From Dipteris shenzhenensis (Eukaryota), in assembly GCA_047967505.1 (NCBI GenBank), contig CM106538.1: DNA of 64,000 bases; one strand, written 5' to 3'. The translations under genes and the position numbers were made by a program. Below, piece after piece: positions 1 to 64,000 of the stretch. The notes under the pieces are model-generated. The model did not search any database, was not told the origin of the DNA, and was given only the letters and a program-made list of their open reading frames with translations. Position 1 is the first letter of the stretch. Each line of letters opens with the position of its first letter.

Positions 1-473
1 ACAATTGAGAGTGCATACCCACCTAGCCCACATGGGAGATTCCTTCCCACACACCATGCATGTGGGAGAATGCATTTATCGAGAGAGACCCCCTCTCTTG
101 GCTCTATAAAAGGAGGGGGATATTCCTTGATGTGACACGCTCATTCTTGTAAAGCCACCTAGCTAGTATTTTGATTTTCCCCCATCTTTCCCTTCAAATA
201 AAGCATGACCCTCTTCCCTTGATGTCTCCATCTCTACATTCCGCCTCCCATCATGTACATCCTCTTTGCCCTCTCCCTTGCCCCTTGTGCCACAGTCTCC
301 CTCTGCATTCCCACCCCTCTTAATCCCTTTTTCCAACCCATGTTAACGCTTCTCCCCTCATGTTTCCTTTTCCTCTATGGACCTTGAGCGTCACCATGCC
401 TAGCATCTAGCCTCATGCTTTGATTTCTTTTCTAGTTAATAACACACACACACGTGCGCTTGTGCATACATAT

Positions 474-1717
474 TGTGACATGAAGTTGGGGGTAATAAAC
501 TTCGCGTACCTCTTCACTTCCTACTACTTTTGAACTGAGTGACAAAGATATTTATCATTGAGAAAGGGACATTAAAAAGAAGCTCTTATGCCAAGATACC
601 ACACCATACTTTCCTCCCTTAGATGAGAATGAAGATGCTAACATCCCAAGTGATGTTGTACTCAAGCATAGGGAGAAGGAAAGGATCAGCAGAGGCCATA
701 ATCTCAGCAAGTCGGTCTATGCCAAAGAGAAGAGCGATACATTATTGAAAGAAGATCTTGCGGCTCAACATGACATGAACTAATATATATCAAGGAGTTG
801 GAAGGGGCTGATTGGGTCGGATGGGTAGGTTCCAAGGAAACATTGCACCTCCTTCATAGATACCTTTACAATTAGCTCAAAACACTCTACAAACTGTGAT
901 TAGACACAGAGCCCTATAACTTTCAATAGAGACATGATAACAAAGATTCAAACACACATAGAGATGTGCCTTGAGATGGGCTTCGCGTTCATATATGTTT
1001 TGTAAGAAACAAAGAAGCGATCAGAAAGTTATGGGCAGTTTACTTGACGGGAGTAAAAACTGTCATGAAAACAGACTGTCAGACATACTCATAACTTTTT
1101 GCTGTAGTATCTGATTTAAGGTCTAATCATATAGAAACATGCGCCTTGAAGAGAGCTTCGCGTGATATAAGTTTCATGTCACCATCCATGTCCTTTTTGG
1201 CTACTCTTGCCATGTGTCCCATCAAAAGATGCTCAAGACTCTTAAAATATTGATAAAGTCAAGACTCTCCCCACATGGAGCCCATAGGGACCCTCTCTTT
1301 TCCATATGTCCACATCCTCCTTATTCTACATAAGAATTCTATAAGGATTCCTCTTAACTCCAGACTCCTCCACATGCCTTCCACATGCTTGGCATGTGGC
1401 CTCTCTTATATTATTGGAACACATGGACATGAGCCCATCTCTTTATATGACTCACTCTTCCTATTTTCTAAAAACCCCATAATATCCCATACACAAATAA
1501 CTCTCACCCCATACCAAGGTATTTATAATGAGTTTATAATCCATACCTATGGTATTTACAATGATCCATTCCACTCATCCTCTCAATCCCATACAATATC
1601 TTAGAAAATAGAAATAAGTGAGAGTTGCTAGGCTATCACTTGATACTCAAACTCTTATCAAACTTAGAAGAAAACAATACCAATGCCAAAAAAAAAATAT
1701 TAAAATTTGGCGTCACA
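474..1717 (-). repeat. 3' LTR of the Tat-like Gypsy (1244 bp)
   Basis: Matches 8668-9546; TG...CA termini; followed by TCTTTCCCCCCCCCCC (PPT on minus strand). Confidence 0.92.
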
Positions 1718-4319
1718 TCTTTCCCCCCCCCCCAGCAGATCCTCTCTAATGATAGAGAGGGCCTGTTGTCCCTCAAGGTGGTCGAGCATAGAAGAATTTA
1801 AGGCGATACTCATTATTGCATCCGGGTATCACCATGCCATCAACATCTTCAAGCTGATAGGTTCCATTGTTGACATTCATATACATCCTTATGGAGGTGT
1901 GGCCAAAAGTAACCAATCTCTGCTTTTGTGTTGTGGAGTTAACCCTCGAGAAAACATGCCTTCTTCCACATATTGCTGAACATCTTGTAGTTTTGGGCAT
2001 CCAGTGTCTACCAAAGAAACCACCCCCCGGTCTTGTACTACAATGGCTTGAGTAGCTAACTCATCTGCCCTTTGATTTTCCTTTCTGTTTATATGAACAT
2101 ACTTGCAAAAATCAAACTGACTACATAGTGCCATAGCCTTTTGATTAAGCTCCTTCAAATGAGGACTTATTTCTTATAATGCCCTTTCATTTGCTTTATA
2201 ATAAGCTGAGGATCTCCTCTTTCTTCCAATTCTTTAACTTGGCTTTGAAGACAACCCTCCAAACCAAGAATCAAAGCATTCTACTCAACTGCATTGTTAG
2301 TTGTGATACTTGGAAGCTCTTGCCCACACCTCTTGACCTTCATAATTCATCAAGACTATCCCCTCGGCTCCTTGTTGGTGAAGGACTAAAAGCCCTATCA
2401 AAATACAAGACAAAAGATGTTGGTGGTGTCTCCCTTTCATCATTAATGTCCTCCTTATATTTCTTTTCTTCTCTTAGATCCTGCTGTCCTGTGAGCAAAT
2501 CTGCCATAGTAGACCTAGTGGTATTTTCAGTGACAAAAGAGAAAGAGGACTCTTGAAGCTCTGACAACCATTTTGCAAATCTCCCCCTAGGATTAGGCTT
2601 ACGAACTAGATATGCTAATACAAACTGAGAGGTAAGGAAGAAAAATGGCTAAGGTAATAAATAGGAGCGAAACTTTCTGACTGAAAACACCAAAGAGAGG
2701 GCTTGCTACTCCATTTCTTCATACCTTGTTTCCACCGCTGTAAGCAGTCAGCTGGCATAATAGATGGGTTGCATTCTACCTGCCTCTCCTTTTTGTAGCA
2801 ATGCAGCACCAACTGAATGCAAAGATACACTTGGATATACATAAAAGTCTTGAGACCAATCAAGAGGCTTCAATATCGGGTCCTTACTCATGGCCTCTTA
2901 AAGTTGATGAAAAGACTCTTGTTGGTCCACACCCCATTGGAAAGAAACTCCTTTTCTTGTTAACAAGTTCATGGGATGCACTATCTCTGTGAAATCATCA
3001 CAAAAGTGTTGATAATACTTGCCCTTTCCTAGAATTCTGTGAGCACCAATGACAGTCTCAGGACTTGGCAATGCCATGATTGCTTGAACCTTCTCTGGAT
3101 CAATTTGCAAGCCTTCTTCAGAGGAAATATGCCCCAACAAGACTACTTTTGTTTGAGCCAAATGACACTTGCTAGGATTTAGACACCCTTTTGCATCATC
3201 AATCGTAGCTAAGGCCATCTTTAACTTCTCCATGTCATCCATGAACCGAGAATAAATGCAAAAATCATCCAAAAACACCCTTATGAACTTTCCCAAGTAA
3301 GACTCAAGCACTTACTCATGAACCTTTGAAATGTAGCTGGTGCATTGATCAAGCCAAAAGGCATCACTCTGTAAGCAAAAACTCCCTAGGGTGTGACAAA
3401 TGATGTTTTCTTTTGATCTTTCTCCTGAATACGAATTTGAAAGTACCCAGAATATCCATCACATATAGAATATATCTCATGCCCTGCCACTTGGTCTAGT
3501 ATTTCATCTTGGAATGGCAAAGGAAAATGATCCCTCTTAGTGCATGCATTCAAAGGACGAATTTAGTCCACACAAACCCACCACTTAATTCCTTTCTTTA
3601 GTGTGACAACTACAGGAGATATCCATTTTGAATCATCAACAGGAAAGATGAATCCCGCCTCAAGTAGTTGTGTTGCCTCTTTCTTTAGTGCCTCAACTTG
3701 GATCACCCCCAATTGCCTTAAGTATTGCACAACTGGCTTGCTTTCTGGCTTCAACTCAATCTTGTGCTCCACAAGAGAGACTAGTCGAACCTGTGAATAG
3801 CTTGCAAAGAGACATGGAAACCATTCTAACATATCCAAGTACTGGAGCTTCTTACTACTTGCTGATAGAGAATCACCAAGAAGCTCTTCATTGTGTTGGC
3901 ATCATTTAGTTTGCTCCACATCCTCCACATGAAGTGTCTCTATAGGTTCTTCATGTACCACCACCTTGTTCCCTCCTGACTCATCCCGATCAACACCAAG
4001 ATAAAGACCAAGGGCCACTCCTTCCACCTCACCCTCTGAGCTGGACTCCTCAGAGCTATACCCTATCTCTTCTTCTTCATCAGTTATAAGCCAGAGCTCA
4101 AACACTCTGATGTTGAAGACTCCTCCTTGACAACTTGCTTTTTCTAACTCTCGATGTTGTAGTGCATCTTCTTATCATTTCCTTGCAAATTCAATTCTCT
4201 AGTATCCCACTTTTGAACAGCCTTCAACTTGCATAGCCAAGGCCTTCCCAAAATCAATGGATAGGGACATGCATTTGGATTGGTAGGGATCACCTGAAAA
4301 GTAGTCGGCATAGAAATTC

Positions 4320-6589
4320 TATAAAATCCTGTAGGATAGAATAGATGCATCTTGAAAGAGGTGTGAGAGCACAATGAAACAAAGATGTAGTTCTCTGTTA
4401 TGGATTGTGAGAGAGAGGACTCTCTCTTATAGAAAGGGGGAAAAGGTAATACCTTCCCTACATAAGTGGCAATCAGCCCCTACATCAGTGGGAATCAGTC
4501 CCTACATCAGTGGGACTGGCCTAAATCAAAGGAGCCTTCCATGTGGGGGCCTTTGGCTTACATCATCACTTAGGTCACACACTAGACACATCATAGCACT
4601 TGATGTGCCTTTACAACACACACAAACACACATGTGACTCCCCTAGATGCACACATGCACCATAGAGCAAGCCCTTGATCACACTTATCCCAACATACCC
4701 TCCCTCAAGGGTTTGCCTCTTGCAATGTCAAGATAATAGTTTCTCATGCCATCTCATGGTGGTCAAGGATAAATCTATGGCTAGGATCTCATGCTAGCAA
4801 GGGTTCCCAAGGGTGTGAGGTTCACAGAAATGGGATAGTCAAAACACATATCACATGGTCTACATCATATGGTGACCAGAGGTGATTTACAAAAGAAATA
4901 ACATATGATATTCTTTTTGGAGTACTACTCCAGGCAAAGAACCTCAAAATTCGACCAAGTGATGATAAACAAAAATTCAAAAGACATAGTCTTTATTTTC
5001 AAAGTTTGATTCTTCATTTGCTGATGGAGTTCTTCCTTCAGCCAGATTTGCTTTATTGTTGAAGTAGTCCTTCTTCACAAGAAATGCTTGATTCTCTTTG
5101 TTGTTTTTCATGGAATAATACATTCCCTTTTCCAATTGTAGGTAAAGGAACTTAATAAGCAAGATATATTTGAAGCATTTCCCTTGTGCACCAAATACTG
5201 AGAGAAGATGATCCCGAGCTTCATGTGAAGTTTCAAAGCCATCAATGTGGTGAATGTATGAGCCACTTAATCCCAAAGCAATGATAGCAAGAGCCTTCTT
5301 GTCTTTGATCAACCAATTAGCTTTTTCTTTTGTAGACTTCTTTCCATTCACAACATACCATATCTCCATAAACTTAGCTTTTGTTTGCCAAGTATGGAAA
5401 CTAGTTCCATCAACTTCTCTATTTGCTTGGGCTTAGTCATCTTTATAATTCAAGTACTTATCAAGAGAGAATCACATAGTCATCATTCTAAATGCAAAGT
5501 ATAAGGACACTTATGAGCTCCATGACTAAGTTCTACTTCTCAAGTATAAGCAAAACAATGAAAGTTTGCAGTAAATAATGGAAGCCCCAAACTTATGGTG
5601 ATTACTCAACACCTTTTGACCAAAATATGCAGAATTCTATCACCATAGACCAGAGTAGATTGGAGGGTGCAATTCTCATAGCTCATAGCTCTATTCAAGG
5701 GGATTTTTATGTAGGAAGAAAGGCCTTATACAGGGAAGGTCCTTTATTAAGGAAGAGTGCAATGTTGCGCCAGGTTGCCATAGCCAAGCTTGTGACAAAG
5801 TCGACTGGTTTTTTCGCATTTTCTCCTCCAATTCTTGACCAAACGGGCTCAGATTTCATCAACAGCTTGCATATAGTGTCCTCCAGCTTGGGCTTAGAGG
5901 AATGCGCAAAAGGGTAAGCACAAAGGCAGCATTACGTGATAGATCGGCGAGCAGTCTTCATGTTGGCGTTGCGCGCATGGAGGGAATCTCCCTAATTGCT
6001 TGCAGCTGGAAGGTCGTCCCTACACTAGGAGTCTACAACTTAGACGGTTTGAAGAATAGTTGCTTGTAGGTAGAGAATAGGCTCTCACAAAATTTGGGGA
6101 AGAAAGAGGAAAATGGAGATGATGGAGAAGCTTTGAGAAAACTAGTAGTTTATGCTAGAGAAAGCATCTAATGCTAGGCTAGGATAGATCTAGAACCTAA
6201 AGCTCTGATACCAAGTGTAGAATCCCGTAGGATAGAATAGATGCATCTTGAAAGAGGTGTGAGAGCACAATGAAACAAAGATGTAGTTCTCTATTATGGA
6301 TTGTGAGAGAGAGGACTCTCTTATAGAAAGGGGGAGAAGGTAATACCTTCCCTACATAAGTGGCAATCAGCCCCTACATCAGTGGGAATTAGTCCCTACA
6401 TCAGTGGGACTGGCCTAAATCAAAGGAGCCTCCCATGTGGGGGCCTTTGGCTTACATCATCACTTAGGTCACACACTAGACACATCATAGCACTTGATGT
6501 GCCTTTACAACACACACAAACACACATGTGACTCCCCTAGATGCACACATGCACCATAGAGCAAGCCCTTGATCACACTTATCCCAACA
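4320..6589 (-). mobile_element. Short non-autonomous Ty1/Copia LTR element (2.27 kb, gag remnant only)
   Basis: LTRs 4320-4695 and 6216-6589. Exact TSD AATTC at 4315-4319 and 6590-6594. PBS GCTCTGATACCA (complement of the tRNA-iMet PBS) at ~6202-6213; PPT after 4695. Copia gag-like ORF 4977-5369 (IWYVVNG...DKKALAIIALGLS). No pol. Confidence 0.92.
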
Positions 6590-8667
6590 AATTCCACAAG
6601 CATCCACTTCTAGATTCTTCACAAGGTCTTAACCCTCGTGTTGTCAGCCGTTTTGATGCGATAAGGAGAGTAGTACTAGAGTATTTTAAATCAGCATCTA
6701 TCATAGTCTTCTCACTCATGACATTAATCGATGCACCTCCATCAATGTACACATTAGAAATCACTTGACCATCAATGATCACATCAATACAAGTACATCA
6801 GCACCAACATCTATATCTACCTTTTTAACAACAGGAATGGCACTTTTCTTCTTTTTCTTCTTTGACACTCTTGTGCTTGCTAGCTTTCCCCATTCTTTCC
6901 ATAGTTTTGGAGACAAAGCAAGTAATTGACCAAAGGTGATATGAGCTTCCTTTTCTTTAAGGTCGAAAAACAAGTCATAGCTTCCAATGCCTTGTTCTAA
7001 AGGAAAGTCTGACTGGCTAATTTTCCTTCTAGATGCCCTCTTTTTCTTAATACGGCATTCCTCTTCCTGATGTTTCTCATCTACTTCTTCCTTGCTTTCT
7101 TCTTCTTCTTTTGCTTTACCATGCCCCCATTTAGCCATCATTACCTCTCTTTCCTCATCCCCTGAAGAAGCTTCTAACAAGGATACTTGTTTTTCTTCTT
7201 TCTTTCTCAATCTAGGACACTCAGGGTGATAGTGACCTTTTTCATTACATTCATAGCAAGTGAACCCACTCTTATCTCAAGGCCTATCCTCAATCTTTGG
7301 TGCTCTAGGTTGTCGTGCATTAACCAAATGCAATTTCAAATCAACAAACTCTACCATCAATTGGGAGATATTATGATCTAACTCAGAGGACTTTGGTACC
7401 TGAGGAGTGCCCATTACCTCCACTTTAGAAGTTGAAGCTGTTGAAGACATGAAAAAGGATTCAATCTTTAGAGAAGCCTTGGTCGCAATGAGAAGTACCT
7501 CCACGTATGTTGTTGGATCTTTACTCATTACTTTTGAGCGAAGATGAGGCTCCAAAGCCATAACAAATTTGCTCATCTTGAAGTGCTCCATCCCTACGAG
7601 ACTTTGAGGGGCCGATGACGTAGATGCCACAGCTCGCAAAGCTACCCTTTCATACTTTGTCCATAAAGTTTCATATCAGATTGCCAACGCAAAGACCATC
7701 TCACCCTCTCCTTGATAGAACCGGTCCAACTGCAACATCAAAGCATTTGGTGACTCCACTACCCCAAATCTCTGCTTCATTGCAGCCACCACTTGGTCCC
7801 AGTCCTCCTTGGTAGAGTCCATTGGCAAGGCCTCATGTCAACTCAAGGCTACGCCTTCAAGAAAATTAGGCAAAATCTCTGCCCTATCCTTCATGGACCA
7901 TCCAGAAAGCCAGCATCCTTGAATAAATCCTGAAGATAAGACTCTGGGTCTTCCCCTTGGGTCCCTCGAAACACTGGAATCTTCACAACGATGAAACACA
8001 AAAAGGAAACACCAAGATCCAAATAATATCCCAAACAAGATCCAAACAAGATCCCACAGAGCCTTAGTATACCAAGACCAACATATTATGCATAACCACT
8101 TGTTGAAAACCCTCCACAATGTGATCCTCAACAAAATCTTCAAAATAAGTGACCAACCAACACCATGAAAACATTGTGTATACATGCATTCAAGAATCAC
8201 CCTTATTACAATTGGAAGTACACATAACAACTTCAAGATATTGTACTCTTAATCATTTGCATAGCAAAAGAAGTTGAAAGCATTGAGAATCACCACTCCA
8301 CTATATTAGTCAAAAACTACCAAAAGAATCAACTCTTCTTCACACCAAGCTGCCAGTGCATTAAACAATCCCCAGTCTATCATTGTGCTTGCTGTCGGCA
8401 TTGTTGATTCACCAACATATTCAAGAGTGCAAACATAAAGGATATGATCATGATGACCGTGCAAATAGCTTGAACATCACCTTCACAATCTTCTAGTTCT
8501 CTTAAATATGCTACGATCTCTTCTAACGGAGTTCTTCCAAGCATCTTCTTTATCACATAAGAAAAAATGCCTATAGTAGGCATAACATGCAATCAAGTAC
8601 ACCCGAGACCATTTAGTAAGGTGGGATGAATCCAATACCAAACGTACCCGATCTCTCCACCAAAATA

Positions 8668-9546
8668 TGTGACATGAAGTTGGGGGTAATAAACTTCACA
8701 CACCACTTCACTTCCTACTACTTTTGAACTGAGTGACAAAGATATTTATCATTGAGAAAGGGACATTAAAAAGAAGCTTTTATGCCAAGTTACCACACCA
8801 TACTTTCCTTGCTTAGATGAGAATGAAGATGGTAACATCCCAAGTGATGTTGTACTCAAGCATAGGGAGAAGGAAAGGATCAGTAGAGGCCATAATCTCA
8901 GCAAGCTGGTCTGCGCCAAAGAGAAGAGTGATATATTATTGAAAGAAGATCTTGCAGCTCAACATGACATGAAATGATATATATCGAGGAGTTTGAAGGG
9001 GTTGATTGGGTCGGATGGGTAGGTTCCGAGGAATTATTGCACCTCCTTCATGGATACCTTTACAATTAGCTCAAAACACTCTATAAACTGTGATTAGACA
9101 CAGAGACCTATAACTTTCAATAGAGATATGATATCAAAGATTCAAACACATATAGAGATGCCTTATTCCACATAGGAATTCTATAAGGATTCCTCGACTC
9201 CACACTCCTCCACATGCCTTCCACACCCTTGGCATGTGGCCTCTCTTATATTATTGGAACACATGGACATGAGCCCACCTCTTTATATGACTCACTCTTC
9301 CTATTTTCTAAAAACCCCATAATATCCCATACACAAATAACTCTCACCCCATATCAAGGTGTTTATAATCCATACCTATGGTATTTATAATGATCCATTC
9401 CACTCATCCTCTCAATCCCATACAATATCTTAGAAAATAGAAATAAGTGAGAGCCGCTAGGCTATCACTTGATACTCAAACTCTTATCAAACATAGAAGA
9501 AAACAATTCCAATGCCAAATAAAAAATATCAATTTTTGGTGTCACA
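8668..9546 (-). repeat. 5' LTR of the Tat-like Gypsy (879 bp, ~350-bp internal deletion)
   Basis: Colinear with 474-1717 except that the ~970-1320 segment is missing. Confidence 0.92.
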
Positions 9547-9799
9547 ATACACTCAACACCCTCCACATGCCCATGCATACAAACACATGCACATGCACTT
9601 GTGCACATGCACACACACACTTACACACAATTTGTGAGTTCTACTTGTATTTATGCTACAATAAGAAGGACTCGCAAAGGGAACATGCAGATACAATATC
9701 AAAAGATAACACTATATGACAAGAATGGAGGGTAACATGAATCATGGCCATGCAGACACTCAAAGAATGCTTGTCATAGAGATGCCTAGAAGTGATACT

Positions 9800-12700
9800 T
9801 GACTAGAGGTGGATAGACAAATATACTATGGTTTCGATCTTTCCAGTGAGTTAAAAGTTCTCAATAGCAAACCCAAGGGAAAAAAATATTATGACTCAGC
9901 CTACCACAGTGAACTCCAAAAAGCCAAAACATCAAGCAATAGGAAAGTGTGCCTACATAAGTTGTCCAAAGACTATAAGAGTCATGAGTCTTCAAGTAAT
10001 GCCAGAAAAGGTGGAGCATGGACTCCTTTGTATCCATACATCTATGATAGGTAGCAAGAGCAATGTCTTGATGTGCCAAAGTATGCCATCTTGTAAGAAC
10101 TCCAAGCATCACATATCATACAATAACCCATTGGCAAAGCAAGAGTTTGCAAGCTCGGAGTTGCCACAACCTTTCGTGCCACCACCATGTAGCACGTGTC
10201 ATAGAACAAATGCAAATTGCAGGAGCTAAAAGCCAAGGGGGCAATATTAAGACCTTATACAACTTGGCTATCGTAATATAAGCCAATAGCAATGGGCAGT
10301 AGCTCAGATTATCAAACTAGAGTTCCTAGGCTTTCAGACATATCTTGCACACTTTTGTTGTGGTGAAATCCATTTGTCATTATATTACTAAAAATAGTCC
10401 CAAAGATAGGACATCTAGCTACAAGTATCAGAAGATGTCACACATGACAAAAAGGAAAAATAATATAGATCTGAAGCATGTCGGCAGTCATAGAATGATT
10501 GTCATAGAGATGCCCAAAAGAACTAATACTTAGCAAGGGAGGAGTTCCAAAGTCCCAATGGTTGCATAGAGTCCATAGTGCTCAATAATGAACCCAATAA
10601 AATAGAAGATCACACCACTAAAAACCCAAAATCCAAAATTGATTTGCCAAAGCAAGCACTGGGAAAACAAACTTAAAGTTGTTGCTATAACAAGTGTAAA
10701 AAAATCACAAGACTTTGGCCAATAGTAGAAAAAATGGGGCATAGACTCACCATCAAAAAAACTTTTGTGAAAGAGGGAGTTTTGAAGCCCAAATGTGTTG
10801 CAATCTTTTTTGCCACCATTGAAAGCTACGTGTCATAGTCCAAAAGTGATTGGCATGAAGGGAAACCCAAGGAGGAGACATCAAAACCTTATATAAAGAT
10901 GCAACATGATGTCAACTAATGATAATGCTTGGCAAACATGATCATCTGATTGGAGAACCAAGTCTTTGAGGTGGTCAGCAATCTCAAGACAAGGTACTGC
11001 TGAAAATCATGGAGCATTTATGATAATAAATGCCTTAGGGGCCTATAATTATGTCCCAAAGCATACCATCTAACAATTTTTGGAAAAGAGATCACCATAG
11101 TAGTAGCATCAAGCACATCGTCCACAAGGCAAATTCCTTTGGACTAAAGAAAACAAGAACAGTGAGGTTCTTGCAAAGCCAATGGGGGCATGAACACTTT
11201 TTTTCATCCCCAGATCTTATAGTAGGCTAGGAAGAAACATAAGAAATCCATGTGAATATTGTGATTGGCAAACCATGTGGATACATGATAATAACATGTT
11301 GTACCAAACTTGCTTTCTAGTAGCTGTCTGGATGAATCTAGTGCCAGCCTTGACACTCTCTCGTGGGTTAAAACCCAAACTTTGTGGAGGAATGTCACTA
11401 TCTAAAAAATGGCATGAACCTGGAGAGGTATCATGGTGAACTCTTCCTATCTGATGGGGGACTGAGGGCTTACTCTGAAATTGGTAATACCTTGCCAAAG
11501 TGCCAGAAGATTTGCTGTCTTGATATAACCAATAAATAATATGCTTCATTTCCCCCCCAAATCCCAAAGATGTCATAGCCTATAAGATGAAATCCCATTG
11601 TATGGTATCAAAGGCTTTAGCAATATCTACATGTAATAAGAGAACATCTTGCTCAATGTATTTTGCATATACAATCCCCACATATGCATTGGCAATATTG
11701 TCTGTAATTCTTCTATGGGGAATAAAACCATATTGAGTAGGGTGCAACCCATCATGCAAAGTCCTTTCATACGAGCCACTATCATCTCAGCAACTAGCTT
11801 ATAGATGATAAGAATAAGAGTAATGGGTATCTAATCTACAAATGACTCACATAGATGTTTTTTGGGGAATAGCTTAACCAATGATTTTTTCTAGCTTGTT
11901 GGCACCAGTTGAGTTTCTCACACATGGCTAACTATAGCAATGCAGGTGACTCCATCAAACCATCCCAACTTGGACTCTTCCATTTCCAATGTACTCTGAT
12001 GGCATCTTTCAATTCTCTCTCCACCATGAAAGGGACTTCAAATTGCATAGCTTGTTGTTACGCAGATAGAATTGCATAGCTTGTTGTTGTGGAGATAGAA
12101 TTGGACATACATGGTGAAGCTCCTATGTAGTTGAAATAACAACATGGTGACTTAGCTAACCCAAAAGATTTAGCAAACACATTCCTTAGCAAGTTGTGCT
12201 CTAGAATTGGCCAAGTACCATCTAAATTTATAATTAGGAAAATATTTGCAAGTTGCCTCTTATAATGCAATCCCTTAAAGAAATCCTTTAAGGAGAATGT
12301 GAAAGCCCTTTGCATTGCTATGGCTTTCCATTTTGCCACCTTTGAGTGGTCATTGCATTTAAGGAAGTCAATACCCTAACACAAACAAGCAACCTCATCC
12401 CGAAACAATTCTCAAAGATGGCTGATTTTTGTTAATTGTTAATAGATGCTTTTAGCTTTGGCAACATCCTCCCTGAGATTATGCATAAAATTCTTGCTAC
12501 AGTTATGAATAACATGCTACATATGGTAACAAAAGCTACCCATGCATAATCATCATCTAAGTGAGAATGTGCCCAAAGAGGAGCAATAAAATCCCACACC
12601 ATGTTTTTGTATACAAGGTCATGCTATAAATAACTATTGTTTATCAAGAGCAGCCTTTTATCTGACAATCTTTCCTGTTGGATATCATAAAAAAAATGGA

Positions 12701-13450
12701 TTCAACCAAAGAGGAGCATGATATGAATGGATAATTAACCCACATATTACATGTGAATGCACCATATTGATGTGCATTAAACATATACCAATGATCTATT
12801 TAGAGTCGATATGCGGACTATGCATTATATTGAAAAGTATACCAAGAAAGAAAAGGCCATGTCTCTTTCTAAAGGTCAACAGGACGAAAATGAGAGAATA
12901 GATGAATCCATTGCACTCTCTTAGAGGCAAGAATATGCTTATCACCAGATGTGTAGTTGCTTTGTTGCGGTGCATTATTGAAGTCTCCACAAAGAAAGGG
13001 ATTTTTTGCCTCTAAGGATATTGCAACATATCCCACCAAATCAAAGCTCTATGACATGAAGATTGTGGAGCGTAAAACAATTCAAGTTTCTCTCCTTGAA
13101 CTAGGAATTGCATAATAATCCACTGACCATCCTGGTCATTCAGAGCCACAATTGGTAGAAAGGCATGTTCCACAAGAATAACTACCCCTGAGAAGAAGTT
13201 ATCACAGACATACAATATATCATATCCCACAAAATGCCATGTGTGGCCTGCACAACCATGCTAGTGATGCTCCTACAAGGCCACTATATTAGGCTACAAT
13301 CTCGTGACATAAGTCCATATAGTCTCTCATTTCCCCAAATCACAACCCCTATACATTATATGTCCAATATAATATTTTTGGCAACATATTTACAAATTTA
13401 CAAGTATGTACATACTATAGCACCCCAATGGTAATCAGAGACTACATGTC
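9800..13450 (-). mobile_element. Heavily decayed LINE (endonuclease, RT and zf-RVT remnants); limits approximate
   Basis: Minus-strand remnants: endonuclease-like DGQWIIMQF...YAP (13012-13230), RT motif LLHVDIAKAFDTIQWDF (~11590-11645), C-terminal CMDTKESMLHLFW (9861-10112). Many stops and frameshifts. Confidence 0.8.
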
Positions 13451-13608
13451 CACCTCAACATCCAAAGCATGATCCTGAAGGCCAAATAGTAAGAGGGAAA
13501 CCTCATCCCAACAATAACTATGACTCGCAGTGACTGCAGCCTAGGTAATACCCATACTAGAGATATCAAATCTAGGGTGTAGAGGATGCACCCGTCCATG
13601 TATAAGGA

Positions 13609-14608
13609 TGTTAGCTCTTTCGTACTGCTTTTGTAGGAAGAGCTGGGTCCTCTTAGTATGCAAGGTTCCGAGGCTTTTTGTCACCTACAAATATAGTGGG
13701 GTTGTCGGTTGTAGTATATATGTAGCTTAGGACATCGAGTCATGTTTCGGTGAGAGACATAGGCTTAAGTGTGGTAAGCAAACAAAGTGAATGCATGTGT
13801 AAAAGGAACATGTATCATCATGATTTAGGTAATGAAGGCTTTCGCCTTCATTGGGGGTTGTAGGGTTTAGGAGGAGTTTAAGGGTTAGAAGGAGGTTCCA
13901 GAGTCCAGAAAGAGGTTCCCGGGTTAGAAGAAGGTTCCATGGTTTAGAAGGAGCTCCAGGGTTTAGAAGGAGGTTCTAGTAGATCGTGGAGTTTAAGGGA
14001 TGAGGAACAAAGGGTTTAGGGGGAGCATAGGAGTGGGAGAGAAAGAAGGTGTAAGAGCATGGGGGAAAGAAGAGAGAGGTGCAAGGAGGACAAGGGAGGA
14101 GGACAAGAGGAGAGGAGGAGGAGGAGGGAGGAGGAGGAGGAAGGAGGAGGAGGGAGGAGGAGAGGGAGAGGATGGGTTACAAGGTTGGAGGAGAGGGGAG
14201 GAGGAGTTACGAGGTTAGGACATGCTTTGGACATGGAGTGCAAGGAAGCATGGACACTTGAGACAAATGCTTGGAATACCAAAGTAGACTCAACACAATG
14301 CCCCAAAGAGTGTGGGCTTCATTCCATTATGGGGTATTTATACAAGTTGGAGAGCTTCTCTCTCTGCATGTAGGAATTGTAACACAAAGTTGTAACACTG
14401 TATCACAAAGTTGTAACACAAAGTTGTAACATAAAGTTTTATCACAAAGTTGTAACACAAAGTTGTATCACAAAGTTGTAACACAAAGTTGTAACACATT
14501 CTCTTTCTACATGTAGAAGTTGTATGTAGAAATTGTAACACAAAGTTGTAACACAAAGTTGTATCACATTCTCTTTCTACTTAAGTTCATGTTGGCACAG
14601 AGTCAACA
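13609..14608 (-). repeat. 3' LTR of the Athila-like element (right end uncertain)
   Basis: Aligns with 27514-28538 plus 34401-34537; contains a 20-bp GGTTTAGAAGGAGGTTCCAG-type array, a GGA tract and a 13-bp GTTGTAACACAAA array. Confidence 0.8.
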
Positions 14609-15449
14609 TACTCCCGGATCCATTTTATTACCCATCCTTGGGTTATGGCTTATTTTGATTTCAGAGTTGGGATGCCATGTGCATAATCCAGTGGCTGTTT
14701 AGCTTGTGGCATGCGAGTCATTCCTGTTGTAATACTTTTTTACCATACAATTTGTAGTCTATAGTCAAGAAGCTTATCTCCTCTTAAGGAGGGGTAGATG
14801 GTTGTGAATTTCAGAGGAGATCTCATTGCTGAGGTTGCGGACTCTGCCATCGAATCTTCTTGGGAAGAGGTTTGGTGGGGGTCTTATTGTTGAGGCTAGC
14901 ATTTCTTTCTATCTTGCATACATGTTGGATGTGATTACACCCGTATCATTGAGCTTGTAGATAATTAGTATGCAAGTTTGATATTTTTACATATAGGAGA
15001 CGGCTGTGATGTTTGGCGGGGGTCTCGTTGTGGAGGCTGCAAACTCTTTTGCGAATTCATCTTGAGTTTTAGCATAGCTTCTTGTCCTGCTTGTGAATTC
15101 ATTGCATGCTTTGAGAGAATGAAATGAAAGTATGTGATACTATTATTGATGCAATCTATTATGTGCCTATGCAAAATCATGTGAGTGCATGTGATGTGTC
15201 TAACTATATGCTTATTTGTGGGATTTAATAGGGAAACTAAGATTCAATCATCCCTAATACAAAATCGATTAGGTCTTCCTACATGTGCAAAAATGAGCAT
15301 ATGCTAGTGAGTGTGTGTGTAACAATCTAGTGCAAATTATACGTGCAAAAACGTGAATATGCTAGTGAGTGCTCGTGATACAATCTAATTCTAACTAAGG
15401 AAGACTTGGTTTCCCAAATCTTCATTTTTTTCGGGGATGGCTTGCGTGT

Positions 15450-18400
15450 TGATGTAGTAGCGCTTCAGTTGGCTCCCGTTTACTATTGTGTTAAATTGAA
15501 CTCCATCCAATGTTTCTAGCAGCACAGCTCTGATGGGATTCATCTTTCATACTCGGTATGATCTTTGACCTAGATGCTTTAGTTTCCCCTAGTGTACTTT
15601 GGCATTGTATAACAGGACTAAGTCGCCTTCCTTGATGTCTTTAGCTTTAAGGTTTCTGTCAAACCATGCCTTTCGTCTGCGTTTTTCTATTGTCATGGCA
15701 TGGTAGGCGATTAATCTTGTCTCTGTATGCTTTTCCAATTGATAGAGCCTTTCTTTCAAGGATTCATGGTCACCCATGCGTTCCTGTACTGCGATGCGTA
15801 GACTTGGTATTACAAATTCGAGTGGGACCACAGCTTCAAGGCCGTACACCAATTGAAAAGGTGTGTTCCCTGTACTGACCTTGAATGTGGTTCTATATGC
15901 CCATAAGGCAACATTCAGTTTCTCTACCTAATCAGAACGTTGTGGTTCTACTACCTTGGTGAGGATAATGCATATTATTTTGTTGGTGGATTCTGCTAGT
16001 CCATTCCCTTGGGGGTAGTAGGGTGTGCTTTTTCTATGGATTACCATGAGGCCAAACAAGAGTTCTTGGATTACCTCATTGACAAAATGTGTGCCTCTAT
16101 CCGACACAATTTCAATGGGGCACCCAAATCAAGTGATCACATTTTCGTATAAGAATCTCATAGTCCGTTGGCATACATCACAACCTTTTACATATTCATA
16201 GGCATTTGCCCACAGTGTTGGCCACCAGTAGCCTGTGAGGAGAACTTTTCTTGCTGTGGTGTCCCCTTGGAAGTGTCCTCCTACAATCCCTTCATGGACT
16301 TTACTTAGGATTGGCATGATCTCATGAAGCATTACAATATTTGCTCCTTGCTTATCTTGTACAGTTGTCCTGCACTGAGTTGATAGGGTGCAACCTTTAG
16401 AATCAATTTTCTGGCATCTATTGCTTTCATGTCAGGGGGTGGTCTTCCTACCATCAAGTACCCGATGATGATATCTCCACACCACTCTAGAACAGCATCT
16501 ATTTAAGATAGTGTGGCATCTGGTAAGTCGTCTTCTACTTCAGGGGCTTCTTCTCCTAACTTGACCCGAGACATGTGATCGGCAATGTAGTGTTGGGCAC
16601 CTTTGTGGACCACTATTTTGAAGTTGAATTCTTGAAGCAAGAGGAGCCATCTAGTTATTCTTCTTGTGGTACACAGACGGTTCACAAGATAAAGCAATGC
16701 TTGATGGTCGGTGTAGAAGACAAAATCATTTGCCAATAGATAGTGCCAAAATTTCTTTACACTATACACCATTGCTAGGGATTCTCTTTCTGTGGTTGTA
16801 TAGTTGATCTTTGCATCATTGAGTTGTCGACTGGCAAAGTAGAAGGGGTAGTCTTTCTTATGTTCACCAGGTTGACAAAGAACACTCCCAATTGCATACT
16901 TGGATCCATCAGTATGAACATGAAAATCAATATCCCAATTGGGAGATATAAGGATGGGTGATGTGATTAGGCACCACTTTAAAAGCTCAAAGGCTTGGTC
17001 GCACTCTTTGGTCCATAAGAATTCCACTAATAATTTGTAAAGTGGTCTAGCTATCATGGCATACCACAATATAAATCGTCTATAATAGCCGACATGTCCT
17101 ATAAAGACTTGTACACCTTTGGAATTTGTAGGAGGAGGCAATTCCATGATGATTTTGATTTTGTCCATGTCAGTTGCAATCCCATGTTGAGAGATGATGT
17201 GTCCCAAAACAACTCTGTGGGTGATCATGAACTAGCATTTTGTTGGATTTAGGGAGATGCCTTACTCCCTACATTTGATTAGTACTTCTTCAAGACATTT
17301 GAAGTGATCCTGTTTGTTTGAATGGATGCACAAATCATCCAAGAACACCTGTAAAAGCTTATTCAAAAATGACTTGAAAGCTGTGAACATGACTCGTTGG
17401 AATGTGGCCGAGGCATTACAAAGGCCAAATGGCATGACCTATATGCAAAAATTCCCCATTCTGTAGCAAATGCTTTTTTTGATTGGTCTTGAGGAGCAAT
17501 TTGCGCTTGGTTATAGCCACTAAAGCCATCCAAGAAGCTATATATTTCAGATCCTGCCACCTTTTCCAACACTGTTTCTATTAAGGGTAGGGGATAGTGA
17601 TCCCTCGAGGTCAGCCATAAAGAATGGCATCTTTGGATTGATTGGTTCTTCATGTTGGAGTGGAGGATCTACCTATAGTGCCTTAGCATCAATCTGTGAG
17701 AAGATGGGGTCTAATGAATGGTAGTTGTCAATGGTTGCCAATGTTTGTATCTAGTTATTGAGATTGCTTTGTGAGTCACCTGCTATGGCATGCTATTGCA
17801 AGGGAGCTGATTTGCTTGAGATTGTTGTTGAAGATGTGTCATCCAACACTCTAGGCACAATTGGTTTAATATCTCGTGTCCCCACATTCACCCTGACTAC
17901 AGTGTCTCGATTCTGGATTGTCAGTCTATCAGTTCCCTGGTCATGGAGGACTGATGCTTCCTGTAACCAAGGACGTCCCAGTAAGATTTGATAGGATTGT
18001 TTGGGGAGATCCAAGATTGTGAATTGAAGGGAAAAGCAGACTCCTGCGATCTTTGTGGACACACCATTCACTATCCCCAAGGGTTTAGCCTGTGAATCAT
18101 CGGCAAGGCGTATGTTAAAATTAGCCTTTTGCATTGGTGGGAGATCCCATTCTTCGTAGAGCTCCTTGGATAGGAAATTTACACCTACTCCACCATCCAC
18201 TATGGCTTGGACTTCATTATATGCCTTGTGGATCAAAGGCATAGTAATGTTGCATGTCATCTCTCTCACCCATCCGCAGAAGGATATCTTCAATGTCATT
18301 CATAGGTGGAGGGGAATTTGCGAGTTCAATCCATCCTTTAAAACTCTCCCAGAGATTGGGACAATTCTGTAAGAGGATTCCGATGGGAATTGACACAGGG

Positions 18401-19588
18401 CAACTCAAGATGTTAGAGAGTGTGACTCCTTCAAGTTGACGTGGTAGTACATTCTGTTGTGGAGTCTGTTGTTGGAACAAAGGCTCGAGTACAGTATCAA
18501 TACTTTGTGGGGCCAAGTCATGGATTGGGTCTTGAGCTTGTTTCTTAGCCTCAAATTGAGCTTGTTCATTTTGGACCCATTGTTGAAGTACCTAAAAACG
18601 AGCCTTCTCCACCTCTGCATTCGGGTATGGAGCTTCTTTTATTTGAGGCTCGAGAGTTGATGTGGATGAGCTCGGCTGCTCATTGCTTGGCGGAGGTGGA
18701 GGCACTTTTGCTTTCTTTTTCAAAAGTCGCTTTGGTTGGATTGGAATATTAGGGTCCTTGGTGGCATCTTTTTGTTGGCATGTAATTACATTGACAGGTT
18801 GTGACTTTACACTTGCTGGACCTAGACTTTGATGGTCCACCCCAATGATGCCGATGGGGACGTCAGGCATAATCTCTCTTTGTTTTGGGATCTTATTTTT
18901 CATGGGACAATCCATGCACACATGTCCTATGCCACAATCTTTGCAGAGTGGTTGGAAAGTAGCTGGACTACCATGATGAGGACACTCTACGATCCGGTGA
19001 TTTTCTCCACAACTGTAGCACTTGATTGGGTGCGATATGTGTTGGGACACGCCGGCCTTGTTCGAGCTTGCTTAGTTGGAGAGCAGGATCATCTTGTAGC
19101 CTCTCCATTTGAAAGCATCTTTTAAATTCTATCTGAAGTAGGTCCCATGTGGTGCGCCCTTCCACTAGAAGGTCTAGGTACCATTCAGACGCTTCATCAA
19201 TTAAGGCCATGGGAAACCAAGCCACCTTGGTTTCATGGGATTGATCTCCACCTACGCGGCATGCGGCATCAAAATGCTGGACGAATCGGGCTGGGTCTCC
19301 CTTACCATTATATTTGGGAAGTTTTAGTTTTCCCAAGGGAAATTGGTCTTGATTGTTAATATTTCTTTGATTGAAGAAATTGTCAGCCTCTGCATCGAGG
19401 TCGATATCCCCATCATTGTCATGATGGCAACATCCAACCATGTTGGGACGTGGAGGAGTTAGAGGGAGTGGTTGAAACTCAAGGGGGGATTTGAGGTAGA
19501 GGATTGGCAGGGGCGGTTGTTGCAGTGGAGTTATATGTGGATGTGGCAAGCATTGGAGTTGAAGGCATTGGTCGAAATATAGTTGCAT
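15450..19588 (-). pseudogene. Gypsy gag-pol pseudogene (gag, Zn knuckle, protease, RT, RNase H, integrase)
   Basis: KLKLPKYNGKGDP (gag), CYSCGENHRIVEC, AIVDGGVGVNF (protease), DHYPLPLIE...FLDGFSGYNQ (RT, N-terminus deleted), HTDGSKYAIG...YTTTERE (RH), HEGIVGGHF...CDVCQR and VYGLEAVVP (INT). Multiple stops and frameshifts. Confidence 0.92.
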
Positions 19589-20439
19589 GTAGATTGGGCA
19601 AGATTTGCCAAGGGTGTCTCTGCCACAAGTGCGGGTGTGGATGTAGTGGTGTTGGGAGGGTTAGAGTGGTGTTAGTTTGTGTAGGGAGCATCATGTTATT
19701 AATGTGCCTAAGATTGTCCTACGTGTGTAGGGAAATGTGCCGGTGTAGACAGATCGTTAATCGGAGGTCACGGCATGAAAATATGAGCGAATTTGTGCGA
19801 AACGAGGCCCACATAGGGGCACGAGTGAGCGAGTGCTAGGGATGCCAAAATGGTGTGCAATGGGCTGAAAAAATACCCCATAGTGTGGTGTTTCCATTTG
19901 TGAAATTTGGGTTCAAACGGGGTTCATTTTGGGTCCCAAACAGATGAGTTACAAGGGGTTAAAGTTGGGGTAAATTTTGGGTTTTGGGGGGGGTCCTAAT
20001 GGTGGTGTGAATGGACTTTTAAGTCCAAGTGAGGGGTTGGAACCAAGTTAATCTAGTTAGGTTAACTAACCTATTTGTCTAGTTAGATGCCTAACAATGA
20101 GTCTAACTTAGCCTAGTTAATGTTAAACTGACCATAGTTAGTACAACTATCGAGTTAGGGTAACTAACTAATAGTTATACTAATTGAGCTAAGGTTGAAA
20201 CTAACCTAGCCTATGTTAATACTAACCTAGGTTAAAACTAACCCAACCTAGCCTAGGTTAACGAACCTAACCTAGCCTAAGTAACCTAGCTAATGTAGTC
20301 TAACCTAATCTCAACTAACCTAACCAAGGTTAGTCTAACCTAGAGTTAGTGTAGTGGTTAGGTTTTTTTTTTTTGGGATTGGTGGGGGGGCCTACCCGAT
20401 GGCACCGCAAGGGGGGGGTTCGCATAGAGAGGAGGGGAG

Positions 20440-21085
20440 GGAGGTGGAGGGGGGAATGCTGGGGAGGGGAGGGGAGGAAATAGGGAGGGTGAGAGGGAGG
20501 GGGCATGGGGCTGTAGCGGCGGCGGGGTGGGGGGTACAGGGGAGGGGAGCTCCGATAGGGCGCGGGCACTGTAGCGGCGACGGGGTGGGGGGTATAGGGG
20601 AGGGGAGGGTAGGGCGCAGTCGAGGCTAGGCTGGGCATTGGTGGCAGGGTGCAACGGTGCAATGCGGGGTGCGACTGGTGGCATGGGAGGGGGAAGGGGG
20701 AGGGGGTGGTGGAGATGGAGGGGGAAGGGGGAGGGAAAGGTGGAAATGGAGGGGGAAGGGGGAGGGGGTGGTGGAGATGGCGGGGGGAGAAAGGGGGAGG
20801 TGGAGATGGAGGGGGGGGAAGGGGGAGGTGGAAATGGAGGGGGAAGGGGGAAGGGGTGGTGGAAATGGAGGGGGAAGGGGGAGGGGGAGGTGAAGATGGA
20901 AAGGGGAGGGGGAAGGGGTCGTGAAAATGGAGGGGGAAGGGGGAAGGGGTGGTGGAGATGGAGGGGGAAGGGGGAGAGGAAGGTGGAGATGGAGGGGGGA
21001 GGGGGAAGGGGGAGGGGGAGGTGGAGATGGAGGGGGAGATGGAGGGGGGGGGGGAGATGGAGGGGGAGATGGAGGGGGGGGGGGA
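20440..21085 (+). repeat. Purine-rich low-complexity tandem array (GGAGATGGAGGGGGAAGG-like units), continuing at 26684-26850
   Basis: Seen directly; split by the Copia at 21086-26683. Confidence 0.9.
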
Positions 21086-24000
21086 TGTTGAGATACCGAG
21101 CTCCACTCGCGATGCTCCACTCGCGATATGCCAAGGTGACTATTGTGTATTTATGTCACCGACTTGTTAGCTGGAGATGCGGTTGGTACACCGCCCACGA
21201 ATAATAACTGGATGACAGCTATCCTTATCTACTCTAGTTTGTGGCTCAGTTAGTATGCCACCTTAGTTAGTTGAGTTTGGTTTGAGACCCACATATAGGG
21301 TTCTTCTATTTTCTTTGTACTTGAGTTCTTTTGGCTTTCACAACTAAGAAGAGGAAAACTGTTTTCAACCTCCACCTTTGTGTGTATTCCCCCATTGTGC
21401 ATGTGAGAAAGCCGCAAGTGAGACTCCTTCCCTCTCTCCCACTATCTTCACATGGTATCAGAGCCTTGTTCGTGGTAAGGAGCTCAAGAAAGCAAACCAA
21501 GTTCGCAGTGTCCTGGTAAGAGGACCAATGTTGTTTTCCTATTTCGAGTTTGGGAGCAAATCTCTGCAGGTAGCACAGCCAGAAGTGCAAGAGTGCATTG
21601 TCTCAGATTGAGACGCCCTTCGTGGTGTGGCGAGAGTGCAGTATATGCTGCGGGTGTGGGCGAAGCCCTCAGTGACTTTATTTTTTTGATTCGAGGCCAT
21701 CTCGGGGCCCGTTTTGAAGGCGAAAGTTCTTCGCAGGCACTCAGAAAAAGGCCCTGTTTTGGCTATGCGACCACTGCTCGGCTAGTCGGTGAAAAGTTGC
21801 CGCAGAAATTGCATCATATGCCTGTGTGCAGAGATATTGGGAGTTGCAGATTCATGCTTGTTGCCTGTTGATGCAAAATCATCACTAGGAAGTGACTGTG
21901 TGGTGAAATACCACTTTCGTCAGTTTTGCAGATCTGCCCGTGTGAGGCAAAAGCTGTGTTTTTTGCAGTGACAGAATATTTTGCGGTGTTCTGAAATGGC
22001 ATCTGATTCTCTTTCACAGATTGTCACTGAAAAGCTTGACAAGAAAAACTTCCAGGCATGGAAGTTTAGAATGACGAATTTCCTTATGGGAAAAGGCTAT
22101 TGGGAGTTCATTACAGGAAATGAAGAAGAACCTGTTCTTCCTAATGTTCCCAATCAACAGGAAATGCAGGCATTTAAAGGATGGCATGAGAGAGCCAGGA
22201 AAGTTATGTACTGGCTGTCTATCAGTTTTTCGGACTCCATGATTGTGCATATTCAGGATGCAAGTACGCCAAGGAGGCATGGGATACTTTGGCAAAAATG
22301 TCAGCACAAATACACAAGCCAGGAAAATGCAGCTCAAGCAGGAGCTGCACAATGTGCAGAGAGAAAATATGAGCATCAATGACTACCACATGAAGGTGAA
22401 GAAAATTGCGGATGCACTTGCTTCCATTGGGTCACCAGTGGATGATGACGATTTAGTTTCTATGACCTTGAATGGTCTAGGAAAGGATTATGCACAGTTC
22501 TGGACATCCATTGCCGTCCGTGAAAAATTTGCTGATTTTGAGGAGTTGATTGCTCTTCTAATTTCCGAAGAGCAGAGAAATGGTGGTGCATCTTCTTCAG
22601 CAGGAACTTCAAAAGAAACTATCTTCTACTCAAATGCTGGCAGAGGTAGACGCAGAGGTAGAGGAGGCCGATCTGCAGACCGTGGTAGAAATCAAAATAT
22701 GCAGCAAATGCAAGAAAACCAGTCCTATGCAGGAGGACGTGGTAACTCTAGAGGCAGGGGGAGCCAAAGAGGTCGTGGTGGATGGCAGAGAGGCCAAAAT
22801 GCAAACAACAATGATGAATGCTACTACTGTGGTAAAATGGGGCATATGGCTAAAGACTGCTACAAAAAGCAGAATGACATTATGAATGGAAAATTGCAGC
22901 AAGGCAATTATGCATCCTCTAGTAGACAGGGTGATGACAGAAATGAGCATTTGTTTATGGTGCAGCATATGATAAATTCTGTGACAAGTGCAGTGACAAG
23001 TGCAGAAGAAAGCAATGATGTGTGGTATGTTGACTCAGGTGTGTCAAACCACATGACAGGTCATGCTGAATGGATGCAGGATGCAAGGAAAATGGAAAAC
23101 CTAGGATTTGTGGAGACTGGTGATGATACTGCACATCCTATTGTGCAGATTGGCAAAATTCCTTTGTCTATGCAGGATGGGAAAAAGAAATACTTGTCTG
23201 ATGTATTTCATGTACCGAACATCACCAAGAACCTGGTTTCTGTTGGTCAGATGGTTGAGCAGGGCTTGCAGGTCAGATTTAATCCTCATGGATGCTTTGT
23301 TGAGGATATGAAAAATAATGGTCGCTTGATAGAAAAAGGAAAGAAGAAGGGCAAGATGTTTATGTTGGATGCGGACATGCCTGAATTGAGTGCAGCAATG
23401 TTTGCACATGGGACCGGTGTAGTTGCAGATATTGATATCTGGCACAAACGCATTGGTCATGTTAATATACAGTGACTTAAATCAATGCAAGCCCAAAATA
23501 TTGTTGCAGGATTGCCTAAATTCAAGGTTGTAGAAATGCACAAGGTTTGTGAAGCCTGTCAATTTGGGAAACAGGCAAGGAAACCTTTTCCTAGGCATGT
23601 TCAAGAGAGTAAAAAGCCATTGGAATTAATCCACTCTGATGTGTGGACTACTAAATCTGCATCTATTGGTGGCTGTCACTATTTTGTCACATTTATTGAT
23701 GACTTCAGCAGAAAACTTTGGGCGTATTTTATGAAAAAGAAAAGTGAAGTGTTTGGGCACTTCAAAGCTTTCAAAGCTATGGTTGAAAAAGAAACAGGTC
23801 TGCAAATAAAATGCCTAAGGTCAGATGGAGGGGGAGAGTACCTCTCAAATGAGTTTGCAAGGTTCTTGCAGGAGCATGGTATAAAGCAGCAATATTCATG
23901 CAGTCATATCCCACAGCAAAATGGAATTGCAGAAAGGAAAAACAGGCATATTGGAGAGGTATCTCGGGCTATGCTAAATGAAAAAGATCTACCAGATTAT

Positions 24001-26683
24001 TATTGGGCTGAAGCAGTTGCTACAGCAGTTTATATAATGAACAGGACTCCCACTACAGCAATACATGGCATGACGCCAGAGGAGATGTATACTGGTAGGA
24101 CACCAGATATTTCTCATTTGAAAATTTTTGGTTGCATTGCCTATGTCCATGTGCCAGATGAGTTGAGGTTCAAGTTGGATCCAAAAGCTGAGAAGTGCGT
24201 CTTTATTGGTTATTCTCTGCAACAGAAAGGGTATAGATGCTATAACCCTTCTACTCGTAAGTTTACAGTGAGCAGAGATGTTGTTTTTTATGAGATGAGC
24301 AGCTGGTATAAACCAGTAAATGTGATGATTGATGTAGATGCACAAAATGGTAATGCTGCACAGAATTCACAGCAGCAATCACAAAATATCAGTGCACCTG
24401 CAGTGTCGTCTAGCAGTGGTTCACATACTTCGCCATGGACAGGCAGATTGAGATCAGGAGAATCTCGTCAAAGCAATGCAGAGAGTGGTATGCAGGTATC
24501 ACGAAAAGGAAAAGAGAAGGTAGATCAGCCCATGTTTGATGTGAATGCAGGTCACTCTTGTGTGGATGGTGAATCCAGTGGCTCAGAACAGAGCATTGAT
24601 GATGAGTTGGGTATTCCTTCTGTTGTTACGCCTGGAGTAAGGAAGACCAAGGATGTTTTGAGAGCACCTGGAAGTGAGCCTATTTTGCGCAGGTCTACCA
24701 GGGTTAGGTATCCTGTGGATAGGCTGAAATATGATCGATTTACAGCCATTCACTATGCCTATATGGTCAAAGTGATACAGGAACCAGAACCCACTTCTTT
24801 TGAGCAAGCCATGGGAAATGAAAAATGGGAGAAAGCCATGGATGAAGAAATGGATGCCTTGGATGCAAATGCTACATGGGAATTGGTGCCTTTGCCTAAA
24901 GACAAGAATGCAATTGGCTGTAAGTGGGTTTATAAGATCAAGCACAATGCAGATGGTTCTATGAATAGATACAAGGCAAGATTAGTTGTCAAGGGGTATG
25001 CACAGACATATGGCATTGATTATGAAGAAACTTTAAGCCCGGTTGCAAGGATGGCAACCGTAAGAGCAGCCATTGCTATGGCCGCATCAAAGGGATGGTC
25101 TTTACATCAGATGGATGTAAAGAATGCCTTCTTGCATGGTGATTTGCAAGAAGAGGTCTTTCTGGAGCAGCCAGCAGGTTATGTTCATGCTATTCATCCT
25201 GAGTTTGTTTGCAGGTTAAAGAAAGCCTTGTATGGCTTGAAGCAAGCACCTAGAGCATGGTCTGACAAGATAGGACACTATCTTGTCACTATTGGCTTTC
25301 AGATTTCCAAGGCAGATTTCTCACTCTATGTGAGAAAAACAGAGAAAGGGATTATGCTGCTTGTCATTTATGTTGATGATTTGATCATCACAGGTGATAG
25401 TGATGAAGATATCCTTCATGTGAAAATGCTATTGAGTCAGAAGTTTGAGATGAAGGATTTGGGAGAGCTGCGTTATTTCTTGGGCATTGAGGTGATTAGA
25501 TCACCAAGTGGGATACAGCTCTTGCAGAGGCAGTATGGATTGGACATGCTGTCCAAATATGGGATGACAGGCTGTAAGCCTATTTCAGTTCCTTTGGAGC
25601 AGAATGTGAAGCTGAGCGCAGATGCAGGTGAGCTTCTAGAAGACCCTACTATGTACAGACGCATAGTAGGAAGTTTGATTTACATGACTATTACCAGGCT
25701 AGATTTGAGCTATGCTATTGGGTTGGTAAGTCAGTTTATGCAGGCTCCAAGGAAACCGCATTTGGATGCGGCTAGATGCATACTCAGGTATGTGAAGTCC
25801 ACATTGCAGTATGGACTATTTTATGAGGCTAGGGTTCAGACACAGTTGCATGGATACACTGATGCTGATTGGGCTGGTAGTATTTATGATAGACGATCTA
25901 CCAGTGGATATGTGTTCTCTTTTGGGAGTGCTGCAGTCACTTGGAGCAGCAAGAAACAGCCTACAGTTGCCTTGTCGAGCACAAAGGCTGAGTACAGGGG
26001 TGCAGCAATGGCTGCATGTGAGGTAGCTTGGTTGCATAAGCTACTCTATGATATGCATCAGTCTACAGATGGGCCAGTTGTCATTTATTGTGACAACATG
26101 AGCAGCATACACTTGGCAAAGAACCCAGTCTTTCATGCTAGAACAAAGCACATTGAGGTGCATTATCACTATGTGCGGGAGAAGGTTTTACTAGGCCTTA
26201 TTGATCTAGTTTATGTTAGCACAAAGGATCAGGTAGCTGACATATTCACGAAAGCATTGGGCGCAGAGAAGCTGCGCAAGTTCAGAGACCTGCTTGGTGT
26301 GCAGGAATTGGGATTGAGCTCGAGGGGGAGTGTTGAGATATCGAGCTCCACTCGTGATATGCCAGGGTGACTGTTGTGTATTTATGTCACCGACTTGTTA
26401 GCTGGAGATGCGGTTGGTACACCGCCCACGAATAATAGTTGGATGACACCTATCCTTATCTACTCTAGTTTGTGGCTCAGTTAGTATGCCACCTTAGTTA
26501 GTTGAGTTTGGTTTGAGACCCACATATAGGGTTCTTCTATTTTCTTTGTACTTGAGTTCTTTTGGCTTTCACAACTAAGAAGAGGAAAATTGTTTTCAGC
26601 CTCCACCTTTGTGTGTATTCCCCCATTGTGCATGTGAGAAAGCCGCAAGTGAGACTCCTTCCCTCTCTCCCACTATCTTCACA
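21086..26683 (+). mobile_element. Near-complete Ty1/Copia LTR retrotransposon
   Basis: LTRs 21086-21452 and 26331-26683 (TGTTGAG...TTCACA). Exact TSD GGGGA. PBS TGGTATCAGAGC 21453-21464; PPT GAGGGGGAG 26322-26330. Confidence 0.97.
21996..26370 (+). pseudogene. Copia gag-pol polyprotein with one frameshift (~22270) and one premature TGA (23473-23475)
   Basis: Gag, CYYCGKMGHMAKDC knuckle, WYVDSG protease, LIHSDVW and LRSDGGGEY integrase, QMDVKNAFLHG and YVDD RT, ADWAG and KHIEVHYH RNase H, in Copia order. Confidence 0.95.
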
Positions 26684-27513
26684 GGGGAGGGGGAAGGGGT
26701 GGTGGAAATGGAGAAGGAAGGGGGAAGGGGTGGTGGAAATGGAGGGGGAAGGGGGAGGGGGAGGTGGAAATGGAGGGGGGAGGGGGAGGGGGTGGTGGAG
26801 ATGGAGGGGGAAGGGGGATGGGGTGGTGGAGATGGGGGGGGGGGGGGATAGAGCAAATAAAAAAAACTTGACAGACAGAAATCGAAAGGGAGGGAGAGGT
26901 GGTTACCTGAACGCTCGCCAAGTCTTTCTCGATGTAACGGGATTGTTGAGGAACAATGGACGGTGGGTGGATGGCTGGGTTATCGCTACAAGATGGGCTC
27001 GAAGTTACTTACAATGTGAGGATGGGAGTAAGGTGGTGGTTGATGGAGAGGGAGGAGTGTCTTGCGTAGGGCTCGAAAGGGAGAAGAGAATGGAGGCAAA
27101 ATGTGAAAGATGAAGAATGAGGGGGTGGAGTTGGTTTTTATAGGATTTGAGTTTAGGTTTAGGGTTTAACCCTAAACTCTTCCCGAGCCATAACTCTTTA
27201 TGGATAGCTCGGTTTGCTTTTCTGCAAAAAGGTGAAATGATCGAAATTGCAATCTCTAGGCATTTGTGTCCACTACCTAGCCTAATTGTTTATCATGTGG
27301 CTTCTATTTAAGAAATAAAGAAAATTTCTTAAGGTAGTAACCCAAAGTTGATGCTTGGGGTAGATATGGTTGGCAAGAAATGGGAAAAAAATTTTACTCT
27401 CCTTGCCCTTAACTGTTATGTTCGTGAAAGTTCGAAGTAGTTTGTTTTTTACACATACCTACGTATGTTTACTCGCTACTTGAGATGCTAGTCTCCCCAA
27501 CAATGGTGCCAAA

Positions 27514-28538
27514 TGTTAGCTCTTTCCTACTGCTTTCGTAGAAAGAGCTGGGTTCTCTCAGTATGCAGGGTTTCGAGGCTTTTTGTCACCTACAGATACA
27601 GTGGGGTTATCGGTTGTAGTATATGTGTAGATTAGGACCTCGAGTCATGTTCTGATGAGAGATGTATGCTTAAGTGTGGTAAGCAAACAAAGTGCATGCA
27701 TGTGTAAAAGGAACATATATCATCATGATTGAGGTAATGAAGGCTTTCGCCTTCATTGGGGGTTGTAGGGTTTAGGAGGAGTTTAAGGGTTAGAAGGAGG
27801 TTTCAGGGTTAGAAGGAGGTTCCAAGGTTCATAAGGAGGTTCCAAGGTTAGAAGGAGGTTCCAGGGTTTAGAAGGAGTTCCAGGGTTTAGAAGGAGGTTC
27901 CAGGGTTTAGAAGGAGGTTCTAGGGTTCAGAAGGAGGTTCTAGGGTTAGAACGAGGTTCCAAGGTTTAGAAGGAGGTTCTAGGGTTTAGAAGGAGTCCAG
28001 GGTTAGAAGGAGATTCCAAGGTTCAGGGTAGAGTACATGGTGGAGAACTCGTCTTCCTCATAGATCATGGAGTTTAAGGGATGAGGAACAAAGGGTTTAG
28101 GGGGAGCATAGGAGTGGGAGAGAAAGAAGGTGTAAGAGCATAGGGAAAAGAAGAGAGAGAAGGGAGGAGGAGGAGGGAGGAGGATGAGAGAGGAGGAGGA
28201 GGAGGAGGAGGGAGGAGGAGGAGAAAGGAGGAGGGAGCAGGAGGAGAGGGAGAGGATGGGTTGCAAGGTTGGAGGACAGGGGAGGAGGAGTTGCAAGTTA
28301 GGACATGCTTTTGGACGTGGAGTGCAAGAATGGACACTTGAGACAAATGCTTGGAATACCAAAGTAGACTCAACACAATGCCCTAAAGAGTGTGGGCTTC
28401 ATTCCATTATGGGGTATTTATACAAGTTGGAGAGCTTCTCTCTCTGCATGTAGGAATTGTAACACAAAGTTGTAACACAAAGTTGTATCACAAAGTTGTA
28501 TCACAAAGTTGTAACACAAAGTTGTATCACAAAGTTGT
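27514..28538 (-). repeat. 5' LTR of the Athila-like element, first part (resumes at 34401 after a Copia insertion)
   Basis: High identity to 13609-14460; expanded 20-bp array at ~27765-28030. Confidence 0.88.
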
Positions 28539-28652
28539 TGTGGGGATTAAAGGTCACTATGCCTTTACCCCGGTTATGTACAATACTCAAACACATATAT
28601 AAATGAATGAAAAAGAAGATTAGGGTCGTTCTGCACCCACCAAAACTTGTGG

Positions 28653-28701
<49 letters not shown>

Positions 28702-31700
28702 TCCGTTCTTACTTCCGTTGAGAGCACTCTCAACTGGTATCAGAGCCCGGGTGATCTAGCTGAGCGTGCGTGAATGCTTGAAGCTCAGTAGCTTTGTGGG
28801 AGGAAGGAGAAGCTCTGTGGGTGACTTTACTTGCATCCAAGTGTGCAGAGACCTTGGAGGAACCTTTGGAAAAGTCACTTTGGTTTTGCGACGTGGTTTT
28901 GAGAGCCTGTTAAGTGTTTTCAAAGAAAAAGTCGTTTTTTGAGCTTTTCCCTGTTCCGTTCGATGATAGAGACTCCATATTGACTTGTAGAGGCAACTAT
29001 TGCTTGCTTTTGGTATCCACTTCACTTCAGGAGCTTGGAAACACCTTCATTCTTGAATCTAGGATCATTTCATTAGATTTCTGACTCACTGTGTCAGTTC
29101 CTGCGTTTTTTGCCCGGGTGTTGGAACTCAAGTTTGGAGCAACCATTTGCAGATCTGTCAGTTCTGGTGGACTCAGGAGGTCCTAAAACTTCTATGTTGC
29201 TCATTATTCACACTCCGGTGGAGTTTACAAACAGCTATGTTTCCAAAAACCTTTTTTAGTCCGTGTGTTGGACTCAGTGATTGAGACCACGGTTTCCAAA
29301 ACCGTCTGTCCCATTGCATTTCGGATGCCCAAAAACCCCTACCTGTCAGTTCTTGCGCAATTCGGTGGAGGATTTTCAGAGTTATAGATCTCTGTGTATT
29401 CGATTTCATCTCTCTGTTATGCATTTTTCATTCTAAGGTTTTGAAACCTTAGATTTATGCCACATGGCAGTGGATAAGTGTCGACTCCCATTTCTCACTC
29501 ATCGGTTGGGATTTTGGAGTTCTGGCAGAAGAGAGATACTTGCAGATTTTCTTACTGATTCCGATTATGCAATGGCGCCCATGTTTTGAGGCATCTCAGG
29601 TTCTATTTTCAGTAGCGGTCATTACTGTGGGACTATGATTTCTTGAGCATACCTTATGTAGATCACTCTGGTTGCAGTTTGAGCAGTGTGCGCTCATTCG
29701 TGGTATGCATTGGGTTCTAGTGGATGATTTATAGGCCATTTGGATGCATTGCAGTCCTTATTGGATGCGCTGATAGGCCCAAATTGCCTTGTGGGATGCT
29801 ATTTTTATGGACGCTTTGCACATGGATGCTATTTTATGCTAAGGGACAGCTTTCACACATTGCAGGTGATGCGCTGATAGTGCTATGCTCTCTTGGATGA
29901 GATACTATTAATGCATATGCCAGTGGACGGTGTTTATGCTTGAGTCATTTGGCACTTATTCGCATTTTCTTTTGGGCCAGATTTGCTCATATGGATGCAT
30001 AGTATATGCACATGAGTCAGATGCATCTTTTGATGCTTTGAGCTTTGAGTTTTGGTGATATTTCACTCTATTGTGGCATACACATTTGGGTGCACCTGGT
30101 ATTTGGTGTGATTCTCTCTTGCAGGCACTAGCAATTGGGATTTTGTTTCATTTGCATCATGGCATCCTCTTCCATGTCTGAAAAGGAGTTTTTCAGCATT
30201 AAAAAGTTTGATGGGACAAACTTTTCTTTGTGGAAAGAACAAATAAGGGATGTGCTTATTCAAAAGAAGCAGATTAAACCCTTGGCATGTATTGAAGCTA
30301 AGCTTGCGGATATGTCTGAGGATGATTGGAATGAGTTAGATGCATTAGCAAAGTCTACTATTAGACTTCATCTTGCAGAGTCAGTTTATTTCACAGTAGT
30401 AAATGAGCAGACTACGAAATATTTGTGGAAGAAACTGTGTGCCACTTATGAGAAGGAAACTGCCTCTAATAAAGTTTACCTCATGAAGAGGTTGTTTGAG
30501 CTGCAGATGAAGGAAGGGGTCTCCATTGCTTCTCACTTGAATGAATTAAATATTATTTTCAGCCAGCTTCAGGCTCAAAAAATGAATTTTGATGCAGAGA
30601 CTAAGGCAATATTTCTCTTATGTTCATTGCCATCCTCATGGGATACCTTCCGTACAGCTGTCAGTAACTCTGCACCTGGTGGAGTACTGAAATTTGATGA
30701 TGTTGTGGGTAGATTGTTGGCCGAGGAGATTAGACGGAAGGCTATGGATGGCAACAAGCAGGATGCAGCCTTAAATGTTCAAAGGGGCAGATCACAGCTC
30801 AGGGGGAAGTCCCAAGAAAGAGGGAAGTCTCGTAACAAATCTAGGGCATGGAACATTGAGTGTTACCACTATGGCAAGAAGGGCCATATGAAAAAGGATT
30901 GCTACAAGCTGAAAAGAGAGCAAAAGGATAAGAAAAAGAATGAAAATTGGGGTGCAAATCAAAAGGAAGAGAGTCCAAGGGAGGACAAAGGAAAAGTGAA
31001 GATGGAGGAGATCAATGCAGCCACACATGATAGTGACAATGACGTCATGTCTAGTTTATCTGCAGAGTTGCTTACCACTTTGAGATGATGCATATTCCCA
31101 GGATTGGATTTTGGATTCTGGTGCTTCATTCCATGTTACTCCCCATAGGGAATGGTTCTCCACTTATGACAGTGGAAAGACAGGTTGTGTGCATCTTGGA
31201 AATGACTATGCATGTGACATAGTGGGAGCAGGTGACATAAAGTTTTATTTTGCAAATGGGTCTGCATTTGTTTTGAAACATGTGAGACATGTGCCTAAGC
31301 TAACCAAGAGTCTTATTTCAGTGGGTCAGCTAGACGATGTTGGTTTTCACACCACTTTTGGCTTTCAGAGTTGGAAAATTCAGAAGGGCTCTATGCTTTT
31401 GGCCAGGGGTGCCAAGTGTGGGACTTTGTATCCCTTACATGTATCAGGGGTATTTGATCATGTTGTTGCAATAACCGAGCAGCCAAGCACTTCTTTGTGG
31501 CATTGCAGGTTGGGGCACATGAGCCATAATGGAATGAAACTCTTATGCCATTTGGGTTATGTACCGCGAGAAGGGGAAAGAAAGAGTTTGAAAAGCTTGA
31601 TTTGGTGCATTCAGACATATGTGGTCCCATGCCTACACGGTCATTAGGCGGGGCTGAATACTATGTGACATTCATTGATGATGCAACTAGGAAAGTGTGG

Positions 31701-34315
31701 GCTTATGCTATAGCTCGGAAGAGTGATGTGTTCCAGGTATTTCAGAAATGGCTGGCCTTGGTTGAGAATCAGTCAGGTAGAACGCTTAAATGCCTACGGA
31801 TTGACAATGGTGGAGAGTATCTCTCTCATGACTTTCACCATTTCTGTGATACATGTGGGATTAAGAGGGAGTTCACATCCCCTCGTACTCCAAAGCAAAA
31901 TCCAGTTGCAAAAAAGATGAACCGTACCATTCAAGAAAGGTTGCAATGCATGCTTTCCCATGCAAGTCTTTCTAGTGGTTTTTGGGCTGAGGCAATGAAG
32001 ACTGCAGTGCATATGATCAATAGATCACCTAGTAAGAGTTTGGATGGTGGTATTCCTGAAGAGGCATGGAGTGGCAAGAAGCCCTCTTACTCTCATTTGC
32101 GTATATTTGGGTGTGAGGCATATGCACATGTGCCAAAAGAGCTTCGAAAGAAGCTAGATCCTAAGTCTAGGAAATGCATCTTTCTGGGTTATGGTGAAAG
32201 TGGAGAGATGGGCTATCGTCTCTGGGATCCAGAAGCAAAGAAGATCATATGCAGCCATGATGTGGTCTTCAATGAGAAGAAGATGCATAAAGCACCCATG
32301 AGGGATGTGGAAATGAGGAGAATCACTTTCTAGGATGTGAATCCACCTGCATATGTTGATAGATAGCAAGCTGTCCATGCACCAAATGTGTAAGAAATGG
32401 TACCACCAAGTACTCCCATAGGTATACAATCAAGGGTAGATGATGGATCATCTATTGGTGGAAATGATGAGCCAAATGTGGCTGATATGCAGGTGGGACA
32501 GCAAGCTGAAATGCCCTTGAGAAGATCTTCTAGAGTGTCTAGACCACCTGATAAGTTTATTCCAGGGGTAGACTATGTGATGCTTACTGATTGCAGGGAG
32601 CCTTCTTGCTATAGAGAGGCTATGATGCGTGAGGATCAATGCAAGTGGGAGTATGCTATGCAATCAAAGATGAGTTCACTTATGAAGAATAAGACTTGGG
32701 ACTTGGTTTCTTTTCCACATGGAAAGAAAGCATTGCCATGTAAATGGGTCTACAAAATGAAGGTCACAGGTGATGATGTGCCTAGGTACAAGGCCCGTTT
32801 GGTTGCTAAAGGGTTCAAGCAAGAGAAGGGTGTGGAATTCGATGAGATATTCTCTCCGGTTGTGAAGATGACCACACTTAGATGCATGCTTGGACTAGTG
32901 GCAGTAGAGGATATGGAGCTTATGCAGATGGATGTCAAGACAGCTTTCTTGCATGGGGATTTGCATGAGGAAATTTACATGGTGCAACCGGAAGGCTTTG
33001 AAGAAAAGGGCAAAGAGCATTTAGTTTGCAAGTTGAAGAAGAGTCTCTATGGTCTTAAGCAAGTGCCTAGAGAATGGTATCAGAAGTTTGATGCTTTCAT
33101 TCGGTCCTAGGGTTTTAGAAGGAGTGAAATTGATCAGTGCCTCTACACTAAAAGGGCTAAGGATAATAGCCTGATAATCTTGGCACTATATGTGGATGAT
33201 ATGCTATTGGCTAGCAAGAATACTTTTGAGCTAGATGCATTAAAGGCCAAGTTGCATGAGTTCTTTTGTATGAAGGATTTGGGATTTGCAAGTCATATTC
33301 TTGGTATGCGCATCACGCGTGATCGGAGTAGGAAACTCCTTTGGCTTTCACAAAAAGAGTATGTTACAAAAGTATTGCAGCGTTTCAATATGGAGGGGGG
33401 GAAGGCAGTGAGTACTCCATTGCCTCCATATGTGAAACTGAGTCATACAGATAGTCCCAAATCAGATGAGGAGAGGGCCATGATGGCCAAGGTTCCTTAT
33501 GCACCAGCAGTTGGGAGTCTTATGTATGCTATGATAGCTACTAGACCAGACATTGCATTTGCAGTGGGAGTTGTTAGCCGGTATATGGCTAATCCAAGAA
33601 AGAGGCATTGGGAGGTAGTTAAGTGCATCGTGAGGTACATGAAGGGTACCAAGGAGATGTGCATCTGCTTTGGTAGAGGAGACATGTGTGTACTTGGGTA
33701 CACAGATTCAGACTATGCAGGGCATGTGGATAGTAGGAGATCCACTTCTGGTTATGTGTTCACCTTTGCAGGTGGTGCAGTGTCGTGGATGTCTCACGCA
33801 CAGAAGTGCGTTGCTTTTTCTACCACAAAGGCTGAGTATGTTGCAGCCACAGAGGGTTGCAAGGAGGCTATATGGCTTGATTAGCTAGTGGGAGATTTGG
33901 GGATTCATACAGGTGTACCAACATTGCATAGTGATTCCATGAGTGCTATATTCAGCTAGCACGGAATCCGGTCTTTCATGCAAAGACCAAACACATTGAG
34001 GTCAGGTACCATTTCATCAGGAAGGTACTTGAGGACAAGCGCATAGAGCTTGTCAAGGTTCATACAGATGATAACCCTGCAGATATGCTGACGAAGAGTC
34101 TACCTAGTCAGCGGTTTGAGTATTGTCGTGTATTGATGGGCATTGGATAGTATGCTCACTGGTTGTTCTCCCTTAAAGGCACATTGTCCTTTAAGTGGGA
34201 GGTTGTGGGGGTTAAAGGTCACTGTGCCTTTACCCCAGTTATGTACAATACTCAAACACATATATAAATGAATGAAAAAGATGATTAGGGTGGTTCTGCA
34301 CCCACCAAAACTTGT

Positions 34316-34366
<51 letters not shown>

Positions 34367-34400
34367 TCTTCCGTTCTTGCTTCCGTTGAGAGCACTTTCA
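28539..34400 (+). mobile_element. Ty1/Copia LTR retrotransposon (Tnt1/Tork-like), decayed
   Basis: Short LTRs 28539-28732 and 34204-34400, each with a (CT)n tract. Exact TSD GTTGT. PBS TGGTATCAGAGC 28735-28746; PPT AAGTGGGAGG before 34204; ~1.4-kb leader. Confidence 0.95.
30159..34150 (+). pseudogene. Copia gag-pol pseudogene
   Basis: KFDGTNFSLWK gag, LDSGASFH protease, VHSDICGP integrase, QMDVKTAFLHG and YVDD RT, YTDSDYAG RNase H. Several stops and frameshifts. Confidence 0.93.
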
Positions 34401-36089
34401 GTTGTAACACAAAGTTGTAACACATTCTCTTTCTACATGTAGAAGTTGTAATACATTCTCTTTCTACATGTAGAAGTTGTAACACATTCTCTTTCTACAT
34501 GTAGAAGTCATATGTCGAAGTTGTAACACAAATTTGTGCAGGTGTGCAATATAAACTAGTCTCAAACTCAGGTTCTATCATTTAAAGGTAACTGATTAAA
34601 CACTCCCTTTGGAGCTGTAGAGGCAAATCATGGGTGTGTGGACAAAGCCAAAGGAGACAAGCCACAAATTCTCGTGGAGCCAAACATTTGTGACAAATAC
34701 TCGGAGCAATATGTTTTCATGCCAAGAGCTACCCACCAGAAAACTGGAGCAATATGTTTTTGTGCCAAGGGGAAGAAACCCTAGCATCAATCACCACAAA
34801 AAAACCTATTTTCGAAGAGGAACATTGGAACTCCAGAGCTCCTATAATCTTTTCCACCACCACTTTGCCAGGCGATTCATGTGCCAAAACTAATTTGCAT
34901 TATCTAAAACCAATGTGGGGCAACAAAGCTTTATACAAAGAAGGTACCATAATGTGGGATAGCCTCAAAAGATGCACTAATGAATCTAGGGAATCCAATC
35001 TTCAAGCCTATCCTTAAGCTCAAGTGGTAGCACTACCAGAAAAGACCGAAGCGTTTGAGTAATATTTTTCCATAGAGAATGATAATGCATTCCTAAACCA
35101 TATTGTCTGGCAACCAAAAAAAAGGATATCACGGTACCATCGTCATGAATCACATCAGCTACAAAGCAGAGCTCTTTGAAACTAATAAAATAGGAATGTC
35201 TAGTTCCTACAAATCTAGGGAAGGAAACCTTTGACCAATGTATACTTTCAGCTCTTAAAGCTTTTCCCTACAAATAGTCGTGGCGGCCATGCCATTCTAG
35301 GTGGGAGAGGATATGCTTCCAATCAAATGACACTTTGGAGACCAAAGGGTAGCCTTGATCCCACCATCAATACAACCATAAAGAAAATCCCACTGAGTTG
35401 GCTGCCCAATAACCAAAAGCATGGGTGGTGATTTGTAAAAGCAAATAGCACATCATGGCAGCCCAAGGTTGATCTCCTTGCATAAATTGCAGCATCATTT
35501 TCCCCTTATGAGAGCAAGGATATGCACATGAATGTTAAGAATATTTAAACTCCCATGCATCTTTGGCGAATAGGGATGTTGCACTAAAAGCAATCTCAAA
35601 CTTTTTCCTGCCATGTTTGGAATGCCAAAAAGTTTCCATAATGGCTGACATAAAGTATGTAAGATCTCCCTTGCCAAATATGACCAAATGCAGGTAAAAC
35701 TAAATGTATGCGATCAAAATAGATTGGACTATCCATAGTCAAACATGCAACGGCAAAGTTGCCAATTTCCAATATTCAAGCTTTTTCTTCAATTTTGCAA
35801 GTACCAAGTAATCATCTAGCCCAAAGGATAACCAAATGGCAAACTAACCATTAGGGGAGAAATGGGATCTCAAAAGGGCCTCATAAGGAATGGATTAAGA
35901 AATGGGTTAGTCCTAATGAAAGGGCCAAGGAGGGGCCAAGGTAGGTCCGAAAAAGTCCTAACCGCCCCCCACCTAGGTGGGTTAAGCCCAAAAGTGACCC
36001 AACCTCTTACACCGCTTACACAACTCTTACTCCTAAGTGGGAACAAGCAAATTCAAAATTCAAAATTCAAATTTTGAATTCCATTACTC

Positions 36090-36530
36090 GTTCTCTCTCC
36101 TCCCTCCCTCCCTCCCCCTCCCTCCCCCCTCCCTCCCCCTCCTCACTCCCTCCTCCCCCTCCCCCTCCTCACTCCCTCCTCCCCCTTCCCCTCGTCAATC
36201 CCTCCTGCCCCTCCCTCCTCCTACCCCTCCCTCCCTCCTCCATGCTTACTCCTTCTCCCCTCCCCCTCCCTCCCTCCTCCACACCTGCTCCTCCTTCCCT
36301 CCCCCTCCCTCCTCCTCCATGATTGCTCCTCCTCCCCCATCCCTCTTGCTCCTCCCTCCTCCCTCCCTGCTCTTCCACGCCTACTCCTGCTCACCCTCCA
36401 TGCCTGCTGGTCCACCCCCCTTCCCTCCTCTTCAATTGCTGGTCCTCCCTCCCCCATCCCTCCTCCTCCTTGCCATGCCCCTTCCTACGTGTTGCTCCTT
36501 CAAGCCTACTTCTCCACACCTTCTCCTTCT
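36090..36530 (+). repeat. Pyrimidine-rich (CCT/CCCT) low-complexity tract upstream of the transposase
   Basis: Seen directly. Confidence 0.85.
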
Positions 36531-36546
36531 CTACACTCCTTTACTC

Positions 36547-39184
36547 ATGGCACCATTTGAGAACGTCTCCAACTACTACCAAGTTCACTTAGAGTTGGAG
36601 GCTGAGTATGCAAGCACACAGTTTGGGATGGATGGGAGCTTCCAAAATGCACACTTTTCATCCGCAAGGAAAGAAGCATCTCGACCTTTGGGTAGAAGGA
36701 TCCTTGTATCCTTTAGATAGTACCAACCGAAAGAGCCCTCCTTTCCATACAATGCATGAGCTAGTTTGGTTTGTTGGAAATGGACATGCGGGGTTGCTTG
36801 GTTATTGCAATCGGTTAAACAATGCTCACTCATTGGCTATGCAAGCAAGTGAAATGTGGGGTTGCTTGGTTATTGCAATCGATTAAACAATGCTCAATCA
36901 ATGGCTATGCAAGCAAAGCGAGATGTGCAGAGCCAAAGCAAAGTAGCTAGCACATTTCAAAAATAGCACCATTATTGCAATGCATAACTCTATGCAGGAT
37001 CTTCAAAGGAAGAACGAGGATATTCATGATAAAGCCAAAGCATTGGACCTAGAGTGACAGAAATTACAAAAGTGACTCTGTAAGCTAACTGAAACCAAAA
37101 AAGGCTTGGAAAGATCTATATACAATCAAGTTCAAGGAGCCATAGAGAAGGAACCAAAGAAGGCAAAATAACGAGTGCAAAAGATAAAAGAGGCACCTTT
37201 GGGATTGAAGGATAGGAAAATAGGGTACTTACATAACATGGATGCATTGGCACCCACTGGTGGTGCTAGAAAGAGGAGGGTCCGGGCTACAAGGTTGGTT
37301 ATTAAATGTTCCAATGAAATTACACTCTTTTGTGCTACACTATTTGTGACTAAGTTTTTCTTGTGTTCTTCTTTAGGAACTTCATGGAAGATGTGATGGG
37401 AAGAACGGACGGGGATGATATTGATTGTTCATATGCTCTAGCTAGTTTATTAAAGTCAAGCGATGTCATTGGGATACTAGGGGCCCCAAGATACAAGCGC
37501 CTATGTGTGCAATTTGCTAAAAAGGTGATGAAGGACTTCAAGGATATTGTGGACGCAAAGGAGATGCTTCCAGCTTGTGATATTGCGAGTGTAAGTCGTG
37601 AAGCTTACACATCTGTTTTCAAAATTTTCAAGTCTGGTATTTTGGGAAAGTACAAGAAGTCTATAGTGCCCGGGTAGTGCCCCTACCCACACCTTGGTCT
37701 GTGAGACGTGCACAAACCAACATGCAAGAGAAATACTTGGACAGTACCATTGCGTAAGGGGCACAATGACTTGGAAGAGTAAAAAGAAATCTGGCTTGCA
37801 AACCTTTGAGATGAATTTTTTCAACAATGTCTACATAGATGTTGAGAAATTGCAACAAGCAATGGTCAAATTCTATGGCATGAGAGAAGATGGTAAGAGG
37901 AAATCCATAATAGCATTGCACTTTACTTAGTTCATTTCCTATATCATGTTTATCCTAATGATTTCTCTCTTTTATTGTATAGAATGCAATGGAAAGCTCA
38001 TATTTGTCATCAAAATGGATGAAGCTCAATTGGTGAAAGAACAAAAGTTAGAGAGAGTGAGCATCTGCATATGAATAAATCCTTAGCCTTTGTTCAAGGA
38101 AACGAGGAAGTAGAGTAAGATTTCTCAGTGCAATTAGAGAAAGAGATATGGTGGCTTGCAGCATTTGAGACTCCGAAAGCGTGCCATGAGACATTGAAGT
38201 GGGTTCTAGATAGTGGGATCCCATCTTGCCCATCCCACTAGAGAGAGTACACATATGTACTTTATGCATAGAACTGCGCATACTTGATAAGTTGTTGTAT
38301 TTGCATCTTGTTTATGCTTAGAATTTAATTCCGCAAGAAGTATCCACACGATGCATTGCAGAAGTTGAGAAGTTGATGTCAGAGATAGAATTCCATGGAG
38401 GACATGTCAAACTTGAGGATAAGAAAATGTCTGGGGCAACACATAATCTTCTTGCTAAAGTGTCTATGGGTGGAGGGAAGGCAAGGAGATTCCTATCTAA
38501 CCACAATATCAACAAAGACAAACATACATTGTTTCAAAGCAGTTTGGGTTGGGAATACTGGAAAGCATTGTGTGAATGCATGACCAATAAGGCTTCTCAT
38601 CCTCAAGTAGCAACTTTGAGAGCTAAATTATGGACAAGGTAGATGCATTGATAAAATTGCTTTGCCAGGTTCAAATCGATGAGATGTATTATGAAAGGTT
38701 CAGGATGGCTGTGAAAGATTTATGAAATTAATGGTGGTGAAAGCACGGGGGGAGTCACACATTACGCATTACATGGTAATCTTATCACCATCGTAATATT
38801 TAGCACTTGCTTTATAAAAAGTTTTTGTTTGCTGAAATGATGCTCATCATGTTCTCTATGCACACAGACCATGGTTTGTACAAAATTGGGGCCCTTTGTC
38901 CATTTGGAATACACAAGGCATGGAGAAGTCGCACCATAGAGCCAAGGCAACCTGTTTCAAGAACTCAAGGGCATGGTGGTGGTGTCACTCGTAGCAATGC
39001 ATTGCATGAGATGTTTGACTGGTTTTTAAGATGTCTACTAGGTAGGACTTTGAAGTTTGAAAAGGCAAAGGCATCAGAATTTGCAAAAGCAGTTCAAATT
39101 GTATCAAAGAATAGAAGGCATAGTGCTTGGAAAGCATCCATAGGGAGACGAGGAGTCATATATGTTGGTTGCAAGCTAGAGTGA
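36547..39184 (+). pseudogene. Decayed intron-containing DDE transposase of RAG1/Transib-like (CMC group) type
   Basis: Manual splicing and translation gives ECNGKLIFVIKMDEAQ (candidate first Asp 38018-38020, after a GT-AG intron 37893-37982), WDPILPIPLERVHICTLCIELRILDKLL (~38214-38295), and ITHYM|HVLYAHRPWFVQNWGPLSIWNTQGMEKSH (38761-38775 plus 38848-38934). The last motif parallels RAG1 ITNYFHKTLAH...GSIGAWASEGNE. Stops and frameshifts present. Confidence 0.7.
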
Positions 39185-39309
39185 TAGAAGGGACGAGATG
39201 GGTCCAACCAGCAATAGAAGCTATGGTGTAATTGTATACAGTTATGAAATGAATATCTTGCTTATTTTGACCACAATTTGTGTACTCGTTCTTAGAGTCC
39301 AAGGTCTGT

Positions 39310-39550
39310 GCGAGGTAAGGAGGTTGGGGAAGGTGGGGAAAGGGTGAAGGAGGGGGAAGAGAAGGAAGGGGCACAGGGCGGGGCAAGGGGGAGGGGGCGG
39401 AGTGGTAGCAAGGGTGGGGGGAGGGGTGTGATGGTGGGATGGGGGATATGGGGAAGGGCGACGGGTGTGGGTGGGGGAAGTAGGGGGGAGGGCAACCGTG
39501 GGAGGGCGACGAGAGTGGGGGGGTTGGAGGGGTTAAAGCGGGGGGCATGA
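39310..39550 (+). repeat. G-rich low-complexity spacer between the transposase and the H3-like gene
   Basis: Seen directly. Confidence 0.85.
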
Positions 39551-39596
39551 TGAAATCCTAAACGTAATTAAAAGGGGTGTCAAAAGATGATGGGAC

Positions 39597-39604
39597 TATA
39601 TAAA
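39597..39604 (+). promoter_or_regulatory. Putative TATA box of the H3-like gene
   Basis: TATATAAA ~35 bp upstream of ATG 39637; AATAAA at 40688-40693, ~90 bp after the stop. Confidence 0.4.
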
Positions 39605-39636
39605 ACATTTTTAAAAACCCTACCTCTCATTATTCA

Positions 39637-40597
39637 ATGGCACGAGTGAAGAACACTGCTAGACCCACAGGACGCCGCCTCCACCTTTCCTCCTCTAGCT
39701 CCACCACCTCCATGGCATCTACACACACAAACCTATCCAGGTTTGGTGGCACCTCATCAAACTCTTGTGAGCCCTCCCCGAACTCTCATGAGCCCTCCCC
39801 CGACTCTCGTGAGCCCTCCCCCAATTCTCATGAGCCTTCTCCTCCGCAGTCTCGTGATCCTTCTCCTCCGTAGTCACATGAGCCCTCCCCCAAGTCCCAT
39901 GAGCCCTCTCCCAAGTCTCGTGAGCCCACTCCCCAGTCCCATGAGCCCACTCCCAAGTCCCAAGAGCATGAGCCTTCCCCTGATTGAGAAAAACGTGTTT
40001 GAGAACTCCCTGATATCAAGAGGCTTATGGATAGGGGTCAACAGACTGCAAGATCTTCCCTCTCCCAATGATAGCGCCCGTTGTGGATATGGTACCTGCA
40101 CCCGTAAATAGGGTAAAGCAGACGCCGATGAAGCCCCATCCCAAAAAAGGTGAAATCTCAAGACATCCGTGAGAGGGGGATTCAGGGGAGGATCGGTGCA
40201 AAGAAGAGTAGCGCAAGAAGTTCAAGGCAAACAAGAGGCCGTGGAACCATGTTCGGGTACATGTACAACCTCTACCAAGAGTCAGGAAGCCATACAGAGC
40301 AAAGCCAAGAGCACGGGCCCTAAGGGAGATCAGACAGATGCAGAGAAGACCGTCGACAACCTGATCCTGCATGTTCCCTTCTAACGTGTGGTACGGGAGA
40401 CAGCACAGGGGTACAAGTACGATCTATGATTCAATACAGGAGCTATGGGGACGCTCTAGGAGGCTGCGGAGCAAGTCACCACCTCTTTGTTCGGGGACGC
40501 CAACTTGTGTGCCATCCACACAAAGTGCATCATGGTCATGGACAAGGACATGGCTTTGGCAAAGCGGCTACGGAGGGACCCAAGCTTGAAGCCCTAG
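39637..40597 (+). pseudogene. Divergent histone H3 variant pseudogene with extended N-terminal tail
   Basis: Starts MARVKNTAR. From 40284: RKPYRAKPRARALREIRQMQ [2-nt frameshift ~40344] KTVDNLILHVPF*RVVRETAQGYKYDL*FNTGAMGTL*EAAEQVTTSLFGDANLCAIHTKCIMVMDKDMALAKRLRRDP, which aligns essentially without gaps to the H3 histone fold. The three stops fall at H3 Q68, R83 and Q93 and are explained by C>T changes. Confidence 0.9.
39765..39985 (+). repeat. ~21-bp coding tandem repeat (SHEPSPx / SREPSPx heptads) in the H3-like tail
   Basis: About nine imperfect copies of TCTCATGAGCCCTCCCC-like units. Confidence 0.85.
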
Positions 40598-40782
40598 AAT
40601 TTCTTGGAGCCCACCCTTTGGACTTAGACTACCCCCTGCCCTTGAAGGCACAATCTTGTATCTGAGGCCCAAGGGCGGATCTTTTTTAATAAAATATATC
40701 TACATGTTGTACACTATTGCATTGTTGTGAATTCTCCATGTTTATGACTGACGGTACTACTCATTTTAAAGTAATTTTTGAA

Positions 40783-41008
40783 TTCTACCAAATCCTAGAG
40801 GAATCTCACCATGGCGCAGAAGGCAAAAGTGACCGACGTCGCGAGGAGCCCAGAATGTCCTAAACCCGCCATGGCGCGAATTTGGGCATCAAGTCCAAAA
40901 TGCCCAAATTTGCACCATGGCAAGTTTAGGGCATTCTGGGCTCCTTGTGACATCGTAGACACTTTTGCCTTCTGTGCCATGGGGAAATTCCTCCAAGATT
41001 TGATAGAA
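40783..41008. repeat. Long inverted repeat / hairpin (~107-bp arms, 10-nt loop)
   Basis: TTCTACCAAATCCTAGAGGAAT...AATTTGGGCAT [CAAGTCCAAA] ATGCCCAAATT...ATTCCTCCAAGATTTGATAGAA. Confidence 0.92.
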
Positions 41009-41381
41009 ATGAACTTTGGATACCTAGAATTGGCAAAAATCATACTAAATTGGCTAGAAATGCATTAAATTAACACAATTAAAAGGATGGAGAAAGTATA
41101 TCATAAATGACTTTAAAAAAATACAATGGAATAAATATTATGAATTCATGATGAGCAACGATGACTCAAAATAAATAAGAAAGACATGTAGTCATTAAAG
41201 TCATGTATCCATTGAAATATATGTTTATATTTACAAGAGGCCTCACAGGCTATCTTTCTTATTTAGTTTGAGTACATTGAGAATAGGGGTCTTTGAATCC
41301 CCTAGTGGACTCCTAGATATAAACCTAGCTGCAATAGCACTAGCATCCTTCTCTCCTACTGCTAAAGACATAGCCGTTGTT

Positions 41382-41576
41382 GCTGTCAATGCCCTGACGT
41401 GAATGTTTGATTCAAAAGCACTGATAGCAGCTAGGCGGTGTACCAAAATCACTTTGTCGTCATTCCGAGTAATGTTGGAAGCTGTCAATGCCCTGTTTGA
41501 TCCAAAAGTACATTGATAGCAGCAGCTAGGCGGTGTACCAAAATCACTTTGTCGGCATTTCGAGTAATGTTGGAAT
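41382..41576 (+). repeat. Two-copy direct tandem duplication (~95-100 bp)
   Basis: GCTGTCAATGCCCTG...GCTAGGCGGTGTACCAAAATCACTTTGTCG...GAGTAATGTTGGAA occurs twice. Confidence 0.85.
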
Positions 41577-44049
41577 ATCCAATAGCGCGCAACAATGCCT
41601 TGCATTTCAACAGCTCTGTAGACCCTCAAGGAGAAAACTTATTGTGGAAGACCATGAGGTACTCTGCGACTTCGCCGAGGTAGTGGGCCAAAGAATGATC
41701 TCGCCCAAATGTGCTGCGAACATTACCCCATCGAGATGAGAATTCATCAACCTCAAACGCCTCCTGCAACAATTCAACAAACATTAGAAGACCGACAAAA
41801 CAAATTATACCAAAAGAACATCAAAATATAAAATATTGTTCGAACTTACTACTACAGCGTCGTCGACTTCTATCCCTTCCACATTTGCAATGTTGATGGA
41901 ACCAGGTGCTGTGTGATGTTCCATTTGGGAGGTGGAAGCTTTCTCCTAACCTTTCTTGGGGGTGGAAGCTTCTGCATGAGAGGGATGTGCATCATATATG
42001 GACATGCTTACATCCTTCATTGAAACCAGTGTCGTCAAGAGAAACTCTTCCATTGTCTGATCTTCGAAACCTAAAACCTCAGGATCTTTGACATGTGTCA
42101 AAATCGAGCCCGGATAGCATTCCAAGTGCCTCAGCCTCTCGTAGTCCAAAAAGAACCTCTATGTCATGGAGGAATACGTACTCTTTTCCATCAATGATGA
42201 GGGGGGACAAGGACCATCAATCAGCTTCTGGGTCAGCGGTCTCCAATGCAGATTCAAGCTCTACTCTTACTGGGGGCTCTTGAAGTAGGCTCAATGCTTG
42301 AGCTGCTTCCATCTCCTCTCTTGCATGGTCGATACTCTCTTTTGTGTACATGTCAGAGTTTAGTCTAGCGACGAGGATATCAGCAATTCTACTAGAGGGG
42401 ATGCTGGACGATGAGACTTCTTCCTCTAAATTTCCTTCTTAGAGAAGAAATATAAATGTCATCTCCCATGAAAGGAATTTAGTGCCTGTATTTTTCGTGA
42501 TCCCTGGTTCTAAGCCCTGGTTCTAAGATGTCTTTTACTTCTACCGTCTTAAACCCTTCCTCTGTAAGATTATCACAAAAGTGGACGAAGCGCTTCACAA
42601 ACTTGGGTTTGGAACAAATACTTGGTGTAATCTATCGGAACCCATCTCTTTGAAGAGTTGTCAACTGTATATGTAAAATTTATGAAATTCTCTTGCATGT
42701 AGTGGATGAGATTTGAGAAGTCATCCTTGGCTCGCATATATGTGCCTAGGACATCTAAAGTCCTATCAAACACAAAAAATAGCTATTCCTTGCGACCTGC
42801 AATCATGGAGCACAGCTCTAGCTGAATCCATGGCAAATAGCGATTGATGGAGTGAGTAACTTTTGAGGGTGGGAGTTTCTATGGCTCTCTAAAGGTGGAA
42901 TTGAGAATGTAAGGTAAAAATGGCTCTTACCCCTTTATGTATATCAAAATCCTAAAAATTAAAACTAATCATAAAATCCCCAAATATTTTGAAAAACATT
43001 TACCTTGAACTCAAAGGAGAAAACATCAAAAGAAATAACATGTTAATTTAATTGTCCATCATCTTTTGAAACAAGAACTAAGATTTGGTAAAAAATTAAA
43101 TGCTGCACTAGCCAAATACATTGTTAACAATCTTCAAAGTTGCAAGAGGAATGAAATTGGCACTATGCATGCACTTTTCCACACGACGGCTGATCTTACC
43201 ACCATTTAAGATAAAGTTAAAGGACTCCGACATGCTGTCCTCCATGGCCAATAGGTATTATCGCACATCCCTTAAAGTCCATTGCGATGTGTCATTCTCT
43301 TTCTTGACATCTCCCTCTTCAACATCAATAGACATACTAACCCCGTATTGTCTTCATCATTAGAGTCTAGGAGAAGCCATCGACCATTTGTTTTCTTCCA
43401 GCGCTTGTACTGAAAAGCTAAATACAACATTTGGCATGATAAATGATATCTAATAACCACATTGCCTTTACATGCGTGACATTGAAACACATCACCCTTT
43501 TGTTCGCCTAACCTGGTTTCCTAATTCATCCCCAAGTAAATCTTCAAGAGCATTTTCATCTACATGCTTGCAAGACCACATAGTTTTTGTTCTATGCATA
43601 TGTATATTCTGAAACAAAGTAGCAAAAATGTGCAGAGGCATAAACCAAGATAACCTTGCCCATTTGGATCCAAATGTAAACTTCATGGCCATGCCTACAT
43701 CCTTTGCAATCTTGTCCTTGTACCATTACAATGTCCTTGAGTTCACATTGCTACAATCCATGTCTTGAAGTTGTGGTGGTGCAACATAAATAACAATATC
43801 ATTTTAACTCTTGAACTTTCCATCATATTATCATGTCACAAAAAGTATTATCAAAGATAAATGCCTCAGTAATTTAACACCTTAAGAAAAAGAAGATGCA
43901 AAATATAATGGCCCTAGTAACAGACTTCAAAACTGAAATGAACTAGCTCATAGAAGATTTTGTCCAGTTTAGATGCATCTACTCTACTCCAGACTCCAAG
44001 CTTCAACATAGTTGTCAATCTCTCTCCAAGGAGCCATCCTTAGTTTCTC

Positions 44050-45730
44050 AAGGAGATCATTTTAGCCTTTAGACGTCTGCAAACCTTTCTCTCATTTCCT
44101 TGCTAGCATCTTGATCTTTATATCGACAAAGCATTTCATAGTTCCTGTCTTCATATGGCATTCGATCAGTGTCCAGCTTGATAATGCTAATCCTGTTTCG
44201 GGTCTCTGATATCTGCAAATAGCATCAGAATTTCGTTGGGCCATCATTATAATCTTTAGGTAGAAAAATAAAATACAACAACAGGATGCACAGATTGTCA
44301 GCTTCACAGGATTCAAGGACCAATTAGAAGCGATGCCTATAGAAAAGATAGATTGACGTACAGACCAAAGAAGCCTCCCCTAATCCATCAGAATTGCAGA
44401 AGCATGAGTAGCCTTTGATTGACCTCGTCTAACCCTTTCTGAGATCTGCTTATTTGTTAATACACCACGACTGCTAGCCTCAGAAATCATCAAAGCACAA
44501 ATATATAGTCCAAGGGTACCCAGGATAAATGTGATAACTACAAAGTCTAGCATTTAGGAACCCCTGGTTTGCTTACAACCCTTCCAAGCTTAGCAACATC
44601 TCTGCCCATCCCTTATTAATAAGTTATCCTCTGCATAATTCAAAAGGCGTTAGCTCTAAGGAGGTCTTGAAATGTTAAGAATTTGCAGCTCACGAGTGTA
44701 CTCATTCACTCAATCTAAGCTGACCTTGTCAAGAGAGAAGAGGAGCTGGGAATAACTATCTAGAAATGCGTCTAGGAATAACTATCTGGGACTAACAAAG
44801 AGCAGAGGGCTCTTTGTTGGATATTTTTTTGCTGCACATTCCTTTCCCTAAAGTCCATGTAACTTCACCTCTATAGAATCTTTCAATAGGATTACCCATC
44901 TCTCTCTAGAGAATCTCTTTCCAATCCTAGATCTTTCTCCTCCTATGACTAATGAACTTCCAGGTTATGTTTCAAAGGCTCTTAGCTTCTTCACAATTTA
45001 TGAAGACATAATTGATGTCTTCAGGGATCTGACAGCATGGACACAAGCCGTTTCCAAGCTTAAGTTATCTTTCCTTTTCTCGAGGCCCTGTGTAGATTAA
45101 CCATGTGGTCTTGTTTATTTTATCGAATCCCCCTCCCATATTTTTATGGCCCTTTTCTCCCATTTCTTGGGGGGGCTTTGATCAGTTGAATTTTCGATGT
45201 AGAGTGGTCCCAATCTCCAAGTTTGATCTCACATAAAGAGCTTGGCCATTTTGGTTCATAGTGAACCACACAGCCGTAGTGACCTTGAACTCTTCCTCTC
45301 TGTTCCAAATATAAGTTCTTAAATTAGAGCCGCCTGAGCCTGAAATTTCCCCTCAGCTCTGCCACCAATAACCAACCATTTCCTTTTCCAATAATACCAT
45401 AGGCCGAGGTTCCTACAGCCTTTTGATATAAGGTGCTTTTAAAGCAGGCTTCAAGAAGAACAAGGGGATGAAGAGAGAGTCCAGACCAGCTTGGCAAAAA
45501 GCATTTCCACACGAACATGACCTTCTGATCCTGCTAGGCTTCGCAGATGCCTTTGAATAGAGAGAAGCCCTTAGCTATGAACTCGGCCTGGCTGGTGACT
45601 GAGGACATCTCTGGAACCTACATCTACCTGGGAAAACCTGAAGGCTACAACCCCTTAATATTGCTCCTTAACAAGATAGCACCATCAAGGCTTGACGAAT
45701 CTAGCTGGAGGCCAGGTTCCCAGACCACTT
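44050..45730 (-). mobile_element. Possible old LINE remnant
   Basis: Only weak resemblance of the 45324-45518 translation to the post-RT region of plant LINEs; no diagnostic motif confirmed. Confidence 0.3.
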
Positions 45731-46342
45731 GAAATATTTGAGATGTCTAACCCACTTTATTCTTAGGAAGGAGTAACACGGTGCACTTTATGATCATGTG
45801 GTAATACAAATTTGATAATCTGCAAAAACCCAAAAGTATTATGCTTAAAATAACAGGGGATTGAACATCATGAGGACGAATCTGTAGTAAGCAAATTGCA
45901 ATGATTCGTTATATTACACATGGTGCACTTCATAATCATTATGGTAATACCAACTTGATACTCTTCAAAACCCCAGAAGGATAGTTATGAAAATAACAAG
46001 GGAATTCAATATAGTCGGGACAAATCTGTAATAAGACAAAATGCAAACATGACACTTAACAAAATCGTGAAAAAGTCACAAACTGTATTTTGCAGAAACT
46101 CAACCGTCCTTTGAGGTCTGCTGATATGGAGCAAGGAAAACTGGATTACTAGAAACTGCTTGATTTAAACAACCGATTCAAAATCTTGTAAAGCAAACTC
46201 ACTAGAACACACGTGATACGAACTCACTTTCATCCTTTCATTCTCCTGGTCTGAGTCCGCCTCACCTATGTTTATGTCATGCTAGCATCAACATTTCAAG
46301 TAAGAGCAATAAACGCTACCATTGTTACACTTAGCTTTAGTT

Positions 46343-48443
46343 TCAACAAGAACACTTTCCGTTCTTGAAAACATGAAAGCGCTTAACATCTCTGACAAGA
46401 ATAGTTCGCTGCTCCATGTTGGATATAAGTGCTGTAGCCGAATGAAGTTTCTGCAAACCCAAAGATATTTTACAACAGTATGGGTGTGGGACAAGCCATA
46501 GCCAACTTCCCACTGTGCCGACATAGCTCAAATTCTTTTAGATTGTCCTGGGACAGCCAATGTACATCTGGTACATATCCTTCTTCCATTATTTTGAAAG
46601 AAAGATCTTCTGGCTTTGCATATATATAATTGTGTTGGAAATGTCCTGTATCCCCGACCAAAAATGAATGCACAATTCTGTCAACGTCAGTCCAACTCTG
46701 TCCTGGCTTTCTCCATGCTTGTTCTCTTAATCTCATTAACTCAACATGCTTAGCTTCCTCCTGCATGTGAGCATCTGCATAGATGTTAGACATCAAGACA
46801 TAAGCTGCAGCATCCTGTTTATCCAGTTCCACTGCATGTTCAAAGGCCCACCTTCCAAGCTCCACATTTCCCCACTTCCAACAAGCACCCAACACAGTAT
46901 GCAACAGCATGAGATTAGGATTGAATGGCATCTTCTTTATCACCCCTACTGCCTTGTCTAATTGGCCTGCACGGCCAAGGAGATCAACCATGCAATTGTG
47001 GTGCTCAATAGTTGGAGTGATGCCATAGTCTCTGCTCATGGCCTCAAAGTATGTCTGGCCCTTCTCCACTAGACCTGTGTGACTGCATACAGAAAGAATG
47101 CTCAGGAATGTGACCCCATCTGGTTTTATGTCTTCTGCTCTCATTCTGTCAAGCATAAGAAAAACCTTTTCACTCTCTCCTAGCTGGGCCTACCCTGCAA
47201 TAAGTGCAGTCCACGAGACTGCATTTCGAACTGGAAGCTTGTCGAACACTTCCTGTGCTTTTGGAAGCAAGCCACACTTGGCATACATATCAACCAAGAC
47301 GTTACCAACAGACAGATCTCTTTCCAACAAGCCCTTTCCTGAAATCTCAGCATGTATTTCTCGGCCCTTGTCTATGGCTCCTATAATGCCACAAGCTTTC
47401 AAGCTGCAAATAAATGTGACCGCACTTGGAGAGACGCCCTCCAATTGCATCTGTTCGAAACAGTTCAGTGCGTCCTGACCAAGGTCATGTTCAGCATACC
47501 CTGCGATAAGTGCATTCCACGAGACTGCATCTCGAACTGGAAGTTTGTTGAACACTTCCTGTGCTTTAGCCAGCAAGCCACACTTGGCATACATATCAAC
47601 CAAGGTGTTACCAACAAAAGCATTTATTTCTGACAACCCCTTTCTCGCAATCTCAGCATGTATGTCTCGGCCCTTGTCTATAGCCCCTATGCTGCCACAA
47701 GCTTTCAAGCTGCAAACAAATGTGACCGCATCAGGAGAGACGCCCTCCAATTGCATCTGATCGATACAGTTCAGTGCGTTCAGACCAAGGTCATGTTCGG
47801 CATACCCTGCGATGAGTGCATTCCAGGAGACTCCATTTCGAACTGGAAGTTTGTCGAACACTTCCTGTGCTTTTGCAAGCAAACCACACTTGGCATACAT
47901 GTCAACCAAGGTGCTTCCAACAAAAGGATTTCTTTCCAATGACCCCATTCTCACAATTTCAGCATGTATTTCTCGGCCTCTTTCTGTATCTCTCAGCCTG
48001 GCACAAGCCTTTAGTAAGGCCACGAACGTAAAGCCACTAGGATGTACACAGTCCTCCTGCATTTTCTGGTGCAGCACGAAGGCATGCTCTAACTCCCCAC
48101 ATTCAATATAACCAGTGATGAGTGAAGTCCAGGAATACTCATTCCGATCAACCAACCTATCAAAAACCTGCTGGGCATCACACATGCTTCCAACTTCCAC
48201 CAACATAGGGACGAGGTAGTTCCCGAGTGACTTATGAGCTTCCAGCCCACTTTTGCGCAGGTAGGCATGCAAGCGCAGGGCATACACTGAATTTTTGTGT
48301 TTTCTGCACTTGCGCAAGATGCATGTCAAGTTTTCAACGGAAGGCCGCTGGGGCATGCGTTCCAAAGAAGCGAGTGCCTCCTCTAAGCTAAGCTCTGGCA
48401 ATTGTGCTATGGGGTTGTGCATGGCCTTGTTTGCAGTCTCCAT
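46343..48443 (-). pseudogene. PLS-class PPR gene with E and degenerate DYW domains (organellar RNA-editing factor type), disabled
   Basis: Repeated LVDMYAKCG / VSWNALIAGY / PDAVTFVCSLKAC motifs. In-frame TAG at 47190-47192 (IAG*AQ, where sister repeats have IAGYA). E domain (AAYVLMSNIYA), PG box KPGQSWTD, then a frameshifted DYW region (HSGKLAMA / VKYLWVC / HSATALIS...VRDVKRFHVFKNGKCSC*). Confidence 0.9.
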
Positions 48444-48949
48444 TTTCTCGAGCGTGCCTTTAACGCAACTTGAATTGTACCAGGCGTCTATCCAGAGCCA
48501 ATCCTTGGTGAGTTTCTGCTTGAAATCTGGGCTCTTGGGCTGCAGACTCGTCAGAATTAATCTACAGCTAAAAAAGTTGAGTTGGGCTCATCGTGTTTGC
48601 TGTTTCGATTGTCAAACCACTGGGAGGTACTCCTTCCATAAGTGCTCGGTAGTACAAGATTGTCGTACAGTAGTTGTCAGCATTGGCACACAGCCCTCTG
48701 AATCTGGCGAGCGGCGAGCTGATGGAAATAGCGATCCAAAATCATCATGCAATGCAAAGTTCATTAAAAAATCTTGCATGCAATTGCCCAAAATAATGAA
48801 GACACCACCCAAGTTAAACTCAAGTAAAGCCAAAAAGAAACTCCAGTTTGGTATTCCAAAAAATCAAAATAATACATAGATTTTACAATACTTGGTCCAA
48901 ACACGTCCAAATGCCTTCCAATTCCACTGTCTCTAATGAGCCATTGCTA

Positions 48950-50100
48950 ATAAATGTAGACCCCTTTATTCTTAGCTTGCTTGTTTAGTGTGTGACCCAT
49001 GCATTTTCTCATGCTTGGTGGTTCGTAACCACACTAAGGTTGATAATACTCACTGGCCATCCTCGAAAAGATGGTGTAAAGGGATGATTTCCCTTGTTGG
49101 TCCAATGGTCCCAAGCACTAACAAAGAGATTTGCATCCAACCCATGAAGTCTGTGCACTCCATGGCCAACTCTTCCAACTTCTACACAAATCACACGTTG
49201 GTGACAACTGTTGGGTGATGTGAGCCACCACATCCACCAATTCTATTTCCTCTTTCATATGCATGCAATTGGTCTTGACCCACCTTGTAGTAGTCATTGA
49301 GGACCTCATTTGCTGGTCTCTAGGTAGTTAATACTCGTTGCAAGAGTTGGTAGAACTAGGCCGCATAATCCTTGACATCCTGATCATCCTGATTAAGGCA
49401 CTCTCTAGAGTTTGCAGAATTGTCTTTTCATTGTGAAACCGCCTCAAGAATGCTGCCTTGATGTTACGAATTGGTCCACCAAATACTCTGCTAGCCACCT
49501 TGCTACCTTACCTTTGAGAGTAGACTCAAGCAGTGCCTCCTTGTGGGCTGCATTGACCACACTGTTCAGTGTGTAGACTTTGTTGAATTGTTGAATGTGA
49601 GCGTCCAGATCTTCCTTTGATTTTTCGACAAATTTTGTGTACTTCACTTGCACTTGTGTTGCCATTGGAGCATGCCTTGGACTCGCTAGTGTGAACTGCT
49701 ATTGTAGGGCTCGTTAGTGAGTCTAGTGCACTCCGCACTCTACGACCATGCTTTTGCTATCGGAGCGGTGGGCATGAACTCGCTCGCCTTCTAGAGACCC
49801 TGAGGGTGTGCTCTTTGCAATTCCTCCTTTAGATTGTTGCAAATTTGGGTTCTCTAGCCGAGAAGCATTATTGGAACCACTAGGTCTGGTGGTCCTTTTG
49901 AATGTGCGTGCATTGACCTCTCTGAGATTTTCCTATGTGATTCCGTTTAGAGCACGTATCTCATCATGGATAGCACGAATGAGATGTTTGAGTTTCAATT
50001 GAGTTTGTTCATCAAAGGAACTTCCCCATCCAAAATGGAGAGGATTTTTTTGCACCAGATAAGCTCCAACTGTGCACGATAGCTCTGACACCGCAAGTGC
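48950..50100 (-). mobile_element. Internally deleted Gypsy remnant (gag, possible integrase fragment); limits approximate
   Basis: Gag-like KYTKFVEKSKEDLDAHIQQF...LESTLKGKVARWL at 49444-49665. Confidence 0.6.
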
Positions 50101-51899
50101 TGAAGTTTGGATAGGGTCTCAAAAGGAATGGGTTATGTGTTGCTCGGGATCACATGTCATGTGCTATAGCAATGGGAGCACTGATGATTTGACATGATTC
50201 CTGAGAAATACCTCACATGAAGAATTGCAATGAGTTGTGGTCACCAAAGTGTAGTGCCTCTACATGGAATACATCTAGAAAACACTATTGGGTAGTATAC
50301 TATGAGGATGTAGCAAAGAGCATATTCAACAGTACTATAGATATAGGCATGAATACCCAAAGAAACAAGGAAAACACATATGTGGAAAGAGAGATTGTAT
50401 CCAAATGTCTGATTGATTGTATTCCAGCAATGAGTTATCTGTAGACCTATGGAACAAGAGTATATTGTGGTTCCCAAACGGCATATCTATGCTGGAAGTT
50501 GGTTACAACTACTCGCACCTCGAGGTATCCCCGCAAGGATCCGTAAATAAAGGGTTGTTTATACCTTAACATTCTTGTTCTAGTATCTCACTCTCGAAAT
50601 TGGCACCCTATAGTCTACATCTTGTGTTGTGCTCACATGTCTCTGGTTCCTCAGAACACTGTTGCACTTGCACCACATTCATCCTATGTTCAAACTGTTG
50701 TATTAGCTCTAACAACTCGCCTACAAGCCTCATTTTTTCTTTTGATACCATCTAAAACAATTGGTCTACCGTCATCTGTACTTGTACCTTGAATGCTGCA
50801 AATAATTTTGCCGATAGGCTCTCCTCCTCAGGGCAACTATTCAGAATTACCATTAGCTCTGCATGTTGTAGAGTACAACTTCAGGAAACATCCAATCCCC
50901 ATCCTTCGTACTTTCTTGGGTTTGTCTGCTTCTTGGATCCTTTAAATTTCCTTCAAAACTCCAGTACCTAATTCTTGCTAGTACTTCGAGCGCAAGCATC
51001 ACTCCCTCTTTGGGGTTTCCTCTTACTCTGGGTCTCTAATCAAACCTTTATATTGTCACAACCAGGACATTGACTTTCTCCGATGCCTTTTCTTCTATAT
51101 ATCCAATTCACATGATGAACAAACACATTGACATACTTCATATACTAGATAAAGGCTGTGAGATAGGAAAGTTGATATACTCAATTGAGGTATAAAGACG
51201 AGGTTGAAGGCCATGTAAATTTCAGATGATACAATTTCCAAGCGGCAATGGAAGACACATTTGCAATGAATGCAAAGGGAGAGACGCACTAGGAAAAATG
51301 CCTCCTTGTTGAGTAGCTAGCCTTAGAGGGAGCAAATGCACCCATCCAAGCAACGCCATCACACCAATTGGCATATTACAAATAACCTTCTCAAAGTCTA
51401 TGGAAGAAGTGGAGGCATTGTAAGCAATTTGAATGAAAATTCATCTTTTCATTTCAAAGCTCATAAGGATTTTGAATTCTCAATACAAACCTCATACAAA
51501 CATCAAAATAGCTCAACATAAGCAATTCAAGTTTTTCATTCAAAGATTGGCATGGTCAACTGGGTCCATTCAGTTACACTGAATTTATTCGATACTGTAG
51601 GTGATGTCCATAGGTTGGATCCCATAAAACATCTGAACCTTTTCTCCATCCATTCCCTTGTCTCTACATATGTAGGCAAAGGAAGACGGAAGTATCACAA
51701 GTCTTCAAATTCCAATTCATTGACCAATCTGCATTATGAGAATCTTCCCACACCCAATGCGAATTGCTATACATCTCTATATGACAATACAAAGCAAAAC
51801 CATTCCAAGTGCAAGTAGAAGGACAAATTTTGAAGACTAGCATGCTATAGCTTATCAATCTAGATTGCATATATTAAGAATACAACTGAAGGTTGTTCT

Positions 51900-52760
51900 T
51901 GCCCTCTAGTACACACTTCCCCCACAAGAACCAATCCCCATACTAATCTCTATTTACATAGACTCATATCGAACCAAGCAATGATAAATCGGAATGCAAA
52001 GGACCATACGGGAATCGTTCCCCACAAGCTTTAAGACAACTGAGCAAGCCAAAAGCACAACAAGCAATCCAACTCTGTTGAATGCAACAATGTCAGGTTG
52101 AAATCCAAAGACATCATGCAAGATTGCAAATACACAGAATGACACTTCTTTTATCTCCGCAAATTTTAGCTTTATGGTGGATGAGGTCAAGCCATTGAAA
52201 TCATGAAGGCCATGATGCACCCTCTCATCCCATTCATTGCACATGCAAGGAATCAAACACAAAGCTACACTACAAAGCCTAGCTGCAGCTTCTCAGTTGA
52301 ATGTTTACACATATAAAAAATACAATTGAAAGCCACTATCCAATGAAATGACCTTCACTCTAGAACACCCCTACCACAGACACTCTCAAACCCAACAATA
52401 GCTAATCAGAATGCAGAGGACCACACAGTGAGTACCACATAAGAATCTGGGTGCAGAGAATCCTATAGCCTTTTTTTTTCCTACAAGATTCAAGACAACT
52501 GAGCAAGGAAACATTACAACTAACAATCCAGTGAATGTAGCAATGCCAACTTTGAAATCCAAGGCAACATTGAAGATTCCAAATAGATAGAATGACATAA
52601 TTTTTTTAATTCCCACACGCTTCAGTTCAAAGGAGGAAGATGAGCCATTCAAATCATGAAGCCTTCCACGATGCACCATCTTAGCCCATTCATTGCACAT
52701 ATTAAGAATAAAAAACAAAGCCACATTATAAAGGTCAAGCACTACCTATCTCATAGACCA
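51900..52760. repeat. Two diverged tandem copies of a ~450-bp unit
   Basis: Shared blocks AAGACAACTGAGCAAG, GAAATCCAA and CCCATTCATTGCACAT at ~52030-52260 and ~52490-52730. Confidence 0.65.
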
Positions 52761-54559
52761 TGCTTTCGTATCCATCTCATACAGTAAAAACATAGCTACT
52801 ATATCTCCCACAAAGGGCAAACCCCACTTATTTATCTCTGTCTACAAAGTGCCTTATTGCATAGAACAACAAGAAATTGAAAGCCACATGATCATACAAC
52901 AATCTGAATTGATAGAATGTTATGATCTCTTCTAAGTTCTCTCTTTTAAGATTCCCATACTTGGAAGTGCTCATAAAGTTGGAGATTCCCCCTTGCAAAT
53001 CTACAACACCACAAATCCTACCTGCACAGATAAACATACTTCAGAAAGAAAAAAGAAACCTAGCTAGAAATCCTATTCTAACAAAGGCCATATTGCTGCT
53101 GCTGCGACCATCCAATTAAATGGCTATACTCCAATCTTTAAAAAATTGATCAAACCCAAGGATGAAGATAAGACATACAATTTTTAGATTATACTGAGCT
53201 CAAAAAACCCCAAGGACATGCAGAGTACAGAAAACGACCAATGAACATTTAGATTATCTCGATAAAGACAATAGTAACTTCAATTGTTAATTCCAAGAAT
53301 TGCATCAAAAGACTATCGACAATCACGTATCAGAAGACTATCGATGGACTAATCCTCATGAATGCAAAGCACAAACTAGAATCAAAGATTTAACCCCGCT
53401 ATATGAAAAGAAGCACATGCAATTTAATAATCCAATGGATCTCACTTGCACCACCAGAACCTGATGTCAAACCCCCAACTCTCGCACAACTCCCTCATGC
53501 AAAGCGAAGACAAGATTCATTGCACCACCAGAAGCAAATCTTCAAAGATGCTTCCTTGCACCAATAGAACCGAAGTTCAAACCCTCCAGATAGAATGTAG
53601 ACCAGCAGAACCAAACACTCGCCGAAACATAGACTTGAGGTAGACACACTTCACTAATCCGAATCTTGAAGCCAACAACACTGCAAAACGTGCAGTCACA
53701 CACAAAATACAAAGCCACAACCTTCCTTTCAAACCGCCCATTGCAAGAGTAACTACCACATCTGAAGCAGAAGGCTTCATGCAAAGTCAAACATAGACAA
53801 CGACCTAGAACTGAGATGAAGAACAACCTTCCCTTCAAACCCTCCACTATAAGAGTTGTCACTAACGGCCGAAGGGGAAACCTTCATCCAACCACATCAA
53901 ACCTTGGTAGTCGAATGAAGAGCCGTCTAGATGACGCTAGAGACCCACCAATCCTAACAATACACACAGCCACCTGAATGCTAGAGGGCCAATGGGAGGT
54001 CGAATCATGAACCAAGCACCACTAGGCAGAGTCATGAAGCTAGACAGCCACCACCAGTCAAAGAGCCACCACCAGGAAGAACTACTTCTCCTCAAACCCT
54101 CCACACAAGCTAGGCTATGTGTGTTGAGGGAGAGCCGCCAAGAGGTTGCCTCCTCTCAATAGACACAGCCCCCCAATAACCCTAACAATAGCCTAAGTTA
54201 ACACAATTGCCACCACCAAGCCTAAGTAACAACCCTAACTAACTTAACCAACCTTTAAGACTAACTTTGACATTGGCACACTTAGGCACACTTCCCATAA
54301 ATAACATGAAAATCACCAACGTTCGCTTAGCCCTTGCCTTGGTAGGCTAAAAATACCAAAATAAGAAGCCCTACTCCTTCATGGCAGGCCAAAAAATGGA
54401 CTAAAACAAGAGCGCATAAGTGGGCATGGGTGGGGTTATTAAAAGGCAAATTTTATAGGGTATTTCATAAATGGCAATTTGTAAAACACAATTACCTAGC
54501 CATTAGGCCACACATGGCCCCCATATGGTGTCCAAACCAGGACCTACTGGATAACCGAG

Positions 54560-55195
54560 CTACTCAAATGCCTTCTCTTTATATGGAGGGCTTACAAGTA
54601 GAGTTAACTAGTTCTCGCATAGTTACATGAGAGTGGAGCATTGATATCTAACAGCCCCCCTCAATGTCCACCCGCAAGTGAACTTACTTTTTTGGCCCAA
54701 TGCCAAGTCGATGAAGATGCCTCTCCAGCAAGTCTCTTCCAAGAGCTTTCGTGAAGATGTCTGCAACATTCTCTGTAGTCAGAGAGTACACCAAGTCGAC
54801 CTCTCCATCCATGAGAAGCTCGCGTACAAAGTGATATTGAATCTCAATGTGTTTTGTGCGAGCGTGGAACACAGGGTTCTTTGCAATCGCCATGCAACTC
54901 TGATTGTCACATGATAACTATGTAGGCTTGTTCTGTACTGCACCCATGTCCCCTAAAATCCTCCTCAACCATACTACCTCACAAGAAGCAAAACATGTTG
55001 ATTTGTACTCAGCCTCGGTAGAAGAAAAGCAACTGTAGGTTGCTTTTTGCTGACCCATGACACAGCTCCAGATCTAAGTGAGAAACAGTAACCTGTCACT
55101 GATCTCCTGCTGTCCACGTCTCCTGCCCAATCCGAGTCACAGAATCTGGTCAAGATGTTGCCCTTGGTATAAGTGATGCCATAATCAAGTGTGCC
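54560..55195 (-). mobile_element. Copia 3' fragment (RNase H, PPT, start of LTR)
   Basis: FCDSDWAGDVDSRRS...VSWVSKKQPTVA and AKNPVFHARTKHIEIQYHFVRE; plus-strand ...CTAACA followed by GCCCCCCTCAA (PPT) at ~54652-54665. Confidence 0.85.
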
Positions 55196-55199
55196 TATT

Positions 55200-57864
55200 T
55201 CAGCACCCGCATCCCTGCCCTCCAATGGGTCTCCCGGGGCTTATTGGAAAACCTGCTTAGTACACCAGTCTGGAGTATCTAAACAAAAGATGGTGTTGAG
55301 ATGCAATCTTTATTTTCATTCAATATAGCATACAATAGTTACGAACCCTTATTGGCTCACGCCATGTGGAGGAGGAGTCATGGAAAGGTCCCAAATTTGC
55401 TTCCAATCTCCTACAGTGAGTGACTGTGGGAGGACTTCATTCCAAGGGGTGACATATCTAGGATGATCAGGTGGGAGAAATTGATGGTGATTCTCATAGA
55501 TGACCTTATTCAAGTCCTCTGGCCGTGAAGCAACTAGCAAAGGACCACAAACATGACATGCATGGTAACCCGATGTAGTGAGACCTAAACAATAGACACA
55601 ATTGCATAAGCAAGGTGGGTTCCCAATGCCACATCGATTGGCTACTCATAATTAAAAGTTCAATGCTTACCTGAACACTCGCCATAGCCTGGGAATTCAT
55701 GCATCATCCATATCAAAACTGCCTTGCATGTGAAGTCTCATGATGACGAGGGAGGCCTGCTTACGTCACGCACCTCCATACCTCTCCAAAGTATCTCCAG
55801 TTCATTAATCAAAGGCTCCAGATAAACATCCACGTTTTTGACTTTATGTTTCCCTGGAATTAGAAGGGATAACATAACATGTCCTTTCTTAATCGCCACA
55901 GAGGATGGAAGATTATAATTCATCAATATCATTGGCCATACACTGTAAGAGGTGCTTTTGAGACCAAATGGGTTCACACCGTCCATATCCAATCTAAGTC
56001 TCAAGTTTCTAGGTTCTTCCTTGAAGCTTGGCCACGTGTCTTCAATATGCTTCCATGCAAGAGATCTCCACTTGCCATCGGTTGATCGATGGGAGGAATG
56101 CTATGACATGAGCTCTGCAAATGGATTTGCACTTGATCCCAAAGGCGAGTGCCCATCGTAGTAGCTCGTCATGACATGGCAGTAGGCATAGTAGCAAGGA
56201 GAGCTCTGGTACAGGATGCATGGCACATTGCTTTGGGGACATCACTCGGGGCGGGGAGGATTCAGATGTAGACGTGCCAGAGGGTGATGGTACGATCTAC
56301 TATGATATCACTTAGATAGGCGACATCTTGCAGGATGCATAGGGGAAGGGTCCTTCATGCGCTATGTAGTTCATAACAACTATAGAGATTGCTTTATTCC
56401 ATTCAAAGAGCAAAAAGAAAGTTTGGTTGAGGATACCATCAAGACTATACGCAGGAGGTATCCCAATCCAGAACGTATTGAGTTCACTAACAAATAGGAA
56501 AAGACAAAGATTACCACTATTCTTGCCAATAAGAGGTCTTTGCTTAAGAGGCAAGCAGTAGCCGAGATTACCTAGAGAGGGAGGACAAGCACCAAGGGAC
56601 TAGCCATACACTGCTCATAAGTGTGAGTAGAAGAAAGCGATGAAGGTAGCGAAAGAGGACCTCAATCTGTAGCACACGGAGGCACGACGGATCTAGATGG
56701 AGCGATATGGAAACGTGCATTTTGAAGCAGGGGGTATTGCATCATGGGAGGCCCAATTTATAAGCATCGATCTCAAATTATATTGTGTCTATGTGGTCTA
56801 TTAGGAGGTTGTTCCTTTGTACTAACCCCTCTGTAAATTGTGTCATCTTGCACCTTGATATCGTGGACAAATACCCTACTCCTGCCGAGATAACCTACCA
56901 TTGTGGACATCGCAGGCGACATACTTGGAGGCACTTCTATGATGAGAGTTGATTACTAAGAACTCAGGAGTAGTATATCCGAGCTACTAGAGTGTCCTTG
57001 CAGGTATTTAAAAGTACATAAAAAATATCAATGTCGTAAATAAAGATTTAATTTTTCATACATTGATACATGTTATCCCTCGTTTACAGGGTCCTAGGGA
57101 TATTGAGGAGAAAAAAGATGAGGATACTGAGGAGGAAGAAGGAAATGAAGAAGGCTCTGATGATGGAAGCAAGAACGAGAATGCCTTCGATTAGTCATAG
57201 AAGTACTGCTAGCTATTCTTTTTTGTACTTGAAGCCACAAGATGCTTGGTTTCGTGCTATATGTATATATAAGCACTTTTTGGGCTATGAATTAATATAC
57301 ACTCCTCTTATTTTCTGTACTTGAAGCCATAGTGGCTTGGCTTCGTGCTATATGTATATACAAGCACTTTTTGAGCTATGCATTAGTATACACTCCTCTT
57401 ATTTTTTTGGCATTCAATTTCCTTTTGCAATGTCTTATCAATGAATGTTTTGTGTTTTGGAGTTGTAATGTTTTATTTGAAATTGTAATCATTGGCTATG
57501 GACGTGCGTGGAGTCATGTAAATTAAAATGCTGTTAGCTGTAAGAATTATATTACACACTGTAGAAGTGGGGTTTTTACAACCACATAGCATACACAACA
57601 TTCTATTCAATCACACAACATTCTATTCAATCACAGATCATTCAGTTTTTTTAAAAAGAAAAATTCTACAGAGCATCTATAAGCATGTCTTTTCATAAAT
57701 TTTTTTTTTTTTTACAGAGCGTCTATTAGTGCTTCTATACGCGCATTTCTCTGTTATATAGATGCGGGTCTATAGACACATTAATAGACGTGCTAATAGA
57801 CGCGTCCCTCAACTTTTTTTTAAATTCAAGAAACGCGTCTGAAAACGTGTCTATGGATGCAGTG
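55200..57864 (-). mobile_element. Truncated CACTA/En-Spm DNA transposon
   Basis: Tnp2/Transposase_21-like LDMDGVNPFGLKSTSYSVWPMILMNYNLP...YLEPLINELEILWRG (55738-56004). Minus-strand terminus CACTG at 57864 with clustered subterminal ATAGACGC/GCGTCTAT repeats (~57670-57855). Other end not found. Confidence 0.8.
57212..57405 (+). repeat. Two-copy ~93-bp tandem duplication inside the CACTA element
   Basis: TGTACTTGAAGCCA...CACTCCTCTTATTTT occurs twice. Confidence 0.8.
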
Positions 57865-57899
57865 TTGTTGCGTTGAGTGGAAGAAATCCAAGGATGATG

Positions 57900-58540
57900 A
57901 ATATGATTCATTGACACATAACAATACATGAAATTTGGAATCATTACCAAAAGGAAGAGAGGCCATAAGTTGCATAGATGGGTGTTTAGAAAAAAATATA
58001 ATACAAATCATGGAAACCTACATAAATAAAAGGCAAGACTCAAAGCTAAAGGGTATTCACAAGTGCTAGGGTTAGATTACAATGAAACTTTTTCACTTGT
58101 AGTAAAACTCAAGATAGTTTCTACTCTCTTGGCATATGTAACTCAATGTCAAGATCTATAAATTCATCTTGAGTAACATTTTTGAATGGTGATTTAGAAG
58201 AATTGATATACCTAATGCAACTTCAGGGATAATTATGTAGATAAGGATAGTTTGGTTTCTGCTTGTCATTGATAAAATTCTTTTTGTGGCTTCAATGCAG
58301 GTATCTAGAGCAAAGATGGTTACTTATTTGGAGAGTGTGGGATTTCACTTATTTGAAGAGTGTGGTATTTCACACTTCAAATGTAGACACCCATCTCTCT
58401 ATGTGAGTTTTAATGAAGGTGATGTATTACAACTCGCACTTCATGTAGATGACATGTTTCCTTTTAAGAATGAAATAAAGGCTATTGAAGATATCAAAGC
58501 AAAACCGCATGGTTTAGTGGATGTGGGGGAGTGTCTAACA
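57900..58540 (+). mobile_element. Old Copia RT fragment
   Basis: PKGREAISC, KARL.AKGYSQVLGLDYNETFS and LALHVDDMF remnants. Confidence 0.75.
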
Positions 58541-59175
58541 AACATATAATTCGTGTTTCATAGCGAAAATATATGGAATGCAGTATTGTAATGAAGTAGT
58601 TACTCCCATGGAGACAAATTGTCCTCTCAAAGCGAAAGATGATGCTGGGCAAAGGTACGACCTGGAGTTCAGATGATGCTCTCGAAATGCAAGACATGGT
58701 ATGTTCTGCTTGGAGACCAGAATGGCAAAGCGTGTCCTGTGTTATTTGAAAGGCACATACAATCATTGGATTTGCAAAGATGCAAACTCGGGTGGAGACA
58801 AAGACACTTGCACGTCAACATGATGATCAGGAGAATGTTTTATGTTATGCAATGCTACTGTTAGTTTCGGCCGAAATGCTGTCCTACGTTTCTGTACCAT
58901 ATTATTACATTCCATGGAGGTAGGTTTAGTTAATTTGTTAATGAATCGAAACGTTCAAACGTTTATCTGCTCTTCCATTGTTGCATCCAATGTTATCGAT
59001 CTCTCCCTCCTTGCGATTGATCATCAATATCAAACAGCCTTTACAACTGGTGAAAACGCGAACGCGTGAAATGCTTAGCAACAACACATTATACAATGAT
59101 GCACGTGCCGAATGCCAGCATGATTGTCCTCTACCCCTGCCAGTTTTGAAGGGTTTAAAAGACTCACTTGGACTT

Positions 59176-62100
59176 TTACTCTTCTGGATTCAATTGATGA
59201 AGGCATCGAAAGAGCTGAGAGTGGAAAAAATGCAGTTCTTGATCGAAGTCATCTTCTTCAAGTATTCGAATGATCCGTCCAGACGAAACGTCTGTTTGAC
59301 CTTCCTTTATATGAAACAGGGACCGTCCAAACTGCGCGCAATTCAGCCTATATTAACATCGAAATCTGATGAAAACGTGCGATGAGCAGCCCCACGAACA
59401 ACATGGCTATGGCTTACTTTTGTGAGGTACGACTTCTCACTAAAAAATATGGCCAACGTTGCGTCTGGGATCTGCAAGCATCTAAACGCCAAATCCTGAG
59501 AATTGTTTGAGACATCTAAGAATTCTTCGTGGGAGTCCAGATGCAGGTGCGGTATTCAACTTGAGACTAAAATACCTCTAGTATTTCGGTCCGCAAACAC
59601 AGCCTAGCGCAAGCTCCCGCTATGCGCATCAGGCTTTGCAATGTTAATAACGACACATCGTCTTCTTCCTGCATACACTCCTTGTTCTTCCTCATGGCAA
59701 GGTAATAAGATCGAATCAGTTCGTGAGCTCCACTAGTTATACTGATTGACACAATGCTCGAGGCTGCAAACAAATGTTGTTGCAATTCTGTTGAGAGATT
59801 GCTTTTCTTTGTGCTGTCGTTAAGATCCAAGATTAGATCTTGCAGGATCTCGCAGTCGGAGTGTCCATCACCCGGATCAGCCAAAATAATATCAAAACTT
59901 CGCAGCAAAGCTGGATGGAGTGGTTTTGTTTTGGGAAATGCAAAAGCTTCGCAAAATGGAAGTGGATCATTGGCGCGGTTTCTAGGAACGTCATGCGAGG
60001 CCCAGACGGTGATATTCCATGGCAGAGAAATGTCAGGGCTCCGTTTCTGTTTGATGGCGGGATTCTCCATTGCATCGCATAAGATCCTAGACTTTGATTT
60101 TGAAATTACTGATAGATCAAGAAGGAGAACGCCCCCGCTACTCAGCATAAGGCTGCCTGAATAAAGCATGTGCTTGTCTTTAGAAGGATCTTCAAGCTTG
60201 ATCTTATTCAGAAAATCGTCATTTCCCGAGCTGTCATAAACGCTTCTGGTCGCATAGAGCGCTGCGCCTTGCAAAGATTGAAGAGAAACATTGGAGGAAA
60301 AGCTGGGGGTGGCAAGTAAGACATGAATTTGTTTTCGACATGTTTTGGCTGTGGGCAAGTCGAACAGGCTGTGAGCGACATCTGGATGAGAGCTAGAATC
60401 ACTTGCTATCAGACTCAGCAAAAGAGCGATTGGCAAGAATTTAGGCCAAAGTTTGGTCCCCGGACCATGGCAGATGGCATTGCTGAGTTTTTCTAGGGAG
60501 ATCATACCGTCCTTTCTGCGAAATTGGCTATGAAGAACACGGGAAGCGAAAAGTTTCAGAGAGTTGAGATTGTATGGAGCGATGATGTTGTTGGCCTTGA
60601 TTCGTAATTCGGCAAAACGGTAACCGTTCGTAGGCAGCGGTGCTGTAGCAACCATAGATGCATGACCAATCACTGCCACGCAATCACCGAGTTGAAGCTT
60701 GTCTGTAAGATCGTCAAAGAGAGAAACCGGAATCGTCCGAGAGAAAGGTCTCCCTGATTCCTGCATTGCGACGGTTGGCACCGGACCGAGCAAAAGCTCC
60801 TGTGTTCAAATGTAAGCGGGTTCTTATAAGAAAAGCTCCCAAGATTCCGGTAGAGTAAGGCTGAAAATTGCAATCTCGATATTACACAGATTGGCAACCT
60901 GGTGCGGAACGCAGTCGTGGGAGCAAATGTCTTCTTGCAGCCGTGTGTAACAGCAGCCCGAAGGAGGCCGGAGTTCGGTGCCGTGATAGAAGTCGCATGC
61001 CTGGTTGCAGATTTCGCAAACGAATCTCCGCCGGAAAACAGTGCGAACATAGTTCGTCAAGGACAAACGTTATTACTCTCGAAGACAAGCACGCTGCAGC
61101 AACGGGACCATTAAAACAGCCGGGGGTAGATAGAGATGAAGATGTTGGTGCTTCAATTAACCAGAAGAGACGAACATCTGACGAAGTCTCCAAACACCAC
61201 GATGCAAGGGAAAATATATTGGACAGAAACGTTTCGACCGTAGAGTCCAGATGAAATAATGCAAAAGTACGGTCGCAGAGATTAAGGAGGCGGGATGAGG
61301 ACATGCAAAGCTCATGGAAAAATAGAGATCAAAGGGATATTACTACTTACGATTGTCAAATCGCAGCTCTGCGCATGAGCGGGAAGCAAAGAAAATGAAG
61401 AATGCCGAAACAAACATGCAGGTGTTGGAAGAAATCCGAAGGTGCACACAAGAACCGAGTTTCGGAGGCCAGTAACATGAGCATAAGTTAAACATGCAGG
61501 TACCTTAAACATGAAATTGCAGAGCATACCTTAAGCATGAAATTGCCGGAAGAAATCCGGAAGCCAATTCCTAGCATGAAATAGCAGTACTAATTAATGG
61601 CTTCAGAAGTGGAAGGATATGTTCTGGAGACGGAAGAAATGGCGTAGACGACGCCGTAGACATGAACGAGATGTTCCCGGCCTGTGAATCCGGCAAAGCT
61701 TCGATGCTGGAGGGAATCGACGGGGATGGCAGGGAGGGGGACGGAGGAGAGGCGGATCCAGAGGCGAGAGCCGCGAGCGAGGCCGCCATGGCCATGGATG
61801 CAGGAAGAAGGAGGGGCACCGCGCCAGAGCTGAAGATTTGCAAGAAATTGGAGGATGTGCTCCATGAGGTGTGTGGCAAACGCATCAGGATCAGAGAGCA
61901 GGGAATTACCGAGATGTTGATCATGCTCCAAGAGTTCCATGGCGTCAAGGTTGAGCACGTCCATCTGCTCATCGCTGCTCGCAATGCTCTCCATGATCTC
62001 CTCCATCGTCTTCCCTGCAGCCAGTTTCTGCTCCAGCCATTGCTCCGCTAGCTTCTCCACCATCAGGCTCCAAGAATCGCTGCTGCTGCTCGCCTTTGCT

Positions 62101-62456
62101 GAGTACATCGCCGCCATAGCCGATGTCGGCATCGGCATTCTCCCCTCATCAAACAGCTCCCCGTTGTCTGCCTCCTCCTCCTCCTCCTCTCCTCCCTCCT
62201 CCTTCTTCTTCTTCTTCTTCTTCATCCCTGCAATCCAGCTCTGCCTTCCATCACTCCCGTGCTTTGATCCTTGCTTGGTTATCCAAGACATTTCGACGCT
62301 TGCCATGGATTTCCCCCCGATCTCTGCCTTGTTCGGCCTCTTCCTCTTCATCTCTGTACCGCGACTGCTACGTTCCATGACTGTGATGCCGCTGCTGCAC
62401 GATCGTGCTCCAGAATCGTTCATCGCCACCATCCTGCAATGACACGCCTCTCTCAT
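59176..62456 (-). CDS. MCMDC2: MCM domain-containing protein 2-like (degenerate MCM ATPase), 5 exons, ~803 aa
   Basis: Model complement(join(62456-61621, 61040-60899, 60799-59576, 59471-59418, 59331-59176)) = 2412 nt, open throughout. MCM N-terminus and OB fold (VHVYGVVYAIS; LTDKLQLGDCVAVIG), Zn-finger-like exon (FVCEIC...CC), AAA+ core with degenerate Walker A (IHVLLATPSFS) and Walker B (GGVLLLDLS), LLRSFDII, lid LQSLMRIAGACARLCLR, PDATLAI. Start codon choice uncertain. Confidence 0.75.
61041..61620 (-). other. U12-type AT-AC intron (intron 1 of the MCMDC2-like gene)
   Basis: 5' site ATATCCTTCC at 61620; branch TCCTTGAC at 61063-61056; CAC 3' end at 61041, 15 nt downstream. Splicing restores the frame (SVSRT-VFRRRFVC). 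Confidence 0.88.
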
Positions 62457-62699
62457 CTCCTCTTGGCCGCAATCTAGTTGTAGGCTTCTTATAGTGAATT
62501 TAATCTAAAATTTAAAGGCTTTCGTTAAAAAATAAATAAAAATAAATGCCCACTTATATTGCTAGACAGGGGGAGGGGGAGTACCCCAATAAAACTCCCT
62601 TAACACATAGGGGCAATGCCCTGACCACGCATTTCAATTGCGCCAAACATTGGCCTTCTAAAGATTGCGTGGACTCAAGGACCTTAGAGATGTCCACTA

Positions 62700-64000
62700 G
62701 GGATGTCTTAATACCAGCCAATATGAGACCCTCAATGAACACTGACTCCCCAATATTTCAGAAGGCTAACTGATTCCTTACCAGCCAGATAGAGCAGCAA
62801 ACCACACCCCTGATATACGGCCAACATGCCTTTAGGGTTGAGGGCAGCCCATGAGAGTCACCAAGCGGAACTAATTTCCAGTTGCTACCAATCTTGAACT
62901 TGGTCATCAACCCCGATTTTCTAACAGCAGCCTCTATCTTACCCCAAATATTCCTAGACACCGAGCATCTCCACATCAGATGTTGAGTAGACTCAAAGGC
63001 CACTTCTAAACAATGGGCATTCAAGATTTACACAAATCCTTTTCGCTAATTTTGCTCTAACCGGTAACGACAGGTGGATCGGCTTCCATAAGATAAAGCT
63101 ATATTTACCACAACGACTACCACACCAAATCTCTTTAAATTTGGTTCTCCACCACCCGGCTGTTCTGCATAGACCCCATTTGGTATTTAAATCATATGCC
63201 ACCAACTGACCATTCATCAACCTCTTATATAGGGTCCTTGCCATAACTTTCCTTAACTGAACCTTTCCCACATACCACTGCAAGCCACGCCTATCCAAAA
63301 CAGTTGGAAGGCCAACTCTCAGGGATTGTTTTCAGGATTTGATGCATGAATGCAGTCTCTTGAACTGTCAAATGGAAGTTGCAGCTTATATCAACCAATG
63401 GGTACCGATCTCCCTTCCTGGGATTCCAAATCTAAAACCAACAGTGCAAACCTTCTTAAAGATACTTCTGGCAAGAGGCAAATTCAGACATGCTACCGGC
63501 TAGTTATTGAGCATCACCGCCTTACTCCACCAAATGGACTCATATAGGCTTGCATCCCCCTCAAGCCTTCGGAACATTTCCAACTGTATTTCCCTATAAT
63601 CATCTTCCAGGCTGATACTAAACCCCCAATCAAGTCAGAACCATTTATTTTCATTGGAAAATCAGAAAAGAGGCAATCATATGTGGTAAGACCTTTCCAA
63701 AACCCCACTAAGTTTGGGTTGTAACCATTCTCAAGGAACCACCTAGTCAACTCAATCCAAGGATCCACGTCTTTAAACATACGGGGGAGCCACTTATCTA
63801 TAAGAGAGACATTCTCGAGCGCCACATCCGAAAACCCTAGGCATCCTTGAAATTCAGCAGCTTTAAGCAGATTCCAGGGAATATAATGCATCCTGCACCG
63901 CCCATTATCCTCTGCCCAGAGAAAGGAGCGGAGTACCTTCTCTATTTCTAGCCACTAGCTATTACGAAAGTGCCATACCAATGCTAAGTAGGTGGTGCTT
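62700..64000 (-). mobile_element. LINE 3' portion (post-RT and zf-RVT), decayed, runs off the window
   Basis: HYIPW...GCLGFSDVALENVSLIDKWL; KYSFILWKPIHLSLPV...CPLF; ESTQHLMWRCSVSRNIW; CSIWLVRNQLAF. Confidence 0.85.

Follow-up and report, generated by a model that had tools for sequence, protein, structure and literature searches.

A probable gene fossil of a long-tailed, CENH3-like histone H3 variant in the nuclear DNA of a fern-like plant

The locus described here lies in a 64-kb stretch of DNA, which we refer to throughout as the window. The window is nuclear-type DNA containing copia and gypsy elements and a PPR gene whose best named relatives are from ferns (Adiantum and Ceratopteris, up to 59% identity). 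Over 961 bases in a single orientation, an H3-type N-terminus is followed by a nine-unit heptad array, the proximal part of the tail, and an entire histone fold; this is the only H3-like locus in the 64-kb window. Its features, with those of its immediate flanks, are as follows.

39597-39603, plus strand: TATA-like box, 34 nt 5' of the ATG (motif scan of 39000-39640; putative function)
39615-39622, plus strand: AAACCCTA, telo-box-like element, 15 nt 5' of the ATG (motif scan; putative function)
39637-39678, plus strand: start codon and H3-like N-terminus MARVKNTARPTGRR, frame 1 (translation)
39768-39967, plus strand: about nine copies of a 21-nt (7-codon) repeat in the ATG frame, encoding EPSP[N/D/K]S[H/R] and EPTP[Q/K]S[H/R]
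39871-39873, plus strand: premature stop TAG inside the repeat, where a neighboring unit has CAG (Q) (ATG-frame translation, codon table)
39985-39987 and 40000-40002, plus strand: two premature TGA stops in the ATG frame (translation, codon table)
40027-40059, plus strand: second H3-N-terminus-like motif, MDRGQQTARSS, in the ATG frame, aligning with KQTARKS of the intact protein P0155
about 40060-40095, plus strand: interval containing the first frameshift, from the ATG frame (QQTARSS, position modulo 3 = 1) to the proximal-tail frame (PAPVNRVKQTP onward, modulo 3 = 0)
40095-40280, plus strand: proximal tail, homologous to tail sequence of the intact proteins P0153, P0154, and P0155 (tblastn, tail-only Smith-Waterman)
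40170-40172 and 40209-40211, plus strand: premature stops TGA and TAG in the proximal-tail frame (translation)
40212-40244, plus strand: RKKFKANKRPW within the proximal tail
40281-40343, plus strand: alpha-N region VRKPYRAKPRARALREIRQMQ (tblastn to plant H3.1 residues 36-57)
40344-40345, plus strand: second frameshift, a gain of two bases or loss of one, where REIRQMQ passes into KTVDNLI (reading frames; the H3 alignment runs through)
40346-40597, plus strand: histone fold alpha1-L1-alpha2-L2-alpha3 with a 3-residue C-terminal extension (translation, Pfam, PDB match, alignment)
40382-40384, plus strand: premature stop TAA at the Q68 position (fold translation, H3 alignment)
40427-40429, plus strand: premature stop TGA at the R83 position (fold translation, H3 alignment)
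40457-40459, plus strand: premature stop TAG at the Q93 position (fold translation, H3 alignment)
40595-40597, plus strand: native stop TAG (fold frame)
40689-40694, plus strand: AATAAA, about 90 nt past the stop (sequence)

The only inverted repeat near the locus is at 40778-41013. Capture of the locus by a transposon was considered and rejected, as the LTR pairs of the window all lie outside 34400-46400 and this inverted repeat is downstream rather than flanking. Rfam returned no matches in the whole window, and thus no histone 3' stem-loop was recognized.

For searches of the fold, 40346-40597 was translated with each stop written as X. The translation matches the Pfam Histone model PF00125, which the original prediction had proposed as a check, with an E value of 3.4e-15 and 56.8 bits, above the curated threshold of 26.4. 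The same translation matches 173 PDB sequences at an E value of ≤0.001 and aligns without gaps to solved H3.3 and H3 chains, the best being 5bnv_A (E value, 1.4e-19). Query residues 2 to 78 align gap-free to H3.3, H3.1, and H3.2 chains, leaving no indel in 77 fold residues, and colinearity with solved H3 holds from alpha-N to alpha3, with alpha-N in the preceding frame. All of the fold motifs originally named are present: ALREIR (read in the frame of 40212-40343), NLCAIH, KDMALAKR, and three that are interrupted by stops, PF(stop)RVVRETAQ, DL(stop)F, and L(stop)EAAE. Alignment to plant H3.1 gives 49 to 50 identical positions out of 97, or approximately 49% that differ, in agreement with an earlier estimate by eye of 40 to 50%. 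The window copy has F84, A107 (in GDANLCAIH), and a loop 1 of canonical length, as was predicted; Q68, which had been described as retained, is kept only once a C-to-T change is reversed, since its codon is TAA, one step from CAA.

The reading frame of the locus, where a functional gene would be uninterrupted, contains eight premature stops and at least two frameshifts and is therefore untranslatable. The description of a cryptic H3 broken by frameshifts and C-to-T stops is thus borne out by our count of eight stops and two frame changes and by the Pfam and PDB matches to the H3 fold. The three fold stops fall at the Q, R, and Q of every H3, each one C-to-T step away. As any stop can be read as a C-to-T product, the stops are informative in this respect only at these three sites and at one repeat site. 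An intron in place of the first frameshift was ruled out, as homology shows the interval to be coding and it is too short.

The N-terminal tail extends for approximately 215 codons from the ATG at 39637 to the codon that corresponds to V35 of H3 (40281), the length originally claimed. The pattern MAR.K.TAR has a single occurrence in a six-frame translation of the window, at 39637 (MARVKNTAR), where it forms an N-terminus of the ARTKQTAR type. Its local alignment with H3.1 residues 1 to 40 scores 34, which is equaled by 65 of 5,000 shuffles, and the weak similarity of MDRGQQTARSS scores 25, equaled by 158 of 5,000. The array between them was identified by Tandem Repeats Finder (period of 21, 9.2 copies, 81% matches) and corresponds to direct-repeat family D3; its open frame means little, since an alternative frame across it is also open for 153 codons. 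These two low-scoring similarities, together with position and frame, weakly join the distal tail (39637-40060) to the rest of the locus, of which it may thus have been part. Pfam contains no family for the distal tail (translated as P0002), for 40212-40361, for the alternative frame at 39650-40108, or for 40035-40169, and an ESM Atlas search with the distal tail returned nothing above 0.79.

The proximal tail leads to an unnamed family of intact proteins from short ENA contigs, represented by P0022, P0153, P0154, and P0155 and comprising at least 13 clusters at 90% identity. Smith-Waterman alignment of the tails alone scored 89 for P0154 and 87 for P0155, against a shuffled baseline with a mean of 30 and a standard deviation of 5.8, and 67 for P0153; none of 2,000 shuffles reached any of these scores. 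Compared with the H3.1 tail, the proximal tail shows no similarity, 546 of 2,000 shuffles equaling the score. A search of 1.84 billion protein representatives yielded none above 56% identity to the window copy, and P0022 was the sole match sharing the tail motif among those inspected. Of 386 proteins from the histone search, 9 contain KKF[KN]xx[KR]RPW, all of them members of the P0022 family, and the window copy likewise carries RKKFKxxKRPW approximately 35 residues ahead of ALxEIR. Within the fold, EAxxQxxTSxF and MD[KR]D are confined among the 386 proteins to the window copy and members of the P0022 family. Five derived residues are common to the window copy and the family and nearly unique to them; among 46 nonfamily rows, V in column 36 and Q in column 89 are each absent (0/46) and D in column 112 appears once (1/46). 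A maximum likelihood tree places the window row and six P0022-family rows in one clade with support of 96/95, although the very long end branch of the window row (1.32) makes its place in any tree unsure. Sequence comparison thus shows a specific relationship of the proximal tail and fold to this intact family.

Further searches added little to the known family. No fern protein is present among the 120 listed matches to P0022, and therefore the family need not be from a fern. A search with an alignment profile recovered mostly tandem double-H3 gene models, with nothing informative beyond the four known family members among the 120 matches listed. A metagenome scan with P0153 found an H3 relative in 209 of 312 stretches, but the 80 loci kept were all at ≤57% identity and none belonged to the P0022 family. 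P0154 retrieved only generic H3 clusters from the ESM Atlas, the best (0.92) being a large cluster automatically named CSE4. PMC5024113 and PMC11687628 analyze fern CENH3; among the papers listed by our literature search, none describes a long-tailed fern H3 variant.

The pattern of divergence indicates that the gene was under constraint before it was lost. The window copy keeps the majority residue in 31 of 38 near-invariant columns (≥90% conserved), compared to 19 of the 59 columns with lower conservation (Fisher P = 2.8e-6), and from this difference we infer that the bulk of its divergence arose under selection, as the original prediction had suggested. From the most to the least conserved column class, majority residues number 31/38, 10/22, 7/25, and 2/12, a profile nearly identical to that of the intact P0022-family consensus (35/38, 9/22, 6/25, and 2/12). 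Where an ancestor can be inferred, 6 of 35 near-invariant residues have been replaced in the window copy.

Taken together, we estimate a probability of roughly 0.78 that 39637-40597 on the plus strand is a nonfunctional, intronless relic of a lineage-specific, long-tailed histone H3 variant from the nuclear DNA of a fern-like plant. On this reading, we regard it as the pseudogene of a CENH3-like variant of this kind. A broken copy with intact relatives elsewhere is a gene fossil rather than a working new histone, and the proposal of a stand-alone new H3 class gives way to that of a dead member of a family whose intact members include P0022, P0153, P0154, and P0155. The assertion that it is not canonical H3 holds, given the fold identity of 49 to 50/97 and the lack of similarity to the H3.1 tail.

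Whether this family is centromeric is a separate matter. CENH3 (CENP-A) proteins are recognized by a longer loop 1, replacement of Q68, replacement of F84 (usually by W), and a change of T107 to A, C, or S, in addition to a divergent tail. The window copy has the divergent tail of approximately 215 codons and the T107-to-A change and lacks three of the signatures, as loop 1 is not longer, the Q68 position is kept, and residue 84 is F. The P0022 family has A107, W84, a C-terminal extension, and Q at position 68, and its loop 1 exceeds that of H3 by no residue in P0153 and by one in P0022. W84 is also present in P0167 and P0165, and two tree neighbors of the family, P0177 and P0199, both have F84 and a canonical loop. 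In the unrooted tree, a starred split (97/86) separates the window copy, the P0022 family, P0167, P0177, P0165, and 10 angiosperm CENH3-type rows from 33 H3-side rows. The family and angiosperm CENH3 form a clade only with the root among canonical H3s, and long-branch attraction is possible instead. Named CENH3 proteins ranked no higher than generic H3 in the P0022 search, and the best PDB matches of P0153 are H3.3 chains, with Schizosaccharomyces pombe Cnp1 only at ranks 15 and 16. The original description of the locus as not a typical CENH3, if read as denying any CENH3 relationship, is unclaimable, as the relatives combine W84 and A107 and fall on the angiosperm-CENH3 side of the split. Membership in the CENH3 lineage is the most likely identity of the P0022-type family, a placement that we adopt tentatively; that the family is a separate long-tailed H3 variant outside that lineage is possible but less favored.

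It is rather unlikely that the copy is a dead, noncentromeric, specialized H3 variant, such as a reproductive-cell histone, with a function unrelated to CENH3 and a long Ser/Thr-Pro repeat tail that putatively modulated DNA binding or was phosphorylated. Such an origin would account for the H3-like Q68 position, F84, and canonical loop 1 and for the H3.3 chains that head its PDB matches, and it finds a parallel in the F84 and canonical loops of P0177 and P0199. The approximately nine (S/T)P(K/N/D/Q)S(H/R) heptads also recall the N-terminal extensions, rich in SPK(K/R), that PMC9903204 describes for sperm-specific H2B variants. However, the repeat is acidic or neutral (E and H), unlike the basic SPKK, and the array is present in the dead copy only, the family proteins examined ending short of it. 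The intact relatives have W84, A107, and a C-terminal extension, and the clade is on the angiosperm-CENH3 side.

The origin of the copy bears on a second alternative, that it is a processed pseudogene formed by retrocopying the spliced mRNA of the host's multiexon CENH3 and decaying neutrally thereafter, which we consider improbable. Introns are normal in plant CENH3 genes, and 40101-40591 is colinear with the uninterrupted open reading frames of P0154 (189 amino acids) and P0155 with no intron-like gap. CENH3 pseudogenes also have a precedent in cowpea, where two are reported in bioRxiv 10.1101/2020.01.07.897074. On the other hand, A counts in 20-nt bins reveal no A-run after the AATAAA, and there is no target-site duplication, as the flanks share a single 8-mer and no longer direct repeat. 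The TATA-like and telo-box-like elements at 34 and 15 nt upstream would not be carried by a retrocopy; we take AAACCCTA to be a plant promoter motif of the telo-box-like type. Keeping 31 of 38 near-invariant columns at approximately 50% divergence further implies that the copy or its line was long selected and was not dead on arrival. The upstream elements and the missing poly(A) tract and target-site duplication thus make it more likely that the copy arose as a DNA-level duplicate, or as the original locus of an intronless gene, since retired, than as a recent retrocopy.

That all of the divergence is postmortem drift in a neutrally decayed copy of an ordinary H3.1 or H3.3 gene is close to refuted. 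An approximately unbiased test on the fold alone did not reject a tree in which the window row was kept with canonical H3 (delta lnL, 18.45; p-AU, 0.194), and the fold is about as close to plant H3.1 (49 to 50/97) as to the family (46 to 51/97). Plant H3.1 genes are intronless, as is the locus. However, the tail resembles the P0022 family (0/2,000 shuffles) and not H3.1 (546/2,000), invariant columns were spared (31/38 versus 19/59), the 77 fold residues contain no indel despite approximately 50% amino acid divergence, and the five derived residues are nearly unique to the P0022 family. Finally, the chance that the gene still functions, with its stops removed by U-to-C RNA editing or with both stops and frameshifts being assembly errors, is negligible: such editing would turn all eight stops into Q or R codons, three of them exactly at conserved Q, R, and Q positions of the fold, and the host is fern-like with a PPR gene in the window, but base editing cannot repair two frame changes, any stop is readable as C to T and informative only within the fold (three sites) and at a single repeat position, replacements have also hit 6 of the 35 near-invariant residues whose ancestor can be inferred, the DNA is of nuclear type with LTR retrotransposons, and U-to-C editing, although known from fern organelles, is not known from nuclear transcripts.

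Returning to the relic of a long-tailed variant, a plausible history can be outlined. Before its death, the gene would have encoded a protein of approximately 320 residues, with a fold that paired with H4 in the nucleosome and a disordered, Ser/Thr-Pro-rich tail bearing two ARTK-like motifs. Most of the approximately 50% divergence from H3 may have accumulated during purifying selection, and roughly 20% of otherwise invariant positions would have changed after inactivation. Much of the later damage was probably C-to-T decay in methylated DNA, giving rise to stops.

On its own, the locus is a pseudogene without activity, and its worth is as a pointer to a lineage. It documents a lineage of long-tailed H3 variants, mixing H3 and CENH3 signatures, that was once present in a fern-like genome and long constrained before this copy died, and it ties that lineage to intact proteins without names in public data. 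Should the P0022 family turn out to be fern CENH3, the locus would simply add to the known CENH3 pseudogenes and could help, in a small way, to date duplications and their decay in fern genomes that are large and methylated. Otherwise, an undescribed class of H3 variant in seed-free plants would merit a targeted look. A long shot is that the relic belonged to an H3 variant class of the fern lineage that is undescribed and separate from the working CENH3, with intact members surviving in ferns. The gene would then lack introns, be driven by a TATA and telo-box promoter of its own, and encode approximately 320 residues, with two ARTK-like motifs, an (S/T)P heptad array between them, and a fold mixing H3 signatures (Q68, F84, and canonical loop 1) with those of CENH3 (A107 and the C-terminal extension). 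Its intact fern members might serve a specialized chromatin state, such as that of spermatid or spore nuclei.

Compared to known systems, the window copy shares with canonical H3.1 and H3.3 a gap-free fold length, the Q68 position, F84, the LQEAAE motif, and 49 to 50 of 97 fold positions. It differs in approximately half of the fold, in a tail of approximately 215 codons versus 35 with similarity confined to the first 9 residues, and in its 3-residue C-terminal extension. In common with plant CENH3 (HTR12-type; Actinidia, Camellia, Gossypium, and Hibiscus), it has a long tail that begins with MAR.K and is unalignable to H3, A107, a C-terminal extension past that of H3, and a position with these proteins on one side of the starred split (97/86). 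In contrast to these proteins, it lacks a longer loop 1 and a GGKGRPW-type C-terminus, keeps the Q68 position, and has F84 rather than W; only 40 to 45 of 97 fold positions are identical, fewer than with canonical H3. Drosophila Cid tails reportedly contain oligopeptide expansions (Malik, Vermaak, and Henikoff, 2002). The tandem short Ser/Thr-Pro units of the window tail resemble those in the N-terminal tails of Cid and sperm H2B, the SPK(K/R)-rich extensions of the latter being a topic of PMC9903204, but the window units (EPSPKS[H/R]) contain an acidic residue and few lysines, and the array is known from a dead copy alone. Cowpea has two functional CENH3 genes and two CENH3 pseudogenes, according to bioRxiv 10.1101/2020.01.07.897074; these are likewise dead copies of a centromeric-type H3 variant beside functional relatives, whereas the window copy appears far older and more diverged, and its parent gene and centromeric role are putative. 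The closest likeness is to the P0022 family, although its members are intact, match only 46 to 51 of 97 fold positions, and carry W84 and IPRAAF in place of the F84 and ILHVPF of the broken window copy. From QTAR to RKKF, the window tail falls approximately 20 residues short of theirs, and it has an additional 130 upstream codons (MARVKNTAR and the heptad array) unmatched by the family proteins examined. Both nevertheless share the RKKFKxxKRPW proximal tail, a KQTARKS-like motif within the tail, the fold motifs TV(E/D)N, RVVRE, EAAEQ(M/V)(A/T)TSLF, DAN(M/L)CAIH, and MD(K/R)D, and a 3-residue C-terminal extension that reads DPSLKP in the window copy and DPALRH or DPTLRP in the family.

The 64-kb window holds one H3-like locus, which requires at least two frame changes to be read from start to terminal stop. 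Its parts are as follows.

39597, TATA-like box upstream of the ATG at 39637
39615, AAACCCTA, upstream of the ATG at 39637
39637 (+), ATG, start and first frame, with translation reading MARVKNTARPTGRR
between the MARVKNTARPTGRR start and the 21-nt repeat (+), Ser-rich stretch
39768-39967 (+), 21-nt repeat of about nine units (period 21, 9.2 copies, 81% matches)
39871, 39985 and 40000 (+), premature stops TAG, TGA and TGA in the first frame
40027 (+), second H3-like motif MDRGQQTARSS, in the same frame as the ATG at 39637 and the repeat
about 40095 to 40343 (+), proximal tail and alpha-N in the second frame, PAPVNRVKQTPMKP...RKKFKANKRPW...VRKPYRAKPRARALREIRQMQ
40170 and 40209 (+), premature stops TGA and TAG in the second frame
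40344/40345 (+), change to the third frame, which holds the entire histone fold
40382, 40427 and 40457 (+), premature stops TAA, TGA and TAG in the fold frame
40595-40597 (+), terminal stop of the fold frame
40689, AATAAA downstream of the terminal stop

The original prediction of a cryptic H3-type gene is borne out by the fold piece, which matches Pfam Histone (E 3.4e-15) and aligns gap-free to solved chains of H3.3, H3.1, and H3.2, the lowest E being 1.4e-19. The predicted tail of about 215 codons likewise holds, extending from 39637 to 40281. A six-frame translation of the window contains MAR.K.TAR a single time. The three fold stops fall exactly at Q68, R83, and Q93, residues of all H3s, and the unit adjoining the repeat stop at 39871 has CAG at the equivalent place; these four stops are evidently each the product of a single C>T change. 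The remaining four carry no weight in this respect because a C>T origin can be proposed for any stop codon. CpG is depleted in both the gene and the whole window (observed/expected, 0.47 and 0.36, respectively). The locus is a real but non-functional H3-variant gene, a histone-variant pseudogene.

The fold is identical to plant H3.1 at 49-50/97 positions and to a family of unnamed long-tailed H3 variants at 46-51/97. We measured column conservation among 46 non-family rows and counted the columns in which the majority residue is kept.

Majority residues kept in the histone fold, by column conservation
Columns at least 90% conserved: window copy 31/38, family consensus 35/38
Columns 70-90% conserved: window copy 10/22, family consensus 9/22
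Columns 50-70% conserved: window copy 7/25, family consensus 6/25
Columns below 50% conserved: window copy 2/12, family consensus 2/12

The retention profile of the window copy almost equals that of the intact family consensus. This uneven divergence, with 31/38 near-invariant columns retained versus 19/59 others (Fisher p 2.8e-6), supports the earlier selection that had been suggested from the sequence. The conservation-dependent retention and the family-like profile all but rule out that an ordinary H3 acquired all of this divergence through post-mortem drift. No indels were found across 77 aligned fold residues. Among near-invariant columns with an inferable ancestor, 6/35 have changed, and together with the three stops this suggests that roughly a fifth of near-invariant codons were altered after constraint ended. 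The gene would thus have functioned for a long time as a diverged variant and then decayed substantially, over a much shorter period.

The locus bears little resemblance to a recent retrocopy, because a TATA-like box and AAACCCTA lie upstream and we found neither an A-run after the AATAAA at 40689 nor a flanking duplication. It could possibly be an old retrogene that gained a promoter. A C/T-rich low-complexity tract (36067-36470) is followed 2.8 kb downstream by a complementary-type G/A-rich tract (39300-39540), which stops some 60 nt short of the TATA-like box. On the other side, 180 nt 3' of the stop codon, lies a MITE-like hairpin (40778-41013) composed of two nested inverted-repeat pairs with 54-nt and 56-nt arms that are 85-86% complementary. 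The H3-like locus lies outside every LTR pair found in the window, which also contains copia and gypsy remnants and the following features.

13608-28478, 20600-27100 and 28537-34368, nested LTR retrotransposons
46470-48587 (-), PPR gene in two adjoining open frames of 239 and 465 codons

One copia element, whose gag and pol frames are open (22243-26370) and whose LTR pieces at 21114 and 26345 are 97% identical, sits inside a larger element with repeats (13608-14398 and 27513-28478) that match at 90-99%; a further LTR pair is at 28537 and 34202. The PPR gene includes three tandem 306-nt units (47188-48099; identity with the first unit, 88% and 70%), which are repeated PPR-motif blocks, and the first named matches of its protein are Adiantum and Ceratopteris proteins at no more than 59% identity, which suggests a fern-like host distinct from either of these. 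At 59567-60805 (-), a 412-codon stop-free frame matches the MCM P-loop domain (E 3.8e-6) and MCM AAA-lid (E 4e-6) only weakly; it may represent an MCM-type gene that has diverged or is decaying.

Scoring the fold against 1.84 billion cluster representatives yielded 5775 matches at E<=0.001, none above 56% identity. One of the fold matches inspected, P0022 (132 aa), has RKKFKNDKRPW in its tail. The matches listed in a search with P0022 include close relatives that share 76-96% identity with it, namely P0153 to P0164, P0200, and P0267; they are unnamed, and each derives from a short ENA contig. Complete ORFs are present in P0154 (189 aa) and P0153 (141 aa), and P0155 extends further upstream, with KQTARKS inside its tail. 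When the proximal tail is aligned on its own (40095-40280, leaving out alpha-N), its scores are 87 with the tail of P0155, 89 with that of P0154, and 67 with that of P0153, each reached by 0/2000 composition-preserving shuffles; with the tail of plant H3.1 the score is 23, which 546/2000 shuffles reach. A maximum-likelihood tree of the fold, built from 53 rows and 103 columns, unites the window row with the six family rows in one clade (96/95). At eleven positions the window copy and the family consensus share a residue that differs from the majority in the other rows; among these, V (column 36) and Q (column 89) each occur in 0/46 other rows and D (column 112) in 1/46. Among 386 proteins, EAxxQxxTSxF and MD(K/R)D are limited to the window copy and family members, and both share a 3-residue extension of identical length past the H3 C-terminus. 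Holding the window row with canonical H3 is not rejected by an AU test on the fold alone (delta lnL 18.45, p 0.194), and its end branch is very long (1.32); the tail and the shared derived residues therefore carry as much of the case for family membership as the tree does. The locus has modest value as a pointer to this unnamed family of intact long-tailed H3 variants. Some members look broken: P0158, P0267, P0160, P0161, and P0162 are truncated, frame-shifted, or extended, with one common out-of-frame, shifted C-terminus in P0158 and P0267. The source organism(s) may thus also carry many broken copies, expressed or assembled.

The likeliest reading, to which we assign a probability of about 0.45, is that the family and the locus belong to the CENH3 lineage; that they represent a separate H3 variant is possible, if somewhat doubtful. 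In favour of a CENH3 relationship, family proteins have W84, A107, IPRAAF, and a C-terminal extension. Also in favour, a starred split (97/86) groups the window copy and the family with P0167, P0177, P0165, and ten CENH3-type rows from angiosperms, opposite 33 H3-side rows, but it involves long branches and would be a clade only with a root among canonical H3s. Against CENH3, loop 1 of the window copy is canonical and the copy keeps F84 and the Q68 position; the family retains Q68 with a loop 1 of +0 or +1. Named CENH3 proteins do not rank above generic H3 among the matches listed for P0022. For P0153, H3.3 chains lead the PDB matches, the top one being an H3.3 entry with W and AAE visible in the alignment, and S. 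pombe Cnp1 first appears at ranks 15-16. Two unnamed ENA H3 variants near the family in the tree, P0177 and P0199, combine PRAAFQRVVR, F84, A107, and a canonical loop 1 with a C-terminal extension of about 40 residues. Table 1 of PMC5024113 gives eight fern CenH3 sequences a mean omega of 0.067 and a tree length of 7.6 substitutions/codon; by these values fern CenH3 is slow by omega yet very deep, so identity of about 50% would not be surprising between fern lineages that are far apart.

The distal tail (39637-40060) was probably part of the same former ORF as the fold, given its strand, shared frame, unique H3-type start, and the QTAR motif common to P0155. Its similarity is weak, as 65/5000 shuffles reach the score of the start against the H3.1 N-terminus and 158/5000 that of the QTAR motif against P0155. 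An alternative frame across the repeat is open for 153 codons and has no Pfam match. The repeat units (39768-39967) encode EPSP(N/D/K)S(H/R) and EPTP(Q/K)S(H/R), and their H/R alternation reflects CAT versus CGT codons, which would fit CpG decay of a formerly more basic SPKSR-type unit. The internal duplication in the distal tail has a parallel in P0165, an unnamed CENH3-like protein in whose tail QTARK-type motifs are repeated.
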